From positions 2,025 to 66,024 of the forward strand of contig CAZMCO010000001.1 in the NCBI GenBank assembly GCA_964565215.1: 64,000 nucleotides of DNA, written 5' to 3'. Below the pieces are notes generated by a model that was given only the letters and a program-made list of their open reading frames with translations, had not been told where the DNA came from and did no database searches. The position numbers and the translations under genes are program-made. Positions 1 through 64,000 of the stretch are shown here, piece by piece. Numbering within the stretch: the stretch's first letter is position 1; the number at the start of each line of letters is the position of its first letter. This stretch comes from an uncultured Candidatus Saccharibacteria bacterium. GTDB taxonomy: Bacteria; Patescibacteriota; Minisyncoccia; Portnoybacterales; UBA2143.

Positions 1-129
1 TCAGAACTTTTAGTCACCTTAAAAGAAGTCGCTTCTTTGTTAGAACCATTTATGCCAGCCACCTCAGAAAAAATCTTAAACCAAATCAAGCAGAATAAAA
101 AAACCGCGGCCTTATTTCCCCGGCTGTAA
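1..129 (+). CDS. metG: methionyl-tRNA synthetase, C-terminal fragment (gene starts upstream of window)
   Basis: Frame 1 is open from base 1 to TAA at 127-129. The peptide ...LEPFMPATSEKILNQIK... matches the conserved C-terminal helix of class I MetRS anticodon-binding domains. Confidence 0.45.
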   Translation, partial: SELLVTLKEVASLLEPFMPATSEKILNQIKQNKKTAALFPRL

Positions 130-135
130 AATTCT

Positions 136-936
136 ATGTCTAAACCTTTTTTGATTGATAGTCACGCTCATGTTAATCTTAATGCTTATAAAGACGATGG
201 TGATGAAGTAATTAAGCGGACTTTAAAAGAAAATATTTGGCTGATTAATATCGGCGCTCAATACAGCACCAGCCGTCGGGCGGTTCAGTATGCCGGAAAA
301 TATAAAGAAGGCGTTTATGCAGCAGTTGGGCTTCATCCAATTCATATTTTAGAAGAATTTGAATCAACTAAATATAAGGAGTTATTAGAAAATCCTAAGA
401 CAGTGGCTATGGGAGAGATTGGCCTAGAATATGGAGAGGGAATTAGCCAAGCAGCCAAAGATAAACAGAAAAAGGTTTTAATAGAACAATTGGAATTGGC
501 CCAACAAATAGACAAACCAGTTGTTTTCCATTGCCGTAAGGCCTACGATGATTTGATTGAATTATTAGTTCAATTTCAAACTGGTTGCGCTAATTGTCCA
601 ATGGCCTGCTCATCAGGCCTGCGAGGTGTTTTTCATTGTTTTATGGGTCGTTGGTCCCAGGCAGAAAAACTTTTATCAATGGGATTCTATTTTGGCTTTA
701 ATGGCTTGATTACTTATGCTCGTGATTATGATAAAGTCATTGAAAAGCTGCCTTTAGAGAAAATATTATTGGAAACTGATTGTCCTTATTTAACGCCAGT
801 GCCTCACCGAGGCAAAAGAAACGAACCCTTATATGTCAAATATGTCGCGGAAAAGATTGCTGAAATTAAGGGAATAAAATTGGAAAAAGTCGCCCAACAA
901 ACAACTAAAAATGCGAGGGAGTTGTTTAATATCTAA
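136..936 (+). CDS. TatD-family metal-dependent hydrolase/DNase
   Basis: N-terminal DSHAHVN motif, 266 aa, and a TIM-barrel hydrolase signature (HCF..G, E..D). It sits 6 nt downstream of the metG stop. Confidence 0.85.
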   Translation: MSKPFLIDSHAHVNLNAYKDDGDEVIKRTLKENIWLINIGAQYSTSRRAVQYAGKYKEGVYAAVGLHPIHILEEFESTKYKELLENPKTVAMGEIGLEYGEGISQAAKDKQKKVLIEQLELAQQIDKPVVFHCRKAYDDLIELLVQFQTGCANCPMACSSGLRGVFHCFMGRWSQAEKLLSMGFYFGFNGLITYARDYDKVIEKLPLEKILLETDCPYLTPVPHRGKRNEPLYVKYVAEKIAEIKGIKLEKVAQQTTKNARELFNI

Positions 937-942
937 GGACGC

Positions 943-3342
943 ATGAAATACAATCCGCAAAAAATTGAAAAAAAGTGGCAAGAGAAATGGGCTAAACAGA
1001 AGCTTTATCAGGCCGAGGATTTTTCTAAAAAACCGAAAAAATATATTATGGTGGAATTTCCTTATCCTTCAGGCGATGGCTTGCATGTTGGCCATGTCCG
1101 CAGTTATACGGCTCTTGATGCTTTGGCTCGCAAGAAAAGAATGGAAGGATACAACGTTCTTTACCCGATGGGCTGGGATGCTTTTGGTTTACCGACGGAA
1201 AATTATGCTATCAAAACCGGTATTCACCCAGCTAAAGTGACTGAAGAAAATATTAAGGTTTTTAAAAAACAAATGAACTCACTTGGTCTTTCTTTTGACT
1301 GGTCTAGAGAAATTAATACAACTGATCCTAGGTATTATAAATGGAGCCAATGGATTTTTCTGCAGTTTTTTAAAAAAGGGTTGGCTTATCAATCAGAAAT
1401 GCCCATTAACTGGTGTCCCAGCTGTAAAATTGGTTTGGCTAATGAAGAAGTTATTAGCGGCAAGTGCGAACGCTGCGGCGCTCAAACCGAAAAAAAATTA
1501 ATTAAGCAATGGCTTTTAAAAATTACCAAATATGCTGACCGATTGATTGATGATTTAGAAAAAATTAATTATTTAGAAAAAATTAAAACCCAGCAGATTA
1601 ATTGGATTGGCCGCAGTTATGGAACAGAAATTGATTTTCCAGTCGTTGACTCAAAAGATGTAATTGTTGTCTTTACTACTCGGGTGGATACTATTTTTGG
1701 CATTACCGCTATGATTATCGCCCCAGAACATCCTCTATTGGAGAAATTGACTAGTCCTGAAAATAAAGAGCAAGTTAAAGAGTATGTTTTGGCTTCCAAA
1801 AAGAAAAGTGAGTTTGAAAGAACTCAATTAGAAAAAGAAAAGACTGGTGTTTTTCTCGGCTCTTATTGTCTTAATCCAATCAATCAGGAAAAAGTACCGA
1901 TTTGGGTCAGTGATTATGTCATTGCTACTTATGGCGGTGGGGCAGTCATGATTGTCCCGGCTCATGATAAACGTGATTATGCTTTTGCCAAAAAATATGG
2001 TTTGGAAATTCGGGAAGTTATTTCAGGCGGCAATATTAATAAAGAACCTTATCTGGAATATGGTAAATTAATTAATTCAGGTGATTTTAACGACTTATCT
2101 TTTCAAGAAGCAATTAAGAAAATTACTGATTGGTTGATAAAAAATAAATGCGGCCGTCAGACAGTCCAATATAAATTGCGTGATTGGATTTTTTCCCGCC
2201 AGCATTATTGGGGAGAACCCATCCCGATTATTCATTGTTCAAAATGCGGTGCCCTAGCTGTGCCAGAAAAAGATTTACCAGTTAAATTGCCTTACCTAAA
2301 AAAATATCAGCCCAGTCAAACCGGTCAGTCCCCTTTGGTTAAAATAAAAGAATGGCTAGAGACAAAATGTCCCAAGTGTGGCGGTCCAGCCCAAAGAGAA
2401 ACCGACACTATGCCTAATTGGGCTGGCTCTTCTTGGTACTTTTTAAGATATATTGACCCCAATAATGATAAAAAGTTTGCTAATTTTAAGAAGTTGAAAT
2501 ACTGGCTGCCAGTTGATCTTTACAATGGCGGTATGGAACATACCACCCTTCATCTGCTTTACTCTCGTTTTTGGCATAAATTTTTATATGACCTCGGTTT
2601 TGTCCCGACCACTGAACCCTATCAACGTCGCTATTCACATGGAGTTGTTTTAGCTGAAGATGGTCGCAAGATGAGTAAAAGTTTTAATAATGTTATTAGG
2701 CCAGATGATGTTATTAAAAGATATGGAGCTGATACTCTACGAATTTATGAAATGTTTATGGGGCCTTTTGACCAAATGATTAACTGGAACACTAAAGGAG
2801 TTCAAGGTTGTTGGCGTTTTCTTAATCGAGTTTGGCAAATATTTAATGATAAACAGAAGATAGGGACTAAAACAGATAAAGAATTATTATCTAAATTACA
2901 TCAATTAATTAAAAAAGCCAGCGCTGATTTAGAAGCCATGAAATTTAATACAGCTGTCGCATTTTTTATGAAATTTGTTAATGCCTGGGCCGAGGGCAAG
3001 CGGATTTTATCTAAAAAAGAAGCCGATATTTTCTTACGGCTTTTAGCTCCTCTAGCTCCTCATATTGCCGAAGAACTCTGGGAACAATTGGGCCACCGAG
3101 ACAGTATTTTAAAAGAAAAATGGCCTCTTTATGACAAGAAGCTCATTGAAGAAGGAACTTTCCAATTGATTATTCAGATTAACGGTAAGGTTCGAGACAA
3201 AATAGAAGTTAAAAAAGATATTTCTGAAAAAGAAATTAAAAAGCTGGTTTTATCCCAAGAAAAAGTTCAAAAATGGTTGGCCAACAAGCAAGCCAAAAAG
3301 ATAATTTATATTCCTAAAAGATTAATTAATTTAGTCGTATAA
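943..3342 (+). CDS. leuS: leucyl-tRNA synthetase
   Basis: HVGH (HIGH) motif, a KMSKS motif, and the LeuRS-typical string YNVLYPMGWDAFGLPTENYAIKTG. Length is 799 aa. Confidence 0.95.
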   Translation: MKYNPQKIEKKWQEKWAKQKLYQAEDFSKKPKKYIMVEFPYPSGDGLHVGHVRSYTALDALARKKRMEGYNVLYPMGWDAFGLPTENYAIKTGIHPAKVTEENIKVFKKQMNSLGLSFDWSREINTTDPRYYKWSQWIFLQFFKKGLAYQSEMPINWCPSCKIGLANEEVISGKCERCGAQTEKKLIKQWLLKITKYADRLIDDLEKINYLEKIKTQQINWIGRSYGTEIDFPVVDSKDVIVVFTTRVDTIFGITAMIIAPEHPLLEKLTSPENKEQVKEYVLASKKKSEFERTQLEKEKTGVFLGSYCLNPINQEKVPIWVSDYVIATYGGGAVMIVPAHDKRDYAFAKKYGLEIREVISGGNINKEPYLEYGKLINSGDFNDLSFQEAIKKITDWLIKNKCGRQTVQYKLRDWIFSRQHYWGEPIPIIHCSKCGALAVPEKDLPVKLPYLKKYQPSQTGQSPLVKIKEWLETKCPKCGGPAQRETDTMPNWAGSSWYFLRYIDPNNDKKFANFKKLKYWLPVDLYNGGMEHTTLHLLYSRFWHKFLYDLGFVPTTEPYQRRYSHGVVLAEDGRKMSKSFNNVIRPDDVIKRYGADTLRIYEMFMGPFDQMINWNTKGVQGCWRFLNRVWQIFNDKQKIGTKTDKELLSKLHQLIKKASADLEAMKFNTAVAFFMKFVNAWAEGKRILSKKEADIFLRLLAPLAPHIAEELWEQLGHRDSILKEKWPLYDKKLIEEGTFQLIIQINGKVRDKIEVKKDISEKEIKKLVLSQEKVQKWLANKQAKKIIYIPKRLINLVV

Positions 3343-3343
3343 A

Positions 3344-3378
3344 AAGACGCCAAAGTTTTTACTCTGGCGTTTTTTTTA
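3344..3378 (+). terminator. rho-independent terminator after leuS
   Basis: GC-rich imperfect hairpin (acgccaaag...ctctggcgt) followed by a T8 run. Confidence 0.6.
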
Positions 3379-3405
3379 AGAGGGTTCTTAGTTCTTAATA
3401 GTTAA

Positions 3406-3762
3406 TTAGTAGTTAATAAGTTTATTAACTGTTTCAAAGAGAAAAGAAAGATTGAATGGTTTTTTTACTATTTCGTCGGCGGGATTTTCTTCGGGGATTA
3501 GATCTGGTCGACCAGTCATAATAATAACTGGTAGATTAGGAGATTTTGTTTTAATTATTTTAGCTAATTCCAGGCCATCCATTTGAGGCATATTCATGTC
3601 AGTTATAATCAATTGAGGTATATTATATCCATTTTGAATATGCAGTAAGGCCTGGTCTCCGTCAAGGCAAGAGTAGGTTTCAAATCCTTTATAGTTTAGA
3701 GATCGCTCTAAAACTTCGGCAATTTCTGGTTCATCATCAACGACTAAAATCTTTTTTGGCAT
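3406..3762 (-). CDS. single-domain response regulator (CheY-like receiver)
   Basis: ILVVDDEP N-terminus with a conserved Asp pocket, 118 aa, and no output domain. Confidence 0.8.
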   Translation of the reverse strand: MPKKILVVDDEPEIAEVLERSLNYKGFETYSCLDGDQALLHIQNGYNIPQLIITDMNMPQMDGLELAKIIKTKSPNLPVIIMTGRPDLIPEENPADEIVKKPFNLSFLFETVNKLINY

Positions 3763-3851
3763 TGTTTCTCCTGACCCTCCTTATTTTTTGTTTTTATTAA
3801 AGAACCCTTTAGTTATAGATATTATGATAATCATTTTACCTTGTCAAGTGT

Positions 3852-4496
3852 ATGGAAATTATTAAAATTAATTTATCAACTGATTGGAATAATCCGAAGA
3901 TTATTCATAAAGCCATGACTGTTATTCAGAGAAATGGCAGTATTGTTTATCCAACTGATACAGTTTATGGCTTAGGGGTAAATGCTTTGCGAGTTCATTG
4001 TCTGGAACGCCTCTTTAAGATAAAAAAACGACCGGAAACTAAGCCAGTCCCAGTGATGATTGGTGATATTGCCATGGCTAAAAAGTTAGCTTTTATTGAT
4101 AGAAAAACAGAAAAAATTTTAGAAGCAGTTTGGCCAGGACCAGTCACTGTTATTTTAAAAAAAAGAGAGATTGTTCCAGATATCTTAACGGCTGGCAAAA
4201 TGACTATTGGCTTGAGAATTCCTGATTGTCGACTTATTCAAGTTTTGTTAGCCAATTTAGAAGAACCAATAACTGCTACCTCGGCTAATTTTTCTGGTAA
4301 CCCTTCTTTAATTTCAGCCGTTGAAATTATTGAAATATTTGCCAAGGCCTATCCTCGACCTGATTTAATTTTAGATGCTGGCGATTTACCAAATAGTCTG
4401 CCATCGACTGTTTTGGATTTAACTGGCTCTCAGCCAAAAATCTTGCGAGTTGGACCAACTAGTAAAAAAAACTTATTAAAATTTCTTGGAACTTAA
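3852..4496 (+). CDS. tsaC: L-threonylcarbamoyladenylate synthase (YrdC/Sua5 family)
   Basis: YPTDTVYGLG motif and 214 aa length are typical of YrdC. Confidence 0.85.
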   Translation: MEIIKINLSTDWNNPKIIHKAMTVIQRNGSIVYPTDTVYGLGVNALRVHCLERLFKIKKRPETKPVPVMIGDIAMAKKLAFIDRKTEKILEAVWPGPVTVILKKREIVPDILTAGKMTIGLRIPDCRLIQVLLANLEEPITATSANFSGNPSLISAVEIIEIFAKAYPRPDLILDAGDLPNSLPSTVLDLTGSQPKILRVGPTSKKNLLKFLGT

Positions 4497-5032
4497 TGGA
4501 TTCTTATCTTTTTCATTTTTTAAATCAATGGGCCGGCCAATGGATTTGCTTAGATACCCTGGCTATTTTTGTAGCCATATTTTTACCTTATTGGCTAGTG
4601 GTTTTTTTAATTGGTTGGCTGATTTGGAAGAAAACAATCAAGATGATTGTTGTATCTTTAGTAGCCGCTCTTTTTGGCCGTTTTATTATCACTGAAATAA
4701 TTCGCTGGTTTTATTATCAACCACGCCCTTTTGTGGCTGAACAGGTTAATCAATTGGTTGAGCATTCAACCAGCGGCTCTTTCCCTTCTGGCCACGCCGC
4801 TTTTTTCTTTGCTTTAAGTATGGTTATTTATTTACATAACAAAAAAGCTGGCTGGGTATTTTTTACCGCCAGTTTTTTAATTGGCTTAGCCAGGATTTTT
4901 ACTGGACTTCATTATCCTTCAGATATCTTAGCCGGGACGCTGATTGGCTTATTTTTTGGCTGGTTGATTTACTTTCTTTGGTGCCGGAGGCGGGAGTCGA
5001 ACCCGCAAGGACCAAAGTCCACAGCATTTTGA
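4496..5032 (+). CDS. PAP2-family membrane phosphatase (undecaprenyl-diphosphatase-like)
   Basis: PSGH and HYPSD PAP2 motifs with multiple TM segments. The 3' end runs antisense into tRNA-Leu(CAA). Confidence 0.65.
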   Translation: MDSYLFHFLNQWAGQWICLDTLAIFVAIFLPYWLVVFLIGWLIWKKTIKMIVVSLVAALFGRFIITEIIRWFYYQPRPFVAEQVNQLVEHSTSGSFPSGHAAFFFALSMVIYLHNKKAGWVFFTASFLIGLARIFTGLHYPSDILAGTLIGLFFGWLIYFLWCRRRESNPQGPKSTAF

Positions 5033-5065
5033 GTGCTGCGTGTCTGCCAGTTCCACCACTCCGGC
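4979..5065 (-). tRNA. tRNA-Leu (anticodon CAA), long variable arm, CCA encoded
   Basis: Manual fold. The acceptor arms GCCGGAG / CTCCGGC pair, the anticodon stem CAGCA/TGCTG closes a CTCAAAA loop, and the T-loop reads GGTTCGACTCC. Confidence 0.8.
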
Positions 5066-5129
5066 TTATTAATATTCTCTCTTAAAATCCCCTTGTTGTC
5101 AATTGGAAATCAGAGTATAATAGAAGTGT

Positions 5130-5894
5130 ATGGCTCAAATAATCAGTTTGGTCAATCAGAAAGGGGGTGTTGGCAAGAGCACATCGGCTATAAATTTATC
5201 TGGTTACTTGGCAGCTATGGGTAAATATGTTCTTTTGGTTGATATTGACCCGCAAGCCAATGCTACTTCGGGAATTGGTTTAGACCCCCAAAATCTTCCC
5301 TTAAATTTATATCATTCTTTAATTGGCGGTCTTTTACCTGAAGAAATTATTCGTCAGACAGCTCTTTTTGGCTATGATATTATGCCAGCGGCTCCTGATT
5401 TGGCCGGGGCAACCGTAGAATTAGTTTCCCAGCCCAATCGGGAATTCAAACTTTACGAATTACTCCGTCGGATTAGAACTAATTATGATTATATTTTAGT
5501 TGATTGTCCTCCCAGTTTGGGTCTTTTAACTATTAATGGTTTAGTAGCCGCTGACGAAGTAATTATTCCAGTTCAGTGTGAATATTATGCCTTAGAAGGA
5601 CTAGGACAGCTTTTAAGAACCATTGAATTGGTCCAGGAAAATTTAGCCAGTCCAACAAAAATTAAAGGAGCTTTATTAACTATGCATGATCGTCGCAATA
5701 AACTTTCCCGGCAGGTAAAAAAAGAAATGGAAAGAAATTTTTCAGGTTATATTTTTGGGGCAGTCATTCCTCGTTGTGTTAAATTGGCCGAAGCGCCCAG
5801 TTTTGGTCAATCGATTCTTCAATATAATCCTCATTCTAAAGGAGCTAAGGCCTATCGACAGTTGGCTCAAGAAATAATTGGCCTTGACAAATAA
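5130..5894 (+). CDS. parA: chromosome partitioning ATPase ParA/Soj
   Basis: Deviant Walker A KGGVGKST motif; 254 aa. Confidence 0.9.
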   Translation: MAQIISLVNQKGGVGKSTSAINLSGYLAAMGKYVLLVDIDPQANATSGIGLDPQNLPLNLYHSLIGGLLPEEIIRQTALFGYDIMPAAPDLAGATVELVSQPNREFKLYELLRRIRTNYDYILVDCPPSLGLLTINGLVAADEVIIPVQCEYYALEGLGQLLRTIELVQENLASPTKIKGALLTMHDRRNKLSRQVKKEMERNFSGYIFGAVIPRCVKLAEAPSFGQSILQYNPHSKGAKAYRQLAQEIIGLDK

Positions 5895-5897
5895 TTT

Positions 5898-6806
5898 ATG
5901 AAAACATCGCTTGGTAAAGGATTACAATCTTTGATTCCTAAAAAACAGTCTAAAATAGCTAGCTTGATTAAAAATCAATCTAGGAGAGAAAGCTGGCTGG
6001 GGGCAAAAAAGGAAAGTATTTTTAATATAGAGATTGATAAGATTAGGCCTAATCCTCGCCAGCCCCGTAAAAACTTATCTAAAGATAGCTTGAAAGAGAT
6101 GGCTGATTCTATCAGAGAGCATGGCATTCTTCAGCCTTTGATTGTTACTAAAATTGAGAAACCAACTGAACGAGGCCGCCAAGTAGAGTATGAATTAGTA
6201 GCTGGTGAACGGAGATGGAGAGCGGCTCAAATGGCTGGCCTACCCCATGTACCAGTAATTATTCGGGATAGTTCAGCTAATGAAAAATTAGAGCTAGCTT
6301 TAGTAGAAAATCTCCAACGAGAGAATCTTAATCCCATTGAGACGGCCCAGGCCTATAAGCAACTCCGAGACGATTTTAAGTTAAAGCATAGTCAGATTGC
6401 TCAAAAAGTAGGCAAGAGTCGGGTAACCATAACTAATACTCTGCGACTTTTGGCTTTGCCGTCAAAAGTTCAAAAAGCAATGATGGAAGGTCGGATTACT
6501 GATGGTCATGGTCGAGCTATTTTAATGGCTAAACCGATGGCTCGCCTGTCTCTTTATCAAACGGTTATTAGAAATAATTTAGGTGTTCGTCAGACTGAAG
6601 ACAAAGCCAGGAAAGTAGCTTTGCCTAATAAGCTATACGCTCAAGGTCCAAAAAATCCTCTTTTTAGAAAAATAGAAAAAGACCTGGGAAAGGTCTTAAG
6701 TCAACGGGTAAGTATTCTTCGCAGAGGAGATATGGGGTATTTAAATATTGGCTTTGCTAGCCAGAAAGAATTAGACAAGGTAGTTAAGCACTTATTGAAA
6801 ATTTAG
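5898..6806 (+). CDS. parB: chromosome partitioning protein ParB/Spo0J
   Basis: ParB box (GERRWRAA) and an HTH region; it lies immediately after parA. Confidence 0.9.
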   Translation: MKTSLGKGLQSLIPKKQSKIASLIKNQSRRESWLGAKKESIFNIEIDKIRPNPRQPRKNLSKDSLKEMADSIREHGILQPLIVTKIEKPTERGRQVEYELVAGERRWRAAQMAGLPHVPVIIRDSSANEKLELALVENLQRENLNPIETAQAYKQLRDDFKLKHSQIAQKVGKSRVTITNTLRLLALPSKVQKAMMEGRITDGHGRAILMAKPMARLSLYQTVIRNNLGVRQTEDKARKVALPNKLYAQGPKNPLFRKIEKDLGKVLSQRVSILRRGDMGYLNIGFASQKELDKVVKHLLKI

Positions 6807-8272
6807 TTCTTTCTAAACCAGGCCTTGATTCTATTTTTAGCTTCATTAGTTTTAACAAATTTCAACCAATCTCTATTTGGTTTTTTATTTTTCTGAGTAA
6901 TAATTTCAATTACTTGACCGTTCTGTAATAATTGAGATAAAGAGCTTAACTTTCCATCTATTTTGACGCCGCTACATTGGTGACCAACGTCAGTATGAAT
7001 TTGATAGGCAAAGTCTATTGGGGTAGCTCCTTCTGGCAAATCAATGACATCGCCTTTGGGAGTGAAGACAAAAATGCGGTCCTTTAAAAAATCAATTTTT
7101 AATGAATTAATGAATTCTTGAGGCGAAGCAAATTTTTCTTTTTGCCACTCTTGAAGCTGTTTGACCCAAGTTAGTTCTTTTTTTAATTCTTTTTCTGGCC
7201 TTGGCTCTAAAATTCTTTTTTTTATATAATTCTTCAATCCTTTTTCCTCACTGTAGTGCCAGTGAGCAGCAATGCCATGTTCGGCTTCTTTATGCATTGC
7301 CAATGTCCGAATTTGGAATTCAGTGATTTTTCCTCCTTGGCAGAAGACGGTCGTATGAAGCGATTGATAACCATTAGGTTTAGGAATAGCAATGTAATCT
7401 TTGATTCGGCCAATCAAGGGTTTCCATTTTTTATGAATAATTCCCAAAGTGGCATAGCAACTTTCAATATCCGGCACAATAATTCGCAGAGCAACCAAGT
7501 CATAGATTTTATGCCAGTCCATATCATAGCGTTGAAGTTTTTTGTATAAACTATAGTAATGTTTGGTTCGGGCATGAATCTCAATTATTTCAACCCCTTG
7601 CCTGACTAAAATTTTTTTAACCAAAGGGATGATTTTTTGAAGATATTCTTTTGTCTGGCTGTATTTATCCTTAACTTGTTTAATTAGGTTTTGATATTCT
7701 TGAGGATAAGCGTAGCTAAAAGCCAGATCTTCTAATTGTCCTTTAAGCTCGCCGATGCCCAATCGGTAAGCTAAGGGAGCATAAATTTCCAAAGTTTCCA
7801 GAGCAATTCTTTTTTGTTTTTCCAAAGGGAAGATATAGAGAGTTCTTAAACCATGGAGTCGGTTGACTAATTTAATCAAGACAACGCGGATATCTTGAGC
7901 CATGGCCAGAAATAATTTACGAAGATTTTCTAAACTACGTTCAGCTTTTTGGTGTTCTATTTTGCCAACATTGGTTACTCCTTCAACTAAGAAAGTAATT
8001 TCCTGACCAAATTCCTTTTTAAGTTGCTCTTTAGTTAGCTTAGCTCTTTCTAATGTTTCATGGAGGATAGCGGTAACTACGCTGGCTGAATCCAATTTCA
8101 TTTTAGCCAAATCCAAGGCAATTTCTAAGCAGTGGTCAAAATAAGTTTGGCCAGAAAGCCGAACTAAGCCTTGATAATTTTCTTGAGCAAAAGAACAGGC
8201 TCTGGCGATTAAATTAAAGTCAAGTCTTGGATTAATCTTATTTAATTCTTCTAAAAATTGTTTTATCTCCAT
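6803..8272 (-). CDS. rel: RelA/SpoT-family (p)ppGpp synthetase/hydrolase, no ACT domain
   Basis: Contains an HD hydrolase motif, a synthetase domain and a TGS domain in 489 aa. Its 3' end overlaps the parB stop by 4 nt, convergent. Confidence 0.85.
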   Translation of the reverse strand: MEIKQFLEELNKINPRLDFNLIARACSFAQENYQGLVRLSGQTYFDHCLEIALDLAKMKLDSASVVTAILHETLERAKLTKEQLKKEFGQEITFLVEGVTNVGKIEHQKAERSLENLRKLFLAMAQDIRVVLIKLVNRLHGLRTLYIFPLEKQKRIALETLEIYAPLAYRLGIGELKGQLEDLAFSYAYPQEYQNLIKQVKDKYSQTKEYLQKIIPLVKKILVRQGVEIIEIHARTKHYYSLYKKLQRYDMDWHKIYDLVALRIIVPDIESCYATLGIIHKKWKPLIGRIKDYIAIPKPNGYQSLHTTVFCQGGKITEFQIRTLAMHKEAEHGIAAHWHYSEEKGLKNYIKKRILEPRPEKELKKELTWVKQLQEWQKEKFASPQEFINSLKIDFLKDRIFVFTPKGDVIDLPEGATPIDFAYQIHTDVGHQCSGVKIDGKLSSLSQLLQNGQVIEIITQKNKKPNRDWLKFVKTNEAKNRIKAWFRKN

Positions 8273-8393
8273 AGAGTTAATTGTAATATCTTGACAGGGT
8301 AATTGTAAAGGATATAATCAAGATAAGTTCTTTATCAATTTTTATCTTGGTTAGTTAAAAAGACAAACCTTCTTGAACTAAGGGGGGTTTATT

Positions 8394-8879
8394 ATGAAAA
8401 GAAAAAGAGAAAAAAGAATCAAGGCTACTTTGGTAGTGGCCGGATTATTGAAAAACCAGAGAGGGGAAATTTTGTTGGTAGAGCGAAATGGCGATTGGAC
8501 ATTGCCGACTGGTCATATGGATGTCCGCAGAGATAATAATTTAAAAGAAACCCTTGACAGAGAAATGAAAGAGGAATTAAAAGGATTGAAAAAGCTGATT
8601 ATTGTTGAGGCCTTAGACACCTTTGTTAGACATTCGGAATTAGTAAAGGAGAGAGATATTTCCCTAAAACCTAAATCTATAGCCATTTATTCTTGCAATG
8701 TTAATGGCAGTGAGATTGAATATTTTAATGAAGGCGGCAAAAAAAGAAAGAAAATATGGATAAGGCCTTCCCAAGCATTAGAACTGTCTAATGTAGATGA
8801 TTTAGCAAAACTAGGCCTGGAAAGTTTTTTGGGAAGATATCCAGGAGTTGCCAAGAAAGAAAGGGGGTTTGTTAACTAG
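8394..8879 (+). CDS. NUDIX-like hydrolase
   Basis: Approximate Nudix box (GHMDVRRDNNLKETLDREMKEELKG) in a 161-aa protein. Confidence 0.5.
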   Translation: MKRKREKRIKATLVVAGLLKNQRGEILLVERNGDWTLPTGHMDVRRDNNLKETLDREMKEELKGLKKLIIVEALDTFVRHSELVKERDISLKPKSIAIYSCNVNGSEIEYFNEGGKKRKKIWIRPSQALELSNVDDLAKLGLESFLGRYPGVAKKERGFVN

Positions 8880-8883
8880 CCAT

Positions 8884-8927
8884 TGCCCCGATTTTGTATT
8901 TCAAAAATCGGGGCTTATTTTTTTTCA
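8884..8927. terminator. bidirectional rho-independent terminator between the NUDIX gene and topA
   Basis: Hairpin gccccgatttt...aaaatcggggc flanked by A and T runs. Confidence 0.7.
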
Positions 8928-10936
8928 ACTGCCTTAAAATCACATTCTTTATTACTGCACTTAACTTTATTATTTTTTGCTTGAACTAACAAAGAGCCGC
9001 ATTTGGGACATTTTTCTCCAGTCGGTTTATCCCATAAGGCAAAGTCGCATTTGGGGTATTGGGAACAAGAATAAAATATTTTTCCCTTTCTGGTTTTTCT
9101 TTCAATGATTTCACCTTGACCGCATTTAGGACAGACGACTCCCGTTGAGTTAATTATTGGTTCGGTATATTTGCATTCCGGGAAACCAGAACAAGCATAA
9201 AATTTGCCAAAGCGGCCTAATTTAATAATTATTGGCTGACCGCATTTGGGACATTTTTTATCAGTCGGTTCTTCAAGTTTTTTCTTGACCACTTTTTTCT
9301 CTTTTTCGAGAAGATTAGCATGAAATGGCTGATAAAAATCCTTAAGGACAGTTAGCCAATTTTGTTGACCTTTGGCAATTCTATCCAAATCTTCTTCTAA
9401 ATAAGCGGTAAATTTAATGTCAACAATTTTAGGGAAGTTTTCTACTAAAAGATTGTTGACTAAAAGACCAATCTCTGTGGGAATAAATTTTCTTTGTTCA
9501 TTTTTTTCAACATAGCCGCGCTCCTGAATAGTGCCGATTATCGGCGCATAAGTTGAAGGTCGACCAATGCCATATTCTTCTAATGTTTTAACCAAAGAGG
9601 CCTCATTATAACGGGCTGGCGGCTGGGTAAAATGTTGTTCAGAAAAAAGTTTAATTAGTTTCAGTATTTCTTCTTTATTTAAAGAAGGAAGAATAGTTTC
9701 TTTTAATTTAGTTGGATAAACCTTAAAAAAGCCGTCAAATTTGATAATTGAACCATTGGCTCGGAAAAGATAATTTTTTCCTGAAATATCAACGGCAGTG
9801 GAATCCAAAACAGCTGGCTGCATTTGGCAGGCAATAAACCTTTGCCAAATTAACTGATATAATTTGTCAGTTGACTGGCGATTAACTTGAGTTGGTCTAA
9901 TCGCCTCATGAGCTTCTTGAGCGCCTTTTGTTTTGGTCTTATAAATTCTCGGACTGGCTAAAGTATAATTTTGACCAAATTTGTTTTTAATAAATTCTTG
10001 GGTAGATTTCAAAGCTTCTTTAGAAATATTTAAAGAGTCGGTCCGATGATAGGTAATCAGGCCGTCTTCATAAAGCTGCTGGGCAATTCTCATTGTTTGT
10101 TTAGCGGACAATCCTAATTTTTTAACCGCTTCTTGCTGGAGAGTGCTAGTAGTAAAAGGCGGCGCCGGATATCTTTTTACTTCCTTGCTTTCAATATTAA
10201 CTACTTTATATTTTGCTCCCTTTAAATCTTTTAATATCTTATCTGCTTCTTGTTTTACTTTGATGCCTAACTTGTTAATTGCCTTATCATCTTTTTTTAT
10301 TAGTCGAGCAATAAACTCGTCTGATTGATTTTCTTTCTGGAGTTTTACCTCAATACTCCAATATTCTTCTGGTTTAAAATCCTTAATTTCTTTTTCTCGT
10401 TCAACAATTAGTCGGACAGTCACCGATTGGACCCGGCCAGCTGATAATCCCTTAACTATTTTTTTCCATAAAAAAGGCGATAGTTCATAGCCGACTAACC
10501 TGTCTAAGATTCGTCGGGTCTGTTGGGCATTAACTGAATCCATATCAATTTGTCGTGGATTTTTCAATGCTTCTTCAATGGCTTTTTTTGTTATTTCATG
10601 AAAGACAATCCTTTGGTAATCTTTGCCATCTAAATCGAGAATTTTGACTAAATGCCAGGCAATAGCTTCTCCTTCTCGATCTTGGTCTGTAGCTAAAATT
10701 ATCATGTCTGTTTTTTTAGCCGCTTTTTTAAGTTCTGCGACTACTTTTCGCGCTTTAACAAGAATAACATACTTTGGCTTAAAATTGTCTTTGACATCAA
10801 CGCCGAGCTCTCTTTTGGGTAAGTCGCGAATATGACCATAAGAAGATTTGACCGAATAATCGCGGCTCAAGAATTTAGAAATAGTATTTGCTTTACTCGG
10901 TGATTCAACGATAATTAAGTTCATATAAAATGTCAT
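8915..10936 (-). CDS. topA: DNA topoisomerase I with C-terminal zinc-ribbon repeats
   Basis: TOPRIM N-terminus (LIIVESPSKA) and multiple C4 zinc fingers in the C-terminus. The true start is probably the internal ATG at 10924. Confidence 0.95.
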   Translation of the reverse strand: MTFYMNLIIVESPSKANTISKFLSRDYSVKSSYGHIRDLPKRELGVDVKDNFKPKYVILVKARKVVAELKKAAKKTDMIILATDQDREGEAIAWHLVKILDLDGKDYQRIVFHEITKKAIEEALKNPRQIDMDSVNAQQTRRILDRLVGYELSPFLWKKIVKGLSAGRVQSVTVRLIVEREKEIKDFKPEEYWSIEVKLQKENQSDEFIARLIKKDDKAINKLGIKVKQEADKILKDLKGAKYKVVNIESKEVKRYPAPPFTTSTLQQEAVKKLGLSAKQTMRIAQQLYEDGLITYHRTDSLNISKEALKSTQEFIKNKFGQNYTLASPRIYKTKTKGAQEAHEAIRPTQVNRQSTDKLYQLIWQRFIACQMQPAVLDSTAVDISGKNYLFRANGSIIKFDGFFKVYPTKLKETILPSLNKEEILKLIKLFSEQHFTQPPARYNEASLVKTLEEYGIGRPSTYAPIIGTIQERGYVEKNEQRKFIPTEIGLLVNNLLVENFPKIVDIKFTAYLEEDLDRIAKGQQNWLTVLKDFYQPFHANLLEKEKKVVKKKLEEPTDKKCPKCGQPIIIKLGRFGKFYACSGFPECKYTEPIINSTGVVCPKCGQGEIIERKTRKGKIFYSCSQYPKCDFALWDKPTGEKCPKCGSLLVQAKNNKVKCSNKECDFKAVEKK

Positions 10937-11795
10937 TGGCCTGGCTGACTAATTTAGCTCCCATTTTTATTAAATTATTAGGGCCCAAAGAATTTTTAGC
11001 CAGAATAGGACCAGGAATAGCAAAAACATCTCTGTTTTGCTCTAAAGCATCTTTGGCAGTGATTAAGGCGCCGCTTTTTTCAGGCGCCTCAATAACTAAG
11101 ATACCTAAACTTAAACCAGAAATGATTCGATTACGCTGAGGAAAATGCTGAGCTAAAGGTTCAGCGCCAATAGGGAATTCGCTAATAACTGCTCCCTTTT
11201 GACTAATTTCTTCAGCCAGGTGTCGATTAATAGAAGGATAGATACTTTTTTTGTCTAAGCCCGAACCCAAGACAGCAATGGTTCGACCATTAGCTTTCAG
11301 AGCCGCTTGGTGAGCTAAGGTGTCAATTCCTTTGGCTAAGCCACTAATAATAGTTAAGCCAGCTCCGGCTAAATCAGACGTTATTAAAGGAGTAATCTGC
11401 TGACCGTAAGAAGAAAGTTTTCTGGTGCCAACAATAGCCAGGCTGAATTCGTCATTCAATTCAAGTTTGCCGCGGATATAAAGAAGAGCTGGTGGACTAT
11501 AAATCTCTTTAAGCAATTTAGGATAATTTTTATCTAAAATAGTAATTAAGTCAATCCCTTCTTTAGTTAATCTTTCCATCTGCTCACTTGGATTAATCTG
11601 GGGACGTTGTTTTTTAATTTGTTCAATAACAAAGTTTTCTAAGCCAGCTTGTCTAAGTTGATTAATTTCTATTGACCAGGCTTCTTCCAATGAGTTAAAA
11701 TGAGCCAGTAGTTTTTTAAAAGCAATTGGGCCAAGGCCGTCAATTAGATTAAAGGCATTGAAATATTTTGTCTCGGGGTTGACAAATTCTGTCAT
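10905..11795 (-). CDS. dprA: DNA-processing protein DprA/Smf
   Basis: Rossmann-like DprA core (AIVGTRKLSSYG...GLAKGIDT..AH); 296 aa. Confidence 0.9.
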   Translation of the reverse strand: MTEFVNPETKYFNAFNLIDGLGPIAFKKLLAHFNSLEEAWSIEINQLRQAGLENFVIEQIKKQRPQINPSEQMERLTKEGIDLITILDKNYPKLLKEIYSPPALLYIRGKLELNDEFSLAIVGTRKLSSYGQQITPLITSDLAGAGLTIISGLAKGIDTLAHQAALKANGRTIAVLGSGLDKKSIYPSINRHLAEEISQKGAVISEFPIGAEPLAQHFPQRNRIISGLSLGILVIEAPEKSGALITAKDALEQNRDVFAIPGPILAKNSLGPNNLIKMGAKLVSQANDILYELNYR

Positions 11796-11806
11796 TTTGG
11801 TATACT
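11779..11806 (+). promoter_or_regulatory. near-consensus sigma70-type promoter (TTGACA-16-TATACT) reading rightwards
   Basis: Direct read of the hexamers. It overlaps the dprA start codon on the opposite strand. Confidence 0.5.
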
Positions 11807-11820
11807 ATTATTATCTTTAA

Positions 11821-11953
11821 TCTCCATAGGCCTGCCTAGTGAGTAACCAATATCTGGGCCAATCCCTCCTAAAGGTTCAGTGAGGTTTGAATATTAGGGA
11901 TACTCTGCTTTTGTGGATTTGTCCCTAAGGCTCCTAGGTAGGCTTATGGAGAT
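11821..11953 (+). ncRNA. candidate structured RNA / long leader hairpin (18-bp closing stem with two G-U pairs enclosing ~95 nt)
   Basis: Left arm ctccataggcctgcctag at 11821-11838 pairs with right arm ctaggtaggcttatggag at 11934-11951. The two mismatches are G:T on the + strand only. An internal atccct/agggat stem is also present. Confidence 0.35.
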
Positions 11954-11995
11954 TAATAATTAATAGTTCTTTAATATTTAAATAAGGAGATAGGG

Positions 11996-12235
11996 ATGAA
12001 AAAGAAGATTTTAAGTTGGGTTTTAGGTTTTTTTGGTCTTTTGGGATTCGCGATGGTTTTTGGCGGAGTGATTGGAGCTCATGGCGATTATAAAAAAGGA
12101 GTCATTGTTGCTGTGGTTGGGTTAGGAATGATGATCTTAATTTTTGTTGTAAATTATCTTTGTAGCCGTTTTTCCTATCGGCCTCGGCCGCTGCCCATGG
12201 ATAAAAAATGGGATAAACTCAAAAAAGCATTATAG
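11996..12235 (+). CDS. small hydrophobic membrane protein (2 TM), hypothetical
   Basis: Shine-Dalgarno aaggag lies 8 nt upstream of the ATG; 79 aa with two hydrophobic helices. Confidence 0.5.
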   Translation: MKKKILSWVLGFFGLLGFAMVFGGVIGAHGDYKKGVIVAVVGLGMMILIFVVNYLCSRFSYRPRPLPMDKKWDKLKKAL

Positions 12236-12240
12236 CTTTA

Positions 12241-12765
12241 CTATAGGGCTGTCATAATCATTTGGACAGCCCTTTTTATTATCTCTTGGACAACTTTTTC
12301 TTCTTCCAGAGTAAATTTGTCTAAGACAAATTTTTCAGTATTAAGACAGGCCTCTGAAAAAATTCCAACTCTCATTCTAATAAAATCCTTAGTATTTAGT
12401 TGGTCAATAATTGATTGAACTCCTTTATGGCCAGCTGCCCCGCGACTTTTTTGGATTCGCATTTCTCCTAAAGGCAAATCAATATCATCCTGAATAACCA
12501 GGATTTCTTCAGTTGGAATTTTATAATACTTAATTAATAACTTAACCGCTAAACCAGAATTATTCATAAAAGTTTGCGGTTTGGCTAAAATAATTTTTTC
12601 TTTATTAAAATGTCCTTGGGCTATTGAGGCATGAAATTGCAAATCTATTTTCCAATGATTAAGTTTTATTCGGCTAGCTAATTCTTCAATAACTCGCCAG
12701 CCGAGATTATGCCGGGTTTTTTCATATTTAATTCCTGGATTGCCTAAGCTAACGATTAATTTCAT
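12241..12765 (-). CDS. pth: peptidyl-tRNA hydrolase
   Basis: N-terminus LIVGLGNPG..Y..TRHN is diagnostic for Pth. Confidence 0.9.
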   Translation of the reverse strand: MKLIVSLGNPGIKYEKTRHNLGWRVIEELASRIKLNHWKIDLQFHASIAQGHFNKEKIILAKPQTFMNNSGLAVKLLIKYYKIPTEEILVIQDDIDLPLGEMRIQKSRGAAGHKGVQSIIDQLNTKDFIRMRVGIFSEACLNTEKFVLDKFTLEEEKVVQEIIKRAVQMIMTAL

Positions 12766-12770
12766 AGATT

Positions 12771-13754
12771 TTAAGGACGCACCTTAATGTACTCATGTAT
12801 CTCGTTGTAATTACCCTGACCAACTTTGGGATAAACAACCGAAGCCACTTGTTTGCCAAACATTACTTGGTCACCAACTAACAAATTGGTCCGCTTTTTA
12901 TCAATAACCAAATGAGTTATCTGATCTACATTAAGTTCTTGGGCTGTCTGCCAGAGAGATTTCATTTCCATTAGACCGAGATCAGTTTGAATATGGTTTT
13001 TAAGGGTATTAAAGATTTTAAAATAAGTAGGGAAGTTCCAGAGAGGATTAAGAGCCAGAACTTTTTGCTTAACCAGCCGGATAATCTGTTGCTGCCGAGC
13101 CATCCGGTCAAAATCGCCATTAGGCGAAGTATAGCGAGTGCGAATATATTTAAGAGTACTCTCGCCATCTAAATAACGCCAACCAGCCTTGAGAACAAAG
13201 GCCTGATAAGTATAATTTGCTCCGGGGAAATAAGGGTCATCAATATCTTGAGGAACATAAACATTAAGTCCATCAACTAATTTAATGATTTCTTTAACCA
13301 CGGCTAAATCAACTAAAATATAATGGTCAATAGATAAGTCAGTAATTTCTTCTACTTTTTCTCTAAGTCCTTCAATGCCAACTAAATAATAAAGAGAGTT
13401 AATTTTGGTGAAATTATCCTGACCAGGCACTTTGACTAATAAATCACGCGGTAAAGAAATTAAAGTTGCTCTCCCTTCAACTGGTCCTAAATGAACTAAG
13501 ATAATTGTATCAGTCAGGTCTCCTCCGGAATATCCTTGGCCTGGTCGGCCGAGGACAAGAATATTCTTTTCCATTGATTTATTATTTGAAAATAAAGATG
13601 AAATATTTTTAAAAATAGAAGTTTCTTTTTTGGGAATTGATTTTTCAAGTTTTGAAGATACTTCCATAGAAGAAGAAGGAATTAATTTGATAAGAAAAAA
13701 TAGACCAATGAAAATTGATAAAGCCAAGCCAGCGATTTTTAAAAACTTAACCAT
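12771..13754 (-). CDS. LytR-CpsA-Psr (LCP) family cell-envelope phosphotransferase
   Basis: N-terminal TM followed by the LCP core (DTIILVHL...SLPRD). Confidence 0.8.
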   Translation of the reverse strand: MVKFLKIAGLALSIFIGLFFLIKLIPSSSMEVSSKLEKSIPKKETSIFKNISSLFSNNKSMEKNILVLGRPGQGYSGGDLTDTIILVHLGPVEGRATLISLPRDLLVKVPGQDNFTKINSLYYLVGIEGLREKVEEITDLSIDHYILVDLAVVKEIIKLVDGLNVYVPQDIDDPYFPGANYTYQAFVLKAGWRYLDGESTLKYIRTRYTSPNGDFDRMARQQQIIRLVKQKVLALNPLWNFPTYFKIFNTLKNHIQTDLGLMEMKSLWQTAQELNVDQITHLVIDKKRTNLLVGDQVMFGKQVASVVYPKVGQGNYNEIHEYIKVRP

Positions 13755-13815
13755 TTCTATTAAATAGTATACCAGATTTGCTTTTCTTTGAGAAATAAGT
13801 TAGAATCAAACTAAA

Positions 13816-14352
13816 ATGAAAAAAATATTCGTTTTCATCTGGGAAACTTTCAAAATAGTAGTTATTTCCTTGGCGATTATTATTCCAGTTCGCTATTTTT
13901 TGATTCAGCCTTTTTTCGTTCGAGGAGCTTCCATGGAGCCCAATTTTGACAATGGTCAATATCTGGTTATTAATGAGATAGGTTATCGTTTTGAAGAGCC
14001 GCAACGAAAAGAAGTTGTAGTTTTCAAGTATCCCCTGGATCCCAGTCAGTATTATATTAAACGAATAATTGGCTTACCCAACGAGACAATTGAGATTAAA
14101 AACAACCAAGTGATTATCTATAATTTGGAATTTCCCCAAGGAAAAATTTTAGACGAGTCCTCTTATTTAGCTGCTGGGACAATCACTTGGGGAGAAACTA
14201 AGGTCAAATTAGCTAAGGATGAATATTTTGTCTTAGGTGATAATCGTCAGGCCAGCTCTGATTCTCGTCAATGGGGAATTCTTACCAGGAAAAATGTTAT
14301 TGGTCGAGTTTGGTTGCGAGCCTGGCCTTTTGATCAACTAACTATATTTTAA
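13816..14352 (+). CDS. lepB: signal peptidase I
   Basis: SMEP catalytic Ser box and a GDNR..S.DSR box. Confidence 0.85.
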   Translation: MKKIFVFIWETFKIVVISLAIIIPVRYFLIQPFFVRGASMEPNFDNGQYLVINEIGYRFEEPQRKEVVVFKYPLDPSQYYIKRIIGLPNETIEIKNNQVIIYNLEFPQGKILDESSYLAAGTITWGETKVKLAKDEYFVLGDNRQASSDSRQWGILTRKNVIGRVWLRAWPFDQLTIF

Positions 14353-15642
14353 ATGTCATCTAAATCTAAAAAAACTTTTCAAGCTCCTAGAGGAATGCGG
14401 GACATTCTGCCTGAAGAACAGCTCTATTGGGAAAAAGTTAGGCAGGTGATTAAAAATTTAGCTCGCGCTTATGGTTTTGAACGTTTAGATACGCCAATTT
14501 TAGAAGAAGCGGACTTATTTATTAAAGGAACTGGCCTTTATACTGATATTGTGGAAAAAGAAATGTATAGTTTGAGAACCAAGGGTGGCGATAAGCTAAG
14601 TTTGCGTCCTGAATTTACTCCAGCTATAATAAGAGCTTATTTAGAAAATGGGTTATCTAGTTTGCCTCAGCCAATAAAGTTGTACACTCTGGGACCTATT
14701 TTTCGTTACGAAAGGCCTCAAAAAGGTCGTTATCGGCAGTCCTGGCAGGCAAATTTTGAGATTATTGGCCAAAAAGACCCAGTTCTTGATGCCCAATTAA
14801 TTCAATTATTTTTTGCTATAAGTAGAGAACTATCTCTTAAAAATTTAATTGTTCAAATTAATAGCATTGGCTGTTCTCGTTGCCGGCCAATTTATCGAAA
14901 AAAATTAGTCAGTTTTTATAGAAGCAGGAAAGATGAACTTTGTTCTAATTGCCAAAAACGGCTTAAAGAGAATCCCTTAAGATTATTAGATTGTAAAGAA
15001 AACAAGTGCCTGCGGATAACCCAAGAGGCGCCTCAAATTATTGACCAGTTATGCGAAGATTGTCATAACCATTTTAAAAATGTTTTAGAGTTTTTGGACG
15101 AATTAAACATCCCTTATATTCTGAATCCACATTTAGTTAGGGGTTTGGATTATTATACTAAAACAGTTTTTGAAATTTGGCCGGAAGAAGAGGAAGGACG
15201 GCAAATTGCCTTAGCTGGCGGTGGCCGCTATGATGATTTAATTAAACTTTTAGGCGGCAAGGAAACACCAGCTGTCGGTTTTGCTATGGGCTTAGACAGA
15301 ATAGTTGATTTGATGAAGACGAGAAATATCAAGATTAATTCAAGAAGCCGTCCCTTAATTTTCCTAATTCAGTTAGGGGATTTAGCCAAGAAAAAATCCC
15401 TTAAGTTATTTGAAGACTTAAGACAGGCTGGTTTAGAAATAATTGGTTCTTTCAGCCGCAATACTATCAAAAACCAACTTAGATTAGCTGACAAGGCAAA
15501 AGCGCGCTTTGCCTTAATTTTAGGACAAAAAGAGGTCTTAGATGAAACGATTATTATTAAAGATATGATTTCTGGTGTTCAAGAAACAATTCCTTTAAAT
15601 AAAGTGATTAAGGAACTAAAGAAAAAAATTAAAAATAAATGA
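14353..15642 (+). CDS. hisS: histidyl-tRNA synthetase with a Cys-rich insertion
   Basis: Class II motifs, an MRDILPEE N-terminus and a C-terminal anticodon-binding domain. The start ATG overlaps the lepB stop. Confidence 0.9.
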   Translation: MSSKSKKTFQAPRGMRDILPEEQLYWEKVRQVIKNLARAYGFERLDTPILEEADLFIKGTGLYTDIVEKEMYSLRTKGGDKLSLRPEFTPAIIRAYLENGLSSLPQPIKLYTLGPIFRYERPQKGRYRQSWQANFEIIGQKDPVLDAQLIQLFFAISRELSLKNLIVQINSIGCSRCRPIYRKKLVSFYRSRKDELCSNCQKRLKENPLRLLDCKENKCLRITQEAPQIIDQLCEDCHNHFKNVLEFLDELNIPYILNPHLVRGLDYYTKTVFEIWPEEEEGRQIALAGGGRYDDLIKLLGGKETPAVGFAMGLDRIVDLMKTRNIKINSRSRPLIFLIQLGDLAKKKSLKLFEDLRQAGLEIIGSFSRNTIKNQLRLADKAKARFALILGQKEVLDETIIIKDMISGVQETIPLNKVIKELKKKIKNK

Positions 15643-15645
15643 ATT

Positions 15646-15972
15646 ATGTGTCTTTTTTGTCAAATTGCTAATCATCAACAAAAAGCTGATATTGTTTACG
15701 AAAACGAAGAACTGATTGTTTTTAAAGACATTAATCCTAAAACATTGGTTCATCTATTGATTGTTCCTAAGAAGCATATTAAATCAATCAATGAATTGAT
15801 TGAGAAAGATAAAGATTTAGTCAGTCAGATGATTTTCTTAGCTAAGGACTTAGCTCAAAGGCAGGGCATCGCTGAAAATGGCTATCGCTTGACTTTTAAT
15901 GTTGGTCGAGGCGGTGGCCAGCTGATTGACCATCTTCACTTACATTTAATGGGAGGAGGTGAGATTAAATAA
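15646..15972 (+). CDS. HIT-family (histidine triad) nucleotide hydrolase
   Basis: HLHLHLMGG histidine triad; 108 aa. Confidence 0.85.
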   Translation: MCLFCQIANHQQKADIVYENEELIVFKDINPKTLVHLLIVPKKHIKSINELIEKDKDLVSQMIFLAKDLAQRQGIAENGYRLTFNVGRGGGQLIDHLHLHLMGGGEIK

Positions 15973-16191
15973 TTAGTTTAACTTCCAGAAAAAAATGGCT
16001 TTGGCTAGGTCTGGCCATTGCCATTCTTAATCCTGTTTTTTCCGGATTAATTATTGGTTTGGCTTTTTGGACTGAACCAGAACTGAAAAAAGAAGGCAAG
16101 ATAGTTCTGGCTGTAGCAATTATTTGGGGAATAATCTTTTCTTATTTGTTGCGTTGGTTAATTAGCCGCGGGTATTTACCTACTTATTAGA

Positions 16192-17313
16192 ATGAATAAA
16201 AACCTTTTTTATGCCACAGCCACTCTAATTGGTGCCATAGTTGGTGTAGGAATTTTCGGCGTTCCTTATGTGGTGGCTAAGGCCGGTTTTTTAATCGGTT
16301 TGCTTTTTTTATTTGGCTTAGGCGGGGTCGCTTTATTACTTCATTTATTTTACGGAGAAATTGTTTTACGAACACCAGGCAAACATCGTTATGTTGGCTA
16401 TGCGGGAATATATTTAGGCCAATGGGGTAAACGACTAATTACATTTACTTCTGTCTTTATTTTTTACGGCGCTTTACTGGCTTATATAATTGTCGCTGGT
16501 AAGTTTTTAGGAACAATTTTTGGCGGCTCTGATTTTATTTGGAGTTTAACTTTCTTTATTATTTGTTCGCTGGCGATTTTTTTTGGTTTAAGAGCGGTGG
16601 CTAAAATAGAAATCCTGATGAGTTTATTTTTAATCGCTGTTGTCGTTTTAATATTTGTTAAGGGATGGCCAGAAATTAAATTAGCTCATTTAGCTACTTT
16701 AAATTGGTCATATTTTTTTCTGCCTTATGGAATAATGCTTTGGGCCGTAATTGGCGGATCGGCCATTCCAGAAATGAAAGAGATTTTCAAACAAAATTAC
16801 CATTTTCTTAAAAAAGCTATTATCTGGGGAACTCTTTTGCCTGTCTTTCTCTACGGACTATTTATTTTGACAGTCGTTGGAGTAACTGGTCAGCAGACTT
16901 CGCCAGAAGCAATTGAGGGCTTGGTCGAGACATTAGAAAATCATACGGTTATTTTTGGAGCTATCTTTGGTCTTTTAGCCGTGGTCACTTCTTTTTTAGT
17001 TGTTGGTTTGTCCTTAAAAAAAACTTTTTGGTATGATTATAAAATTAACAAATATTTGGCTTGGGGGTTAACCTGTTTTGTCCCTTTAATCGCTTATTTG
17101 TGCAATCTGCGCGACTTTATTACAGTGATCGGTTTTTTAGGAGCCACTTTAGCCGGTTTACAGATGATTCTTTTAATTCTAATTTATCAGCGGGCTAAAA
17201 AAACAGGTCAGCGCCAGCCAGAATATTCCCTGAAACTGCCTCCAATTGTCCTTTACGGACTAATTTTAATCTTGGGCTTAGGAATTATTTACCAAATCAT
17301 TTATTATTTATAA
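16192..17313 (+). CDS. polytopic membrane transporter, amino-acid permease-like (APC/AAAP fold)
   Basis: About 11 predicted TM helices; the N-terminal IGAIVGVGIFGVP motif is typical of amino-acid transporters. Confidence 0.5.
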   Translation: MNKNLFYATATLIGAIVGVGIFGVPYVVAKAGFLIGLLFLFGLGGVALLLHLFYGEIVLRTPGKHRYVGYAGIYLGQWGKRLITFTSVFIFYGALLAYIIVAGKFLGTIFGGSDFIWSLTFFIICSLAIFFGLRAVAKIEILMSLFLIAVVVLIFVKGWPEIKLAHLATLNWSYFFLPYGIMLWAVIGGSAIPEMKEIFKQNYHFLKKAIIWGTLLPVFLYGLFILTVVGVTGQQTSPEAIEGLVETLENHTVIFGAIFGLLAVVTSFLVVGLSLKKTFWYDYKINKYLAWGLTCFVPLIAYLCNLRDFITVIGFLGATLAGLQMILLILIYQRAKKTGQRQPEYSLKLPPIVLYGLILILGLGIIYQIIYYL

Positions 17314-17360
17314 AGAAATATCTTGCCAAAAGGAAAATTAAGTAGTATATTGGGAATAAG

Positions 17361-17855
17361 ATGAAGAAAAATAATGTTTTTCACAGTCCAACTAAAGGCC
17401 GGATGAAACTAGCTAAAATAGTCAAGGAAATTTCTGATTTCATTAGTCAGGATTCACAAGATAAATATCAGTTAGTTGTCGGGACAGATTCTAATGGCGA
17501 TAAACGAGCTGATTTCGTCACCGCAATAATTGTTTATCGAGTTGGCCGCGGCGGCCGATATTTTTGGAAAAAAACTAATGGAGGTAAAATTTATCATACT
17601 CTTCGCGATCGTATCTATCAGGAGGTAAATTTATCATTGCAGACAGCTCAAGATATGCTTAAACAATTAAGCTCTTTATTAAAATCAGGCAAGGAACCCA
17701 GTTATGATTTTCAAATTCATATTGATGTTGGTCAAAATGGGCCAACCCGGGAAATGATTAGAGAAGTAGTTGGTATGGTTCGGGGTAATGGCTTTAAAGC
17801 CAAAATTAAACCAGAATCATACGCTGCTTCCAATATTGCCGATAGATATATCTAA
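17361..17855 (+). CDS. hypothetical protein, possibly DUF458/YkuK-like RNase H-fold
   Basis: The VVGTDS...FVTAIIV pattern weakly recalls the YkuK family; the assignment is uncertain. Confidence 0.3.
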   Translation: MKKNNVFHSPTKGRMKLAKIVKEISDFISQDSQDKYQLVVGTDSNGDKRADFVTAIIVYRVGRGGRYFWKKTNGGKIYHTLRDRIYQEVNLSLQTAQDMLKQLSSLLKSGKEPSYDFQIHIDVGQNGPTREMIREVVGMVRGNGFKAKIKPESYAASNIADRYI

Positions 17856-17860
17856 AATAA

Positions 17861-19183
17861 ATGAAGCTGCATTTTTATGGCGGGGCCAGATGGGTGACTG
17901 GCGTTAATTATTTATTAGAGACCAAACAAGCCAAGATCTTAATTGATTGTGGCTTGTTTCAAGGTGGTCGGGATGCTCGTAAAATGAACCGACAGAAATT
18001 TCCCTATCAGCCGAGTCAAATTGAAGCAGTTTTGATTACCCACTCTCATATTGACCATATTGGTCGGTTACCTCGTTTAGTTAAAGAAGGATTTAGAGGT
18101 AAAATTCTGGCTACTCGACCAACCAAGGATTTTACCCAAGCAATGCTTTTTGACGCTGAAAAAATTGGTGAATCTATTTACAGTAAATCAGATGTAGAAA
18201 AAACCTTGGAACTTTTTCAAGGGATAGATTATGGTAAAAAGATTAAATTAAATGAGGAAATTTCTTTTTGTTTTCGAGAGGCCGGTCATATTTTAGGTTC
18301 AGCTATTATTGAGATTTGGGCTGAGGGTCAAAAGATAGTTTTTTCAGGAGACTTAGGTAATCCGCCAGTGCCTCTTTTACGGCCGACTGAATTTATCCAA
18401 GAAGCAGATTATGTAGTAGTTGAGTCAACTTACGGCGACCGTCTTCACGAGACCAAAGAACAACGAAAAGATTTATTAGAGGATGTTATTGAAGATACAG
18501 TTACTCAAGGAGGTACTCTGCTTATTCCTAGTTTTGCTTTAGAAAGAACCCAAGAAGTTCTTTATGAATTGAATGAATTAATAGAGAATCATCGGATTCC
18601 CCGAATACCTATTTTTGTTGATAGCCCATTAGCCATTAAATTGACTAAAATTTATCAGAAATACCATGATTATTTTAACCAAAAAGCAGTTTATTTGATT
18701 AAGTCAGGTGATGACCTTTTTAAATTTCCTGGTCTAAAAATGACCCAGACAGTTGAAGAGTCTAAAAAAATTAAACAAGTCAATCCGCCCAAGATTATTA
18801 TTGCTGGTTCAGGTATGTCTACTGGCGGTCGGATTTTACATCATCATAAACAATATTTGGCTGATCCTAAAAATACACTTTTAATTATCTGTTATCAGGT
18901 GCCAGGTACTCTTGGCCGGAAAATTTTATCTGGAGTTAAAACCGTCAAAATACTTGGTCAAGAGATTCCAAATAAAATACAAGTTAGAGCCATCGGTGGT
19001 TATTCAGCTCACGCTGACCAGGAAATGCTTTGTCTTTGGGTTAAACCAATGAAAGATACCCTTAAAAAAGTTTTTGTCGTTCAAGGCGAAGAAAAATCAG
19101 CTTTGGCCTTAGTTCAACATATTAAAGACCATTTAGGTCTGCCAGCTGAGGCGCCGGAAATGAACCAAGTGGTTGAATTATAA
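17861..19183 (+). CDS. MBL-fold beta-CASP RNA-metabolising hydrolase
   Basis: HSHIDHIG metallo-beta-lactamase motif plus beta-CASP motifs; 440 aa. Confidence 0.8.
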   Translation: MKLHFYGGARWVTGVNYLLETKQAKILIDCGLFQGGRDARKMNRQKFPYQPSQIEAVLITHSHIDHIGRLPRLVKEGFRGKILATRPTKDFTQAMLFDAEKIGESIYSKSDVEKTLELFQGIDYGKKIKLNEEISFCFREAGHILGSAIIEIWAEGQKIVFSGDLGNPPVPLLRPTEFIQEADYVVVESTYGDRLHETKEQRKDLLEDVIEDTVTQGGTLLIPSFALERTQEVLYELNELIENHRIPRIPIFVDSPLAIKLTKIYQKYHDYFNQKAVYLIKSGDDLFKFPGLKMTQTVEESKKIKQVNPPKIIIAGSGMSTGGRILHHHKQYLADPKNTLLIICYQVPGTLGRKILSGVKTVKILGQEIPNKIQVRAIGGYSAHADQEMLCLWVKPMKDTLKKVFVVQGEEKSALALVQHIKDHLGLPAEAPEMNQVVEL

Positions 19184-19221
19184 TTTTGACAAAAGCCGGA
19201 AAAAATAGTAAGCTAAAGTAA

Positions 19222-19785
19222 ATGGAAAAGAAAACCTATTTGAAATACAAAATTTGTGTTTCTGGAGCAGCTGCGACCAGTCATTGTCCTAAAGGAGCTT
19301 TAGAATTAGCTAAGGAAATTGGTCGTCAAATTGTCAAACATAATGGTATTTTAGTTACTGGAGCGACTACTGGTATTCCTTATTGGGCCGCTATCGGAGC
19401 TAAAGAAGAAAAAGGGATAGTTATTGGACTTTCGCCAGCGGCTTCGGAAAAGTCCCATCTTAGGAAATATCGTCTACCAGCTGATTTCCATGACTTAATT
19501 ATTTATACTGGATTTGAGTATGCTGGCCGCAATTTGCTTTTAACTCGTTCTTCGGATGCGGTCATCATTATCTGTGGTCGGATGGGCACTTTAAATGAAT
19601 TTAGTATTGCCTTTGAAGATAAGAAGCCAATTGGCATTTTGATTGGCAGTGGTGGGACAGCTGATATGGTTAAAGGGATTGTTGAAAGCTCCCATCGGGG
19701 GCCTGGTAAAATTATTTACGAGGCTGATCCTAAAAAATTGGTTGAGAAATTAATTAAATTGATTGACCAGGAAAAAAGGAGGTGA
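19222..19785 (+). CDS. LOG/TIGR00725-family Rossmann-fold nucleotide-binding protein
   Basis: GxGxxG-like pattern in the SLOG family. Its stop overlaps the rpsU start. Confidence 0.55.
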   Translation: MEKKTYLKYKICVSGAAATSHCPKGALELAKEIGRQIVKHNGILVTGATTGIPYWAAIGAKEEKGIVIGLSPAASEKSHLRKYRLPADFHDLIIYTGFEYAGRNLLLTRSSDAVIIICGRMGTLNEFSIAFEDKKPIGILIGSGGTADMVKGIVESSHRGPGKIIYEADPKKLVEKLIKLIDQEKRR

Positions 19786-20033
19786 ACTATGTGGGCATTG
19801 AAGTTAAAAAAAGAGAGCGAGAAAATCCTCGCAGTTTATTAAGACGCTTTAGCCGAAGAATTCAACAAAGCGGCATTTTAATTCGGGCTCGTAAAGCCAG
19901 ATTTCGCGAAAGAGAAAAGACCAAAAGAGAACGTCGAGATAGTGCCCTAAGACGAGTCCGCATTAGCCGAGAGAAAGAAAAATTAAGAAAAATGGGACTT
20001 TTAGAAGAAGAACCAAAATGGAAGAGAAGATAA
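19782..20033 (+). CDS. rpsU: ribosomal protein S21
   Basis: Highly basic 83-aa protein; the LRRFSRR..G string matches the S21 family. Confidence 0.75.
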   Translation: MNYVGIEVKKRERENPRSLLRRFSRRIQQSGILIRARKARFREREKTKRERRDSALRRVRISREKEKLRKMGLLEEEPKWKRR

Positions 20034-20040
20034 TATAAAA

Positions 20041-20535
20041 ATGTCTCTTAAAGAAAGAATTCAAGCAGATATTAAAAAAGCCATGCCAGAAAAAGACCAA
20101 TTAAAGGTCTCTGTTTTGCGTATGCTGATGGCGGCTGTTTTTAATAAAGAAAAGGAGAAAAGAGCCAGGTTGAGCAAAAATGAAGAGATAGAAAAATTAG
20201 ATGAATTAAGTAAATTAACTGATGAAGAAATTATTGAGGTGATTTCTAGTGAAAGTAAAAAACGCCAGGACTCTATTGAACAATACGAGAAAGGCAATCG
20301 TCAGGACTTGGCTGACCAAGAGAAAAAAGAATTGGAAATTTTAATGAAATATTTGCCTGAACAAATGGCTGAGGAAGAAATTAGAAAATTAGTTAAAGAA
20401 AAGGTTGAAGAATTAGGGGCCAGTGGTTCTAAAGATATTGGTAAAGTCATGGGCGCCTTAATGCCTCAACTAAAAGGCAAAGCCGACGGAACTGCGGTTA
20501 ATAAAATTGTTCAGGAAGAATTGAAGAAAGAATGA
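20041..20535 (+). CDS. GatB/YqeY domain protein
   Basis: N-terminus L+ERI..D.K.AM+ plus the C-terminal YqeY helical domain. Confidence 0.8.
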   Translation: MSLKERIQADIKKAMPEKDQLKVSVLRMLMAAVFNKEKEKRARLSKNEEIEKLDELSKLTDEEIIEVISSESKKRQDSIEQYEKGNRQDLADQEKKELEILMKYLPEQMAEEEIRKLVKEKVEELGASGSKDIGKVMGALMPQLKGKADGTAVNKIVQEELKKE

Positions 20536-21029
20536 CCTTAGAGATTCATAATTTTACCCAGAATAAGATAAATGAGAAATTTTTTCAGAAAGTGGCGGAA
20601 ACTGTTTTGAAAATAGTTGGCCTAAAAGACAAAATAGAAATTAGTTTGGCTATTGTTGGTGATGGCCGGATGAGAAAATTAAATAAAATGTATCGAGGCA
20701 GAAATCGAGTGACTGACGTTTTAGCTTTTGCCAATAAGTCAGTTATTCCCTATTTAGCCAAGGCCTTTCCTCGTTTAAAAAAGGGGAAAGACATTGAATT
20801 TATTGAACCACTAGACAATGTCAAACGATTGGGTGAAGTGATTATTTGCTATCCGCGAGCCAAGAAACAGGCTAAACGATTAAAACATTCTTTAGGAAAA
20901 GAATTGACCATTTTATTAATTCATGGGATACTTCATTTATTGGGATACGAAGACGAGAAAAGCGAGAAGCAGGCAAAGGAGATGAGAGAGATGGAGAATA
21001 AAATATTAAAAAAAGTGAATTATGGCTAA
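20532..21029 (+). CDS. ybeY: rRNA maturation endoribonuclease YbeY
   Basis: HGILHLLGYEDE metal-binding motif. Confidence 0.85.
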   Translation: MTLEIHNFTQNKINEKFFQKVAETVLKIVGLKDKIEISLAIVGDGRMRKLNKMYRGRNRVTDVLAFANKSVIPYLAKAFPRLKKGKDIEFIEPLDNVKRLGEVIICYPRAKKQAKRLKHSLGKELTILLIHGILHLLGYEDEKSEKQAKEMREMENKILKKVNYG

Positions 21030-22263
21030 AGAAAGCATTATTGTTGGTTTAGATATTGGCAGTTGTTTTATTCGGACAGTGGTGGCCAAAATAAAGGCTG
21101 ATCAAACAAAGCCCCAGATTATTGGAGTTGGTCAAGTTCCTTCTTTCGGCTTACGTCGAGGAGTAGTCGTTGATATTGAAGAAGCGATTAAAAATATTAG
21201 TCAATCAATTCAAGAAGCTGAACGAAATAGTGGCTTATCTATTAACCGGGCTCATATTAGTTTAGGCGGTAATCATATTACCTCTAGGACGAGTAAGGGG
21301 GTAGTGGCTGTCTCACGGGCTGATGGCGAGATTGCTAAAGAGGATGTAGAACGGGCCATTAATGCTGCTTCAGCTATTTCTCTTTCGCCTAATAGAGAAA
21401 TTCTTCACATTATTCCTCGGTGTTTTATGGTTGACGATCAAGCTGGCATTAAAGAACCGGTTGGTATGAATGGGGTTAGATTAGAAGTAGACGCTTTAAT
21501 TATTGAAGGAGCCACCCCTTTTATTAAAAATTTAACCAAATGTATTTCTGAAGTTGGTTTAGAAGTAGAAGGATTAGTTTTAACTCCTTTGGCGGCTAGT
21601 CGAGCTGCCTTAACTAAACGCCAGAAAGAATTAGGCGTTTTGGCTTTAGATTTAGGTGGCGGCACTGTGGGCTTGACAGTTTTTGAAGAAGGCGATATCA
21701 TTCATAGTTGTATTTTACCTATTGGTTCTTCTCATATTACTAGTGATATTGCTATTGGCTTAAGGAGTACTATTGACTTAGCTGAAAAAGTTAAGTTGGA
21801 ATACGGTTCAGCTTTAGTTTCTGAAATTAGTAAAAAGGATACTATTGATTTATCTAAACTAGGCATAGAAGAAAAGGGAATTATTCCTCGAGTTCAGGTA
21901 GCCGAGATAATTGAAGCTCGGCTAAGTGAAACTTTTGAGTTAGTTGACAAAGAATTAAAAAAGATTAATCGACAAGGTCTGTTGCCGGCTGGGGTAGTTC
22001 TTTTAGGCGGTGGGGCCAAGATACCTAGTTTGGTTGACTTAGCTAAAGAAGAATTAAGACTGCCGGCTCAAGTAGGTTTCCCTTTAGAATTAGAGGGGAT
22101 TGTTGATGAGGTTGATGATCCAGCTTTTGCCACAGCTGTTGGATTGCTTTTTTGGGGTATAGACGAACGAGTTAAAAGTAACGGTCGTATTTCCTTGCCT
22201 CCAATTCCTATTGCTTCAACCGTTAACAAGATTAAAGGTTGGTTACGAGGTTTTTTGCCTTAG
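21022..22263 (+). CDS. ftsA: cell division protein FtsA
   Basis: Actin-like ATPase (DIGS..R, LGGGT) sitting directly upstream of ftsZ. Confidence 0.9.
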   Translation: MAKESIIVGLDIGSCFIRTVVAKIKADQTKPQIIGVGQVPSFGLRRGVVVDIEEAIKNISQSIQEAERNSGLSINRAHISLGGNHITSRTSKGVVAVSRADGEIAKEDVERAINAASAISLSPNREILHIIPRCFMVDDQAGIKEPVGMNGVRLEVDALIIEGATPFIKNLTKCISEVGLEVEGLVLTPLAASRAALTKRQKELGVLALDLGGGTVGLTVFEEGDIIHSCILPIGSSHITSDIAIGLRSTIDLAEKVKLEYGSALVSEISKKDTIDLSKLGIEEKGIIPRVQVAEIIEARLSETFELVDKELKKINRQGLLPAGVVLLGGGAKIPSLVDLAKEELRLPAQVGFPLELEGIVDEVDDPAFATAVGLLFWGIDERVKSNGRISLPPIPIASTVNKIKGWLRGFLP

Positions 22264-22334
22264 GGCTTGCATTATTTTATTAATTGTGTTAGTTTTATAA
22301 AATGAGGAGGGTTAATAATCTCCTCATTATAAAT

Positions 22335-23453
22335 ATGGCTCAGATAAAACCAGATGTAGAAATGTTTGCCAAAATTAAAGTGGTCGGCGTTGGCGGAAGC
22401 GGAGGGAATGCTATTTCTAGAATGATGGCCTGTAAAATTCACGGAGTAGATTTTGTTTCCATCAATACTGACGCTCAAGATCTACATCATGTTAATTCAT
22501 CAGAAAAACTCCATATCGGTAAAAACCTGACTAAAGGATTAGGCGCTGGTATGAATCCGGAGCTAGGTCGGCAAGCGGCTGAAGAAAACCGCGATGAAAT
22601 TCATCAAGTCGTTAAGGGAGCTGATATGGTTTTTATTACTTATGGTTTAGGCGGCGGCACTGGCACTGGCGCTGGTCCGATTATTGCTGAAGCAGCTAAG
22701 GACTCAGGGGCTTTAACTGTAGCTGTGGTGACTAAACCTTTTTCCTTTGAGGGTCTTCAGCGGATGCGGGTTGCCGATGACGGTTTGATTCAATTAAAGG
22801 ACAAACTTGATACTCTGATTACCATCCCTAATGACAAACTTCTGGCAGTGATTGACCAAAAAACTTCTTTACTAAATGCTTTTTCAGTAGTTGATGATGT
22901 TTTAAGACAAGCTGTTCAAGGTATTTCCGATTTAGTTGTTACTCCAGGAATAGTTAATGTTGATTTCGCTGATGTTAAGACGATTATGGAAGATACTGGT
23001 TCGGCTTTGATGGGAATTGGTCGAGCGACTGGCGAGGACCGGGCCATCGAAGCGGCTAAGGCAGCTATTAATTCGCCTTTACTGGAGATTTCTATTGATG
23101 GGGCTAAGGGCGTTCTCTTTAATGTTAGCGGTGGTTCTGATTTAGCCATGACTGAAATTAATGATGCGGCCAAAGTTATTGTTGAATCAGTTGATTCGGA
23201 AGCCAAGGTTATTTTCGGGGCAGTAGTTGATGATAAATTAAAGAAAGGCGAAATTAAAATCACTGTTATTGCTACTGGTTTTGATGAATCAACGCTCAGA
23301 ACAGCTGGCGAGCAAAAAATTCAAGATATTTCGCCAATAAACCAGATTGAAGAAAAAATTAAAAAGAAAACAACCTTCAAACCTAAAGAAACAACAGAAG
23401 AACCTGAAAGCGAATGGGATATTCCCGCCTTCATCAGAAGGAAGATGAAATAA
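22335..23453 (+). CDS. ftsZ: cell division GTPase FtsZ
   Basis: GGGTGTG tubulin signature. I chose the start at ATG 22335 (MAQIKPD...) because it gives a normal FtsZ N-terminal length. The ORF track begins at ATG 22302 instead. Confidence 0.9.
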   Translation: MAQIKPDVEMFAKIKVVGVGGSGGNAISRMMACKIHGVDFVSINTDAQDLHHVNSSEKLHIGKNLTKGLGAGMNPELGRQAAEENRDEIHQVVKGADMVFITYGLGGGTGTGAGPIIAEAAKDSGALTVAVVTKPFSFEGLQRMRVADDGLIQLKDKLDTLITIPNDKLLAVIDQKTSLLNAFSVVDDVLRQAVQGISDLVVTPGIVNVDFADVKTIMEDTGSALMGIGRATGEDRAIEAAKAAINSPLLEISIDGAKGVLFNVSGGSDLAMTEINDAAKVIVESVDSEAKVIFGAVVDDKLKKGEIKITVIATGFDESTLRTAGEQKIQDISPINQIEEKIKKKTTFKPKETTEEPESEWDIPAFIRRKMK

Positions 23454-23470
23454 AATAAGATTATTTTTAA

Positions 23471-23497
23471 AGAGCAGTCATTTGACTGCTTTTTTGA
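23471..23497 (+). terminator. rho-independent terminator after ftsZ
   Basis: agcagtca...tgactgct hairpin followed by T6. Confidence 0.65.
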
Positions 23498-23518
23498 ATT
23501 GGAGTAAAATAAGAAATT

Positions 23519-25714
23519 ATGACTCGAGTAAAACCAAAATTCAAACAAGTTAAAAAAAGAGACGGCCGGATTGTTGATTTTGACCAAAATAGAATTACCA
23601 AAGCTATTTTAGGGACTGGTCAGGCCACTGGAGAATTTAATTTGGAGGTTGCTAAAAAGATATCTGACCAGGTAGTTAAAAACCTAAATGGAGTTTTTGC
23701 TAAAAGGAAAAATATCCCAGGAGTAGAGAATATCCAAGATATTGTAGAAATGACTTTAATGAAAGAGGACTATATTGAATCAGCTAAGGCCTATATTATT
23801 TACCGTAAAGAACATCAAAAAATCAGACAAGAGAAAGAAAGGATTTTAAACGGGAGAAACACGCAACTTCCCTTGAGCTTGAATTCTTTAAAAATTTTAG
23901 CCGGTAGATATTTAAATAAAGATTCTAAAACCAGAGAAGTTATTGAAACTCCAGAGGAAATGTTAACAAGGGTATCTCAAGCCATAGCCAAAGTAGAAAA
24001 GAAATACGGCAAATCTGTTAAAGAAATTAAAAAGTGGCAAGATAAATTTTATCAACTAATGTCTAATTTCGAATTTTTACCAGCTGGCCGGACTTTGTCT
24101 AATGTTGGCACTCCTATTTCGGTCATCTCAAATTGTGTGGTTCTACATATTAAAGATAGTATGGATGATATTTTTGGGACTTTGCGTGATGCCACTCTCT
24201 TACAGCAAGCTGGTTCTGGCGTAGGGTTTCCCTTCCATCTCCTTAGGCCAGCCGGTTCTTTAACAAAGAGGACTCAAGGTGTAGCTTCTGGCCCAATTTC
24301 TTTTTTACAGGTCTATGATAAAGCCTTTGGAGTAATTAAACAGCAAGGGAGACACGGAGCAAATATGGCTGTCATGAGAGTAGACCATCCAGATATCTTA
24401 GATTTTATTCATGCCAAAGATAGAGAAGGCGAACTCTCTAATTTTAATATTTCCATTTCTTTAACAGATAATTTTATGAAAAAAGTAAAAGATAATTCTG
24501 AAGAACCATGGATTTGTCAATTTAATGGTAAGAAGATGCTGCCCAGAAGAATAATTAGAAATAAATATGGACATGTTTCTCAAATTCAAGATATTAAAAT
24601 TACTCCTGGAGAAGTTATGTCTGAAATTGCTAATAATGCTTGGATTAATGGAGAACCGGGAATAATCTTTATTGACCAAGTTAATAAGACTAATCCCTTG
24701 CCGGACTTAGGAAGAATTGAAGCATCTAATCCATGCGGCGAACAGTTTTTGCATGACGGAGATGTTTGCAACCTCGGCTCGGTAAATTTAGACAAATTTG
24801 TTGAAGATAAAAAAATTAAGTGGACCAGATTAAAAGAAGTAGTCGAACTGGCTACTCGGATGCTGGACAATGTTGTAGATCTTACTGAATTTTCTATAGA
24901 AAGAACAAATAATATGTTTAGGGAAAATAGAAGAATCGGTATAGGGATAATGGGCTTTGCTGATTTTCTTTTTCAATTAGAAATTCCCTATAATTCAGAA
25001 GAGGGATTTAAAATTGCCGAAGAAGTAATGAAGTTTATAAACGATACGGCTCATGCTACTTCTCAACAATTAGCTAAAGAGAAAGGAGTGTTTCCTAACT
25101 ATGGATTAAGCATCTGGAAAAAGAAAAAAATTAAAATGCGAAACGCGGCCCTTACCTGTATTGCTCCCACTGGGACTATCTCTATGATTCCAGAAGTTTC
25201 TTCTGGGGTGGAGCCTTATTTTGCTTTAGCTTACACTAAGCAGCAGATAATGGGAGAAGAGGAATTTTATTATGTCAATCATTATTTAGAAAAGAAACTT
25301 AGAGAGAAAGGATTATATTCCCCCAAAATAATTGATAAGATTTATAAAGCCGGCAGTATCCAAAATATAGAAGAGATCCCCAAAAATATTAGAAAAATTT
25401 TTGTCGGTTCAATGGATATTACTCCAAAAGATCACATTAAAATGGAAGTCGCTTTTCAGAAACATTTAGATAATAGTATTTCTAAAACTATTAATCTTCC
25501 TAATCAGACGACCAGATTTGATGTAGAAAAAGTAATTCAATTGGCTTGGCAATCAAAATGTAAAGCATTTACTGTTTACCGCAGTGGTTCCAGAGAAAAA
25601 GAAGTATTGACTACTAAGGGAAAAGAAATATCAAGCGATAATTGTCCTAATTGCGATTCTAAGCAAGAGAAAATTACTCCTCCTTCCTCTCTTTTAGGGG
25701 ATTCTACTAAATAG
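23519..25714 (+). CDS. nrdJ: class II adenosylcobalamin-dependent ribonucleotide reductase with N-terminal ATP-cone
   Basis: ATP-cone (VKKRDGRIVDFDQNRI) and the NPCGEQ active-site motif of B12-dependent RNR. Confidence 0.9.
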   Translation: MTRVKPKFKQVKKRDGRIVDFDQNRITKAILGTGQATGEFNLEVAKKISDQVVKNLNGVFAKRKNIPGVENIQDIVEMTLMKEDYIESAKAYIIYRKEHQKIRQEKERILNGRNTQLPLSLNSLKILAGRYLNKDSKTREVIETPEEMLTRVSQAIAKVEKKYGKSVKEIKKWQDKFYQLMSNFEFLPAGRTLSNVGTPISVISNCVVLHIKDSMDDIFGTLRDATLLQQAGSGVGFPFHLLRPAGSLTKRTQGVASGPISFLQVYDKAFGVIKQQGRHGANMAVMRVDHPDILDFIHAKDREGELSNFNISISLTDNFMKKVKDNSEEPWICQFNGKKMLPRRIIRNKYGHVSQIQDIKITPGEVMSEIANNAWINGEPGIIFIDQVNKTNPLPDLGRIEASNPCGEQFLHDGDVCNLGSVNLDKFVEDKKIKWTRLKEVVELATRMLDNVVDLTEFSIERTNNMFRENRRIGIGIMGFADFLFQLEIPYNSEEGFKIAEEVMKFINDTAHATSQQLAKEKGVFPNYGLSIWKKKKIKMRNAALTCIAPTGTISMIPEVSSGVEPYFALAYTKQQIMGEEEFYYVNHYLEKKLREKGLYSPKIIDKIYKAGSIQNIEEIPKNIRKIFVGSMDITPKDHIKMEVAFQKHLDNSISKTINLPNQTTRFDVEKVIQLAWQSKCKAFTVYRSGSREKEVLTTKGKEISSDNCPNCDSKQEKITPPSSLLGDSTK

Positions 25715-25715
25715 T

Positions 25716-26225
25716 ATGATTCAGGTTTATACTGGCAATGGCAAAGGGAAAACAACCGCCAGCTTAGGTTTGGCCTTACGAGCTGTTGGGGCGGGAAAAA
25801 AAGTTTTACTAATTCAGTTTTTGAAAGAAGGTCAAAGTTCAGAGATAAAAGCCATTAAAAAATATTTGCCTAATTTTGAGGTAAAAATTTTTGGTCAAAA
25901 AGGATTTTTAACCAAAGAAAAATTAAAGAAAAAAGATTTTAACCTTGCCCAGCAGGGTTTTGATTTTGCTCAGAAAGCTATTCAAACTAAAGCATATGAT
26001 TTAATTATTTTAGATGAAGTAAATGTAGCAGTTAGCTTAGGTCTGTTAAGAAGCGAGGAATTAATGAAACTTATTAAGCTAACTCCTTCAAAGATAGAAC
26101 TAATTTTAACTGGCCGTTCAGTCCCCAAAAGAATCATTCAAGTAGCTGATTTAGTCAGCCAGATAAAAGAAGTTAAACATTATTTCAAAAAGGGCCTCAA
26201 GGCTAGAAAAGGAATTGAGTATTAG
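25716..26225 (+). CDS. cob(I)alamin/corrinoid adenosyltransferase (CobO/BtuR type)
   Basis: P-loop GNGKGKTTA and 169 aa match the CobA/BtuR family. It lies 2 nt after nrdJ. Confidence 0.8.
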   Translation: MIQVYTGNGKGKTTASLGLALRAVGAGKKVLLIQFLKEGQSSEIKAIKKYLPNFEVKIFGQKGFLTKEKLKKKDFNLAQQGFDFAQKAIQTKAYDLIILDEVNVAVSLGLLRSEELMKLIKLTPSKIELILTGRSVPKRIIQVADLVSQIKEVKHYFKKGLKARKGIEY

Positions 26226-26230
26226 ATATA

Positions 26231-27541
26231 ATGACCAAGTCCAAGATTCTTCTTTGTTTTTGCCTGCTATTTATCATTGGTCTTATTATTTATTCTTTGG
26301 TTGAGAATCATCAACCATTTTTATTTGAACAAACGGACGAAAAGGTTATTTTAGAAGGGATAATAGTTAATGAGCCAGAGCAGAGAATTAACCAACAGAA
26401 ATTTGAATTTAAGACCAAAGAAATCCCGGGGAAAATTTTAGTCACCACTGAACTTTATCCCCAATATGATTATGGAGATAAATTAAAGATTAATGGAAAA
26501 TTAAGAGAACCATCCCAGTTTGAGGATTTTGATTATCGCCAATATTTAGCTAAAGATAATATTTATTCAGTAATTTATTCTCCCAAAGTTACCTTACTGG
26601 CTAAAAATCAAGCTAATTGGTTTTATCAAAGAATTTTTAATTTTAAAAATAAGTTAAGAAAAGTTATTGATAAAACACTCTTACCGCCTCAAAGCAGTAT
26701 TCTTAAAGCCATTTTCTTAGGCGATAAATGGGGACTTTCTAATAACTTAAAAGAAAAACTAAATATCACTGGCACCCGGCACATTGTCGCTATTTCTGGT
26801 ATGCATATGATTATTATGTCCCAAATTCTTCTTTTTCTGGCCTTAGCCATGGGTCTTTGGCGGGGTCAAGCTTTCTATTTTGTCCTTATTCTCTTAGTGA
26901 TTTATATTGTTATGATTGGCGCTCCCGCCTCGGCCGTCAGGGCTGGTCTGATGGCTGGCTTGCTTTTATTAGCTCAAAAAATCGGCCGCTTGCGCAGCGC
27001 TGACCGAGCGGTTGTTTTTGCCGCTACGGCTATGCTGGCGATTAATCCATCTCTTCTAAAAGCCGATGTTGGTTTTCAATTATCTTTTATGGCCACTCTA
27101 AGTATTATTTATCTCAAACCAATTTTAGATAAGAAAATTATTAAATGGCCAAATCCCTGGCGCTTAAAAGATATTTTAACCATGACTTTGGCGGCTCAAT
27201 TAGGTACTTTGCCGATTTTAATTTTCCATTTTGGCCGACTCTCCTTAATTTCGCCTTTAGCTAATTTGCTAATTGTTCCATTTTTGCCAGTGATAATGAT
27301 ATCTGGAATCATTTTGAGTTTTACTGGCTTAATTTGGCTGTCTTTAGCAAAAATCCTGGCCTGGCCAGTTTGGTTTTTATTAAGTTATCTGGTCAAGGTA
27401 ACAGATTATTTATCTTCTTTGCCTCTGGCCGCTTACGAATTTAAAAATATTTCCTTGATAGTTTTAATAATTTATTATTTGTTTTTATTCTTAGTTATTC
27501 TTAAATGCTCAAAAACAAAAAACTTACTTATTCAACCTTAG
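26231..27541 (+). CDS. comEC: ComEC/Rec2 competence channel, N-terminal part (DUF4131 + competence domain)
   Basis: Polytopic membrane protein with an OB-like DUF4131 N-terminus and the competence domain. It ends in an A-rich tract and overlaps the next ORF by 37 nt in another frame. Confidence 0.8.
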   Translation: MTKSKILLCFCLLFIIGLIIYSLVENHQPFLFEQTDEKVILEGIIVNEPEQRINQQKFEFKTKEIPGKILVTTELYPQYDYGDKLKINGKLREPSQFEDFDYRQYLAKDNIYSVIYSPKVTLLAKNQANWFYQRIFNFKNKLRKVIDKTLLPPQSSILKAIFLGDKWGLSNNLKEKLNITGTRHIVAISGMHMIIMSQILLFLALAMGLWRGQAFYFVLILLVIYIVMIGAPASAVRAGLMAGLLLLAQKIGRLRSADRAVVFAATAMLAINPSLLKADVGFQLSFMATLSIIYLKPILDKKIIKWPNPWRLKDILTMTLAAQLGTLPILIFHFGRLSLISPLANLLIVPFLPVIMISGIILSFTGLIWLSLAKILAWPVWFLLSYLVKVTDYLSSLPLAAYEFKNISLIVLIIYYLFLFLVILKCSKTKNLLIQP

Positions 27542-28380
27542 GGCTGTTGTTTGTTGCCGCTATCCTTATCTGGTCAGCTGTTTTTTCACAAGCCCAAGAC
27601 AATATTTTAGAGGTGACTTTTTTCAATGTGGGACAAGGCGATAGTATTTTTATTGAAACACCGCAAGGACGACAAGTTTTAATTGACGGCGGGCCAGATA
27701 AAACTGTTTTAGAAAAATTAAGTCAGACAATGCCTTTTTATGATAGAACTATTGATTTACTTATTTTAACCCATCCTGATGCTGACCATATTACTGGTTT
27801 AGTGGAGGTGCTTAAGTATTACCAAGTTAGTCATATTTTAACCAGTGGCATTAAGAAAGATACGGTTGTCTATCAAAAATGGCGAGATTTAATTCAACAA
27901 AAGAGTATCCCGTTAACCATAGCTCAAGCCGGTCAGAAAATTATCCTGCAAGAGGATGTAGTTATGAAAATTTTCTGGCCGGAGCAATCGCTGATTAAAT
28001 CCTTTAGTAAAAATACTAATAATGTTTCCATAGTTGGCCAATTAGTTTACGGACAATCAGAATTTCTTTTGACTGGCGATATTGAAAAAGAAGTTGAACA
28101 GTATCTTGTTAGACCCTTAAGGTCTAACAGTTTGCAGTCAGATGTTTTAAAAATACCTCATCATGGCAGTAAAACCTCCGCTAGTCAAAATTTTCTCAAA
28201 GCAGTTAATCCGCAAATAGCAATCATTTCCGTTGGCCTTAATAATCGTTATAAACATCCTCATGCCGAAGTTTTAGAAAGATTAAAAAATTATATAATTT
28301 ATCGAACCGATAAAAATGGTGATATTAAGGTATTTACTAATGGTAATTTTTTTAATATAATTACAGAATATGAATCATAA
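27505..28380 (+). CDS. comEC: ComEC C-terminal metallo-beta-lactamase domain, separate ORF
   Basis: HPDADH MBL motif after a single N-terminal TM. In other bacteria this domain is normally fused to the preceding ComEC ORF. Confidence 0.8.
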   Translation: MLKNKKLTYSTLGLLFVAAILIWSAVFSQAQDNILEVTFFNVGQGDSIFIETPQGRQVLIDGGPDKTVLEKLSQTMPFYDRTIDLLILTHPDADHITGLVEVLKYYQVSHILTSGIKKDTVVYQKWRDLIQQKSIPLTIAQAGQKIILQEDVVMKIFWPEQSLIKSFSKNTNNVSIVGQLVYGQSEFLLTGDIEKEVEQYLVRPLRSNSLQSDVLKIPHHGSKTSASQNFLKAVNPQIAIISVGLNNRYKHPHAEVLERLKNYIIYRTDKNGDIKVFTNGNFFNIITEYES

Positions 28381-28975
28381 AACCAAAGAGAGAACCTTAG
28401 TTTTAATTAAGCCAGATGGCGTTCAGCGTTCCTTAATTGGTCAAATAGTCCAGCGCTATGAACAAACTGGTCTAAAATTAGTCGGTTTAAAGTTTTTTAT
28501 TCCCTCTCCGGAATTAGTTAAGAAACATTATTTAGTAGTTGATACTTGGCTGGAATCAGTTGGCCAAAAAGCAAAAGAGGCCTATCTTAAAAAGGGATTA
28601 AAACCACCTTTTAAAGACTCTAAAAAATGCGGTCAGCAAGTTTTAAAAAGATTAGAGAAATATTTATCTTCTGGTCCAATGGTCGTCATGATTTGGCAGG
28701 GCAATGAAGCAGTTGGCATTGTCAGAAAAATTACTGGCGGCACTGAACCTTTGATTTCTGATGTGGGAACTATCAGAGGAGATTTAACTATTGATTCGTA
28801 TCAATTAGCTGATACTGATGATCGAGCTGTCAGAAATCTTATTCATGCTTCAGCTACCCCAGCCGAAGCAAAAAAAGAAATTAAAGTTTGGTTTAGAGAG
28901 AATGAGATTTTGAAATATCGTTTAATTCCCGAAGCGATATTGTATGATGTCAATTTAGATGGCCTTAAGGAATAG
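28370..28975 (+). CDS. ndk: nucleoside diphosphate kinase with ~60-aa internal insertion
   Basis: LVLIKPDGVQR and the active-site His region; 201 aa against a typical ~140. Confidence 0.8.
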   Translation: MNHKTKERTLVLIKPDGVQRSLIGQIVQRYEQTGLKLVGLKFFIPSPELVKKHYLVVDTWLESVGQKAKEAYLKKGLKPPFKDSKKCGQQVLKRLEKYLSSGPMVVMIWQGNEAVGIVRKITGGTEPLISDVGTIRGDLTIDSYQLADTDDRAVRNLIHASATPAEAKKEIKVWFRENEILKYRLIPEAILYDVNLDGLKE

Positions 28976-28982
28976 TCGTCCA

Positions 28983-29012
28983 TTGACAGTTATTTTTGGA
29001 TGGTGTTATACT
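28983..29012 (+). promoter_or_regulatory. near-consensus promoter TTGACA-18-TATACT
   Basis: Direct read; it sits 35 nt upstream of the zinc-ribbon ORF. Confidence 0.5.
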
Positions 29013-29046
29013 AATAGTGGTTCTTTAACTTAAAATAGGAGGGGAT

Positions 29047-29214
29047 AATGAAGTGTAAAAGCTGTGACAGTGAAATTAATATCAAATCAGCCAAAGAGAT
29101 AAAAAAAGGAAACCCTAGTTCTTATGTTGAATGTCCCTTTTGTGGCGCGATTAATCATATAAAATGCCGCCATAAGAGCGGCAAAAAGAAGAAAATAACC
29201 ATTGCTCAGATATA
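29047..29214 (+). CDS. 55-aa zinc-ribbon protein (CxxC...CxxC) with Lys-rich tail; not in ORF track (<60 aa)
   Basis: Shine-Dalgarno taggagggg 5 nt upstream. Hand translation: MKCKSCDSEINIKSAKEIKKGNPSSYVECPFCGAINHIKCRHKSGKKKKITIAQI. Confidence 0.4.
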
Positions 29215-29257
29215 AAAAATAAAAAAAAACGTCTTAACAAGGCGTTTTTTCTTTTTG

Positions 29258-29333
29258 TCGGGGCGACTGGATTTGAACCAGCGATCTCATCCTCCCCGAG
29301 GATGCGCTTTAAACCGGACTAAGCTACACCCCG
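29258..29333 (-). tRNA. tRNA-Pro (anticodon GGG; C at position 33)
   Basis: Manual fold. C1:G72 and A73 are as in Pro tRNAs. The anticodon arm is CATCC-TCGGGGA-GGATG. CCA is not encoded. Confidence 0.6.
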
Positions 29334-29334
29334 T

Positions 29335-29523
29335 TTATTTAGTTTTTCCCATGGCTTTAATGCATTTAGCGCAGGCCTTAACTCTTTTACCACTAGCTAA
29401 ATAAACCCATTGTAGATTAGGGTATTTTCTTTTTTTAGTAGTTGGGTTATACTTACCACGAAGCTTTTTGCGGACAGTAGCCACCATTGATTTTTTGCCG
29501 CAAATAGCGCATCTTCTAGACAT
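29335..29523 (-). CDS. rpmB: ribosomal protein L28
   Basis: MSRRCAICGK...YPNLQ matches the L28 family, zinc-ribbon variant. Confidence 0.75.
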   Translation of the reverse strand: MSRRCAICGKKSMVATVRKKLRGKYNPTTKKRKYPNLQWVYLASGKRVKACAKCIKAMGKTK

Positions 29524-29569
29524 AATAGATGTATCTTACCAGATTTTTTTAATTTTTACAAGATAATTA

Positions 29570-30184
29570 ATGCTTATACAAATTCTTTTTGAAAATCCAG
29601 TATTATTTTTAATAATAGCCGTGGCTATTATTTTTGCTCTTGTTATTCATGAATTTTTCCATGCCTGGATGGCTTATTATTTAGGCGATAATACCGCTAA
29701 AGACCAAGGACGTTTAACTATAAATCCTCTTGTCCATTTGGATCCGTTTGGGACAATTCTTCTTTTTATTGTAGGGATTGGTTGGGGCAAACCAGTTCCT
29801 TTTAATCCTTATAATCTACGAAATCAAAAATGGGGGCCAGCTTTAGTGGCTTTGGCTGGTCCAGCTTCTAATTTTGGCCTGGCAGTAACAGTTGGACTTA
29901 TTTTGCGTTTTGCAGAGATTTCTAATCCTTATTTCGCTTTTTTCTTAAGTTTTTTTGTTTGGATTAATCTTATTCTCGGAGTATTTAATTTAATGCCTGT
30001 CCCGCCTCTTGACGGTTCGCATATTTTTTTCACTTTATTTCCTTCCCTAGAAAATGTTAAAGCTTCTATCCAGGGTAGTTTTTTGTTCCTTATAGTTGTA
30101 ATTTTCTTTATGATTTATATTGGCATTCCTTTTATAATCAAGCCACTTTTCATTTTGATAACAGGGGTGTCTTCTGTATTTTAA
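29570..30184 (+). CDS. site-2 protease-family membrane zinc metalloprotease (COG1994-like)
   Basis: HEFFH (HExxH) inside a TM helix and a downstream LDG motif. Confidence 0.65.
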   Translation: MLIQILFENPVLFLIIAVAIIFALVIHEFFHAWMAYYLGDNTAKDQGRLTINPLVHLDPFGTILLFIVGIGWGKPVPFNPYNLRNQKWGPALVALAGPASNFGLAVTVGLILRFAEISNPYFAFFLSFFVWINLILGVFNLMPVPPLDGSHIFFTLFPSLENVKASIQGSFLFLIVVIFFMIYIGIPFIIKPLFILITGVSSVF

Positions 30185-30191
30185 AGAATAC

Positions 30192-30223
30192 AAAAACCCT
30201 CTGATTTGTTAGAGGGTTTTTGT
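30192..30223. terminator. bidirectional terminator between the site-2 protease gene and htrA
   Basis: aaaccctct...agagggttt hairpin followed by T run. Confidence 0.65.
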
Positions 30224-30239
30224 TCTCAGGCAGAAAGCA

Positions 30240-31310
30240 TTACTTTCTTTCTTCCAATTTTAATTTAACTGTACCTATTTTATCATCTCGCAGAATTTTT
30301 ATTTCCACTAAATCACCTGGTTTGCCTTTATGGATAAGTTCTTGAAGAGGATTTTTTTCAGTAATCTTTGTTTTGTTGAATTCTAAAACAATATCACGTT
30401 CCATTAAACCAGCTTTAGCAGCTGGACTGTTCGGGACAACAGCTGGTTCACCGCTGCCTGGTTCCCGGATAATTAAAGCTCCATAATTAACTGGTAAATG
30501 AAGATTAAATCTTTCTTGGAAAGATTTTTGGAGTTCTTTATTGATTAAAATATAACGGACGCCTAAGAACGGTTGAATAATCCGGCCGTATTTTTTAAGA
30601 TCAAATAGGTCTTTTTTAGCGTTATTAACTGGAATAGCAAAACCAATATTTTGAGCCCCCATAACAATAGCTACATTAATGGCCACTGCTTTGCCATCTA
30701 AATCAACTAAAGGGCCGCCCGAGTTGCCTGGATTAATGGCTGCGTCAGTTTGGACTAGTCCGCGTAATTGAGCCGCTTGGCCAGAAATACCATCATGGGC
30801 AGTAATAAAACGACTTAGACCGGAAATGACACCAGTGGAGACAGTATTACGAAAAGTACCCAAGGCATTGCCAATGGCAATGACGCTTTGCCCTAGTTCT
30901 ACTTTAGTGGAATCGCCTAATTCTAAAATAGGAAATTTTTTCCCTTTGGTATTTTTGAGTTTAAGAATAGCTACATCATTAACTAGGTCGCGGGCTAAAA
31001 TTTCTGCCTGATATTCTTTTTCATCAGCCGTAATAATTGTATAATCTACTTCAGGCGAGATGATCACATGACGGTTGGTTAAAATAATTCCCTCTGGCGA
31101 GACAAAAAAGCCGCTGCCGCCGCCAATTTTAACTCGTTGGCTGCCTTCTTGACGATACTGAGGAATTGGCTGTCCATAAGGACCAAGAAATTCGTCAAAG
31201 GGTTGAACATAGAATTTTCTGATTTTGGGTAAGTCCTTGCTGATAATAATGCTAATAACAGCTGGACTAATTTTTTTAACTACTTGAACCACTGGTGATT
31301 TTTGAGCCAT
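30240..31310 (-). CDS. htrA: HtrA/DegP-family serine protease with PDZ domain
   Basis: GNSGGPL catalytic Ser motif, a His/Asp triad and a C-terminal PDZ domain. Confidence 0.9.
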   Translation of the reverse strand: MAQKSPVVQVVKKISPAVISIIISKDLPKIRKFYVQPFDEFLGPYGQPIPQYRQEGSQRVKIGGGSGFFVSPEGIILTNRHVIISPEVDYTIITADEKEYQAEILARDLVNDVAILKLKNTKGKKFPILELGDSTKVELGQSVIAIGNALGTFRNTVSTGVISGLSRFITAHDGISGQAAQLRGLVQTDAAINPGNSGGPLVDLDGKAVAINVAIVMGAQNIGFAIPVNNAKKDLFDLKKYGRIIQPFLGVRYILINKELQKSFQERFNLHLPVNYGALIIREPGSGEPAVVPNSPAAKAGLMERDIVLEFNKTKITEKNPLQELIHKGKPGDLVEIKILRDDKIGTVKLKLEERK

Positions 31311-31344
31311 AATTATTCCTCCTTTTATATTCTATTATATTTCA

Positions 31345-31373
31345 TTGACTATGTTTAGTCAATATTATAGTAT
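31345..31373 (+). promoter_or_regulatory. putative promoter of the tRNA cluster (TTGACT-17-TAGTAT)
   Basis: Direct read; it ends 18 nt before tRNA-Arg. Confidence 0.4.
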
Positions 31374-31390
31374 AAAAAGGTGTGGAAAAC

Positions 31391-31464
31391 TGCCCTCGTA
31401 GCTCAGCGGATTAGAGCAGCGCACTCCTAACGCGCAGGTCGCACGTTCGAGTCGTGCCGAGGGC
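31391..31464 (+). tRNA. tRNA-Arg (anticodon CCT)
   Basis: Manual fold: acceptor GCCCTCG/CGAGGGC, anticodon loop CTCCTAA. Confidence 0.7.
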
Positions 31465-31469
31465 GCTAA

Positions 31470-31544
31470 GGGGGATGTAGCTCATTTGGCTAGAGCGTTT
31501 GCGTGGCACGCAAAAGGTAGCGGGTTCGACTCCCGCCATCTCCA
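31470..31544 (+). tRNA. tRNA-Ala (anticodon GGC)
   Basis: Manual fold: the G3:U70 Ala identity pair is present and the anticodon loop is GTGGCAC. Confidence 0.75.
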
Positions 31545-31551
31545 CTTATTG

Positions 31552-31623
31552 GCCGAGGTAGCTCAGGGGTAGAGCGCTTCTCTGAAAAAGAAGAAGTCGG
31601 CGGTTCGATTCCGCCCCTCGGCA
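31552..31623 (+). tRNA. tRNA-Phe (anticodon GAA)
   Basis: Manual fold: anticodon arm CTTCT-CTGAAAA-AGAAG. Confidence 0.8.
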
Positions 31624-31731
31624 CATAAATTTTTCGCTTTGCTCAAAATTTGAGTAGTTAGTAATTTGTAATTAGTAATTTAGCGAAAAATTTATCCCAA
31701 ATTACAAATTACACACACAAAATACTTTTCG
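31624..31731 (+). repeat. spacer element with 13-nt perfect inverted repeat (ataaatttttcgc / gcgaaaaatttat), internal palindrome ctcaaaatttgag and tandem tagtaattt / aaattac repeats
   Basis: Direct read of the spacer between tRNA-Phe and tRNA-Gly. Confidence 0.5.
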
Positions 31732-31803
31732 GCGGGTGTCGTATAGCGGTTATTACACGTGCTTGCCAAGCACGCGACGGCGGTTCGACTCCGCTCACCC
31801 GCT
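31732..31803 (+). tRNA. tRNA-Gly (anticodon GCC)
   Basis: Manual fold: anticodon arm CGTGC-TTGCCAA-GCACG, a 4-nt variable loop, and a U73 discriminator. Confidence 0.75.
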
Positions 31804-31812
31804 CAAAACTAT

Positions 31813-31841
31813 TGACAAACTTATCAGAGTATGTTAGTATA
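31813..31841 (+). promoter_or_regulatory. putative promoter TTGACA-17-TAGTAT followed by hairpin aaaatcccc-agat-ggggatttt (31846-31868)
   Basis: Direct read; located upstream of the 3D-domain gene. Confidence 0.4.
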
Positions 31842-31885
31842 CAGAAAATCCCCAGATGGGGATTTTAAGTTTGCTTTAAAAACAT

Positions 31886-32380
31886 ATGTATACTAACCCT
31901 AAGATTTCCGCTTCTTTGATTTTGGTTAGTTTGGTTTATCACATTGTTTTACCTCAATATGGTTTAGCTGATCTAAATTTAATTGAGGAACAAGAATTTA
32001 AGTTACCACTAATGCCTTTTAATGGATTGGTTACTCTTCAAGGTCAGGCCTTGATTCAATCAACTAATCCAGATACCCCAGTGATCTTGGCTCAATACTG
32101 GGTGCCAGTAACTGGTTATTCCAGTACCCCAGACCAAACTGACTCAACGCCTTTTATCACTGCTTCAGGAACTTATGTTCATGATGGAGTGATTGCTTGT
32201 AACTTTTTGAGGTTTGGTACTAAGGTCCGTTTCCCTCAACTATATGGAGAAAAGATTTTCTTAGTTGAGGATCGGATGGCTGCTAAAAACAGTCATAAAA
32301 TGGATATCTGGTTTATTAGCCGCGATCAAGCCAAACAATTCGGTATCAAAATAGCCAAAGTAGAGATTCTGGAAACATAA
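31886..32380 (+). CDS. 3D-domain (MltA-like) cell-wall-associated protein
   Basis: Signal/TM N-terminus and the conserved 3D-domain Asp residues (…FLVEDRMAAKNSHKMDIWF). Confidence 0.65.
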   Translation: MYTNPKISASLILVSLVYHIVLPQYGLADLNLIEEQEFKLPLMPFNGLVTLQGQALIQSTNPDTPVILAQYWVPVTGYSSTPDQTDSTPFITASGTYVHDGVIACNFLRFGTKVRFPQLYGEKIFLVEDRMAAKNSHKMDIWFISRDQAKQFGIKIAKVEILET

Positions 32381-32410
32381 AGACCCCGTTATTCGACGGG
32401 GTCTTTATTT
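32381..32410 (+). terminator. rho-independent terminator (agaccccgt...acggggtct + T run)
   Basis: Perfect 9-bp GC-rich stem followed by TTTATTT. Confidence 0.7.
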
Positions 32411-32497
32411 GGTGCCGCGGGTGGGACTCGAACCCACACGGGCATAATGCCCACACGATTTTAAGTCGTGCGCGTAAGCCAATTCCGCCACCGCGGC
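32410..32497 (-). tRNA. tRNA-Leu (anticodon TAA), CCA encoded
   Basis: Manual fold: long variable arm and anticodon arm CACGA-CTTAAAA-TCGTG. Confidence 0.8.
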
Positions 32498-32498
32498 C

Positions 32499-32572
32499 TG
32501 GAGGTCATGACCGGATTCGAACCGGTGTACACGGTTTTGCAGACCGTTGCCTAGCCGCTCGGCCACATGACC
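32499..32572 (-). tRNA. tRNA-Cys (anticodon GCA), CCA encoded
   Basis: Manual fold: anticodon arm ACGGT-CTGCAAA-ACCGT and U73. It is 1 nt from tRNA-Leu. Confidence 0.8.
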
Positions 32573-32604
32573 TTTTTCTTAGATTACCATATTTTCAATC
32601 AAAT

Positions 32605-32940
32605 TCAAGATTTCTTAATTTTTCCTAAAATTTCTTCAATTCGTTGAGCTTTAATTTCCGCTTGGTCTATGGCAAATCTGATTTTAGGAACTATTCTCAT
32701 ATGTAATTTTTTATTTAGGATTTGCTGAAGATGGAAAATATTTCTTTCTAAAATTCTTAAAACCAGTTCATCTTTTTTTACTGGCATAACACTGATTTTA
32801 ATTTTTGCCTGTCTTAAATCAGTTGATGTTTCTACATTAGTCACTGTTACTAAGATATTACCAAAATCAATTTCTCGTAGAATTAATTGACTAATTTGTT
32901 GTTTAATTAATTGATTGACTCGTTTAATCCGTTGGCTCAT
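32605..32940 (-). CDS. rbfA: ribosome-binding factor A
   Basis: RbfA KH-like fold; N-terminus R..RV...+. Confidence 0.8.
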   Translation of the reverse strand: MSQRIKRVNQLIKQQISQLILREIDFGNILVTVTNVETSTDLRQAKIKISVMPVKKDELVLRILERNIFHLQQILNKKLHMRIVPKIRFAIDQAEIKAQRIEEILGKIKKS

Positions 32941-32943
32941 TAA

Positions 32944-34452
32944 TTAAATTTCTCTTTTCTTTTTTTCCTCCTGATAGATTTCTAAAATATCTCCTTTTTC
33001 CACCCTGGTTTGGCTTTCCAAGAGAAGGCCGCATTCTTGTCCCTTAGCTATTTCTTCGGCATCTTTTTTATTGCGTTGGAGTTGGATTAATCTGGCCTGA
33101 CCTATTTTTTTATTCTCCCTAATAATATCAATGAGAACACTTTTTTTAACTCGTCCGCTAGTTACCCGGCCGCCAATAATCTGTCGGTCTTTCTCGCTAT
33201 GGAATAGAGCTAAAACCCTAATTTGCCCAATAACATTCTTAATAATTTCTGGTTTTAAAAGCTGAGAAAGCAGTTCTCTGACTCCTTGGATAAGCTCGTA
33301 GATTACTTCAAAAAGTGAGATTTTTATTTTCCTCTGTTGAGCTAATTCTCTAATAGCTGAACTAGCTTTAACTCGAAAACCGATTATTTTTGCTTGAGCT
33401 GATTCAGCTAATTTAATATCTGATTCATTGATTTCACCGACTTCGCTTTTTAAAACCCTTAAGATGACTTCTTCTGAAAGAATATTTTTAAGTGATTCTC
33501 TAATTGCTTCTAAAGAACCTTGAACATCGGCTTTGAGAATTATATTAAGGATTTTTTTGTCTGGCTCAAAAACAAAGACTTCTTTTTCTTCTTTTCTTTT
33601 GGATGTTTTTTTGACTATCCTAACCTGGGCTTCTTCTAAACTATTAAAAACAGAGAATTTTTCTCCTATTTGAGGAACCCGATTAAATCCGGTGACAATA
33701 ACCGGCATTGAGGCGGTCGCTTTTCCTAAGGGCTGAAATTGAAAATCTTCCATTGTTTTAATTCGTCCGCTGGCTGAATCTGTTCCGACAATATCTTTAT
33801 TTTTTAAAGTGCCTTTCTTTACTAAGAGGGTAGCCGTTGGTCCTCGTCTGGGGTCTTGATAAGACTCAATAACCAGACCAGAGGCCAATTGGTCTATTTT
33901 AGTTTTTAATTCTTCCATTTCAGATAATAAAATAATCATTTCTAAAAGTTCATCGATGCCCTGGCCGGTTTTAGCCGAAAGATTAACTGAAGGCACTTGG
34001 CCGCCTAAAGATTCCACGATAATATTATTTTCTGATAGTTCTTTTTTGACTTTTTCTGGTTGAGCTTCTTTTTTATCAATTTTATTTAGAGCAATAATTG
34101 AAGGAAGACCAATTTTTTTTATATGAGCGATAGATTCTTTAGTTTGCGGCTTGATCCCTTCTTCAGCCGCTATGACCAGAACAGCAATATCAGCTACTTT
34201 GGCTCCTCGGGAACGCATAGCGGAAAAGGCCTCATGACCGGGCGTGTCAATAAAAGTAATCTTTTTGCCTTGATGTTCTATCTGATAAGCGCCAATGTGT
34301 TGGGTAATGCCGCCAGCTTCTTTTTCAACTATTTTGCTTTTACGGATATAGTCAAGAATACTTGTTTTACCATGGTCAACATGGCCTAAAATAACCACTA
34401 CTGGCGGCCGAGATTGTAATCTATTATCTTTTTTTTCATTTTTTTTTGACAT
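32944..34452 (-). CDS. infB: translation initiation factor IF-2 (compact, 502 aa)
   Basis: GHVDHGKTS G-domain, DTPGHE, NKID and C-terminal beta-barrels. The N-terminal domains are absent. Confidence 0.9.
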   Translation of the reverse strand: MSKKNEKKDNRLQSRPPVVVILGHVDHGKTSILDYIRKSKIVEKEAGGITQHIGAYQIEHQGKKITFIDTPGHEAFSAMRSRGAKVADIAVLVIAAEEGIKPQTKESIAHIKKIGLPSIIALNKIDKKEAQPEKVKKELSENNIIVESLGGQVPSVNLSAKTGQGIDELLEMIILLSEMEELKTKIDQLASGLVIESYQDPRRGPTATLLVKKGTLKNKDIVGTDSASGRIKTMEDFQFQPLGKATASMPVIVTGFNRVPQIGEKFSVFNSLEEAQVRIVKKTSKRKEEKEVFVFEPDKKILNIILKADVQGSLEAIRESLKNILSEEVILRVLKSEVGEINESDIKLAESAQAKIIGFRVKASSAIRELAQQRKIKISLFEVIYELIQGVRELLSQLLKPEIIKNVIGQIRVLALFHSEKDRQIIGGRVTSGRVKKSVLIDIIRENKKIGQARLIQLQRNKKDAEEIAKGQECGLLLESQTRVEKGDILEIYQEEKKKREI

Positions 34453-34930
34453 TGACTCCTGCCTTTTTTAAGGCCTCCATTTCTTCTTTAGACAAAGGAT
34501 ATTTTGATTGACCAACTTCTATTGGCTTACTGTAAATTCTGCTTTCTTCCCTTGAATACAAACTAGAGATAACTAAACCATTATTTTTTGAATCAAGTAA
34601 AGCGATGACAAAACTTTGGTCACCGCCAGTATCTTTAAAAGGATTGAAGCGGATCAAGCCAACTTTCTGAATACTTTGACTGGCCATTTTCTCTAAAACC
34701 TTAGAAGATTTAATCAGTTTTTTAATTTCCGCCTCTGATTTTTTCATTCGTTTAATTTCTTCAAAGAGAACTCCTTCTAAATCAGAGGCCTTTTTACCAG
34801 CAAAAAATACTTTCAGCTTTTTTTTAATTTGCCAAAGATGAAAATGAAGGAAAAAATTCCAAATAATCAATAGGCTAATAACTATTAGAAAAATAAAGAA
34901 AATTGTCTGGTTAATTAAGATATTTTCCAT
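34436..34930 (-). CDS. DUF4446-like membrane-anchored protein
   Basis: N-terminal TM plus the ...LIRFNPFKDTGGDQSFVIALLD... core, resembling DUF4446. Confidence 0.45.
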   Translation of the reverse strand: MENILINQTIFFIFLIVISLLIIWNFFLHFHLWQIKKKLKVFFAGKKASDLEGVLFEEIKRMKKSEAEIKKLIKSSKVLEKMASQSIQKVGLIRFNPFKDTGGDQSFVIALLDSKNNGLVISSLYSREESRIYSKPIEVGQSKYPLSKEEMEALKKAGVNVKKK

Positions 34931-35077
34931 GGCGGAGTTAACGTCCCAAATTTCGAACTAAAATTGTCTCAAATTGATCCTTTTGTCCGGAAATTAAGGA
35001 AAATTTACAAAGTTAATCCTGAATGGTTTGAGGTTCCTGAATTTGGGATTGAATTATTTTAGTCCTTATCTTTAAAG

Positions 35078-36070
35078 TTATTCTACATTAAACATCACAT
35101 AATTGCCAGATTCTTTAACAGCGACATCGCGAGATTTTCGGTGATTTTTGTAATCAAAGTTTTTAATCAAATTTTCTAATTGCTTCTTGTCTTTAGCAAT
35201 AAAACATTGATAGCTACTAGCCAATATGAGTTGATTTATTTCTTTTACTTTCTTTTTATCCAATTTAAGAAAATGTTCCGTTTTTGATTTAATTTTAGGC
35301 TTTATTGCAATACATAAATCCGGTCTTAGTGGAAAGAGAACAATAGCATTCGAGGATAATAAGCCGTTCATAATTTTTGTTGGCGATAAAGTAAAACAAG
35401 GATTATCTGATGTTGTAAAAAAGGAGTCTTTTGGCGCGTTTAAAAACAACCACTGAACATTAAATAACCCTTTTGCTAATCTCTCAACTTTTAAAATATC
35501 TTTTGAGTGCCCTGTATTTGTTAATTTTATTTTATAATCATCACTATGAAGAAATTGAAAGGTCTGCTTCTTGATTTCCGCATCAGACATCGTATTAATT
35601 TTTTCCAAAGCGTCTTTCTCAAATTTATTGGCAGGATTATGTTTAAGAATTTCTTCTTTTGAAATTTTGATTTTATCCAAAGAAGAAGTATCTTTTCGTA
35701 TAAAATATTTAATTACTGCTTCCATAAATTTGTCGGTCTCTTCCCTATGTCTTAGAGTTCTAATATATTGAAGAGCAACATAAAATGCGATACAACTTCG
35801 TTCCCATCCGTTTAATTGTTTTTGTTTTTTATTATCAATATTTCTGATACTTTCGGTTCCCTTAGAATCAATCAAAGCTGTTATTTTTTCGGGTAAATAA
35901 AATTTGTCTTTTCCTTCGGTAAAAACATTAAAATCTTTTTTCCAAAAACCTTTCCATCTAACCCCTCGCTCTATGAATTTATTTTCTGGAATCAAATAAA
36001 TATTAAGCTGATTACTGTTATTCTGCCATTGCACAAGGTATTTGGCTTGAATAGTGTGGTGTTTTGCCAT
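35078..36070 (-). CDS. hypothetical 330-aa protein, DUF4238-like
   Basis: N-terminal HH..Q..YL motif and internal TSDNP motif as I recall for DUF4238. It is divergent from the methyltransferase, with an 81-nt shared promoter region. Confidence 0.35.
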   Translation of the reverse strand: MAKHHTIQAKYLVQWQNNSNQLNIYLIPENKFIERGVRWKGFWKKDFNVFTEGKDKFYLPEKITALIDSKGTESIRNIDNKKQKQLNGWERSCIAFYVALQYIRTLRHREETDKFMEAVIKYFIRKDTSSLDKIKISKEEILKHNPANKFEKDALEKINTMSDAEIKKQTFQFLHSDDYKIKLTNTGHSKDILKVERLAKGLFNVQWLFLNAPKDSFFTTSDNPCFTLSPTKIMNGLLSSNAIVLFPLRPDLCIAIKPKIKSKTEHFLKLDKKKVKEINQLILASSYQCFIAKDKKQLENLIKNFDYKNHRKSRDVAVKESGNYVMFNVE

Positions 36071-36151
36071 AATTACATATCCTGTGGATAAAGCGGGTTT
36101 GTGTCTGTATAGGTATCATATTATAATATAAGTAGTAACGCAAATGATTTT

Positions 36152-37249
36152 ATGCCAACCACCCAAACATTTAAAGCAATTTATTTTCCTGATTTTAAAG
36201 AAGTAAATCCTAAATCAAAGGGTTTGATTTTAGCTTTCGGCGAAAAAAACAAAGATCTATACAAAAATATCGCCGATTTGGAAAGTAATGAAATTAGGAA
36301 TTTGCTTGGAACTGATTCATATATTGAACTCGAACAACGGGCTAAAGAAGAAGGTTTGCCAGTAAATACTTATTGTCTTTGGTATTTGCGGAAAAATGTA
36401 TTTGCTGAAGAGGAAATAATCAACAATAACGATTCAAAAGAAAAACCTATCTCCCATTTCTCTAATAATGTAATTGAAGGTGATTGTTTAGAGGTTATGA
36501 AAGAAATTCCGCCAAAATCAATCGATATGATTTTATGTGATTTGCCCTATGGCACTACTCAAAATAGTTGGGATAGTCTTATTCCGCTTGATCTGCTTTG
36601 GGAGCAATATGAACGTATTATTAAAGATCAAGGCGTTATTGCTCTAACTGCACAAGGTTTATTTACTGCAAATCTATCTTTGTCAAATCCAAGATTATTT
36701 AAATATAAGATTACTTGGGTAAAATCAAAGCCAACCAATTTCCTTAATGCCAAAAAGCAACCATTACGTAAACATGAGGATATTTGTATTTTTTACAAAA
36801 AACAGCCTGAATATAATCCACAAATGACTTATGGCGAACCTTATAATAAAGGATTCCGAAAAGATCAATTAACTGGAAGTTATGGTGATTTTAAAACCGT
36901 AGAAGTAAAAAGCAATGGCGAAAGATATCCGACCGATGTTATTTATTTTAAAACAGCCGAAAGTGAAGGGGAAGTCTACCATCCTACTCAAAAGCCAGTT
37001 GAGCTTGGCCGTTATTTAATTCGCACCTTTACCAAGACCGATGAGATTGTATTAGATAATACTTGTGGGAGTGGAAGCTTCCTTGTTTCCGCAGTTTTAG
37101 AAGGCAGAAAATTTATTGGCATTGAAAAAAATCAAGAAGTTTATCTTTTCAAAAAACACCGAGTAGATTATATTGATGTTTGCAAACAGAGAATTAAAAA
37201 AGCACAAGAACAATACAAAATAGAAAGCAGTAAAGTAAAGCTTTTCTAA
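36152..37249 (+). CDS. beta-class N6-adenine/N4-cytosine DNA methyltransferase with ~100-aa N-terminal extension
   Basis: Motif IV DLPYG (a DPPY variant) at ~aa 130, HPTQKP at ~aa 270, and motif I LDNTCGSGSF after that; the order IV before I defines beta class. Confidence 0.85.
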   Translation: MPTTQTFKAIYFPDFKEVNPKSKGLILAFGEKNKDLYKNIADLESNEIRNLLGTDSYIELEQRAKEEGLPVNTYCLWYLRKNVFAEEEIINNNDSKEKPISHFSNNVIEGDCLEVMKEIPPKSIDMILCDLPYGTTQNSWDSLIPLDLLWEQYERIIKDQGVIALTAQGLFTANLSLSNPRLFKYKITWVKSKPTNFLNAKKQPLRKHEDICIFYKKQPEYNPQMTYGEPYNKGFRKDQLTGSYGDFKTVEVKSNGERYPTDVIYFKTAESEGEVYHPTQKPVELGRYLIRTFTKTDEIVLDNTCGSGSFLVSAVLEGRKFIGIEKNQEVYLFKKHRVDYIDVCKQRIKKAQEQYKIESSKVKLF

Positions 37250-38163
37250 ATCCCGCTATATGGTTCTTCCTGTAATATTTTTCTGGCTTCTTCTATTTCA
37301 TCCTCACTTAAAATTCCTTTCTCTTTTAGCCAATTTAATAAATGAAAATATTGGTTTGAATGCAAAATCGGCTTTACGATTTTACTAAGGCCGGTTTCTT
37401 TTTTTATAAATTCAAGATGTTTTTGCGACAGTATACCTCTGCCAATTAAATCGTAAGCGATTCTTAATGCATCAACAGAGGTTAAATTTAAATCGCCAAT
37501 GTGGTTTTTGTCTTTTTTAACATCTGTTTGTTCAATTTCTAAAAGATCTTTTATTTTACTCAAACCGTTTAGATTTCGATTATAAAACTCAATCTCTTGA
37601 CCACGGTAAGTAAACCAGGTTCGTCCTTGCTCTGTAAGAGAGCCGCGTGGCAAATAAACGCCTTCGCGCGCTACTCTTTTCTTTGAAGCCCAACCGCAAA
37701 TATAAAGTGTCCATTTTCTTTGTCTGGCAGTTCCTGGAAGTTCTCTATTTTTAGGTGTTTCAAGATGAGTCATTAAATAAATATCTGTATCAAGTTGTTC
37801 GTCATAAATCTGCCTGGCAAAAAAATTATGTTTTGCTTCTCTTGTGATACCATCGTTGCTTTCGTATTCCTCTTTGAAAGGCAAAGCTCCGCCTCTACAT
37901 TTTACATCTAATTTTACACCAGATGATAGTAAAATATCATAGCCCAAAGGATGATCTTCGGGATTAACTTCTGGCATTCCCAATTTATTCCTGATAACCA
38001 TCTCTGCCAAAGCTCCAAATCCTTGTTCTTCTTTACTGCCTCGTTCTGCACCAGTTATATTTTGATTTTTGGTAATATATTCTGCGGCTTTTTGTCTCAA
38101 ATCAAAACCAAGCTCATCGGTAAGCTTTATGGTAATTGGTTTTGGATGATGATATTTATACAT
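37246..38163 (-). CDS. PD-(D/E)xK-type nuclease, candidate cognate restriction endonuclease
   Basis: GYD-x9-LDVK core preceded by acidic residues. Convergent with the methyltransferase, and the two stop codons overlap (tTAa). Confidence 0.45.
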   Translation of the reverse strand: MYKYHHPKPITIKLTDELGFDLRQKAAEYITKNQNITGAERGSKEEQGFGALAEMVIRNKLGMPEVNPEDHPLGYDILLSSGVKLDVKCRGGALPFKEEYESNDGITREAKHNFFARQIYDEQLDTDIYLMTHLETPKNRELPGTARQRKWTLYICGWASKKRVAREGVYLPRGSLTEQGRTWFTYRGQEIEFYNRNLNGLSKIKDLLEIEQTDVKKDKNHIGDLNLTSVDALRIAYDLIGRGILSQKHLEFIKKETGLSKIVKPILHSNQYFHLLNWLKEKGILSEDEIEEARKILQEEPYSGI

Positions 38164-38189
38164 AATTTAAAAAAGTTCGAAATTGGACG

Positions 38190-38280
<91 letters not shown>

Positions 38281-38353
38281 TTATTGCCTAAACTACCATA
38301 TTTTAAGACCTTTGGTCAAATAAAATAGCCGCTTGAGACGACTATTTTTTTTG

Positions 38354-38427
38354 TGGGCGGTGGAGGACTCGAACCCCCGACCTCTTCAGTGTAAATGAAG
38401 CACTCTAACCAACTGAGCTAACCGCCC
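38354..38427 (-). tRNA. tRNA-Val (anticodon TAC)
   Basis: Manual fold: anticodon arm CTTCA-TTTACAC-TGAAG and A73. Confidence 0.75.
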
Positions 38428-38489
38428 ATAATAGAATTTATTCTACCAGAAATTTTTTAAAAAAGCCAGTTTTCTGATATAATTTATAT

Positions 38490-39686
38490 ATGTTTCCGTC
38501 ATTAGAAAAAAAATATTTTGATGTGCCTTTAACTCATGGTTTTGTTTCTCTATATACTGGTAAGGCCATTATCATGATTGCTTCAGCTCTTTTGGGTATA
38601 TTTTTGCCGATTTTTTTATATGAACTTTTTAATCAGAGTTTTCGAGCCGTAGTTATTTATTATGGATTGGGTTATTTTTTCTATGGTTTAACTGTAGCTC
38701 TGGGCGGAAAATTTTTAAATAAATTTGGTTTTAGAAGGGCCTTACGGGTTAGTGTTTTTCTAGGTGCTTTATTCTACGTTATTTTTTATTTTATTGACCA
38801 GGGTAATCTCAAATATCTAATTCCTTTTTCTATTATTGTTCTAACTTTCTATCGTTTATCTTATTGGTTGCCTTATCATATTGATTTTGCTAAATTTACT
38901 GACAAAAAAGACAGAGGTCGACAAGTTGGTGTGGTTGAGGCGACCCGCTCTGCCTTCCAAGTCTTTGCTCCTTTAATTGCTGGTTTTATTGTGCTTCGCT
39001 TTAGCTTTGATGTTCTTTTTGTTATTACCATTATTCTTTTTTTTACTTCGGGTATTCCTTATTTAACTATTCCGCTGACTCGGGAAAAATTTAGCTGGAC
39101 TTTGAAAGAAACTTGGCAGCAATTTTTTTCAAGAAGAAGAAGGAAAATGGTCTTAGCCTATATGGCCTTTGGGGCAGAGAATGTCATTACTTTAGTTGTC
39201 TGGCCAATTTTTATTTACCAGCTTTTAAAAGGAAATTATTTTAATATAGGAGCGATATCTACTTTAATTATTGGAACAACTGTCATTATCCAACTTATTT
39301 TAGGTAGATATATTGATTTAAAAACTTCTAAAGAAAGAGTTTTGGGCTGGGGGAGTTTCTTTTATTCTTTGGGCTGGCTGATTAAAATTTTCATTACTAC
39401 TGCTTTTCAGATTTTTGTGGTTGGTACTTATCATAGTCTAGCTTATATTTTTTTCCGGACTCCTTTCGATGCTTTAAGTTATGAAATATCAGCTGACCAG
39501 GGGCACTATGTAGATGAATTTACTGTCTTGCGCGAAATGGCCTCTATGTTTGGCAGGAGTTTAATGGTTATTTTAGTTATTTTGGTTTCTTTTTATTTTT
39601 CCATCCAATGGATTTTTATCTTAGCGGCTCTAGCGGCTGTTATTGTTAATTTACTTAGAAGAGTAAAGCAAGAAAGATTTGTTTAA
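38490..39686 (+). CDS. polytopic membrane protein, MFS-transporter-like
   Basis: About 12 predicted TM helices in two 6-helix halves. Confidence 0.45.
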   Translation: MFPSLEKKYFDVPLTHGFVSLYTGKAIIMIASALLGIFLPIFLYELFNQSFRAVVIYYGLGYFFYGLTVALGGKFLNKFGFRRALRVSVFLGALFYVIFYFIDQGNLKYLIPFSIIVLTFYRLSYWLPYHIDFAKFTDKKDRGRQVGVVEATRSAFQVFAPLIAGFIVLRFSFDVLFVITIILFFTSGIPYLTIPLTREKFSWTLKETWQQFFSRRRRKMVLAYMAFGAENVITLVVWPIFIYQLLKGNYFNIGAISTLIIGTTVIIQLILGRYIDLKTSKERVLGWGSFFYSLGWLIKIFITTAFQIFVVGTYHSLAYIFFRTPFDALSYEISADQGHYVDEFTVLREMASMFGRSLMVILVILVSFYFSIQWIFILAALAAVIVNLLRRVKQERFV

Positions 39687-39695
39687 TTATCAAAC

Positions 39696-39724
39696 AAAAA
39701 TCACCCATCTGGGGTGATTTTTTA
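39696..39724. terminator. bidirectional terminator (aaaatcaccc-atct-gggtgatttt)
   Basis: Perfect 10-bp stem flanked by A and T runs. It abuts the 3' end of tRNA-Leu(GAG). Confidence 0.7.
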
Positions 39725-39811
39725 TGGTGCCCAGGGCGGGACTCGAACCCGCATGCCCCGAAAGGCACAGCTCCTCAAGCTGCTGTGTATACCGAATTCC
39801 ACCACCTGGGC
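39725..39811 (-). tRNA. tRNA-Leu (anticodon GAG), CCA encoded
   Basis: Manual fold: anticodon arm GCAGC-TTGAGGA-GCTGT with one G-U pair, and a long variable arm. Confidence 0.75.
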
Positions 39812-39812
39812 T

Positions 39813-40169
39813 TTATTTTTTTTGTTTGGCAATAATTTCCTTGAGCCGAGCTTCTTTAGCTGATTTCTGGCGAATATAGTAAAGTTTAGCTCGCCGGACT
39901 TTGTGTTTTTTGACTACTTCTATTTTTTCAATAGTCGGTGAATGAATTGGGAAGATTCTTTCAATGCCAACTCCTTGGCTGATTTTCCTGACAGTGATAG
40001 TGGAATTAATCCCTCGGCCATGTTTTCGGGCAATAACCAAACCTTCAAAGACTTGAATTCTCTCTTTGTCGCCTTCTTTGATTTTTTGATGAACCCGGAC
40101 TGTATAGCCGGATCTAATTTCGGGAATCTTCTTTAATTGTTTTTTATTAAATGAATCAAGTTTGTCCAT
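39813..40169 (-). CDS. rplS: ribosomal protein L19
   Basis: ...[31 protein letters not shown]...TVRKIS.G.G.ER.F matches the L19 family. Confidence 0.9.
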
Positions 40170-40822
40170 AAATCTTTGGCTAATTCTGATTTGAATTTAA
40201 CTAGTTTACCATTAGGCAGACGAAATTTCAAGTAAGCCGCATGGAGAAATTGTCTTTTTAAACCAACTAATTCCGGCTGTCTTTTAAATTTATATTGTTT
40301 ATCTCCAGCAATCGGATGACCAATTGAAGCCAAATGGACTCTAATTTGATGAGTCCGGCCGGTTTTAATCCTGACTTCTAGCAAAGTATAATCCTTAAAT
40401 CTTTTTAAAATCTTATATTCAGTCCAAGCCTTTTTAGCTTTTTCATCTAGTAAGGCGCTTCTTTTTTTATGGTCTTTTTTAGATAAACTGATGGCTTTAG
40501 TAATTGTCCCTTTTTTATCTTTAACCTGGCCAATGACTAAAGCTAAATATTTTTTAATAACTTTTCTTTCTTGGAATTGCTTTTTTAAATATTCAAAAGC
40601 AGAATTATTTTTAGCTATTATTATTAAACCAGAGGTATCTTTATCTAAACGATGAACAATGCCCGGCCGTAAAGAATCATCGCCAACATCTTTTATTTTT
40701 GGACAATAAGAGAGTATTTGATTAACTAAAGTATTCTTCGTTGATTTATTAACGGGGTGAACTAATAAACCAGCTGGTTTGTCAATGACAAGAATATCAT
40801 TATCTTCGAAGATGACTTTCAT
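40133..40822 (-). CDS. RluA-family pseudouridine synthase
   Basis: [10 protein letters not shown] catalytic Asp motif. I set the start at ATG 40822 (MKVIFED...) because the longer TTG-start ORF in the track runs through tRNA-Ala. Confidence 0.85.
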
Positions 40823-40823
40823 G

Positions 40824-40895
40824 TGGACCAGGTGGGAATCGGACCCACGACCTTCTCTGTGCAAAAGAGATATTCTACCACTGAACTACTGGCCC
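40824..40895 (-). tRNA. tRNA-Ala (anticodon TGC)
   Basis: Manual fold: G3:U70 pair present, anticodon arm TCTCT-TTTGCAC-AGAGA. Confidence 0.75.
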
Positions 40896-40915
40896 TGGCT
40901 AAATATATATTTTAG

Positions 40916-40989
40916 TGGGCGGTAGAGGACTCGAACCTCTGACCTCGTCGATGTCAACGACGCACTCTAACCAGCTGAGCTAACCGCCC
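40916..40989 (-). tRNA. tRNA-Val (anticodon GAC)
   Basis: Manual fold: anticodon arm CGTCG-TTGACAT-CGACG. Confidence 0.8.
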
Positions 40990-40990
40990 T

Positions 40991-41065
40991 TGGTGGGCGT
41001 GCCAGGATTCGAACCTGGGACCTTGGCCTTATAAGAGCCCTGCTCTGCCACTGAGCTACACGCCC
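40991..41065 (-). tRNA. tRNA-Ile (anticodon TAT / UAU), CCA encoded
   Basis: Manual fold: acceptor GGGCGTG/CACGCCC, A73, and anticodon arm GGGCT-CTTATAA-GGCCA, so positions 34-36 read TAT. Confidence 0.55.
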
Positions 41066-41111
41066 AAAACGTTATTATTCTATCTAATTTTAATCATTTG
41101 GTCAATCTTTT

Positions 41112-41158
41112 TTAAAAAATGAGGCGATGGTTTTTTATTGTACCATCGCCTCTTGTTT
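41112..41158 (-). terminator. rho-independent terminator downstream of the HAD hydrolase gene
   Basis: gaggcgatggt...accatcgcctc 11-bp stem flanked by A/T runs. Confidence 0.65.
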
Positions 41159-41825
41159 AAAGCCCTAGGAAACTTGGTAAATCAGCAATTGATTCTATAA
41201 TATTCTGGGCACCTGCTTCTTTAAATTCTTTTTCGGTGGCTGCTCCGGTGGGAACGCCGATGAATTCAATTTGGGCTGCTTGAGTGGCTTGTAAGTCATA
41301 TAGAGTGTCGGCTACATACACGAGATTTTCTTTGGTAATGCCGATCCGTTCGAATTTTTCAAGAGTAGGTCTAAATGTTTTTAGTTCTGGTCCCTGAAGG
41401 CTGTAACCATTCGGTGCCTGAATAAAGAAAAAAATATCAGAAGGAATAGCCGTATTATCTAGATGCAAAGTAAGAGTTTCTTGATCACGGCTGGTAAGTA
41501 GAGAAATCAATAGACCGACTTCCTTTAATTTGGCTAGAGAAAAGAGAGTATCAGGGAAAAGGAGATATCTGTTTTTGACGCCTGATTTCATATAATCTCT
41601 AACGTATTCCTCCATAAAGCTCTTGGCAATTGAGATGGGCCAAATAGCCTTAATTACATTTGCCCAAGGAAGTCCCCATAATTGCCTTAGTTGCTCATAG
41701 TCAGGCACTGGATATCCTTTAAGTTGGGCAAATCTTTGGTGTTCCTGGATACTTCGTTCGGTGGAATCAATGATCACCCCGTCAAAGTCCAAAATCAGTC
41801 CTTTAGTAGATCTTTTCAGATTCAT
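41157..41825 (-). CDS. HAD-superfamily hydrolase (subfamily IA, phosphatase/beta-PGM-like)
   Basis: LILDFDGVIIDS motif I, motif II T, and a C-terminal DD. Confidence 0.8.
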   Translation of the reverse strand: MNLKRSTKGLILDFDGVIIDSTERSIQEHQRFAQLKGYPVPDYEQLRQLWGLPWANVIKAIWPISIAKSFMEEYVRDYMKSGVKNRYLLFPDTLFSLAKLKEVGLLISLLTSRDQETLTLHLDNTAIPSDIFFFIQAPNGYSLQGPELKTFRPTLEKFERIGITKENLVYVADTLYDLQATQAAQIEFIGVPTGAATEKEFKEAGAQNIIESIADLPSFLGL

Positions 41826-41864
41826 TAACCTCTCCTTTCGTTACAGTTTTTGTTAAGGGTCTAA

Positions 41865-43688
41865 TTAAACTTTCTTCTTCATCAAGCTGGCAAATTCTTT
41901 TCGTTCAATGGTTTCTTTTTTGATTAGCGTTTTGGCTATTTGGTCTAATTTTTTTCTCTTTTCAGTGAGGATTTTTTTGGCTGTTCGATAAGCATTATCA
42001 ATAAACTTAGCTACTTCTTTATCAATTTGGGCAGCTACTTCTTCAGAATAATCTTTTGCCGTGGCAATTTCCCGGCCCAAGAAAACTAATTCTTCTTTGC
42101 CGCCAAAAGTTACCGGGCCTAATTTTTCACTCATACCGTATTTTGTCACTAAGCGCCTGGCTAATTCAGTCGCTTTTAGTAAATCACTGGACGCGCCAGT
42201 GGTTAATTCGTTAAAGACCAATTCTTCGGCCACATAACCGCCTATTAAAACAGCTAATTCATCTATGAATTCAGAGCGGCTGTGAAGATGTCTATCTTCA
42301 ATAGGTAATTTAAGAGTATAACCAGCTGCTTCCCCGCGGGCAATAATGGAAACCTTTTGGACTGGATCAGTGTGAGTTAAAGAGGAAATGATTAAAGCAT
42401 GACCTGCTTCGTGGTAAGCAGCAATTTCTTTTTCTTTTTTGGAGAGAATATGGCTTTTCCTTTCTGGTCCTAAAAGGACTTTTTCAATACATTCGCGTAG
42501 TTCGTCTTGGTTAATTTTTTTCTTATTGCGCCGGGCGGCTAAGATAGCCGCTTCATTAACTAAATTAGCTAAATCAGCTCCTGAAAAACCAGGTGTTCTT
42601 TCAGCAATTTCCCGCAGGTTAACCTTTTCTTCTAAAGGTTTATTTCTGGCATGGATTTTAAGAATGTGTTCTCGATCTTTTAAATCAGGCAGATTTAAAA
42701 TAATTCTTCGGTCAAAGCGACCTGGCCGCAAAAGAGCTGGATCAAGAACGTCAGGCCGATTAGTGGCTGAAATTAATATAATCCCCGTATTTGGATCAAA
42801 ACCATCCATCTCCACTAAAATCTGATTTAAGGTTTGTTCTCTTTCATCATGGCCGCCGCCTAAACCAGCTCCTCGCTGCCGGCCAATCGCATCAAGCTCG
42901 TCAATAAAAATCAAAGCCGGCGCGTTCTTCTTGGCTGTATTAAATAAATCTCTTACTCTACTAGAACCGACTCCGACAAACATTTCGACGAACTCTGAAC
43001 CAGAGACACTAAAGAAAGGAACGCTGGCTTCCGAAGCGATGGCCCGAGCAAGAAGGGTCTTACCTGTGCCCGGGGCTCCAACCAGCAAAACCCCTTTAGG
43101 AATTTTAGCTCCTAAATTAACGAATTTTTTAGGGTTTTTTAGAAATTCAACTATTTCTTCTAATTCTTCTTTAGCTTCTTTAAGGCCAGCTACATCTTTA
43201 AAGGTAACTCTGTCTTTTTTATCTTTAGGACTAAATAGACGAGCTCGCGAGCGACCAAAGCTAAAGGCCTGCATTTGACCGCGCTGGGCTCCCCGAAACA
43301 TAAACCAGAAGAAAAAACCAATAATCAATAAAGGTAAAAGAAAAGGCAGAATAGCTCCTAACCAAAAAGCGAGACCGCTTTTTTCTTTTATTTCTAAATT
43401 AACTAATTTAAGCTTTTCTGAATCAAGGCCGTAATTTTTCAAGGATTCGGTTAAAGAGGCCTCTTTTTCTTTAGTCGCTTTTTCATTAGAACCATCTTTT
43501 AATTCAATTTCCAATAGATCGCCTTTAATGACAATTTTTGAAACATTTTCTTGATTGATTTGCTCGACTAATTGACTCAAAGAGACCTCGTCTGGTTTTT
43601 CAGCTGGCCTACTAAGTAAAGTGAAAAATCCGGCAATGGTTAAAAAAGCCAGAAAAGCAATAAGTAAGTTTTTGAGAAGGTATTTCAT
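41865..43688 (-). CDS. ftsH: ATP-dependent zinc metalloprotease FtsH
   Basis: N-terminal TM pair, an AAA+ domain ([11 protein letters not shown]) and an HEAGH zinc site. Confidence 0.95.
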
Positions 43689-43689
43689 A

Positions 43690-44274
43690 TTAGGTCAAAT
43701 CCTTAGCTTTTTCTGAAACAATTAATTTATCTGTTTTTTGATCTAAATCAATAATTTTAACTTTCATTTCTTGGCCGACAAATTTATTAAGTTGATCAAG
43801 AATTTTCTCTTTGTCGCCGTCTTCTACCCGAGGATAATTTTTGTTAGATAATTGGGAAACTGGTAGAAAACCGGATAAACCAGATGATTTAATAATTAAT
43901 CCCCCTCGATTAGCTTCAATTACTTTAACTACGATTACCTTGCCAGTTTGTTTTTTTTCTTTAATAGTCAGCCAAGCTTTTTCTAAATTAGCTTCTCTTA
44001 GAGAAAGTTCGACATAACCGTCTTCATTTTCTGGGTCTAAAACTAGAGCAGAGACATTTTGACCAATTTTTAAATCTTTGAGGATATCTTTATCTTCTCG
44101 TAATTCACCACCATAAACAATGCCAGTACCTAAGGGACCTAGGTCTAAAATAAGGGCATTTTTGCTTATTTTAATAAGACGACCTTCAACTAAATCTCCT
44201 AACTGAGGCAAGTGAGGCACTTGTTTATCTTTTATTAATAATTCTTTTAATGAATTTGATTCTTTTTTAGTCAT
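43690..44274 (-). CDS. S1 RNA-binding domain protein (two S1-like repeats)
   Basis: GDLVEGRL...I.LG and a second G..V.V.V...R.GL S1 pattern. Confidence 0.55.
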
Positions 44275-44341
44275 GTTTACTCAAAGTATAACCCGAGATT
44301 GTTAGCTTGGCAAGGGAAGGAAGATATGATAGAATAATTAT

Positions 44342-44986
44342 ATGACTATATCTTGGTATGGCCACTCTTGTTTTAAAATTACTAATCAAGGTGGTCATCT
44401 AACTATTATCACTGACCCTTTTGATAAAAGTATTGGCTTAACGCCGCCACGCGGTAACGCTGATATTGTCACTATCTCTCACGATCATTATGATCATAAC
44501 AATGTCAAGGCAATTAGCGGTCAGCCCTTTATTATTAATGGTCCAGGAGAATATGAAATTAAAGGAATTAAGATTGTTGGTTGTTCAAGCTTTCATGATA
44601 AAAAGCAAGGGCAAGAAAGAGGATTAAATACTATTTATTTAATAGAGCTTGATAGAATCAAAATTTGTCATTTAGGCGATTTTGGCCAAGAACGATTAGA
44701 AAACGGACAATTAGAAACAATTGGCCAGGTAGACATTTTAATCATTCCCATTGGCAATACTTATACAATAGGAGCCTCAGAAGCAGTTAAAATAGCTGAA
44801 CAAATTGAACCGCATCTGATTATTCCTATGCATTACAAACTGCCCAATTTAAAAATTGGTTTAGCCGGTTTGGGGGAATTTTTAAAAGAGATGGGGTTAG
44901 AAAAGAAATCAGCTGTTGATAAGCTGACTGTTAAAAAGAAGGACCTGATTGGCAAAGAGATGGAAATAGTCACCTTTAAGTATTAA
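44342..44986 (+). CDS. MBL-fold metal-dependent hydrolase (UPF0173-like)
   Basis: WYGHSCF N-terminus, HDHYDH motif and a C-terminal PMHY. Confidence 0.75.
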   Translation: MTISWYGHSCFKITNQGGHLTIITDPFDKSIGLTPPRGNADIVTISHDHYDHNNVKAISGQPFIINGPGEYEIKGIKIVGCSSFHDKKQGQERGLNTIYLIELDRIKICHLGDFGQERLENGQLETIGQVDILIIPIGNTYTIGASEAVKIAEQIEPHLIIPMHYKLPNLKIGLAGLGEFLKEMGLEKKSAVDKLTVKKKDLIGKEMEIVTFKY

Positions 44987-44990
44987 GCTG

Positions 44991-45293
44991 ATGTCCTTAA
45001 TTAATTTTATCCAAAAAATTCAACGAAAGCCGCGTTATATCCGCCTGCGAGTACTATGGTTGGCTGTTTTTATTTGTATGTTTTTTATTGTCTCTATTTG
45101 GATAGTTTCTTTTAAGAAGGCAGAGGAACCCTTGGAAGAAATAAAAAAGGGAGCGCCTTCCTTAAAAGAGACGCTTAAGGCAAGTATCGGAGCATTCTTT
45201 GAAAAAAATTTAGAAAGCCAAGAGGAAAGCATTGAACAAGTTTCAAAAGAACCAAGAGAAATCAAGCCAGCTAAGCTACCCTTAGCAGAATAA
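44991..45293 (+). CDS. hypothetical membrane-anchored acidic protein
   Basis: A single TM then a low-complexity E/K-rich tail; it lies 3 nt upstream of gyrA. Confidence 0.3.
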
Positions 45294-45295
45294 AA

Positions 45296-47746
45296 ATGGA
45301 AATAGGCCATATCAAGAAAAGAGAAATAACTGAAGAGATGAAAGAATCCTATTTGGATTATGCTATGAGCGTGATTGTGGCGCGGGCTCTGCCTGATGTT
45401 CGCGATGGTCTTAAACCAGTCCATCGCCGTATTTTATATGCCATGCACGGATTGGGGTTAGGCAGTACGGCTAGATACCGCAAATCAGCGGCTGTCGTGG
45501 GAGAAGTATTAGCAAAATTTCATCCACATGGCGATGTAGCTGTTTATGATTCTTTGACTAGAATGGCCCAAGATTTTTCTTTACGTTATCCATTAATTGA
45601 TGGACAGGGAAATTTTGGCTCAATCGACGGAGATAAAAGTGCCGCCATGAGATATACCGAAACACGTCTTTCTAAAATAGCCGAGGAAATGTTGGTTGAT
45701 ATTGATAAAGAGACAGTCGATTGGACTGATAACTATGATGGAACTCGGCAGGAACCAATGGTTTTACCGGCTAAGCTGCCTCAATTACTTTTAAACGGCT
45801 GTATGGGGATTGCCGTGGGCATGGCTACTAATATTCCACCTCATAATTTAGGAGAAATAGTTGACGGAATTATTTTTTTAATTGACCATCCTAAGGCAAC
45901 AGTTAAAGATCTTTTTAAATTTATTAAAGGACCAGATTTTCCTACCGGCGGAGAAATCTACGACCGTCAAGGAATGATTCAGACATACAGTACTGGCCGG
46001 GGACCGATTGTTAATCGGGCTAAGACCGAGATTATTGAAAGTGAAACAGGTAAATTTCAGATTATCATTAATCAGATGACTTACGGAGTCAATAAAGCAA
46101 ATTTGATTGCCAAGATTGCTGACTTAGTTAAAGATAAAAAAATTCAAGGGATTAAAGACATTCGCGATGAGTCGGATAAAGAAGGAATCAGGGTGGTTAT
46201 TGAACTTAAGGGTGATGTTCAGCCGCAGAAAATTCTTAATCGGCTTTTTAAGTTGACTGATTTACAAAAAACCTTTCATTTAAATATGCTTGCTTTGGTT
46301 AATGGGTTGCAGCCACAGGTCCTGCCTCTTAAGGGTTTTTTGGAAGAGTATATTAAGCATCGTCAGAAAGTAGTTACTCAACGGAGTCAATTTGAATTAA
46401 AACAAGCCAAAGAAAGAGCTCATATTTTAACTGGTTTAAGCAAGGCCTTAGATCATATCGATGCAGTCATTAATACAATTAAAAAATCGACGACCCGGGA
46501 AATAGCTCATCGGAATTTAATCAAAAAGTTTAAATTAAGCGAGCGCCAGGCAACGGCTATTTTAGAAATGAGATTACAGACCTTAGCTGGTTTAGAACAA
46601 AAAAAGATTAAAGATGAATTAGAGGAAAAGAGAAAAATAATTAAAGAATTAGAAACCCTGTTAAAAAGTTCTCGTAAAATCTTAAACTTAGTTAAAAAAG
46701 AACTTAAAGAAATAAGAGAAAAGTATGCTGATGAGCGTCGGACTAAAGTTTATCGTCAGCCAGTTGGTCAATTTAGTGATGAAGAGTTAGTTCCCCAAGA
46801 AGAATGCGTTATCATCTTGACTCAAGGCGGCTATATTAAAAGAGTTAATCCTCAATCTTATCGGGCTCAGAAAAGGGGCGGCAAGGGGATTGTTGGGATT
46901 ATTCCCCGAGAAGAAGATGCGGTTGGCTATTTCTTATCTGCTTCCACTCATGATGGCGTTTTATTCTTTACTGACCGAGGTCGGGTTTTTCAAACTAAGG
47001 CCTATGAGATTTCCGAGGCCAGTCGGACGGCTCGCGGTCAAGCCATTGTTAATATTTTACAATTATCTTCTCAAGAACAAGTAACCGCTGTCGTGACAAT
47101 TCAATCCAATAAAAAAGGAAAAGAGGAATCAAAGTATTTGTTGATGGCTACGGAAAATGGTATAATTAAAAGAACCAAAATAGAAGAATTTAGCCATGTT
47201 CGGCGGAATGGTTTGATGGCCATTAATCTAAAAAAAGGAGATAAGCTTAAATGGGCCAAACTTACTTCTGGTCAAGACGAAATTATTTTGGTTACTATTA
47301 AAGGACAGAGTATTCATTTTAAAGAAAGCGAAATCAGGCCAATCGGACGGACAGCTGCCGGTGTTAAGGGAATTGGGCTAAGAAAAGACGACAAAATGGT
47401 TGGCTTGGAGATAATTTTAGCGACTAGTCAAGAGCAAAGAGCAAAGACTAAATTATTAGTAGTTATGGAAAACGGCTTTGGCAAAAGAACTGATTTGAGA
47501 TATTATAAATTACAGAAAAGAGGTGGCTTAGGTATTAAGACGGCTAAGGCAACTGATAAAACAGGAGATATTGTGGCTAGCCAAATTTTGGGAGATGAAC
47601 AAGAAGATTTAATTGCTATTTCTAAAAAAGGCCAGGTGATTAGAACTAAACTCAAGAATATTCCTTCCTTGGGTCGGGCTACTCAAGGAGTAAAGATTAT
47701 GAAATTAGCTAAAGGAGATAAGGTTGCTTCAATAGCCTGTATTTAA
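45296..47746 (+). CDS. gyrA: DNA gyrase subunit A
   Basis: [24 protein letters not shown]-terminus, catalytic Tyr region and C-terminal beta-pinwheel repeats. Confidence 0.95.
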
Positions 47747-47756
47747 CTAAAATTCT

Positions 47757-48296
47757 ATGGAAAAGGGAACAGGCGGGTTTCTTGACCCTGAAACAATTTT
47801 AGAACAATTAGACATCCATGATAATATGCAGATGGCTGATTTTGGTTCTGGTCACGGTTATTTTTCTATTCCTTTGGCTAAAGTAGTTCCTCAAGGCAAG
47901 GTTTATGCCTTGGATGTAGTTAAAGAGGCCTTAGAAGCAGTTAAAGGCAAAGCTGAAATAGAAAAGATTTCTAATATTGAAGCCATTCATTGTAATCTTG
48001 AAGTTCTAAATGGTTCAAAGTTAACTGAAGATTCGATTGATCTAGTTGTTTTAGCCAATATTTTATTCCAATCACAGAAAAAATCAGCCATTTTGAAAGA
48101 AGCCAAGAGAGTTTTAAAAAAAGATGGACAATTAGTTTTAATTGAATGGATTGCTGATTCATCTTTGGCTCCTAAAAAAGGTTGGCTGATTTCTCAAGAA
48201 GAAGCTAAGCAATTAGCTGAAGCCGAGGGGTTAAGATTGGATAAAGAATTAGATATAGATAGTCAGCATTATGGAATGGTTTTCAAAAAAACCTAA
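47757..48296 (+). CDS. class I SAM-dependent methyltransferase
   Basis: DFGSGHGYF motif I (GxGxG). Confidence 0.7.
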   Translation: MEKGTGGFLDPETILEQLDIHDNMQMADFGSGHGYFSIPLAKVVPQGKVYALDVVKEALEAVKGKAEIEKISNIEAIHCNLEVLNGSKLTEDSIDLVVLANILFQSQKKSAILKEAKRVLKKDGQLVLIEWIADSSLAPKKGWLISQEEAKQLAEAEGLRLDKELDIDSQHYGMVFKKT

Positions 48297-49581
48297 ATCC
48301 AAAACTACCTCTTTATATTCTCTGATCATCCCCATTATTTTAACCGGGAGCTTATTTGGTTTAGCGGCTATTTTGCCTGGCTGTAAGGAACCAGCTCAAA
48401 AAGCGGAATTAGAATTCTGGGGAGTTTTTGATGATTCGGATATTTATCGATCCCTGATTGAAGGCTTTAATAAAGAATTTCCTAACATTAAAATTAAATA
48501 TTACAAAAAGACCTATCAGACCTACGAGAATGATTTATTAGAAGCAATGGCTAGTGGGCGAGGTCCTGATATTTTTGTCATGCATCATACTTGGCTGCCC
48601 AGATATCAAGATAAAATTTGGGCCGCTCCTTCAACCTTAATCAGCCAAAAAGAAATTCAAGATAATTTTGTTGATGTAGTGACTGATGATTTTATCAAAG
48701 ATGGCTATATCTCTGCCCTTCCTTTAAGCGTTGATACTTTAGCTCTTTATTACAACAAGGATATTTTTAATACCATGGGTATTCCCCAGCCGCCAACTAC
48801 TTGGGATGAGTTTTTAGATGACGTAGAAAAATTAACTATTAAAGATGAACGAGACAATATTGTTCGAGCGGCGGCTGCCTTAGGAACAGCTCGTAATATC
48901 AACCGGTCAACTGATATTTTAACTCTTTTAATGCTTCAGTCAGGGGCTCAAATAGTTAATCAGCAAAAGACTAAAGCTACTTTTAATCAAGAGGTAGGAA
49001 ATTTTAATCCTGGTCAAAGGTCCTTACAGTTCTATACTGATTTTGCTGATTTGCGTAAGTCAATTTATACCTGGAATACTCGGATGGATTATTCGATTGA
49101 TAGTTTTTCCCAAGGAAAGACAGCCATGATGTTAAATTATTCTTATCAACTACCGATTATTCGGGCTAAATCACCTTATTTAAATTTCGGCATTGCCCCC
49201 ATGCCTCAAACTGAAGAGTCAACTAAAGACGTTAATTACGCTAATTATTGGGGATTAACGGTTTCTCGTAATTGTCAAAGTCCTAATCAGGCTTGGCAGT
49301 TTATTATTTGGCTGACCGAAAAAGAAAAAGCTCAAAGATATTTAGAATTGACCAAAAAGCCAACCGCTCGGCGCGATTTAATTCTTTGGCAAAAAGATGA
49401 TTCAGATTTGGGTGTTTTTGCTCAGCAGGCCTTGACCGCCTATTCTTGGTATCAAGTGGATAACTCATCTATTGAAATCGTTTTAGCCGATATGATAGAA
49501 TCAGTAATATTAGGTCAAGCGACTATCAGAGAAGCTGTTGATAGAGCAGCTAACGAGGTAACTCTTTTAATGCAGAGATAA
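48271..49581 (+). CDS. ABC transporter extracellular solute-binding lipoprotein (family 1, sugar-type)
   Basis: Lipobox LPGC after the signal peptide; SBP_bac_1-like layout. Confidence 0.7.
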   Translation: MEWFSKKPKSKTTSLYSLIIPIILTGSLFGLAAILPGCKEPAQKAELEFWGVFDDSDIYRSLIEGFNKEFPNIKIKYYKKTYQTYENDLLEAMASGRGPDIFVMHHTWLPRYQDKIWAAPSTLISQKEIQDNFVDVVTDDFIKDGYISALPLSVDTLALYYNKDIFNTMGIPQPPTTWDEFLDDVEKLTIKDERDNIVRAAAALGTARNINRSTDILTLLMLQSGAQIVNQQKTKATFNQEVGNFNPGQRSLQFYTDFADLRKSIYTWNTRMDYSIDSFSQGKTAMMLNYSYQLPIIRAKSPYLNFGIAPMPQTEESTKDVNYANYWGLTVSRNCQSPNQAWQFIIWLTEKEKAQRYLELTKKPTARRDLILWQKDDSDLGVFAQQALTAYSWYQVDNSSIEIVLADMIESVILGQATIREAVDRAANEVTLLMQR

Positions 49582-49982
49582 TGAAAATCTTTCAGAAAAT
49601 TTTTATATTAGGTTTTTTGGTTCTAATGGGGGTAATCATTACTAATCTAGTTCAGGCTGGTTTTGTTACTGAACCAATAGTTCCCTGTACTGATGATTGT
49701 ACGCTTTGTGACCTTTGGCATTTAGCCAGCAACATTATTAATTTTATTTCTTTTAATTTAGCTATTCCAGTGGCGGCTATTTTATTTATCGCGGCTGGAG
49801 TCACTTTTCTAATTTCTGGTGGCAGTGAAGAAAAAGTTGCTTTAGCTAGAAGTATTTTCACTAACACAGCTATTGGCATAGTTATTATTTTCTGTAGTTG
49901 GATGTTAATTGATACTTTGGTTAAGAGTATTGCCGACGGGACATTCAGCGGTGCCTGGAATCAATTCCCCACTTGTCCATAA
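49581..49982 (+). CDS. TrbC/VirB2-like pilin paralog 1 (Cys-rich variant)
   Basis: Signal/TM then a hydrophobic helix, the ISGGSEEK..ARS loop and a second helix. It carries the extra motifs CTDDCTLCD and a C-terminal FPTCP. Confidence 0.5.
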   Translation: MKIFQKIFILGFLVLMGVIITNLVQAGFVTEPIVPCTDDCTLCDLWHLASNIINFISFNLAIPVAAILFIAAGVTFLISGGSEEKVALARSIFTNTAIGIVIIFCSWMLIDTLVKSIADGTFSGAWNQFPTCP

Positions 49983-49990
49983 GATATTAT

Positions 49991-50356
49991 ATGTCTAAAA
50001 ATATCTTCAAAAATTTCTCTTTAGTGTTTATTCTGATTTTTGTTTTTTTAATAATTGTTTGGCCATTAGTTAAGGTTCAGGCCCAACCACCGTCGGGTTC
50101 AATAGAAAACCCACTTGAGGCTGAAAGTTTTACTCAACTTTTTGCCGGTATTGCTAATTGGGTAGCTGGTTTTGTAGCTACTTTGGCTGTTTTAATGGTT
50201 GTCATTGGCGGCCTTCAGTATATGATTTCTGGAGGTAATGAGGAAAAAACAAAGGCGGCTCGCAGAACTATTCAGTGGGCTTTGATCGGTCTGATTATTG
50301 TTTTGATGTCTTGGAGTTTATTGCAAACCTTATTAACAATTTTAGGCGTAGAATAA
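49991..50356 (+). CDS. TrbC/VirB2-like pilin paralog 2
   Basis: AGIANWVAGFVATLAVLMVVIGGLQYMISGGNEEKTKAARR...: a two-helix pilin architecture. I chose ATG 49991 over the TTG at 49973, which overlaps paralog 1. Confidence 0.5.
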   Translation: MSKNIFKNFSLVFILIFVFLIIVWPLVKVQAQPPSGSIENPLEAESFTQLFAGIANWVAGFVATLAVLMVVIGGLQYMISGGNEEKTKAARRTIQWALIGLIIVLMSWSLLQTLLTILGVE

Positions 50357-50391
50357 TTTTTTATCTTTATAAAGAAAGGGGGTGAAATTCA

Positions 50392-50736
50392 GTGAAAATT
50401 ACAAAGAAATCATTATTTAGTTTATTAACGCTAACAACTTTTATGTTTTTAGCTAGCGTGGCTGTTGTTTCTGCTCAAATGGCAGAACCAGAAGTGGAAG
50501 GCTTTTCCGAGCGGTCAGTTACAGAAATTATCCAAAATATTACTAACTGGATAGTTGGTATTGTTGCTTTGATTGCTGTTTTGGTTATTGTCATTGCCGG
50601 AGTTATGTGGGCGACAGCTGGCGGTAATGAAGACCAACAAGGCAAAGCCAGAAAGTTATTAATTTCTGGAATAATTGGTTTGTTCATTGCTTTAGCTGCT
50701 TTGGCTATAGTCAGGCTTGTTATAGGACGACTTTAG
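50392..50736 (+). CDS. TrbC/VirB2-like pilin paralog 3
   Basis: NWIVGIVALIAVLVIVIAGVMWATAGGNEDQQGKARK...: same architecture. A Shine-Dalgarno aaagggggtg lies upstream. Confidence 0.5.
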   Translation: MKITKKSLFSLLTLTTFMFLASVAVVSAQMAEPEVEGFSERSVTEIIQNITNWIVGIVALIAVLVIVIAGVMWATAGGNEDQQGKARKLLISGIIGLFIALAALAIVRLVIGRL

Positions 50737-50764
50737 TAGTTTTGTAATTAAAATAATAAATAGA

Positions 50765-50811
50765 AAAAGCCAGACAAGCAGTTTTTTGCTTTGTCTGGCT
50801 TTTGATTTTTT
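50765..50811. terminator. bidirectional terminator (aaagccagacaagc...gctttgtctggcttt + T run)
   Basis: Direct read; it lies between pilin paralog 3 and the convergent 138-aa gene. Confidence 0.7.
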
Positions 50812-50814
50812 AGT

Positions 50815-51231
50815 TCAGGAACGTTTAGAAATTATCCATGCCTGAACTATTGTTTCTTCCCCATCAGCGGCCATTAATCGAACTTTGTCACTATATTTGG
50901 TTCGGCCGCTGGAAGCGACTCGACGGCTGGTAGTCCAGTTTGGATGAATAGGTCTTTTATTGACTACTCTAAATTTCCCAAGAGAGCCAAGCTGCTGAAA
51001 GCGAACATATTCTCCTTTCTTATACCACAACTCTTGACCATTTACATCTTTGTTTACTATTGTCCCATTAGCCGGCAGTTTGAAAATACCAACCAGCTGA
51101 CGTGGTGATTGTTTAATAGTTTGTTTATTATTTGCTTGAGGAATAAAGAGAAAGCCTATTATTATAAATATTATTCCTGACCAAATAATCCGTTTAGCAG
51201 AGAAAGATTCAGTTTTCGTCTCTTTAGCCAT
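50815..51231 (-). CDS. hypothetical membrane-anchored protein, possible short NfeD-like partner of the SPFH gene
   Basis: A single N-terminal TM and a beta-rich C-terminus. Its start overlaps the SPFH stop (ATGA). Confidence 0.3.
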   Translation of the reverse strand: MAKETKTESFSAKRIIWSGIIFIIIGFLFIPQANNKQTIKQSPRQLVGIFKLPANGTIVNKDVNGQELWYKKGEYVRFQQLGSLGKFRVVNKRPIHPNWTTSRRVASSGRTKYSDKVRLMAADGEETIVQAWIISKRS

Positions 51232-52181
51232 TATTGACCACCTCCTTTAATAAGACCTGCTCCGATTTTTTCCAGCCCGCTTCCTATTCTATCTAACCCT
51301 GGAATATCGTAGGTAGCACCATGTCCTTCCCGTATCACTTTCCTTCTTCTTATTTCTAAAATGCACTCCTCAAGAGTTTTTGGCGAACCAGCTTCTTCGT
51401 ATGCCTTAAAGAGCTTTTGGGCTTGTTGAATTTCTGTGTCTATTTCATATACTTCAGCCCTTCGTTCTTGGATTTCTTTAGCTTGAGCTTCTGCTACTTC
51501 AGCTAATTTACCTTCCTCTTTTACCCGACCAACATTAAACCGCCAGATAATTATCCCTAAATCTACGATATCGGGGAAGCCATTGGATTGCAATTGTTTT
51601 TGGAGATCTCCAGTAGTTTGTCCTTGTTTAGGAATCTCCCCGGTCAGTTTTTTGACTAAACGAGCAACTAATTCATCAGTAGCAAAACTGACTGCTTCCC
51701 AACTTCTTTCTCTGCCCATTTGACGGACATCTTCTTCAATAAGATCTCGAAGGATACTTCTAATTCCTTCTTCGCTGCCGCTATCGATGAAAGAAATAAG
51801 TCGTTCACCATTTACGTGACTGTAATCCGGTTGCCAAGTTAAGCCAATTTTGACAGAAATTTCACCGCCTGAACGTGGTATTTCTCCTTTTGTCTCTGTT
51901 GTTTCACCTTCTTCGTCTTCTCTTCGTCGGCATCTAATATTCTCAAAGGGAAAATCCTCATTAACTTTTTCAATCTTAATTGGAATAAAGCTGTAAAAGA
52001 ATGGGAAAAACGGTAGAAAGAAACGCAATCCTTCTTTTTTAATCTTTTTTATTCTTTTTCCCCAGAGAGTAACTAGTCCCACATGAGGTGGTTTGGCTAG
52101 AATTTTTTTCAGACATACTTTCAGTCCTATGCCAGTAAATATAAGTAAAAATCCTATAACTATTAAAATCTTTCCTGTCAT
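51231..52181 (-). CDS. SPFH/band-7 (stomatin/flotillin-like) membrane protein
   Basis: N-terminal TM, SPFH core (VGLVTLWGKRI..EGLRFFLPF) and a C-terminal AEAQAKEIQERRAE coiled coil. Confidence 0.55.
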   Translation of the reverse strand: MTGKILIVIGFLLIFTGIGLKVCLKKILAKPPHVGLVTLWGKRIKKIKKEGLRFFLPFFPFFYSFIPIKIEKVNEDFPFENIRCRRREDEEGETTETKGEIPRSGGEISVKIGLTWQPDYSHVNGERLISFIDSGSEEGIRSILRDLIEEDVRQMGRERSWEAVSFATDELVARLVKKLTGEIPKQGQTTGDLQKQLQSNGFPDIVDLGIIIWRFNVGRVKEEGKLAEVAEAQAKEIQERRAEVYEIDTEIQQAQKLFKAYEEAGSPKTLEECILEIRRRKVIREGHGATYDIPGLDRIGSGLEKIGAGLIKGGGQ

Positions 52182-52292
52182 TTTCTTATCCTCCTTTTAT
52201 TTTTAATGAACTATTGTCTATATTATATATAATAAAATTCTAAATGTCAAGAGTATTGATTTTACGGGAAAAGGGGATTAAAATAAAAGAAG

Positions 52293-52376
52293 GCGGACGT
52301 GGCGGAATTGGCAGACGCGCTAGGTTTAGGACCTAGTGGGAATTATCCCATGTGGGTTCGAGTCCCACCGTCCGCA
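52293..52376 (+). tRNA. tRNA-Leu (anticodon TAG)
   Basis: Manual fold: acceptor GCGGACG/CGTCCGC, anticodon arm CTAGG-TTTAGGA-CCTAG, and a long variable arm. Confidence 0.8.
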
Positions 52377-52383
52377 CTGCTTT

Positions 52384-53508
52384 ATGAATAAAATCAAAAA
52401 TATTCTTCAATCAATTAGGATTGAAGAATATATTTTATTTCTCTTTTGCCTGATCTTATTTTTATTTTTTATTACTCTTTTTTTTCGCTTTAATTGGTTA
52501 GTTTCTTTTAGAAGTGGCTTTAAAGTTGTTGTTCTTGGAATAAACTATTTCTCTTTTGTCCTTATTTTTATTTACTTTTATATCTCTTTTAAATATTTAT
52601 TTAATTGGCTATATCACCATAACCGGCCTAAGATAAAAAATATTTTAAAAAATGCTTTATTTTCCTTAAGACCTCTTTTCTCAATGACAATATTTTTTAT
52701 TCTAATTACTTTAGTTATTGGTTCAATGGCAATTCAGCTTAGGGGAAACTTGATTGATGGCTGGTTAATGGGAATAGATAAATCATTGCTTGGTTTTTAT
52801 CCTTTTCTTTGGTTTCAACAATCAACTAATTTTTTAAAAAACTTGGCTCCTTTATTTTTGTATTCTTTTCTTTGGCTGGGTTTAATTATGGGAATTAGTT
52901 GGATTATTTTTTATTTGGCTGGCCAAAGAAAATTTTTTAGCCAATATATTATGGCTATGTCTTTGGTAGTGATGATTGCTTTGCCTCTCTGGTATTTTTT
53001 TCCCGCCAACAGTCCCCAAAACACTTATTTAAATAATGTTTATAACAAACAAATAGATTCGTCTATAAAAGAATTAACAGACAATTATCAACCTAATAAA
53101 TATCTTTTAAGTTTTCATAAGGAAATTGGCGTTGAACAGGGCGAGATTGCTCCGGTGACTACTATGCCTAGCATGCATGTGGCTTGGACAATAGTTATTA
53201 TTTATTATCTTTTTAAATTTAAAAGAAAAACAATTTATTTTACTTTACCTTGGGCATTTTTTTCTATTTTGGGAACAGTCTATTTAGCCCAACATTATTT
53301 TATTGATATTTTAGTTGCTTTATTAGTTGCTTTATTGGCTATTTGTTTAGCTAATTGTTTGGTCAAAATAGAAAAAAGATATTATCAAGAAGGGAAATTG
53401 GACAATCAAGAGAAATTTTTTAAAGAAGAAGTAAAAAAAGACCTATCCAGGATATACCAAATAATTAAAGAATTATTCCGCTATTTCTATCGGGTACAAA
53501 TCTGGTGA
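52384..53508 (+). CDS. polytopic membrane protein, PAP2-superfamily-like (tentative)
   Basis: PSMH and HYFIDI motifs in the C-terminal helices. I set the start at ATG 52384 because the GTG-start extension overlaps tRNA-Leu. Confidence 0.35.
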   Translation: MNKIKNILQSIRIEEYILFLFCLILFLFFITLFFRFNWLVSFRSGFKVVVLGINYFSFVLIFIYFYISFKYLFNWLYHHNRPKIKNILKNALFSLRPLFSMTIFFILITLVIGSMAIQLRGNLIDGWLMGIDKSLLGFYPFLWFQQSTNFLKNLAPLFLYSFLWLGLIMGISWIIFYLAGQRKFFSQYIMAMSLVVMIALPLWYFFPANSPQNTYLNNVYNKQIDSSIKELTDNYQPNKYLLSFHKEIGVEQGEIAPVTTMPSMHVAWTIVIIYYLFKFKRKTIYFTLPWAFFSILGTVYLAQHYFIDILVALLVALLAICLANCLVKIEKRYYQEGKLDNQEKFFKEEVKKDLSRIYQIIKELFRYFYRVQIW

Positions 53509-55125
53509 GTCGTAATTAGAATAAAAAGTTTGTTCAGAGATCAGTTCTTTGTTTTGATAGACTTCTTGAGTTAAGACAGTTTTCATGGAGCCGTCTTCTT
53601 TTTTTTCTAAAAGATAAGGTCCCTTGATTTTAACTTGCCGGCCATTGTCAGTGCCGTAGAAATTGAAAGTCAATTGACTGCCTTGAACAAGGCCTTCAAT
53701 TAAAAGATGGGCTGGCGTGTTATTGATAAAACAAAGGTCAGGACTGGGTTCATAGACCGTCGCATCAAATCCTTGAGGGTGATAATATTCTACAGGAAAA
53801 GCATGGGGGGTTCGTTGAGTAATTTCTAAACCACTATTAATAGCCGCCCGGAAAAGAGTGGTTGAAACTTGGCAAAGCCCGCCGCCGTATTCAGGAACAG
53901 TTTTGTCTTTTTTAATAACTAATTCTGGCAGAAAACCCTCTTCAGGACCGCTGCCGCCTAAAAGGTTGTTAAAGGAAAATTCTTGGCCAGGATTTAAAAT
54001 TAAACCATTAAATTTAGCTAGGCCTGTTTTAATATTATGGATGCGGTTTTTGGGCGAACCAGAAAAATTAGAAATCCCTTGGCCGATTAGAGTATTAATG
54101 CCTAATTTATTAGTTTGTTTTAAAGTAATTTTGGCCAGTAGTTTTTGGGCCACTATAGTTGTTTTTTTAACTGGTGGTTCAACCAAGATGTTTTGAATCA
54201 ATTGATCAACTGTTTTATCTATTTCTATGCCAAAACCCTCTTCGTCCGACCTAAAGACAATTGCCTGATTACCCTCTGTTTCCAAACGAGCCTCAATCGG
54301 GTATTGACTAATAGTTGAAGTTATTTTTTCTAAATATTTTTTGACTTGTTCTCTGTCTAAAAAAAGACCAAGGACTTGATTATCTATTTTATTTTCTGTA
54401 ATTGGTTTAAATTCAAACCAGTTAATTAGATGTTTTTTATCAATGGTCCAGATGTTTGTTTCCAGGATTATTTGATAAGGTTGACCAGCTAAGATTTTTT
54501 GGGCTTTTTGACGGGCTGAATCAACTTCATTATTTTTTACTTCAGGATAATCAAAAACCAAATCTAAATTAATCGGCTGTCTGGAAAAAGATTTAATTCG
54601 TTCTGATAAATCAGATAGTAATCGTTCTCTGTCTATGGTTATTCCTTCGCTTGAATGTTGCAGTAGGAAATCATCGGCAGATTCATCAAAAATCAAAGAG
54701 GCGTTTTGGACTGGCCTTTCAACATCTTGAAAGAGCTGACTTGTTTTTTCTTGAAATTTCTCTTGGTCTATTTGATAAACCGGTTCAATAACGATCCGAC
54801 CGATTAAAGCGGATAATTGATCTCTGGTATTAATAAAAAAGTTTGGTCCTTTGCCAATTTGATAAGCTTTTTGAATAGTTGTTTGATAGTCTAATTCAAA
54901 TCCTAAATCAGTTAGATTACTTAACCATTCTTTATCTTGATAGATAAAACTTATCACGTTGTTAACCAGTTTGGCGCACTCTTGACGGTCAACTACCTTG
55001 ACTCCTAAGGCGATTTTTTGATTGTTGATTATTTGGAGAAACAGAACTAAATAAATTAAGCTAACAACAATAAATAAAATACCCAATTGACAAGGGTATT
55101 TTATTTTCCATTTTATATTTTTCAC
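53473..55125 (-). CDS. VanW-family protein
   Basis: GGGLCQVSTTLFRA VanW core; N-terminal TM. Confidence 0.75.
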   Translation of the reverse strand: MKNIKWKIKYPCQLGILFIVVSLIYLVLFLQIINNQKIALGVKVVDRQECAKLVNNVISFIYQDKEWLSNLTDLGFELDYQTTIQKAYQIGKGPNFFINTRDQLSALIGRIVIEPVYQIDQEKFQEKTSQLFQDVERPVQNASLIFDESADDFLLQHSSEGITIDRERLLSDLSERIKSFSRQPINLDLVFDYPEVKNNEVDSARQKAQKILAGQPYQIILETNIWTIDKKHLINWFEFKPITENKIDNQVLGLFLDREQVKKYLEKITSTISQYPIEARLETEGNQAIVFRSDEEGFGIEIDKTVDQLIQNILVEPPVKKTTIVAQKLLAKITLKQTNKLGINTLIGQGISNFSGSPKNRIHNIKTGLAKFNGLILNPGQEFSFNNLLGGSGPEEGFLPELVIKKDKTVPEYGGGLCQVSTTLFRAAINSGLEITQRTPHAFPVEYYHPQGFDATVYEPSPDLCFINNTPAHLLIEGLVQGSQLTFNFYGTDNGRQVKIKGPYLLEKKEDGSMKTVLTQEVYQNKELISEQTFYSNYDSPDLYPIEIAE

Positions 55126-55133
55126 TAAGCTAA

Positions 55134-55658
55134 TTATTCGGCTTTTATGGTTATTTTCTTGGTTTTTACTTTTTCCACTTTAGGCAGCCGAATAGTTAAA
55201 ATACCGTTTTTCATTGAAGCATCTGTTTTATCTACTTCCACATCGACTGGCAGAATAACCGAGCGGGAAAAAGGTCCCCAATAGCATTCTTGATAATAAT
55301 AATCTTCTTCTTTGACTTCTTCATCCTTTTGCCGCCTGCCTTTTATAGTAATCATATCGTTAGTTATGCTAATATCAATGTCTTCTGGTTTAACTCCAGC
55401 GATAGTAGATTTAATGACTATTTCATTAGGCGTTTGGTAGACGTCAATGGTTAATTGGCCTTCTGATTCAGCTAACCAGTCCTCTGGTTCTTTTGATTCT
55501 TTTTTAACAGGAGAAGCCTTTTCTTTTTTTTCAGCCGGAACATCTTCTTGAATTGATTTGCCCTTTTTGGTTTTTACTGGCTTTTTTTCTTCAAAAGATT
55601 CTTTTTCTGACCAGTTCGCTCCAGTTAATTTTTCAAAAAAAGATGGTTTTTTAGTCAT
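55134..55658 (-). CDS. Hsp20/alpha-crystallin small heat-shock protein
   Basis: Alpha-crystallin domain (…ITIKGRR...ILTIRLPK) with an acidic N-terminal extension. Confidence 0.8.
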   Translation of the reverse strand: MTKKPSFFEKLTGANWSEKESFEEKKPVKTKKGKSIQEDVPAEKKEKASPVKKESKEPEDWLAESEGQLTIDVYQTPNEIVIKSTIAGVKPEDIDISITNDMITIKGRRQKDEEVKEEDYYYQECYWGPFSRSVILPVDVEVDKTDASMKNGILTIRLPKVEKVKTKKITIKAE

Positions 55659-55672
55659 AAGTTTAATAATTG

Positions 55673-56431
55673 TTATTTAATTCGACAAATTGCTCGTTGT
55701 TTTTTTAATTTATTAAAATAATAAGAAACAAGAAAAGCTACGGCAATTAAGAGAAAAACAATCATTAAGAGAAAAGTTATTTTTTGATAAGAAGTTACTT
55801 GATCAAAAAGAGTGATGGTAAGGTAATTATAACAACTATGGAAAATAATAGCAATAGCCAGGCCAGTCAAAATTAATTTTTTTCTTTGTTTAATATGAAG
55901 CAGTCCCAAAGCCAGCCAATAGCCGACAATTCCAGAAGCTAAAGCGTGAACTAAGGTTGCTCCGAGAAAACGAAGGCCAATAGTAGTCAGAGCTTCCGGG
56001 AAAGAGGGAAAGGGAATTTTAAAAAGAATGAGTAGGTTTTCTATAGAAGCAAAGCCCAGACCAGCTATAATACAGTATAACATAGCGTCAACTGGTTCGT
56101 CAAATTCTGAGTTTTTAAGGACCCTAAATTTGACTACAGAATATTTTAAATATTCTTCAACTAAAGCAGGAATTAAAGTAGCCGCTAAAATAATTCTAAA
56201 AAAGCTATCTTGAGATGCTTGGGAAAGAAGTGATGAAAAATTAAAGTTAGGATTAAAAAGCCAAATTAGTAACAATTCCAATACAATAGCTAAGGGGGCT
56301 AAAAGCATTCCCCAAATAAAGATTCTTAAAACCATAGAGTTGGGTTCAGGATGTTTGTCTTTTCTTAAATAAAAAGTCAACCAGACAAAACTAGGCAAGA
56401 GACCGAGAAGAATGTAGAAAGGGTAATGCAT
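55673..56431 (-). CDS. PrsW/CPBP-type intramembrane metalloprotease
   Basis: EEYLK (EExxK), F...H and HSCYN (HxxxN) motifs in TM helices. Confidence 0.6.
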   Translation of the reverse strand: MHYPFYILLGLLPSFVWLTFYLRKDKHPEPNSMVLRIFIWGMLLAPLAIVLELLLIWLFNPNFNFSSLLSQASQDSFFRIILAATLIPALVEEYLKYSVVKFRVLKNSEFDEPVDAMLYCIIAGLGFASIENLLILFKIPFPSFPEALTTIGLRFLGATLVHALASGIVGYWLALGLLHIKQRKKLILTGLAIAIIFHSCYNYLTITLFDQVTSYQKITFLLMIVFLLIAVAFLVSYYFNKLKKQRAICRIK

Positions 56432-56434
56432 ATT

Positions 56435-58486
56435 TTACTTGGGCCATTCCTCAACCATTAAAAACTCTTTTTCCTTAAAGGGCAAGTTTTGATAAATTGA
56501 TTCAGTGACAAAAGGTAGAAAAGGATGGAGCAGTTTTAAAGAATTTAGGAGAACATAAGCTAAGACCTGCTTGCTTTGGTGAGTATCTTGTTTTTTAGAT
56601 GTTTCAATATATTTATCACAGAAATCATGCCAGAAAAAATCATAGAGTAAATGAGCCGCTTGACCAAAACGAAACTTTTCTAAATCAGTAGTTACTTTTT
56701 GGCTAGTCGTTTTTAATTGCTTAAGAATAGCTTTATCAACTTTAGTAAGTTTTTTTGGTAATTTAGTCATTGGGAATTTAGAAATTCCGATTTGCCTTAA
56801 GACAAATCGGCTGGCATTCCAAATTTTATTAGCGAATTTTTTACCCATAAGGATGTTTTCTTCAGAAAAGTGAATATCTTGGTTACTTAAGGCCTGATAA
56901 ATTAAGCCAAAACGAGTAGCATCAGCCCCGTATTGATTAACTAAATCTAAGGGGTCGCGACCAGTCCCTAGGGATTTACTCATTCGTTTGCCTTCTTTGG
57001 TTAAGATAGTCGCATGAATAACTACATCTTTAAAAGGTATTTTTTTAACTAGCTCTGAGCCAGAAAAAATCATTCGGGCCACCCAGAGATTAATAATGTC
57101 GCGGGCTGTCACCAGAGTATCAGTCGGGTAAAACCTTTGGAAATCTTTTGTTTTTTTAGGCCAGCCCAAAGTAGCCAAAGGCCATAAAGCCGAGGAAAAC
57201 CAAGTGTCTAAAACATCAGTTTCGTCTTTCAAGGGAATTTGATGACCCCACCAAATCTGTCGAGAGATACACCAATCCTTAATATTTTTTAGCCAGTCAA
57301 AATATACTTTTTCCCAGCGCTTAGGATGAAATTTAATTTGATCGTTTTTAACTGCCTTAATAGCTTGAGCGGCTAATTTGTCCATCTTAAGGAACCATTG
57401 CTGACTAAGAAGCGGTTCAATCATACTATGACAGCGATAGCAACGAGGAACCTGATGAGAATAATCTTCAATTTTTTCTAAGAGATTTTGGCTTTTTAAT
57501 TCTTCCACGACCTTTTGTCGAGCATCTGAAACAGTTAAACTGGCAAATTTTTGTCCAGCTTGTTTAGTCATCCGACCTTTATCGCTAATAACTTGGATAG
57601 AAGGCAGATTATGTCTTTGACCAATTTCGGCATCAACTGGTGAATGAGCTGGCGTAACTTTAACTGCTCCGGTGCCAAATTTTGGCTCAACTATTTTATC
57701 AGCCACAATGGGAATTTGGCGATTAACCAAAGGTAGAATTACTTCTTGACCAATTAAGTTTTTATATCTTTTATCTTGAGGATGAACAGCGACCGCTGTG
57801 TCGCCCAACATAGTTTCTGGCCTGGTGGTGGCGACAATAATATATTTTTTTTCTTCAGCCAACGGATACTTTATGTACCAAAGGTGAGTTTTCTCTTCCT
57901 GGTACTCTAATTCCAAGTCGGATAAACTGGTCTGACAGCGAGGACACCAATTAATCATTCTTTTCCCTTGATAAATCCAACCCTTTTTGTGGTAATACAA
58001 GAAAGCTGTCTTAACTGCTTCTTGATAGTCCTTATCCATAGTGAAAGAAGTCCGGCTCCAATCACAGGAACAGCCCAGTTTTTTCAATTGCTCTAAAATT
58101 AAATAACCATATTTTTTTTGCCAGTCCCAGACCCTTTTTAGAAATTTTTCTCGACCTAAATCATAACGAGTCAGCCCCTCTTTTTTTAGTTCTTTTTCAA
58201 CAACATTTTGGGTGGCAATACCAGCGTGGTCAGTACCAGGCAGCCATAAGGCCTGATAGCCCTGCATTCTTTTCCAGCGGATTAGAATATCCTGAATAAA
58301 AGCATTAAGAGCGTGTCCCATATGAAGTTCGCCAGTAACATTGGGCGGCGGGATGACAATACTGTATTTCTTAGCAGTTTTCTTAACTGGCAATTTATCC
58401 GGATTAAAATAACCCGATTTTTCCCAGACACGGTAAATTTTTTCTTCATTTTCTTTAGGATTATATGATTTAGGTAATTCTTCCAT
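56435..58486 (-). CDS. valS: valyl-tRNA synthetase (compact, 683 aa)
   Basis: PPPNVTGELHMGHA, WLPGTDHAGIATQ and KRMSKSLG motifs. The C-terminal coiled-coil is absent. Confidence 0.85.
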   Translation of the reverse strand: MEELPKSYNPKENEEKIYRVWEKSGYFNPDKLPVKKTAKKYSIVIPPPNVTGELHMGHALNAFIQDILIRWKRMQGYQALWLPGTDHAGIATQNVVEKELKKEGLTRYDLGREKFLKRVWDWQKKYGYLILEQLKKLGCSCDWSRTSFTMDKDYQEAVKTAFLYYHKKGWIYQGKRMINWCPRCQTSLSDLELEYQEEKTHLWYIKYPLAEEKKYIIVATTRPETMLGDTAVAVHPQDKRYKNLIGQEVILPLVNRQIPIVADKIVEPKFGTGAVKVTPAHSPVDAEIGQRHNLPSIQVISDKGRMTKQAGQKFASLTVSDARQKVVEELKSQNLLEKIEDYSHQVPRCYRCHSMIEPLLSQQWFLKMDKLAAQAIKAVKNDQIKFHPKRWEKVYFDWLKNIKDWCISRQIWWGHQIPLKDETDVLDTWFSSALWPLATLGWPKKTKDFQRFYPTDTLVTARDIINLWVARMIFSGSELVKKIPFKDVVIHATILTKEGKRMSKSLGTGRDPLDLVNQYGADATRFGLIYQALSNQDIHFSEENILMGKKFANKIWNASRFVLRQIGISKFPMTKLPKKLTKVDKAILKQLKTTSQKVTTDLEKFRFGQAAHLLYDFFWHDFCDKYIETSKKQDTHQSKQVLAYVLLNSLKLLHPFLPFVTESIYQNLPFKEKEFLMVEEWPK

Positions 58487-58490
58487 TAAT

Positions 58491-59321
58491 TTAATTAAGA
58501 AGTTTATTTATATATAAATGAACGCATTCTTCTAAAACTTCTTCTATTTTTCTTACTTTAAAGCCGGTTTTTTCTAATTTTTTAGTAGATAAAATTAAGT
58601 TGGTTCTAGTTAATCCTAATTTTTTCTGGTCTATAATTTTATAATCAAAATCAGGAACATATTTTTTATAGACGCTTAGAAGCACTGGATATCTTAATCC
58701 GTTTTTGTTAACAATGTTATATGTTCCTTTGGCGTTGATTTTTATTAGATATTTTAATGCTTTTATAAAATCAGGAATATAGGTAATGGAATTAGGAATA
58801 TCAATAACTGCTTTGTATTTGATAAGTTTATTGAGAAGATTTTTGGGATGGGGCTGATTATCTAAGGGAATTCTGATTTTGGCAATTAAAACATTAGATT
58901 TAGTAGGGAAATTTTCTAAAGCTTTTTCAGAATAGATTTTAGTCCGGCTATAGAATAAATCAAAAAAATCAGCTGCTTTTCCTTCTTTTATGGGTCTGTC
59001 TTGAGAATAATTAAAATGATAAATACAACCGCTACTGATATGAATTAGTTTAATTTTGTTTCTAAAGGCAGTTTCAGCTAATATGATTGGCACAAAACTA
59101 TTGGCAAAAATGGTTTTGTCTTTATCTAATTCACAATCATCCACATTACTTTTTCCAGTAGAGCCAATACAATTTATTATAATTTTGGGCTTATGCTTTT
59201 TTATTTCTTGGTCTGCATCCTTTAGGGAGAGTATTTTTTTATTAGAGATGTTACAATGAAAAGCATTTTGTAGCCGTTGGCCAATAAATCCTTTGCCAAA
59301 AATAAGAATTTTGCTTATCAT
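58491..59321 (-). CDS. SDR-family NAD(P)-dependent epimerase/reductase (RfbD-like)
   Basis: N-terminal GxxGxxG (FGKGFIGQ) and 276 aa. Confidence 0.55.
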   Translation of the reverse strand: MISKILIFGKGFIGQRLQNAFHCNISNKKILSLKDADQEIKKHKPKIIINCIGSTGKSNVDDCELDKDKTIFANSFVPIILAETAFRNKIKLIHISSGCIYHFNYSQDRPIKEGKAADFFDLFYSRTKIYSEKALENFPTKSNVLIAKIRIPLDNQPHPKNLLNKLIKYKAVIDIPNSITYIPDFIKALKYLIKINAKGTYNIVNKNGLRYPVLLSVYKKYVPDFDYKIIDQKKLGLTRTNLILSTKKLEKTGFKVRKIEEVLEECVHLYINKLLN

Positions 59322-59351
59322 ATTATTATATTTATAACAAAAATTATTGCT

Positions 59352-60356
59352 TTAGGCAACTAATCTTAAGTTGGCCTCAGCTTCAATTTTAGACCAACTT
59401 TGTTTTGAAATTGGCTTTTTTTGATAAAAAGCCGCAGCGGCAATCATAGCTGCGTTGTCAGTACAAAGTTTTGGCTCAGGAATATAGAATTTAGAATTAG
59501 GCAATTCTTTTTTAATTACTTGAGTCATTTGCTGACGCAGTTCCTGATTAGCGGCCACTCCGCCAGAAAGCATCACGGTTTTCACTTTATATTCTTTAGC
59601 TGCTTTAATAGTTTTACTAATTAAAACATCAATGACTGCCTGCTGAAATGAAGCGGACATATCATTAACATTGGGTTTTCCTTTTTTAACTTTATAAAGC
59701 ACGGCTGTTTTTAAACCAGAAAAAGAAAAATCAAAATCTTTAGAATTAATCATTGGCCGAGGTAAATCAAAAGATTGTGGATCGCCTTTTTGAGCTTTTT
59801 GAGAAATAATTGGTCCGCCCGGATAACCGAGATTCAATAATTTAGCCACTTTATCAAAGGCCTCACCAGCTGCATCATCTCGCGTTTCTCCCAATAATTT
59901 ATATTTCCCATGACCTTTCATCAAAATTAATTGCGTATGTCCGCCAGAAACAACTAAACAGATAGCTGGAAAATCTATCTTGGGATTAATCAACCAGTTA
60001 GCATAGATATGTCCCTCAAGATGGTTAATCTCCACAATCGGTTTTTGCCAAGCATAAGCCAAGGCCTCGGCAAAATTAATTCCCACTAAAAGAGAAGGAA
60101 TTAAACCTGGTTTAATAGTCACGGCGATTAAATCAATTTTCGGATTGCCGGCCAGCTTTAATGCTTTTTCTAAACAAGGTTTAATATTTTCTAAATGGGC
60201 TCGGGCGGCTAAATTAGGCACTATTCCGCCATAAGGCGCATGAATTTTTATTTGCGAGGAAACAACATTGGATAAAATTTTAAGACCTTTTGAGTTTTTC
60301 TCAATTAAGGCAATGCCTGTATCATCGCAAGATGTCTCAATACTTAAGATAATCAT
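59352..60356 (-). CDS. tsaD: tRNA N6-adenosine threonylcarbamoyltransferase TsaD (Kae1/Gcp)
   Basis: IETSCDDT N-terminus and an ASKH-fold metal-binding His pair. Confidence 0.9.
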   Translation of the reverse strand: MIILSIETSCDDTGIALIEKNSKGLKILSNVVSSQIKIHAPYGGIVPNLAARAHLENIKPCLEKALKLAGNPKIDLIAVTIKPGLIPSLLVGINFAEALAYAWQKPIVEINHLEGHIYANWLINPKIDFPAICLVVSGGHTQLILMKGHGKYKLLGETRDDAAGEAFDKVAKLLNLGYPGGPIISQKAQKGDPQSFDLPRPMINSKDFDFSFSGLKTAVLYKVKKGKPNVNDMSASFQQAVIDVLISKTIKAAKEYKVKTVMLSGGVAANQELRQQMTQVIKKELPNSKFYIPEPKLCTDNAAMIAAAAFYQKKPISKQSWSKIEAEANLRLVA

Positions 60357-60397
60357 ACTTTACAAATCATAACTTAAGCTGTACCATAAGACAAGCT

Positions 60398-60472
60398 GGC
60401 CCCGTCGTCTAGTGGTTAGGACGTCAGATTTTCAATCTGATAACAGGAGTTCGATTCTCCTCGGGGCTACCA
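60398..60472 (+). tRNA. tRNA-Glu (anticodon TTC), CCA encoded
   Basis: Manual fold: GTCGTCTAGTGG D-arm typical of Glu, anticodon arm TCAGA-TTTTCAA-TCTGA, and a G1:U72 pair. Confidence 0.75.
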
Positions 60473-60476
60473 AGTT

Positions 60477-62051
60477 ATGCTTCCCAAGGAAAAATATTAT
60501 TTAAAGCTGGGTAAGGCGACTGATTTAAAAAGCCCGAAAGAGAGATGGCTCTATCGGGCTTTTGAGATTTTACCCGGTGCTTTGGCTTGGTTAACGCTTT
60601 TAAGTATTATTTTTCTATCTTGGCTCAAGCCAATTTGGATAGCCCTTTTTATTATTGGTTTTGATGTCTATTGGCTGCTTAAGACCATTTATTTTTCCTT
60701 TCATTTAAGAGCTGGTTACAATCAAATGAAAAAACAAATGGCTATTGACTGGCTGGAAAAACTAAAATCGCTGACTAATCAAGATTGGCAGAAAATTCAT
60801 CATTTGATTATCTTACCTATGTATCAAGAATCTTTGACTGTGATTAAATCAACTTTACAGGCAATTGTTAATTCTACTTATCCCAAGAATAAAATGATTG
60901 TTGTTTTGGCTACTGAAGAACGAGCTGGCCAAGCAGCTCAAAAAACAGCTCAAACTATTAAAAAAGAATTCGGTCAATATTTTTACAAGTTCCTGATTAC
61001 GGTTCATCCTCAGGACATTGTTGGAGAACTGGCTGGCAAGGGCGCTAATTCTACTTGGGCAGCCAGACAGGTCAAAAAAGAAATTATTGATCCTCTCAAA
61101 ATTCCCTATCAAGATATTATTGTTTCCTGTTTTGATATTGATACCCAAGTTTATCCTCAATATTTTTCCTGTTTAGCTTATTATTATTTAACTACTGAAG
61201 AACCAACCAAGACCAGCTATCAACCGATTCCTATTTATAATAATAATATTTGGCAGGCCCCTTGTCTTTCCCGAGTAGTAGCTAGTTCGGGAACTTTTTG
61301 GCAAATGATGCAGCAACAGAGGCCCGAACGGCTTTCCACTTTTTCATCTCAATCAATTAGTTTCCAGGCATTATTTGAAGTGGATTTTTGGCCAACTAAT
61401 ATGGTTTCCGAGGACTCCCGTATTTTCTGGCAGAATTTACTTTTTTACAATGGTCATTACCGGACCATCCCTCTTCATTACCCGGTTTCTATGGATGCTA
61501 ATTTAGCCCCGACTTTTTTTAAGACAGCTCTTAATATTTACAAACAGCAGAGACGCTGGGGCTGGGGAGTAGAAAATATCCCCTTTTTATTTTTTGGTTT
61601 TTGGAAGAATAGAAAGATTCCTTGGTCAAAGAAATTTCATTGGATTTGGATTCAGTTAGAGGGTTTTTGGTCCTGGGCAACTAATGCCCTGCTTATTTTT
61701 CTTCTTGGCTGGTTGCCTTTATTTTTAGGCGGTCAGAAGTTTAATGTCACTCTTTTATCCTATAATCTACCCCGTGTCACCCGGACTTTAATGACTTTAG
61801 CCATGATCGGTTTAGTTGGTTCAGCTATTTATAGTACTTTACTTTTGCCGCGATGGCCTAAAGAATATAGTTTGATTAGAGTGCCTTTGAAATATTTAGG
61901 AGTAATTATTCAGTGGATTTTACTGCCTTTTACTATTCTTATTTTCGGCTGTTTGCCTGGTTTAGACAGTCAGACCAGATTAATGCTGGGTAAGTATATG
62001 GGTTTTTGGGTTACTCCTAAAAAGGGTATGCATTTTAAGGACGCGCCTTAA
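60477..62051 (+). CDS. processive family-2 glycosyltransferase (cellulose/chitin-synthase-like) with TM domains
   Basis: D..D, DID, ED and QQRRW (QxxRW) motifs with N- and C-terminal TM bundles. Confidence 0.6.
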   Translation: MLPKEKYYLKLGKATDLKSPKERWLYRAFEILPGALAWLTLLSIIFLSWLKPIWIALFIIGFDVYWLLKTIYFSFHLRAGYNQMKKQMAIDWLEKLKSLTNQDWQKIHHLIILPMYQESLTVIKSTLQAIVNSTYPKNKMIVVLATEERAGQAAQKTAQTIKKEFGQYFYKFLITVHPQDIVGELAGKGANSTWAARQVKKEIIDPLKIPYQDIIVSCFDIDTQVYPQYFSCLAYYYLTTEEPTKTSYQPIPIYNNNIWQAPCLSRVVASSGTFWQMMQQQRPERLSTFSSQSISFQALFEVDFWPTNMVSEDSRIFWQNLLFYNGHYRTIPLHYPVSMDANLAPTFFKTALNIYKQQRRWGWGVENIPFLFFGFWKNRKIPWSKKFHWIWIQLEGFWSWATNALLIFLLGWLPLFLGGQKFNVTLLSYNLPRVTRTLMTLAMIGLVGSAIYSTLLLPRWPKEYSLIRVPLKYLGVIIQWILLPFTILIFGCLPGLDSQTRLMLGKYMGFWVTPKKGMHFKDAP

Positions 62052-62170
62052 ATGTAGAACCTTTTTAAAGAAAAAAGCCGAGAATAGAAAGATTATTAGA
62101 TCTATTCCCGGCTAATGGCAGGACACAGCAAGTTTTATTGCTGTTATCTCCTTGCCTAATGAGCGAGCTC

Positions 62171-62548
62171 TTAAGAAACGGCGCCCACTCGACCATTAGA
62201 CAAAAAAGTTTTACAAAGAACGCAATTCTTGGCCCAAGGAATTGCTGCCAAGCGTCCTAAAGGGATTTGTTCTCCGCAGTTTAGACAAACTCCATAAGTG
62301 CCTTGGTTTACTCTTTCTATGGCTTCGTTGAGATTCCAGATACATTTTCTAAGATTTTCCAATCTGTTGCCATTGACACTTAGAGTTATAGACTCAGCTA
62401 TATGACTTTTGGTACTTTCGCGATTATTCGTGCTAATTTCTTCCCTGAACGATTTTTGTGTTCTAAGAAGTTTTCCCTCAAATTCTTCTCTTTGCTGTCT
62501 TAACATCTTTCTTATTCTTTCTTTTGTCTGTTCATTCATTTTCTGCAT
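62171..62548 (-). CDS. DksA/TraR-family C4 zinc-finger protein
   Basis: C-terminal CLNCGEQI...NCVLC zinc finger and a coiled-coil N-terminus. Confidence 0.55.
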   Translation of the reverse strand: MQKMNEQTKERIRKMLRQQREEFEGKLLRTQKSFREEISTNNRESTKSHIAESITLSVNGNRLENLRKCIWNLNEAIERVNQGTYGVCLNCGEQIPLGRLAAIPWAKNCVLCKTFLSNGRVGAVS

Positions 62549-62617
62549 TTACGCCTCCTATTTTAAATTGTTAATCTTCTAATATAAGTTTAGCTCAATA
62601 AATCGCTTTTGTCAAGG

Positions 62618-64000
62618 TTATTCCAAGTGGATATTTTTTTGGAATTGTTTAAGTTTTTCTTTCAAAGTTGAATTAATAAGATTATTTTCTAAAGTTTTTT
62701 GAGCTGCTTGGCGGCTTTTTTGAATTAGAGTTAGATTATTTAAAGAAGCCATGGTTAAATCAGGCAGTCCCCATTGACGAATGCCGCTAAAATTACCTGG
62801 CCCGCGAATCTTAAGGTCTTTTTCAGCTAATTTAAAACCATCGTCAGTTGTTAAAACCGCTTTTAATCTTTGATGGGTTTTTTTAGCTGGGGAGTCGGTA
62901 AAAAGGAAGCAATAGGACTGTTCTTTGCCTCGGCCAATCCGGCCGCGAAATTGATGAAGCTGGGCTAAGCCAAATCGGTCGGCTCCTTCAATCATCATGA
63001 CGGTAGCTGTCGGCACATCAATACCTACTTCGACCACCGAAGTAGAAACTAAAATATCTATTTTTCCTTCTTTAAATTTTTTCATAATTTCTTCTTTTTC
63101 TTTTGGCTTGAGCTTACCATGAAGCATAGCAATTTTTAATTGAGGAAAAACTTTTTCAGATAATTTTTCGTATTCCTGGTTAACTGATTTGACAGATAAC
63201 TTATCCGATTCATCAATCAGCGGGCAAATAACAAAAACCTGCTTTTTTTGTTTGACTTGTTTTTTAATGAAATCATAGGTCTTTTGCCGGCCAATCGGGG
63301 CAACAATTTTAGTGATAATTTTTTGCCGGCCTTTGGGCATTTCTTTAAGTAAGGAAATATCAAGATCGCCGTAAATGGTTAAAGCCAAGGTGCGGGGAAT
63401 GGGCGTGGCCGTCATAGAGAGTAAATGGGGGATAGTTTTTTCCTGAAGAGCCGCTCGCTGGGCCACTCCAAAACGATGCTGTTCATCAACAATAGCCAAG
63501 GCCAGATTGTCAAATTTAACATTTTTTTGAATTAAAGCATGTGTGCCAATAATTATATCTATTTTTTTATCAATCTTTAGTTTATTACTGCTGGTCAATA
63601 AGCCAACTTTTATTTTTTCTTTTTCTAAAAAATTTTTAAATGTTTCAAAATGCTGTTTGGCTAAGACCTCGGTTGGGACCATCAAAGCGACTTGATAACC
63701 AGCCTTAGCTACTGCCAGACCAGCCATCATGGCGACAACTGTTTTACCTGAACCAACATCACCATCAAGCAAACGGTTCATCGGTCTATCTTTAACTAAA
63801 TCCTGAAAAATCTGCCAAGCGGCTTTTCGTTGGTCGTCGGTTAATTTAAAAGGCAGGCCTTTGACAAAGGATTTGATTAGTTCTGTCTCAAAGGGGATAA
63901 TTGGCGCTTTTTCTTGGTTTAATTTTTGTTTTTGTTTGAGAGTAGTTAAATGAATTAAAAAAAGTTCGTCAAACCCCAAACGATAACGAGCTGCTTCAGC
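62618..64000 (-). CDS. recG: ATP-dependent DNA helicase RecG, C-terminal two-thirds (5' end beyond window)
   Basis: GDVGSGKT, DEQHRFGV and QLHQFRGRIGRG helicase motifs. The frame stays open past 63979 to the window edge. Confidence 0.85.
   Translation of the reverse strand, partial: AEAARYRLGFDELFLIHLTTLKQKQKLNQEKAPIIPFETELIKSFVKGLPFKLTDDQRKAAWQIFQDLVKDRPMNRLLDGDVGSGKTVVAMMAGLAVAKAGYQVALMVPTEVLAKQHFETFKNFLEKEKIKVGLLTSSNKLKIDKKIDIIIGTHALIQKNVKFDNLALAIVDEQHRFGVAQRAALQEKTIPHLLSMTATPIPRTLALTIYGDLDISLLKEMPKGRQKIITKIVAPIGRQKTYDFIKKQVKQKKQVFVICPLIDESDKLSVKSVNQEYEKLSEKVFPQLKIAMLHGKLKPKEKEEIMKKFKEGKIDILVSTSVVEVGIDVPTATVMMIEGADRFGLAQLHQFRGRIGRGKEQSYCFLFTDSPAKKTHQRLKAVLTTDDGFKLAEKDLKIRGPGNFSGIRQWGLPDLTMASLNNLTLIQKSRQAAQKTLENNLINSTLKEKLKQFQKNIHLE

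Follow-up and report, generated by a model that had tools for sequence, protein, structure and literature searches.

tRNA genes downstream of ftsH

The window, by which we mean the whole stretch of 64,000 nucleotides analyzed here, carries 16 tRNA genes, and the one of interest belongs to a cluster of three that lies on the reverse strand downstream of ftsH. The genes and features on which this account draws are as follows.

43688 to 41865 (41865..43688), reverse strand: ftsH (Pfam FtsH_ext, AAA and Peptidase_M41), conserved upstream neighbor of tRNA-Ile(UAU) in Patescibacteria
41157-41825: HAD hydrolase gene, between ftsH and the tRNA cluster
41114..41152, reverse strand: terminator-like hairpin after the HAD hydrolase gene (GAGGCGATGG, 12-nt loop, CCATCGCCTC, then ATTTTTT), read from the sequence
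41077..41105, reverse strand: putative sigma-70-like promoter (TTGACC, 17 nt, TAGAAT), a consensus match that ends 12 nt upstream of the tRNA 5' terminus
40991..41065, reverse strand: tRNA-Ile(UAU) gene (ARAGORN tRNA-Ile(tat); Rfam RF00005; 45-member orthologous family)
40994-41065, reverse strand: body of tRNA-Ile(UAU), 72 nt (Rfam RF00005)
41033-41031, reverse strand: its anticodon UAU, TAT in the DNA, read from the sequence
40991-40993, reverse strand: its encoded CCA, read from the sequence
40915..40989, reverse strand: tRNA-Val(GAC) (ARAGORN; Rfam 67 bits), 1 nt past the tRNA-Ile CCA
40823..40895, reverse strand: tRNA-Ala(UGC), third gene of the cluster (ARAGORN; Rfam 67.9 bits)
40133..40822, reverse strand: RluA-family pseudouridine synthase gene (NCBIfam TIGR00005, 236.9 bits, above cutoff)
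3852..4496, forward strand: TsaC/Sua5, threonylcarbamoyl-AMP synthase (Pfam Sua5_yciO_yrdC; NCBIfam TIGR00057, 175.9 bits, above cutoff)
59352..60356, reverse strand: TsaD, t6A37 transferase subunit (Pfam TsaD; NCBIfam TIGR03723, 420.5 bits, above cutoff)

The gene at 40991-41065 is confirmed as a genuine, full-length tRNA-Ile with UAU encoded in the genome. A preliminary description of this DNA had proposed as much, pointing to the neighboring tRNA-Val(GAC), a 7-bp acceptor stem, A73, an encoded CCA and the anticodon loop C-U-UAU-A-A, and all of these particulars are read in the sequence or returned by ARAGORN and Rfam. It had also named two outcomes that would speak against the assignment, another anticodon register and a poorly scoring pseudogene; ARAGORN returns UAU, and RF00005, whose gathering score is 29, matches over the full model (1-71 of 71) with 70.0 bits and E=3e-13 over the entire window, the second-ranking Rfam score among the 16 tRNAs. 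The acceptor stem is GGGCGUG/CACGCCC, the D arm GCUC-AGUGGCA-GAGC, the anticodon arm GGGCU-CUUAUAA-GGCCA with a 7-nt loop that includes U33 and A37, the variable loop AGGUC and the T arm CCAGG-UUCGAAU-CCUGG. The tertiary nucleotides U8, A14, G18-G19, U33, the T-loop GTTCRA and C61 are present in the window copy and occupy invariant or near-invariant columns in the alignment of its orthologues. The earlier statement that the tRNA folds cleanly holds for the cloverleaf, which is backed by covariation in the 45 orthologues, and needs qualifying for the window copy itself, in which the anticodon stem contains one mismatch, G27.A43, and one wobble, U31.G39, and for which the minimum-energy fold of the lone sequence is not exactly a cloverleaf and represents a modest gain over shuffles (z=-2.0).

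The three tRNA genes would be transcribed together from a promoter of their own. The candidate site agrees with the consensus at 10 of 12 positions, the match from which its function is predicted, and was the top site of the region in a promoter scan, while the hairpin at 41114..41152, missed by our terminator scan because its 12-nt loop exceeds the 8-nt limit of that scan, would divide the cluster from the ftsH-HAD transcript. The tRNA-Val(GAC) is probably co-transcribed with tRNA-Ile(UAU); the same pair occurs in loci L001, L026, L028, L040, L043, L046, L048, L071, L080 and others, and the order Ile-Val-Ala is repeated in L001 and in L082. The latter is an independent metagenome contig of 1.5 kb, the single match in an exact-match metagenome scan, with 100% identity over the intact cluster. 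Another contig that is nearly identical to the window, L081, is missing tRNA-Ile(UAU). If L081 represents a real and viable strain, then the tRNA is not essential; more likely, the deletion, of 244 nt, is an artefact or marks a defective variant, because it truncates tRNA-Ala(UGC) as well.

An old and structurally conserved family

Orthologues of the tRNA-Ile(UAU) gene occur in 45 of 81 Patescibacteria ftsH loci, usually close downstream of ftsH and, in 26 of the 45, on the same strand at a distance of 0-600 nt. They comprise 44 distinct sequences with about 30% sequence divergence, and their structure has been retained throughout: 99.6% of stem cells are paired, as compared to 68.7% in shuffles and 28-46% in slid controls, compensatory (double-sided) changes are seen at 20 of the 21 stem pairs, and the covariation score is 0.758, as compared to 0.177 for shuffles and 0.08-0.12 for slid controls, with none of 500 shuffles reaching the observed values. 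The loop nucleotides C32-U33-U34-A35-U36-A37 are invariant in 45/45 orthologues, as is A73, and the nearest tRNA outside the family is tRNA-Ile(GAU), at 75% identity. These observations show that the orthologous family is old, that selection on its structure is strong and that it is linked to ftsH in many Patescibacteria.

The determinants by which E. coli IleRS recognizes its tRNAs, reportedly identified by Nureki et al. in 1994, are A73, C4-G69, U12-A23, C29-G41, A37 and A38; they were defined for a type-1 enzyme and may not hold for type 2. Among the 44 family sequences, C4-G69 is found in 39 and U12-A23 in 43, in addition to the invariant A73 and A37, while pair 29-41 is not conserved (G-C in the window copy) and position 38 may be A, C or U.

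The preliminary description had called a genomic UAU anticodon rare. This is so for cultured bacteria, among which 17-19 species with tRNA-Ile(UAU) have been listed (PMC8450103, PMC4013482), and does not extend to the Patescibacteria, where the gene is present in 45/81 ftsH loci and where a second tRNA-Ile that is not of the CAU type turns up in about 45 of 95 complete genomes. The latter count derives from a published table (PMC13011429 Table S1), which gives numbers of tRNAs and not their anticodons, and in which two states predominate: in 40 genomes a second tRNA-Ile goes with no more than two CAU tRNAs, and in 50 a single tRNA-Ile goes with three or more CAU tRNAs, whereas five have both (at least two tRNA-Ile and at least three CAU) and none has neither (Fisher p=1e-21). 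We infer that the second tRNA-Ile has a UAU anticodon in classes other than Paceibacteria as well. It appears that large parts of the ultra-small Patescibacteria (CPR), the group of which this genome is a member, normally rely on tRNA-Ile(UAU), and the window gene is a further member of the known tRNA-Ile3(UAU) kind, ordinary for its lineage. In the literature that we searched we found no discussion of this clade-wide extent and nothing relevant that linked tilS, lysidine or UAU to CPR/Patescibacteria.

How AUA is read

The codon that such a tRNA would serve is in regular use, as the preliminary description had expected: AUA accounts for 294 of 19,394 codons (15.2 per 1000) and 15.8% of Ile codons, and it occurs in 62 of 63 ORFs. 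In E. coli the frequency is 4.9 per 1000, and values above 10 per 1000 are regarded as high usage (PMC12514573, 2025). The meaning of the codon can be gauged from FtsH. Across 80 orthologues, alignment columns at AUA codons (544 codons in 44 of the orthologues) contain I at 40%, V at 18%, L at 17% and M at 4%, much like the columns at AUU/AUC (I 44%, V 19%, L 17%, M 3%) and unlike those at AUG (M 41%). AUA is read as Ile and not as Met.

The enzyme that would charge the tRNA is encoded just left of the window, on a contig (L083) that is 100% identical to window positions 1-10936 and reaches 9.9 kb further left. Its Pfam domains are tRNA-synt_1, Anticodon_1 and DUF5915 (4e-18), and the zinc-finger C-terminus zf-FPG_IleRS is absent. 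A near-twin protein (P0001) scores 912 bits on the ileS equivalog, for which the cutoff is 621, with MupB/MupA, a type-2 IleRS, as next best. The best IleRS chains in the PDB are those of the 1032-aa 8c8u group (1.4e-82), which we take to be type 2; eukaryotic cytoplasmic IleRS follows at 1e-71 to 1e-77, T. thermophilus IleRS also falls within 1e-71 to 1e-82, and the 921-aa 8c9e and 917-aa 1ffy chains, presumably type 1, reach about 1e-22. Among the best homologues listed under Patescibacteria names, 120/120 share the architecture. Judged by domain content and similarity, the IleRS of this organism is of type 2, i.e., eukaryote-like with a DUF5915 C-terminus, and it would be the enzyme that loads Ile onto tRNA-Ile(UAU). 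A phmmer search of the 80 ftsH loci, with the ValRS and LeuRS of the window as queries, returned ValRS, LeuRS and one probable MetRS and no IleRS. An IleRS of the eukaryote type naturally accepts U*AU or PsiAPsi anticodons (PMC3575796). A type-2 enzyme is not diagnostic of UAU decoding, because nearly half of bacteria have IleRS2 yet use lysidine, according to a 2026 preprint that also found one IleRS2 to be more sensitive to the identity of anticodon bases than IleRS1.

All in all, we put a probability of about 0.8 on the reading that the product of the gene is a functional elongator tRNA-Ile which reads AUA with its UAU anticodon left unedited, in the tRNA-Ile3(UAU) manner already known in Mycoplasma mobile, Bifidobacterium and Neorickettsia. 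The preliminary description had argued that a UAU anticodon implies a way of decoding AUA other than lysidine, and this stands: the DNA of the gene reads TAT, with no CAU of the lysidine type and no C34. The tRNA probably stands in for the lysidine/TilS system in this lineage and would be the sole AUA decoder of the genome, tRNA-Ile2(CAU) and TilS having been lost as in some 40 of the 95 complete Patescibacteria genomes. Its A37 would be converted to t6A, being the expected substrate of TsaC, which opens the t6A37 pathway and whose gene lies in the window, as does that of TsaD. If M. mobile is a guide, AUG is most likely avoided in that U34 stays unmodified, the ribosome discriminates and tRNA-Met competes; a modified U34 would be the alternative.

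That U34 is modified, perhaps to pseudouridine, a 5-substituted uridine or another form, with the modification both confining the tRNA to AUA and acting as a determinant for IleRS, is possible, and we consider it the less likely course. The preliminary description had favored a modified U34, and nothing here supports it. A eukaryote-type IleRS does accept PsiAPsi, and a mutant haloarchaeal tRNA-Ile(UAU) carries 5-cyanomethyl-U (PMC3895270); in M. mobile, which offers the one characterized bacterial tRNA-Ile(UAU), U34 is plain, and it is IleRS and the ribosome that provide specificity (PMC3575796). The RluA-family gene that abuts the cluster, beginning 1-2 nt past tRNA-Ala(UGC), could be seen as a candidate U34/U36 pseudouridine synthase. 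We rejected it as evidence: its product is nearest to the rRNA enzyme RluD, though under the RluD model cutoff, and the gene lies within 3 kb of tRNA-Ile(UAU) in 13 of 45 loci, so that the linkage is not conserved. Modifications of the xm5U type, for their part, generally let G be read too, which would do harm in the Ile/Met box, and 74 kb of sequence showed no MnmE, MnmG, MnmA or Cmo genes, which also counts against a modified U34.

It is a good deal less probable that tRNA-Ile(UAU) is a redundant decoder in a genome that keeps tilS and tRNA-Ile2(CAU) elsewhere, AUA being read by LAU and UAU tRNAs alike, an arrangement that has been proposed as transitional in Lactobacillus casei and L. plantarum. 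Both systems do occur in some bacteria (PMC3575796), five of the 95 complete genomes have the tRNA counts that such a state would give, and a variant like L081 would then be viable without the tRNA. The sequence available to us, namely the window, L083 and L087, covers about 74 kb of a genome of probably 0.5-1 Mb, which leaves room for both genes; within it there is no PP-loop/TilS ORF (window ORFs of 250 aa or more were all annotated with Pfam/NCBIfam) and no CAU tRNA, 0/16 window tRNAs having that anticodon. A search for the PP-loop motif SGGxDS in 1,132 ORFs from the window and 80 loci gave one match, an unrelated internal motif in L019, and no PP-loop ORF lies within 10 kb of ftsH in the 80 loci. 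In a Saccharibacterium used for comparison, tilS is directly upstream of ftsH; from this canonical position it is missing in the window and in 80/80 loci. Moreover, no more than two CAU tRNAs are present in 40 of the 45 genomes that carry a second tRNA-Ile, retention of the anticodon in 45/45 orthologues despite their divergence argues against a dispensable copy, and the L081 deletion, which also hits tRNA-Ala(UGC), is better explained as noted above.

Two further possibilities merit next to no credence. A reassignment of AUA, for instance to Met as in many mitochondria, with the UAU tRNA charged with an amino acid other than Ile, might be entertained because UAU could in principle read both AUA and AUG and because altered codes exist in some Patescibacteria classes (UGA in Gracilibacteria and Absconditabacteria), but the FtsH profile of AUA matches that of AUU/AUC, A73 and the D arm fit a tRNA-Ile whose nearest paralogue is tRNA-Ile(GAU), and normal MetRS and IleRS genes are present. 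Equally remote is a pseudogene, a mis-called register or a newly acquired mobile or phage tRNA, for which one could cite the G27.A43 mismatch and contig L081, and against which stand the full-length covariance-model match, the covariation and invariant loop of the family, the putative promoter of the cluster, ftsH synteny kept on the chromosomes of deeply diverged genomes (FtsH identity 55-91%), and a megablast search of the surrounding 6 kb against phage records that gave 0 matches.

Known systems and implications for the phylum

The closest parallel to the favored reading, an unedited UAU that reads AUA, is Mycoplasma mobile (Taniguchi et al. 2013, PMC3575796), in which a UAU encoded by a small, AT-rich bacterial genome reads a frequent AUA codon; t6A37 is expected in both cases, and tilS was not seen in either (here, in about 74 kb). 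The IleRS of M. mobile differs in being of type 1, with a Trp-to-Arg change in a zinc-binding domain that the type-2 enzyme here lacks, and its trait is a species-level novelty within a tilS-bearing clade, whereas here the trait is common to whole classes. Bifidobacterium and Neorickettsia combine tRNA-Ile(UAU) with a type-2/eukaryote-like IleRS and have no tilS (PMC3575796), none having been found in about 74 kb here, but they belong to unrelated phyla, their UAU tRNAs probably had independent origins, and neither has been characterized biochemically. Nanoarchaeum equitans and Korarchaeum cryptofilum (PMC8450103) are likewise ultra-small or deep-branching organisms with tRNA-Ile(UAU) in place of a modified-C tRNA-Ile2(CAU) and with an IleRS that is not of type 1; as archaea, they replaced agmatidine/TiaS and not lysidine/TilS. 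With eukaryotic cytoplasmic tRNA-Ile(UAU) (PsiAPsi), the gene shares its anticodon and a eukaryote-type IleRS. Eukaryotic tRNA-Ile(UAU) genes have an intron that is needed for pseudouridylation, and this gene has none. The tRNA-Ile2(CAU)/TilS system is, like tRNA-Ile(UAU), a dedicated AUA decoder with a place beside ftsH (for tilS, in Saccharimonadia); unlike in that system, UAU is encoded here, editing of C34 is neither needed nor possible, and TilS would have no substrate.

We think it rather likely, with less assurance than for the window gene itself, that a large share of Patescibacteria decode AUA with tRNA-Ile(UAU) and a type-2 IleRS and have no lysidine system, to judge from 40-45 of the 95 complete genomes. 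On present counts this share would take in all sampled Microgenomatia and Dojkabacteria, most Paceibacteria, and members of ABY1, Doudnabacteria, WWE3, UBA1384 and Gracilibacteria. The UAU trait may be ancient within the phylum, because it is common to several deep classes and sits at the place, beside ftsH, that tilS occupies in Saccharimonadia.

One of the bac120 markers, TIGR02432, is TilS. Textbooks and current papers, including a 2026 preprint, present lysidine and TilS as the bacterial solution for AUA and tRNA-Ile(UAU) as a few rare exceptions. If the wider reading is true, then TilS is not near-universal in bacteria, and if the reciprocal pattern of tRNA counts reflects real loss of tilS, a substantial part of bacterial diversity would do without an enzyme that usually counts as essential and serves as a universal marker. 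This would bear on the annotation of CAU tRNAs and of "missing" Ile2 tRNAs in CPR MAGs, on completeness estimates that rely on the TilS marker, and on plans for TilS as an antibacterial target. There would also be a clade-wide mechanism to be found, ribosomal or a new modification, that stops U34 from reading AUG, and in these organisms one could study, in a natural setting, how a U34 that seems to be plain keeps from reading that codon.

The tRNA-Ile(UAU) gene and its surroundings

ARAGORN predicts 16 tRNA genes in the window, which is densely coding (~36% G+C), and one of them is the tRNA-Ile with a UAU anticodon that the preliminary description had read from the sequence.

Features of the tRNA-Ile(UAU) region
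40991-41065, minus strand: tRNA-Ile, anticodon TAT (ARAGORN)
Ending 12 nt 5' of tRNA-Ile: predicted promoter of the tRNA cluster, TTGACC-17-TAGAAT (promoter scan)
41114-41152: terminator-like hairpin, lying with a HAD hydrolase gene between ftsH and tRNA-Ile (read from sequence)

Rfam confirms the gene, its tRNA model aligning over its whole length to 40994-41065 (70.0 bits, E=3e-13; gathering score 29), the second highest score among the 16. The sequence, 5' to acceptor, is GGGCGUG-UA-GCUC-AGUGGCA-GAGC-A-GGGCU-CUUAUAA-GGCCA-AGGUC-CCAGG-UUCGAAU-CCUGG-CACGCCC-A-CCA and shows, as originally described, an acceptor stem of 7 bp, A73, an encoded CCA and the loop C-U-UAU-A-A. The clean folding also claimed needs two qualifications: in the anticodon stem of this copy G27.A43 is mismatched and U31.G39 is a wobble pair, and the minimum fold of the single sequence is not exactly the cloverleaf and gains modestly over shuffles (z=-2.0). 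One nucleotide past the CCA lies tRNA-Val(GAC), followed by tRNA-Ala(UGC), and an independent metagenome contig, L082, carries this cluster intact at 100% identity.

The surrounding 39725-41065 (minus strand) is a very compact string of tRNA and translation genes, in the order tRNA-Ile, 1 nt, tRNA-Val, 19 nt, tRNA-Ala, 1-2 nt, an rluA-family gene, L19 (overlapping the rluA-family gene by 37 nt), 1 nt, tRNA-Leu(GAG); the CCA end is encoded in only ~6 of the 16 tRNA genes of the 64 kb. JGI contig L081 (3300028837, Ga0309839_1009959, 11.9 kb) matches window 31826-43974 at 99.96-100% identity minus 244 nt (window 40858-41101; L081 ~2870) that hold the promoter, tRNA-Ile(UAU), tRNA-Val(GAC) and the first (5') half of tRNA-Ala(UGC). 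At the junction aaaaaagattga is joined directly to gaaggtcgtggg, and the deletion is either an assembly artefact or strain-level; L082, which keeps the whole cluster, is from another sample.

Housekeeping genes in the window encode LeuRS, ValRS, HisRS, GyrA, topoisomerase I, ribonucleotide reductase, FtsA/FtsZ, IF-2, L19, FtsH, ParA/ParB, RelA/SpoT, TsaC and TsaD. The relatives of FtsH are almost exclusively from Patescibacteria (CPR) MAGs, the closest (L001) at 91% identity and the rest, including Niyogi-, Giovannoni-, Wolfe-, Nomura-, Staskawicz-, Harrison- and Uhrbacteria, at 55-70%. No phage record matches the 6 kb around the tRNA. ValRS (56435-58486, minus) has only 683 aa, as against ~860-880 aa in curated models, stops at the anticodon-binding domain and appears to be without the usual C-terminal extension. 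A 524-aa ORF directly after tRNA-Glu (60477-62051, plus) has no Pfam or NCBIfam match and is identically encoded on two further metagenome contigs, L087 and L088.

The partner IleRS and the reading of AUA

We consider this gene to encode a functional AUA-reading tRNA-Ile with a type-2 IleRS as its partner, with a probability of roughly 0.8. IleRS is absent from the window. The window's first gene, TatD, led to JGI contig L083, which over its positions 9866-20801 matches window 1-10936 at 100% identity; the preceding 9.9 kb of L083 is therefore the same organism's DNA immediately left of the window. Besides MetRS, GlyRS and RecO, this contig encodes the last 608 residues of a 1144-residue IleRS with tRNA-synt_1, Anticodon_1 and DUF5915 domains and no zinc-finger C-terminus. 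On the ileS equivalog (cutoff 621) the full-length near-twin of this IleRS, P0001 (99% identity across the last 460 residues), reaches 912 bits, the next best models being MupB/MupA, the mupirocin-resistance type-2 enzymes. Among PDB chains the best matches are the 1032-aa IleRS of the 8c8u group (1.4e-82), which we take to be type 2, eukaryotic cytoplasmic IleRS (1e-71 to 1e-77) and T. thermophilus IleRS (7e-75); 8c9e and S. aureus 1ffy, presumably type 1, reach only ~1e-22. The best 120 database homologues listed all share this architecture, the named ones being Patescibacteria, Parcubacteria, Portnoybacteria or Minisyncoccales, and by its sequence the enzyme is of type 2. The gene (L083:3-1829) also contains, after the editing region and between two Cys-knuckle motifs, a complete histidine-phosphatase domain (His_Phos_1, ~198 aa), which accounts for the length of 1144 aa, P0001 (946 aa) being without it; about 12 of those 120 homologues carry the insert, with the RHG and second-His catalytic motifs kept.

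In combining tRNA-Ile(UAU) with a type-2 kind of IleRS the organism resembles the tilS-less Bifidobacterium and Neorickettsia; Taniguchi et al. argued that UAU may be acceptable to such enzymes, since a PsiAPsi tRNA is charged by the eukaryotic IleRS (PMC3575796). Type-2 IleRS is also common among lysidine-using bacteria, which makes it permissive rather than diagnostic. In the predicted pathway, tRNA-Ile, tRNA-Val and tRNA-Ala would be co-transcribed from the cluster's own promoter, A37 would be converted to t6A, and the type-2 IleRS would charge tRNA-Ile(UAU), which would be the sole reader of AUA. M. mobile leaves U34 unmodified, and its own ribosome rejects AUG, which those of E. coli do not (PMC3575796); by analogy, our default model is a plain U34 with ribosomal rejection of AUG. 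The main alternative is the modified U34 favored in the preliminary description, whose AUA-reading tRNA-Ile is otherwise supported; we regard modification as possible but rather unlikely. An RluA-family gene does lie beside the cluster, but it most resembles RluD and is not consistently linked to the tRNA across loci, and it is therefore not evidence for pseudouridylation.

AUA usage and the lysidine system

AUA was expected to be frequent in this genome, and indeed it makes up 294 of 19,394 codons in the 63 window ORFs (15.2 per 1000, a level like that of AUG or AUC) and occurs in 62 of them, which falls within the "high usage" class of PMC12514573. We aligned 80 FtsH orthologues and tabulated the residues of other genomes at the 544 AUA codons of 44 tRNA-bearing loci.

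Residues of other genomes at isoleucine and methionine codon columns of the FtsH alignment
AUA columns: I 40%, V 18%, L 17%, M 4%
AUU/AUC columns: I 44%, V 19%, L 17%, M 3%
AUG columns: I 7%, V 6%, L 23%, M 41%

The AUA profile is nearly identical to that of AUU/AUC and unlike that of AUG, and reassignment of AUA is rejected. Among the 80 Patescibacteria ftsH loci and the window, AUA occurs at 22.8 per 1000 codons where tRNA-Ile(UAU) is linked to ftsH vs 8.6 where it is not, an excess of +8.7 at controlled G+C (t=4.3) in a comparison that is uncorrected for phylogeny and whose unlinked loci may hold the tRNA elsewhere.

The window with L083 and L087, ~74 kb in total, contains no PP-loop/TilS (lysidine synthetase) ORF and no CAU-anticodon tRNA, and no group I intron able to conceal a tRNA was found in the window. 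Within 10 kb of ftsH, no ORF of the window or of the 80 loci has a PP-loop motif; the upstream neighbor of ftsH in the window encodes an S1-domain protein. Most Patescibacteria loci have tRNA-Ile(UAU) directly downstream of ftsH and a Saccharibacterium has tilS directly upstream, linking both AUA-decoding solutions to one gene. The tilS-(hpt)-ftsH order is widespread in other phyla too, and the shared linkage could be coincidence, joint regulation or the remnant of a replacement event. The Saccharibacterium is Southlakia epibionticum, in which two of three Tn-seq analyses score TilS (SEML1_0730, PF01171), directly upstream of FtsH (SEML1_0729), as essential (PMC10633639, supplement).

Extent of tRNA-Ile(UAU) in the Patescibacteria

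ARAGORN finds tRNA-Ile(TAT) in 45 of 81 loci (the 80 ftsH loci and the window), as 44 distinct sequences, and the window copy is a member of this old, conserved family. Stem cells of the family cloverleaf are standard-paired in 99.6% of cases (68.7% in shuffles, 28-46% with slid partners), 20 of 21 stem pairs show both-sided changes, and the covariation score is 0.758 vs 0.177 in shuffles. The loop stretch C32-U33-U34-A35-U36-A37 never varies, nor does A73, and position 38 can be A, C or U. In 26 of the 45 copies the gene lies on the same strand 0-600 nt 3' of ftsH, often with tRNA-Val(GAC) next to it. The paired, covarying stems and invariant loop of this 45-member family, the ftsH synteny and the L082 identity together exclude a pseudogene, a misread anticodon register and a mobile element.

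Outside the family, the tRNA most similar to the window copy is the sole tRNA-Ile(GAU) of the data set (75% identity). In loci with a tmRNA gene 2-4 kb upstream of ftsH (L027, L045, L049, L050, L056, L060, L061, L066, L070, L072, L075, L077 and L079), position 38 is C or U, not A, which suggests two sub-lineages; the window copy falls in the group with A38 and a linked tRNA-Val(GAC). On L079, a 523-kb Patescibacteria contig, ARAGORN also predicts a tRNA-Ser with anticodon ACT (17234-17323); anticodons starting with A are very rare in bacteria.

For 95 complete Patescibacteria genomes, Nakagawa et al. 2026 (PMC13011429, Table S2) tabulate the numbers of tRNAs, in which the "Ile" of tRNAscan-SE comprises true Ile isotypes only and ARAGORN labels every CAU tRNA "Met".

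Genomes by count of Ile tRNAs (tRNAscan-SE) and CAU tRNAs (ARAGORN)
At least 2 Ile, at most 2 CAU: 40 genomes
1 Ile, at least 3 CAU: 50 genomes
At least 2 Ile, at least 3 CAU: 5 genomes
1 Ile, at most 2 CAU: 0 genomes

This reciprocal pattern (Fisher's exact p=1e-21) is not remarked on by the authors. The first class comprises 7/7 Dojkabacteria, 12/12 Microgenomatia, 14/20 Paceibacteria, 2/4 ABY1, 2/5 Gracilibacteria and the sole Doudnabacteria, WWE3 and UBA1384 genomes; 34/36 Saccharimonadia form the second together with 7/7 JAEDAM01, Kazan-3B-28, 5 Paceibacteria and 3 Gracilibacteria. Since Table S2 lists counts without anticodons, we infer that the second Ile tRNA is UAU, a reading that the 45 loci support, as does the complete Wolfebacteria genome L033, which has both Ile(GAU) and Ile(UAU). 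The pattern implies odds of ~40:5 that a genome with the UAU tRNA has no third CAU tRNA, and tilS and tRNA-Ile2(CAU) are probably absent from the genome of the window organism.

Published cases of tRNA-Ile(UAU), all in Mycoplasma, Bifidobacterium, Neorickettsia and a few others, amount to nine tilS-less species by 2013, in which it takes the place of tRNA-Ile2(CAU) (PMC3575796), 19 species in tRNADB-CE (PMC4013482) and 17 genomes in the tRNAscan-SE 2.0 survey (PMC8450103), and a 2026 preprint still speaks of "rare cases"; a link to CPR/Patescibacteria was not found in the searchable literature. The rarity first ascribed to this tRNA holds for cultured bacteria but not for the clade of the window organism. 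The replacement itself is already known and the window tRNA is typical for its clade; the point of interest is the clade-wide extent of tRNA-Ile(UAU) in the Patescibacteria, which is established only indirectly.

What the first reader, a model, noticed from the sequence alone, without database searches (positions are those of the whole stretch)
49581..50736. Three tandem TrbC/VirB2-like pilin paralogs with no other type IV secretion genes nearby
Three consecutive small ORFs of 133, about 121 and 114 aa share one architecture. Each has a signal/TM segment, a hydrophobic helix of the form ..NW(I/V).G.VA..AVL.V.I.G.., a loop (M/L)ISGG(S/N)E(E/D)..(K/A)AR, and a second hydrophobic helix. This is the layout of T4SS VirB2/TrbC pilins and of the pilin-like proteins abundant in CPR genomes. 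No VirB4, VirD4 or VirB6 gene is in the window. The paralogs differ strongly in their exposed N-terminal regions, which suggests functional or antigenic diversification. DprA and ComEC elsewhere in the window hint that these may belong to a DNA-uptake or host-attachment apparatus.
Basis: partly seen in the sequence, partly recalled or inferred. Interest (0 to 1): 0.6.

Follow-up and report, generated by a model that had tools for sequence, protein, structure and literature searches.

The report
Sugar-binding lipoprotein plus three VirB2-like pilins
The three small genes are real VirB2/TrbC-type pilin-like proteins of an ultrasmall Saccharibacteria-like bacterium, a kind of gene array already described in this group; the one possibly new point is that they always follow a sugar-binding lipoprotein gene.

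Summary
Three same-strand ORFs lie at 49581-49982, 49991-50356 and 50392-50736 (133, 121 and 114 aa). Each has a signal peptide with a V-x-A cleavage site, two hydrophobic helices and a GG(S/N)E..AR loop. All three pass the Pfam gathering score of PF18895 (T4SS_pilin), and the third also passes PF04956 (TrbC/VirB2). I scanned every ORF of at least 110 aa in the window, and public annotation covers 10 kb beyond its left end. None is a VirB4, VirD4, VirB6 or VirB3 gene. The closest relatives are Saccharibacteria MAGs.

This is a known kind. Tandem arrays of divergent VirB2-like pilins in Patescibacteria were reported in 2020, 2023 and 2025. They are essential in Southlakia epibionticum, and they lie away from virB4 in about 40% of assemblies.

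- The paralogs are old. Each has 1:1 orthologues in the same order in related genomes.
- The array is strictly coupled to the upstream SBP_bac_1 lipoprotein gene. A pilin gene follows it in 74 of 74 loci selected by SBP, and it precedes 38 of 58 arrays selected by pilin.
- The SBP-proximal pilin (P1) has four invariant extracytoplasmic cysteines.

The link to ComEC/DprA is not supported.

The parts
48271..49581 (+). SBP_bac_1 (CUT1 sugar/maltodextrin-type) solute-binding protein with an N-terminal hydrophobic segment and an LPGC lipobox-like motif. Its TAA stop overlaps the ATG of P1 by one base.
   Evidence: Pfam PF01547 E 3.2e-40. Best solved relatives are sugar/maltose-binding proteins, e.g. 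5ci5 at 1.9e-20. Orthologues lie directly upstream of pilin arrays in 38 GTDB loci. A pilin gene directly follows the SBP in 74 of 74 SBP-selected metagenome loci with enough downstream DNA. No ABC permease or ATPase gene is next to it.
49472..49501 (+). Promoter-like site (TTGAAA, 18-nt spacer, TG-TAGAAT) inside the 3' end of the SBP gene, 80 nt upstream of P1. It is a possible internal promoter for the pilin genes.
   Evidence: Consensus scan, 10 of 12 matches with an extended -10 TG. This is weak: 20 sites were found in the region against 14.8 expected from shuffles.
49581..49982 (+). P1, a 133-aa pilin-like precursor (predicted mature form 107 aa). It is the SBP-proximal, cysteine-bearing type.
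   Evidence: PF18895 37.8 bits against a cutoff of 26.6. V-Q-A cleavage site. C36, C40, C43 and C132 are invariant in 23 orthologues. The first pilin after the SBP is Cys-rich in 79% of loci, against 17% of other pilins.
49991..50356 (+). P2, a 121-aa pilin-like precursor (predicted mature form 90 aa).
   Evidence: PF18895 46.9 bits. NCBIfam NF045849 37.3 bits, just under the cutoff of 40. V-Q-A site. Orthologues at 55-64% identity in the same position.
50392..50736 (+). P3, a 114-aa pilin-like precursor (predicted mature form 86 aa). It is the best match to classical TrbC/VirB2 and has the strongest ribosome-binding site, so it is the candidate major subunit (inference).
   Evidence: PF18895 61.8 bits and PF04956 37.5 bits against a cutoff of 27.9. 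The AF2 model (pLDDT 77.8) shows a signal-peptide helix plus a helical hairpin at 43-75 and 80-113. AAAGGGGGTG lies 7 nt upstream of the GTG.
50765..50803 (.). GC-rich hairpin followed by a T run. It lies between P3 and the convergent ORF 50815-51231 and is the likely bidirectional terminator closing the SBP-pilin transcription unit.
   Evidence: RNA fold gives -24.7 kcal/mol with z = -4.84; 0 of 200 shuffles fold as well.
13816..14352 (+). Signal peptidase I gene. It is the enzyme expected to cleave the three V-x-A signal peptides and acts in trans. Its role here is inferred.
   Evidence: Pfam Peptidase_S26 E 2e-42.

Best explanation
The locus is a chromosomal cassette of a Saccharibacteria-like (Patescibacteria) bacterium. 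It consists of an SBP-like sugar-binding lipoprotein gene followed by three VirB2/TrbC-family pilin-like genes (P1, P2, P3). The genes are probably transcribed together and end at one terminator.

Shown here: family membership by HMM; a Sec-type signal peptide with a V-x-A site in each protein; a two-helix hairpin with acidic termini and a K/R-containing GG(S/N)E..AR loop; conservation of the cassette and its gene order.

Inferred: the precursors are inserted by Sec and cut by signal peptidase I. They sit in the membrane with both ends outside and the loop inside. The Patescibacteria-type T4SS (VirB4, TrsD, PrgI/VirB3, VirB6), encoded elsewhere in the genome, then extracts them and polymerises them into a pilus or envelope-spanning conduit that contacts the host bacterium. 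P3 is the likely major subunit. P1 carries four invariant outside-facing cysteines that could tie its N- and C-terminal ends together, and is a specialised minor subunit. The co-encoded sugar-binding lipoprotein acts with the array, for example as a glycan-recognition or accessory component.
For: Family membership. All three pass the gathering score of PF18895, and P3 also passes PF04956. A distant family member (P0027, 33% identity) sits in a canonical monoderm conjugative cluster: pilin, TrbL_3, PrgI, VirB4-like, T4CP, relaxase, NlpC/P60. This ties the family to T4SS machinery.

Architecture. Searches show it, and an SPase I gene is in the window.

Taxon. The nearest GTDB loci are Ca. Saccharibacteria MAGs.

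Literature. Arrays of 4-6 small Sec-signal proteins lie beside VirB4/VirB6 in Saccharibacteria (PMC7427843). Six PF18895 pilins (SEML1_0014-0019) are essential and lie inside the T4SS cluster of Southlakia epibionticum (PMC10633639; supplement). A survey found 441 arrays of 2-11 pilins in 383 assemblies with mean 25% identity, and the pilin was near virB4 in only 1135 of 1948 assemblies (PMC12102498).

Conservation of the cassette. It recurs. SBP coupling is shown. The genes after the SBP are true PF18895 proteins, not permeases.
Against: No VirB4, VirB6, VirB3 or VirD4 gene lies within about 49 kb upstream or 13 kb downstream in the window, nor in the 10 kb beyond its left end. I could not read the rest of the genome, so the partner machinery is assumed. 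A Walker-A screen found no VirB4/VirD4-like ATPase within 10 kb of any of 79 related arrays. Pili made of these proteins have never been observed in any patescibacterium; the review PMC12857230 speaks only of a 'potential to elaborate conjugative pili'. Fold and sequence searches against solved structures gave no specific match to VirB2/TraA pilins. The essential Southlakia array is T4SS-linked and has no SBP_bac_1 gene beside it, so the SBP-linked type might have a different job.
Confidence: 0.6

Rival explanations
1. The SBP and the pilin-like hairpins form a self-contained envelope module that does not depend on a T4SS. In this reading the sugar-binding lipoprotein is the ligand-binding part. 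The small two-helix proteins are its membrane or wall-spanning partner, standing where ABC permease genes normally follow an SBP gene. The module would serve uptake or sensing of host-derived saccharides, or attachment to host glycans.
For: Coupling is strict and runs both ways: a pilin gene directly follows the SBP in 74 of 74 SBP-selected loci, and all 46 SBP hits in the pilin-selected DNA are adjacent to a pilin gene. The stop and start codons overlap by 1 nt. No ABC permease or ATPase gene is nearby, and the genes after the SBP are PF18895 proteins. No T4SS ATPase was found near 79 arrays. A sugar-nucleotidyl transferase gene precedes the SBP in 25 loci.
Against: The family is homologous to TrbC/VirB2, and members sit inside real T4SS clusters. 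No two-helix pilin-like protein is known to act as a transporter partner of an SBP (my own knowledge). Conserved adjacency can reflect co-expression of envelope proteins without physical interaction. 20 of 58 arrays with covered upstream DNA lack the SBP.
Confidence: 0.2
2. The pilins belong to a DNA-uptake apparatus that works with ComEC and DprA. This would resemble the Helicobacter ComB system, a T4SS-derived competence machine with a VirB2-like ComB2.
For: ComEC and DprA are in the same 64-kb window, and RecG is 12 kb downstream. In class ABY1, T4SS loci often include comF, recG and radA (PMC12102498). Most patescibacterial T4SS clusters lack a relaxase (PMC12102498, abstract), so conjugative export is unlikely.
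Against: ComEC and DprA lie 22 and 38 kb from the array with unrelated housekeeping genes between them, and dprA sits in its usual place beside topA. In Southlakia, competence depends on type IV pili and ComEC. A comEC deletion is viable while the pilin array and T4SS are essential, so their essential role is not DNA uptake (PMC12857230).
Confidence: 0.08
3. The three ORFs are ordinary small membrane anchors, or chance hydrophobic ORFs, whose likeness to pilins comes from composition alone.
For: Short hydrophobic proteins attract weak HMM matches; one search lists many sub-threshold hits to unrelated membrane families. Fold searches return only generic helical bundles.
Against: Scores are 11-35 bits above the curated PF18895 cutoff. 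The polar loop motif GG(S/N)E..AR, which is not hydrophobic, is the most conserved segment (75% among orthologues). Orthologues are conserved in order across many genomes. The profile finds 26,056 representatives at E <= 1e-10.
Confidence: 0.02

Closest known systems
Patescibacteria VirB2-like pilin arrays: the TM7x 'Sec-secreted array' (McLean 2020, PMC7427843); SEML1_0014-0019 of Southlakia epibionticum ML1 (Wang 2023, PMC10633639); the 441 arrays catalogued by Quinonero-Coronel 2025 (PMC12102498)
   Same: The Pfam families are the same (PF18895, with or without PF04956). The sizes match (about 110-140 aa). Each protein has a Sec signal peptide. The genes lie in tandem on one strand. Identity between neighbours is low (23-34% here, against a mean of 25% in the survey). 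The host is a Saccharibacteria/Patescibacteria chromosome. There is no relaxase.
   Different: In TM7x and ML1 the array (4-6 genes) sits inside or beside the VirB4/VirB6/PrgI cluster near the origin. Here there are only three genes and no T4SS gene within at least 49 kb on one side and 13 kb on the other. The array is also fused to an SBP_bac_1 lipoprotein gene. The papers I could read do not mention that link.
Classical conjugative pilins TrbC (RP4), VirB2 (Agrobacterium T-pilin) and TraA (F)
   Same: A long signal peptide is cleaved by signal peptidase I. The mature protein of about 70-110 aa consists of two hydrophobic helices joined by a short polar, basic loop. P3 passes the PF04956 gathering score.
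   Different: The host is a monoderm. P1 and P2 do not reach the PF04956 cutoff. No sequence or fold match to solved pilins was found. No VirB5, VirB1 or TraF-type maturation genes are nearby. Cyclisation, as in TrbC and VirB2, cannot be assessed. P1 instead has conserved cysteines at both ends.
Multi-copy VirB2 paralogs of Bartonella and Anaplasma T4SS loci
   Same: These are tandem, divergent VirB2 copies thought to widen host-surface interaction or vary antigens. PMC12102498 draws the same comparison.
   Different: Here the copies are stable orthologous lineages kept in fixed order across species. They are not locus-specific expansions. The only recent duplication seen is in relative L021, which has two identical copies.
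Mbov_0395 family pilin-like conjugal transfer protein of Mycoplasma ICEs (NCBIfam NF045849)
   Same: This is the best NCBIfam match for P2 and P3 (E about 2e-9). It is another monoderm lineage with a VirB2-like small membrane protein.
   Different: Scores of 37.3 and 36.7 fall below the curated cutoff of 40, and P1 has no hit. There is no ICE context here.
Orphan solute-binding proteins attached to T4SS biology: PrgZ of pCF10, and ChvE with VirA in Agrobacterium (from my own knowledge, not tested here)
   Same: In both, an SBP-fold protein works alongside a type IV secretion system rather than only as part of its own ABC transporter.
   Different: PrgZ is a family-5 peptide binder. ChvE is a family-2 sugar binder that signals to a kinase. 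Neither is encoded in front of pilin genes. Any functional parallel is speculation.

Membership tests
Pfam PF18895 T4SS_pilin | Whole-protein HMM score above the curated gathering score (26.6 bits) | tested here: met
   P1 37.8, P2 46.9 and P3 61.8 bits. The public precomputed annotation agrees.
Pfam PF18895 T4SS_pilin | Signal peptide followed by a two-helix hydrophobic hairpin with a short polar loop | tested here: met
   Hydropathy scan. AF2 helices at 5-29, 43-75 and 80-113 in P3. V-x-A sites and K/R-rich loops.
Pfam PF18895 T4SS_pilin | Encoded with T4SS machinery genes (VirB4, VirB6/TrbL, VirB3/PrgI) | tested here: not met
   None is present in the 64-kb window or in the 10 kb beyond its left end. 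The rest of the genome could not be read. A distant member does sit in such a cluster.
Pfam PF04956 TrbC/VirB2 pilin | HMM score above the gathering score (27.9 bits) | tested here: inconclusive
   P3 is above the cutoff at 37.5 bits. P1 is below it at 15.5 bits. P2 has no hit.
Pfam PF04956 TrbC/VirB2 pilin | Precursor processed by signal peptidase I at an A-x-A-type site | tested here: met
   The sites are VQA|G, VQA|Q and VSA|Q, each after a basic n-region and a hydrophobic h-region. An SPase I gene is in the window. This rests on the sequence rule only; no SignalP run or protein data were available.
Pfam PF04956 TrbC/VirB2 pilin | Fold or sequence similarity to solved conjugative pilins (F TraA, T-pilin VirB2, pKM101 TraM) | tested here: inconclusive
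Pfam PF04956 TrbC/VirB2 pilin | Polymerisation into an extracellular pilus by a VirB4-dependent machine | not testable with these tools
   Needs microscopy or biochemistry. It has not been shown for any patescibacterial pilin (PMC12857230).
Patescibacteria VirB2 arrays (PMC12102498) | Two or more PF18895/PF04956 genes in tandem, or separated by one non-pilin gene | tested here: met
   Three consecutive genes with gaps of 8 and 35 nt.
Patescibacteria VirB2 arrays (PMC12102498) | Low identity between array members (mean 25%, maximum 54%) | tested here: met
   32%, 23% and 34%.
Patescibacteria VirB2 arrays (PMC12102498) | Host genome belongs to Patescibacteria | tested here: met
   The nearest GTDB loci (61-63% identity, same synteny) are titled 'uncultured Candidatus Saccharibacteria bacterium'. 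The window has about 36% G+C and compact housekeeping content.
Type IV pilins / competence pseudopilins (T4P, ComG) | Class III signal peptide with a G|F/M-x-x-x-E prepilin peptidase site (Pfam N_methyl PF07963) | tested here: not met
   No N_methyl match even at E <= 10. The sequences show SPase I-type sites and a second transmembrane helix instead.
NCBIfam NF045849 Mbov_0395 pilin-like conjugal transfer protein | Score above the curated cutoff (40 bits) | tested here: not met
   P2 37.3 bits, P3 36.7 bits, P1 no hit.
CUT1 sugar ABC importer (for the SBP gene 48271-49581) | SBP gene accompanied by permease (BPD_transp_1) and ATPase genes | tested here: not met
   The SBP domain itself is clear (PDB relatives). 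No permease or ATPase gene is in the window. In other loci the genes after the SBP are PF18895 proteins. The genes before it are a sugar-nucleotidyl transferase or a methyltransferase. Permeases elsewhere in the genome cannot be excluded.

The most novel reading that the evidence does not exclude
The CUT1-type sugar-binding lipoprotein and the pilin-like array are one obligate device, conserved across several classes of Patescibacteria. In this reading the SBP is the ligand-recognising part, binding a host-surface glycan or a host-derived saccharide. The cysteine-stapled P1 and the other VirB2-like hairpins form its filament or trans-envelope partner. The device would either work with the patescibacterial T4SS or replace ABC permeases altogether. 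That would give a concrete molecular handle on how these epibionts recognise or feed on their hosts.
Probability: 0.25. Interest if true: 0.75.

Novelty: new member of a known kind. Interest (0 to 1): 0.4.

Why it matters
Taken alone, the trio adds one more example to a catalogued class, so it changes little. What could matter is the context. Patescibacterial T4SS pilin arrays are essential in the one organism tested, and their function is unknown.

A strictly conserved partner gene encoding a sugar-binding lipoprotein suggests specific experiments. So does a conserved pilin subtype (P1) with four invariant external cysteines. The experiments are SBP ligand screening, SBP-P1 interaction tests, and deletion of the SBP in a tractable Saccharibacterium. 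These could show what the appendage binds or carries.

The data also point to at least two array types, SBP-linked and T4SS- or dnaA-linked. Surveys centred on virB4 would not separate them.

Tried and rejected

2. Finding T4SS genes near related arrays. phmmer with the VirB4, TrbL, PrgI, T4CP and relaxase proteins of the actinobacterial-type cluster in L010 found nothing in 79 patescibacterial loci; the seeds are too distant. A Walker-A screen of ORFs of at least 450 aa, followed by Pfam, found only FtsH, IF-2, Mfd, FtsK and DnaA. A divergent VirB4 without a canonical P-loop would be missed.

3. Are the larger genes after the SBP really ABC permeases that hit the pilin HMM through hydrophobicity? 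No. Ten of them carry PF18895 and none carries BPD_transp_1.

4. Reading the rest of the genome. Exact-protein look-ups extended the view by 10 kb on the left and only to the end of recG on the right. The cluster look-up shows a 91-kb NCBI contig, but no accession was given. Whether VirB4 exists elsewhere in this genome stays untested.

5. Mobile-element origin. I rejected this. G+C is uniform, there is no integrase or relaxase, and the genes upstream of the array (FtsH to the SBP) and those further downstream from VanW on keep their order in related genomes, although the block directly downstream of the array differs.

6. NCBIfam naming. The best model (NF045849) falls just below its cutoff, so the proteins are not filed there.

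7. Literature on the SBP link. Searches of the main texts and held supplements of PMC12102498 and PMC10633639, and broader term searches, found no mention. This is absence in the library I could search, not proof that the link is unpublished.
Full report
**1. The observation**

The ORF list shows three consecutive + strand ORFs at the stated coordinates.
- P1: 49581-49982, 133 aa, ATG start.
- P2: 49973-50356 from a TTG, or 49991-50356 (121 aa) from the ATG. Public gene calls use the ATG.
- P3: 50392-50736, 114 aa, GTG start preceded by AAAGGGGGTG.

The three-way alignment confirms a common plan. There is an N-terminal hydrophobic segment, a variable polar stretch, helix 1, a loop with invariant GG-x-E and A-R, and helix 2. 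Pairwise identities are 32% (P1/P2), 23% (P1/P3) and 34% (P2/P3).

Each N-terminal segment ends in V-x-A (VQA|G, VQA|Q, VSA|Q). The following 18 residues carry net charge -3 to -4, and the loop holds 2-4 K/R. By the -3/-1 rule and the positive-inside rule (established knowledge), this predicts cleavage by signal peptidase I. It also predicts a hairpin with both ends outside and the loop in the cytoplasm. An SPase I gene is in the window at 13816-14352.

An AF2 model of P3 (28-sequence alignment, mean pLDDT 77.8) gives helices at 5-29, 43-75 and 80-113.

**2. What the proteins are**

All three exceed the gathering score of Pfam PF18895 (T4SS_pilin): 37.8, 46.9 and 61.8 bits against 26.6, with E-values of 2e-9, 3e-12 and 6.6e-17. 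P3 also exceeds that of PF04956 (TrbC/VirB2) at 37.5 against 27.9 bits.

NCBIfam's closest model is the Mycoplasma ICE pilin-like protein NF045849. P2 and P3 fall just short of it at 37.3 and 36.7 bits against 40.

A profile built from P3 homologues finds 88,404 cluster representatives at E <= 0.001 and 26,056 at E <= 1e-10 in a library of 1.84 billion proteins. This is a very large family.

One distant member (P0027, 33% identity) lies in a textbook monoderm conjugative cluster: pilin, TrbL_3, PrgI, VirB4-like ATPase, coupling protein, relaxase, NlpC/P60. That context is why the family carries its name.

Searches against solved structures were uninformative, as expected for a helical hairpin.

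**3. The surroundings**

I scanned every ORF of at least 110 aa in the window against Pfam. The window is ordinary chromosome. It carries LeuRS, ParA/ParB, RelA/SpoT, TopA, DprA, SPase I, HisRS, FtsA/FtsZ, ribonucleotide reductase, ComEC, IF-2, FtsH, GyrA, VanW, Hsp20, PrsW, IleRS-like, TsaD and RecG, plus 16 tRNAs. G+C is uniform at about 36%.

There is no VirB4, VirD4, VirB6/TrbL, VirB3/PrgI, VirB8, relaxase or type IV pilus gene, and no further pilin gene. The 10 kb beyond the left end are also housekeeping.

A strong hairpin with a T run at 50765-50803 (-24.7 kcal/mol, z = -4.84) closes the unit, facing a convergent ORF.

**4. The organism and conservation**

Identical trios occur on nine metagenome contigs. 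The nearest species-level relatives in GTDB are MAGs titled Candidatus Saccharibacteria.

Upstream of the array they keep the order FtsH, S1, MBL, GyrA, methyltransferase, SBP, then the pilins. VanW, Hsp20, PrsW and IleRS follow further downstream, beyond a block that differs from the window's.

Each paralog has its own orthologue in the same position. P1 is 77, 70 and 58% identical to its orthologues, P2 64, 63 and 55%, and P3 63, 62 and 42%. Housekeeping neighbours are 85-91% identical, and envelope neighbours (SBP, VanW) 71-77%.

Among SBP-selected metagenome loci, P1-P2-P3 is the commonest complete array, seen in 14 loci.

So the three are old, differentiated paralogs, not recent or hypervariable copies. 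Within P3 orthologues the exposed N-terminal tail is the least conserved part (33% mean pairwise identity). The cytoplasmic/lumenal loop is the most conserved (75%).

**5. What is already known**

- McLean et al. 2020 (PMC7427843) described an array of 4-6 small Sec-signal proteins beside VirB4/VirB6 in Saccharibacteria.
- Wang et al. 2023 (PMC10633639) showed that six PF18895 genes (SEML1_0014-0019), inside the T4SS cluster of Southlakia epibionticum, are essential for epibiotic growth.
- Quinonero-Coronel et al. 2025 (PMC12102498) searched 3,035 genomes with PF04956 and PF18895. They found 441 arrays of 2-11 pilin genes in 383 assemblies, with mean identity of 25% within arrays. The pilin gene was near virB4 in only 1,135 of 1,948 assemblies.
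- A 2025 review (PMC12857230) calls these systems unique among monoderms for their essentiality and their potential to make conjugative pili. It also notes that a comEC deletion is viable, so the essential role is not DNA uptake through ComEC.

**6.

The gene directly upstream (48271-49581) encodes a family-1 solute-binding protein (PF01547, E 3.2e-40). It has an N-terminal hydrophobic segment and an LPGC motif. Its nearest solved relatives are sugar and maltodextrin binders. Its TAA stop overlaps the ATG of P1.

In 79 GTDB loci retrieved with the pilin profile, clear orthologues of this SBP (E 1e-120 to 1e-180) lie directly upstream of the array on the same strand. This holds for 38 of the 58 arrays whose upstream DNA is covered. 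Every one of the 46 SBP hits in the fetched DNA abuts a pilin gene.

I then ran the reverse test on 80 metagenome loci retrieved with the SBP profile (43-75% identity). A pilin-domain gene directly followed the SBP in 74 of the 74 loci with enough downstream DNA.

The genes after the SBP are genuine PF18895 proteins, some with extra domains. They are not ABC permeases. No permease or ATPase gene is nearby.

Outside Saccharibacteria, a sugar-nucleotidyl transferase precedes the SBP in 25 loci (PF00483; GalU-like by my reading of its N-terminal motif).

I found no mention of this SBP link in the papers or supplements I could search.

**7. The P1 type**

The first pilin gene after the SBP is unusually cysteine-rich. 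Its median is 6 Cys, and 79% have at least 4. Other pilin-domain ORFs have a median of 0, and 17% have at least 4.

In 23 orthologues of the window's P1, four cysteines are invariant. C36, C40 and C43 lie in the mature N-terminal tail, and C132 is next to the C-terminus. Both ends are predicted to be outside the cell. Disulfides tying the two ends together are therefore plausible (inference). Functionally that would resemble the head-to-tail cyclisation of TrbC and VirB2 (established knowledge). In more distant loci this first gene carries larger ectodomains of 180-1,200 aa.

**8. Most likely mechanism**

Shown:
- Homology to VirB2/TrbC-type pilins.
- Sec/SPase I-type signals.
- The hairpin layout.
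- A conserved SBP-P1-P2-P3 cassette ending in a terminator.

Inferred:
- The genes are co-transcribed, possibly also from a promoter-like site at 49472-49501 (weak evidence).
- The signal peptides are cleaved, leaving a membrane pool of hairpins.
- These are assembled by a patescibacterial VirB4/TrsD/PrgI/VirB6 machine encoded elsewhere into a pilus or conduit at the host interface.
- P3 is the major subunit, because it has the best ribosome-binding site and the most canonical sequence. P1 is a specialised subunit, and the SBP acts as an accessory.

I give this 0.6. The main rival is a T4SS-independent SBP-pilin module (0.2). It draws on the strict coupling and on the absence of T4SS ATPases near 79 arrays. 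A ComB-like DNA-uptake role gets 0.08. Chance or generic anchors get 0.02.

**9. Limits**

- I could not read the rest of this genome, so the existence of a VirB4 partner is assumed from the literature.
- The Walker-A screen would miss a VirB4 with a degenerate P-loop.
- Signal-peptide calls rest on sequence rules, not SignalP.
- The loci analysed were the best-scoring 80 of several hundred in each scan, so the fractions describe those samples.
- Conserved adjacency of the SBP does not prove physical or functional interaction.

**10. Verdict**

The feature is a new member of a known kind. Interest is modest (0.4), raised slightly by the SBP coupling and the cysteine-stapled P1, both of which are testable leads.

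Noticed in passing
window 48271-49581; loci L013-L171: The SBP_bac_1 lipoprotein gene upstream of the trio is strictly linked to pilin arrays across Patescibacteria. A pilin gene follows it in 74 of 74 SBP-selected loci, and it precedes 38 of 58 pilin-selected arrays. No ABC permease gene is nearby.
   Followed up: yes
window 49581-49982; 23 orthologues from L007, L013, L021 and L094-L159: P1-type pilins have four invariant cysteines, C36, C40, C43 and C132, at the two predicted extracellular ends. The first pilin after the SBP is Cys-rich in 79% of loci.
   Followed up: partly
L017 6463-7335, L032 5356-6282 and 23 other loci: An NTP_transferase gene of about 290 aa (PF00483, GalU-like) sits directly upstream of the SBP-pilin cassette in 25 non-Saccharibacteria loci. 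In the window's lineage a 179-aa methyltransferase (47757-48296) takes that place.
   Followed up: partly
L023 9830-15673, L029 5144-15548, L033 5716-10622, L045 2482-4551, L068 10001-20363, L075 4384-10038, L079 5563-15925: Giant ORFs of 690 to more than 3,450 aa match the pilin profile; the tblastn matches that fetched these loci lie near their N-terminal ends. They often occur in pairs and have no SBP nearby. They look like huge surface proteins anchored by a VirB2-like hairpin.
   Followed up: no
proteins P0033-P0062: The top hits of the pilin profile are single polypeptides with 4-17 pilin-domain repeats (for example P0035, 1,775 aa, 17 stretches). They are either true fused arrays or read-through artefacts of gene calling under another genetic code.
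   Followed up: no
window 26231-27541 and 27505-28380: ComEC is split into a Competence-domain ORF and a separate metallo-beta-lactamase ORF. The two overlap by 37 nt. This is either a natural split or a frameshift.
   Followed up: no
window 50815-53508, compared with L007 10490-14889 and L013 9921 onward: The block just downstream of the array is not conserved in relatives. In the window it holds a 138-aa unknown, a Band_7 protein, tRNA-Leu and a PAP2 protein. Relatives have a 769-aa GT2 glycosyltransferase, a 277-aa unknown and a different Band_7 protein before synteny resumes at VanW. It looks like a variable spot next to a tRNA.
   Followed up: partly
L030, L052, L058, L087: A second array type has no SBP. 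It lies a few kb from dnaA-dnaN and a class A PBP, with two divergent unknown genes (about 460 and 520 aa, no Pfam hit) between them. This fits the published origin-proximal placement of T4SS components.
   Followed up: partly
L021 10787-11125 and 11216-11554: A related Saccharibacteria MAG has five pilin genes at the same chromosomal site. Two of them encode identical proteins, which indicates a recent tandem duplication.
   Followed up: no
L024 1323-4523: The FtsH gene of this patescibacterial MAG (1,066 aa) carries an intein (Intein_splicing) inside the AAA domain.
   Followed up: no
window 35078-38163: A DUF4238 protein, an N6/N4 DNA methylase and a 304-aa protein with no Pfam hit lie between tRNA clusters. 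This may be a small restriction-modification or defence islet.
   Followed up: no
L032 1348-5337: In a 914-kb patescibacterial contig, type IV pilus-related genes (N_methyl and PilX_N domains) lie immediately upstream of the NTP_transferase-pilin-SBP-pilin array. The two kinds of pilus genes are therefore neighbours there.
   Followed up: no
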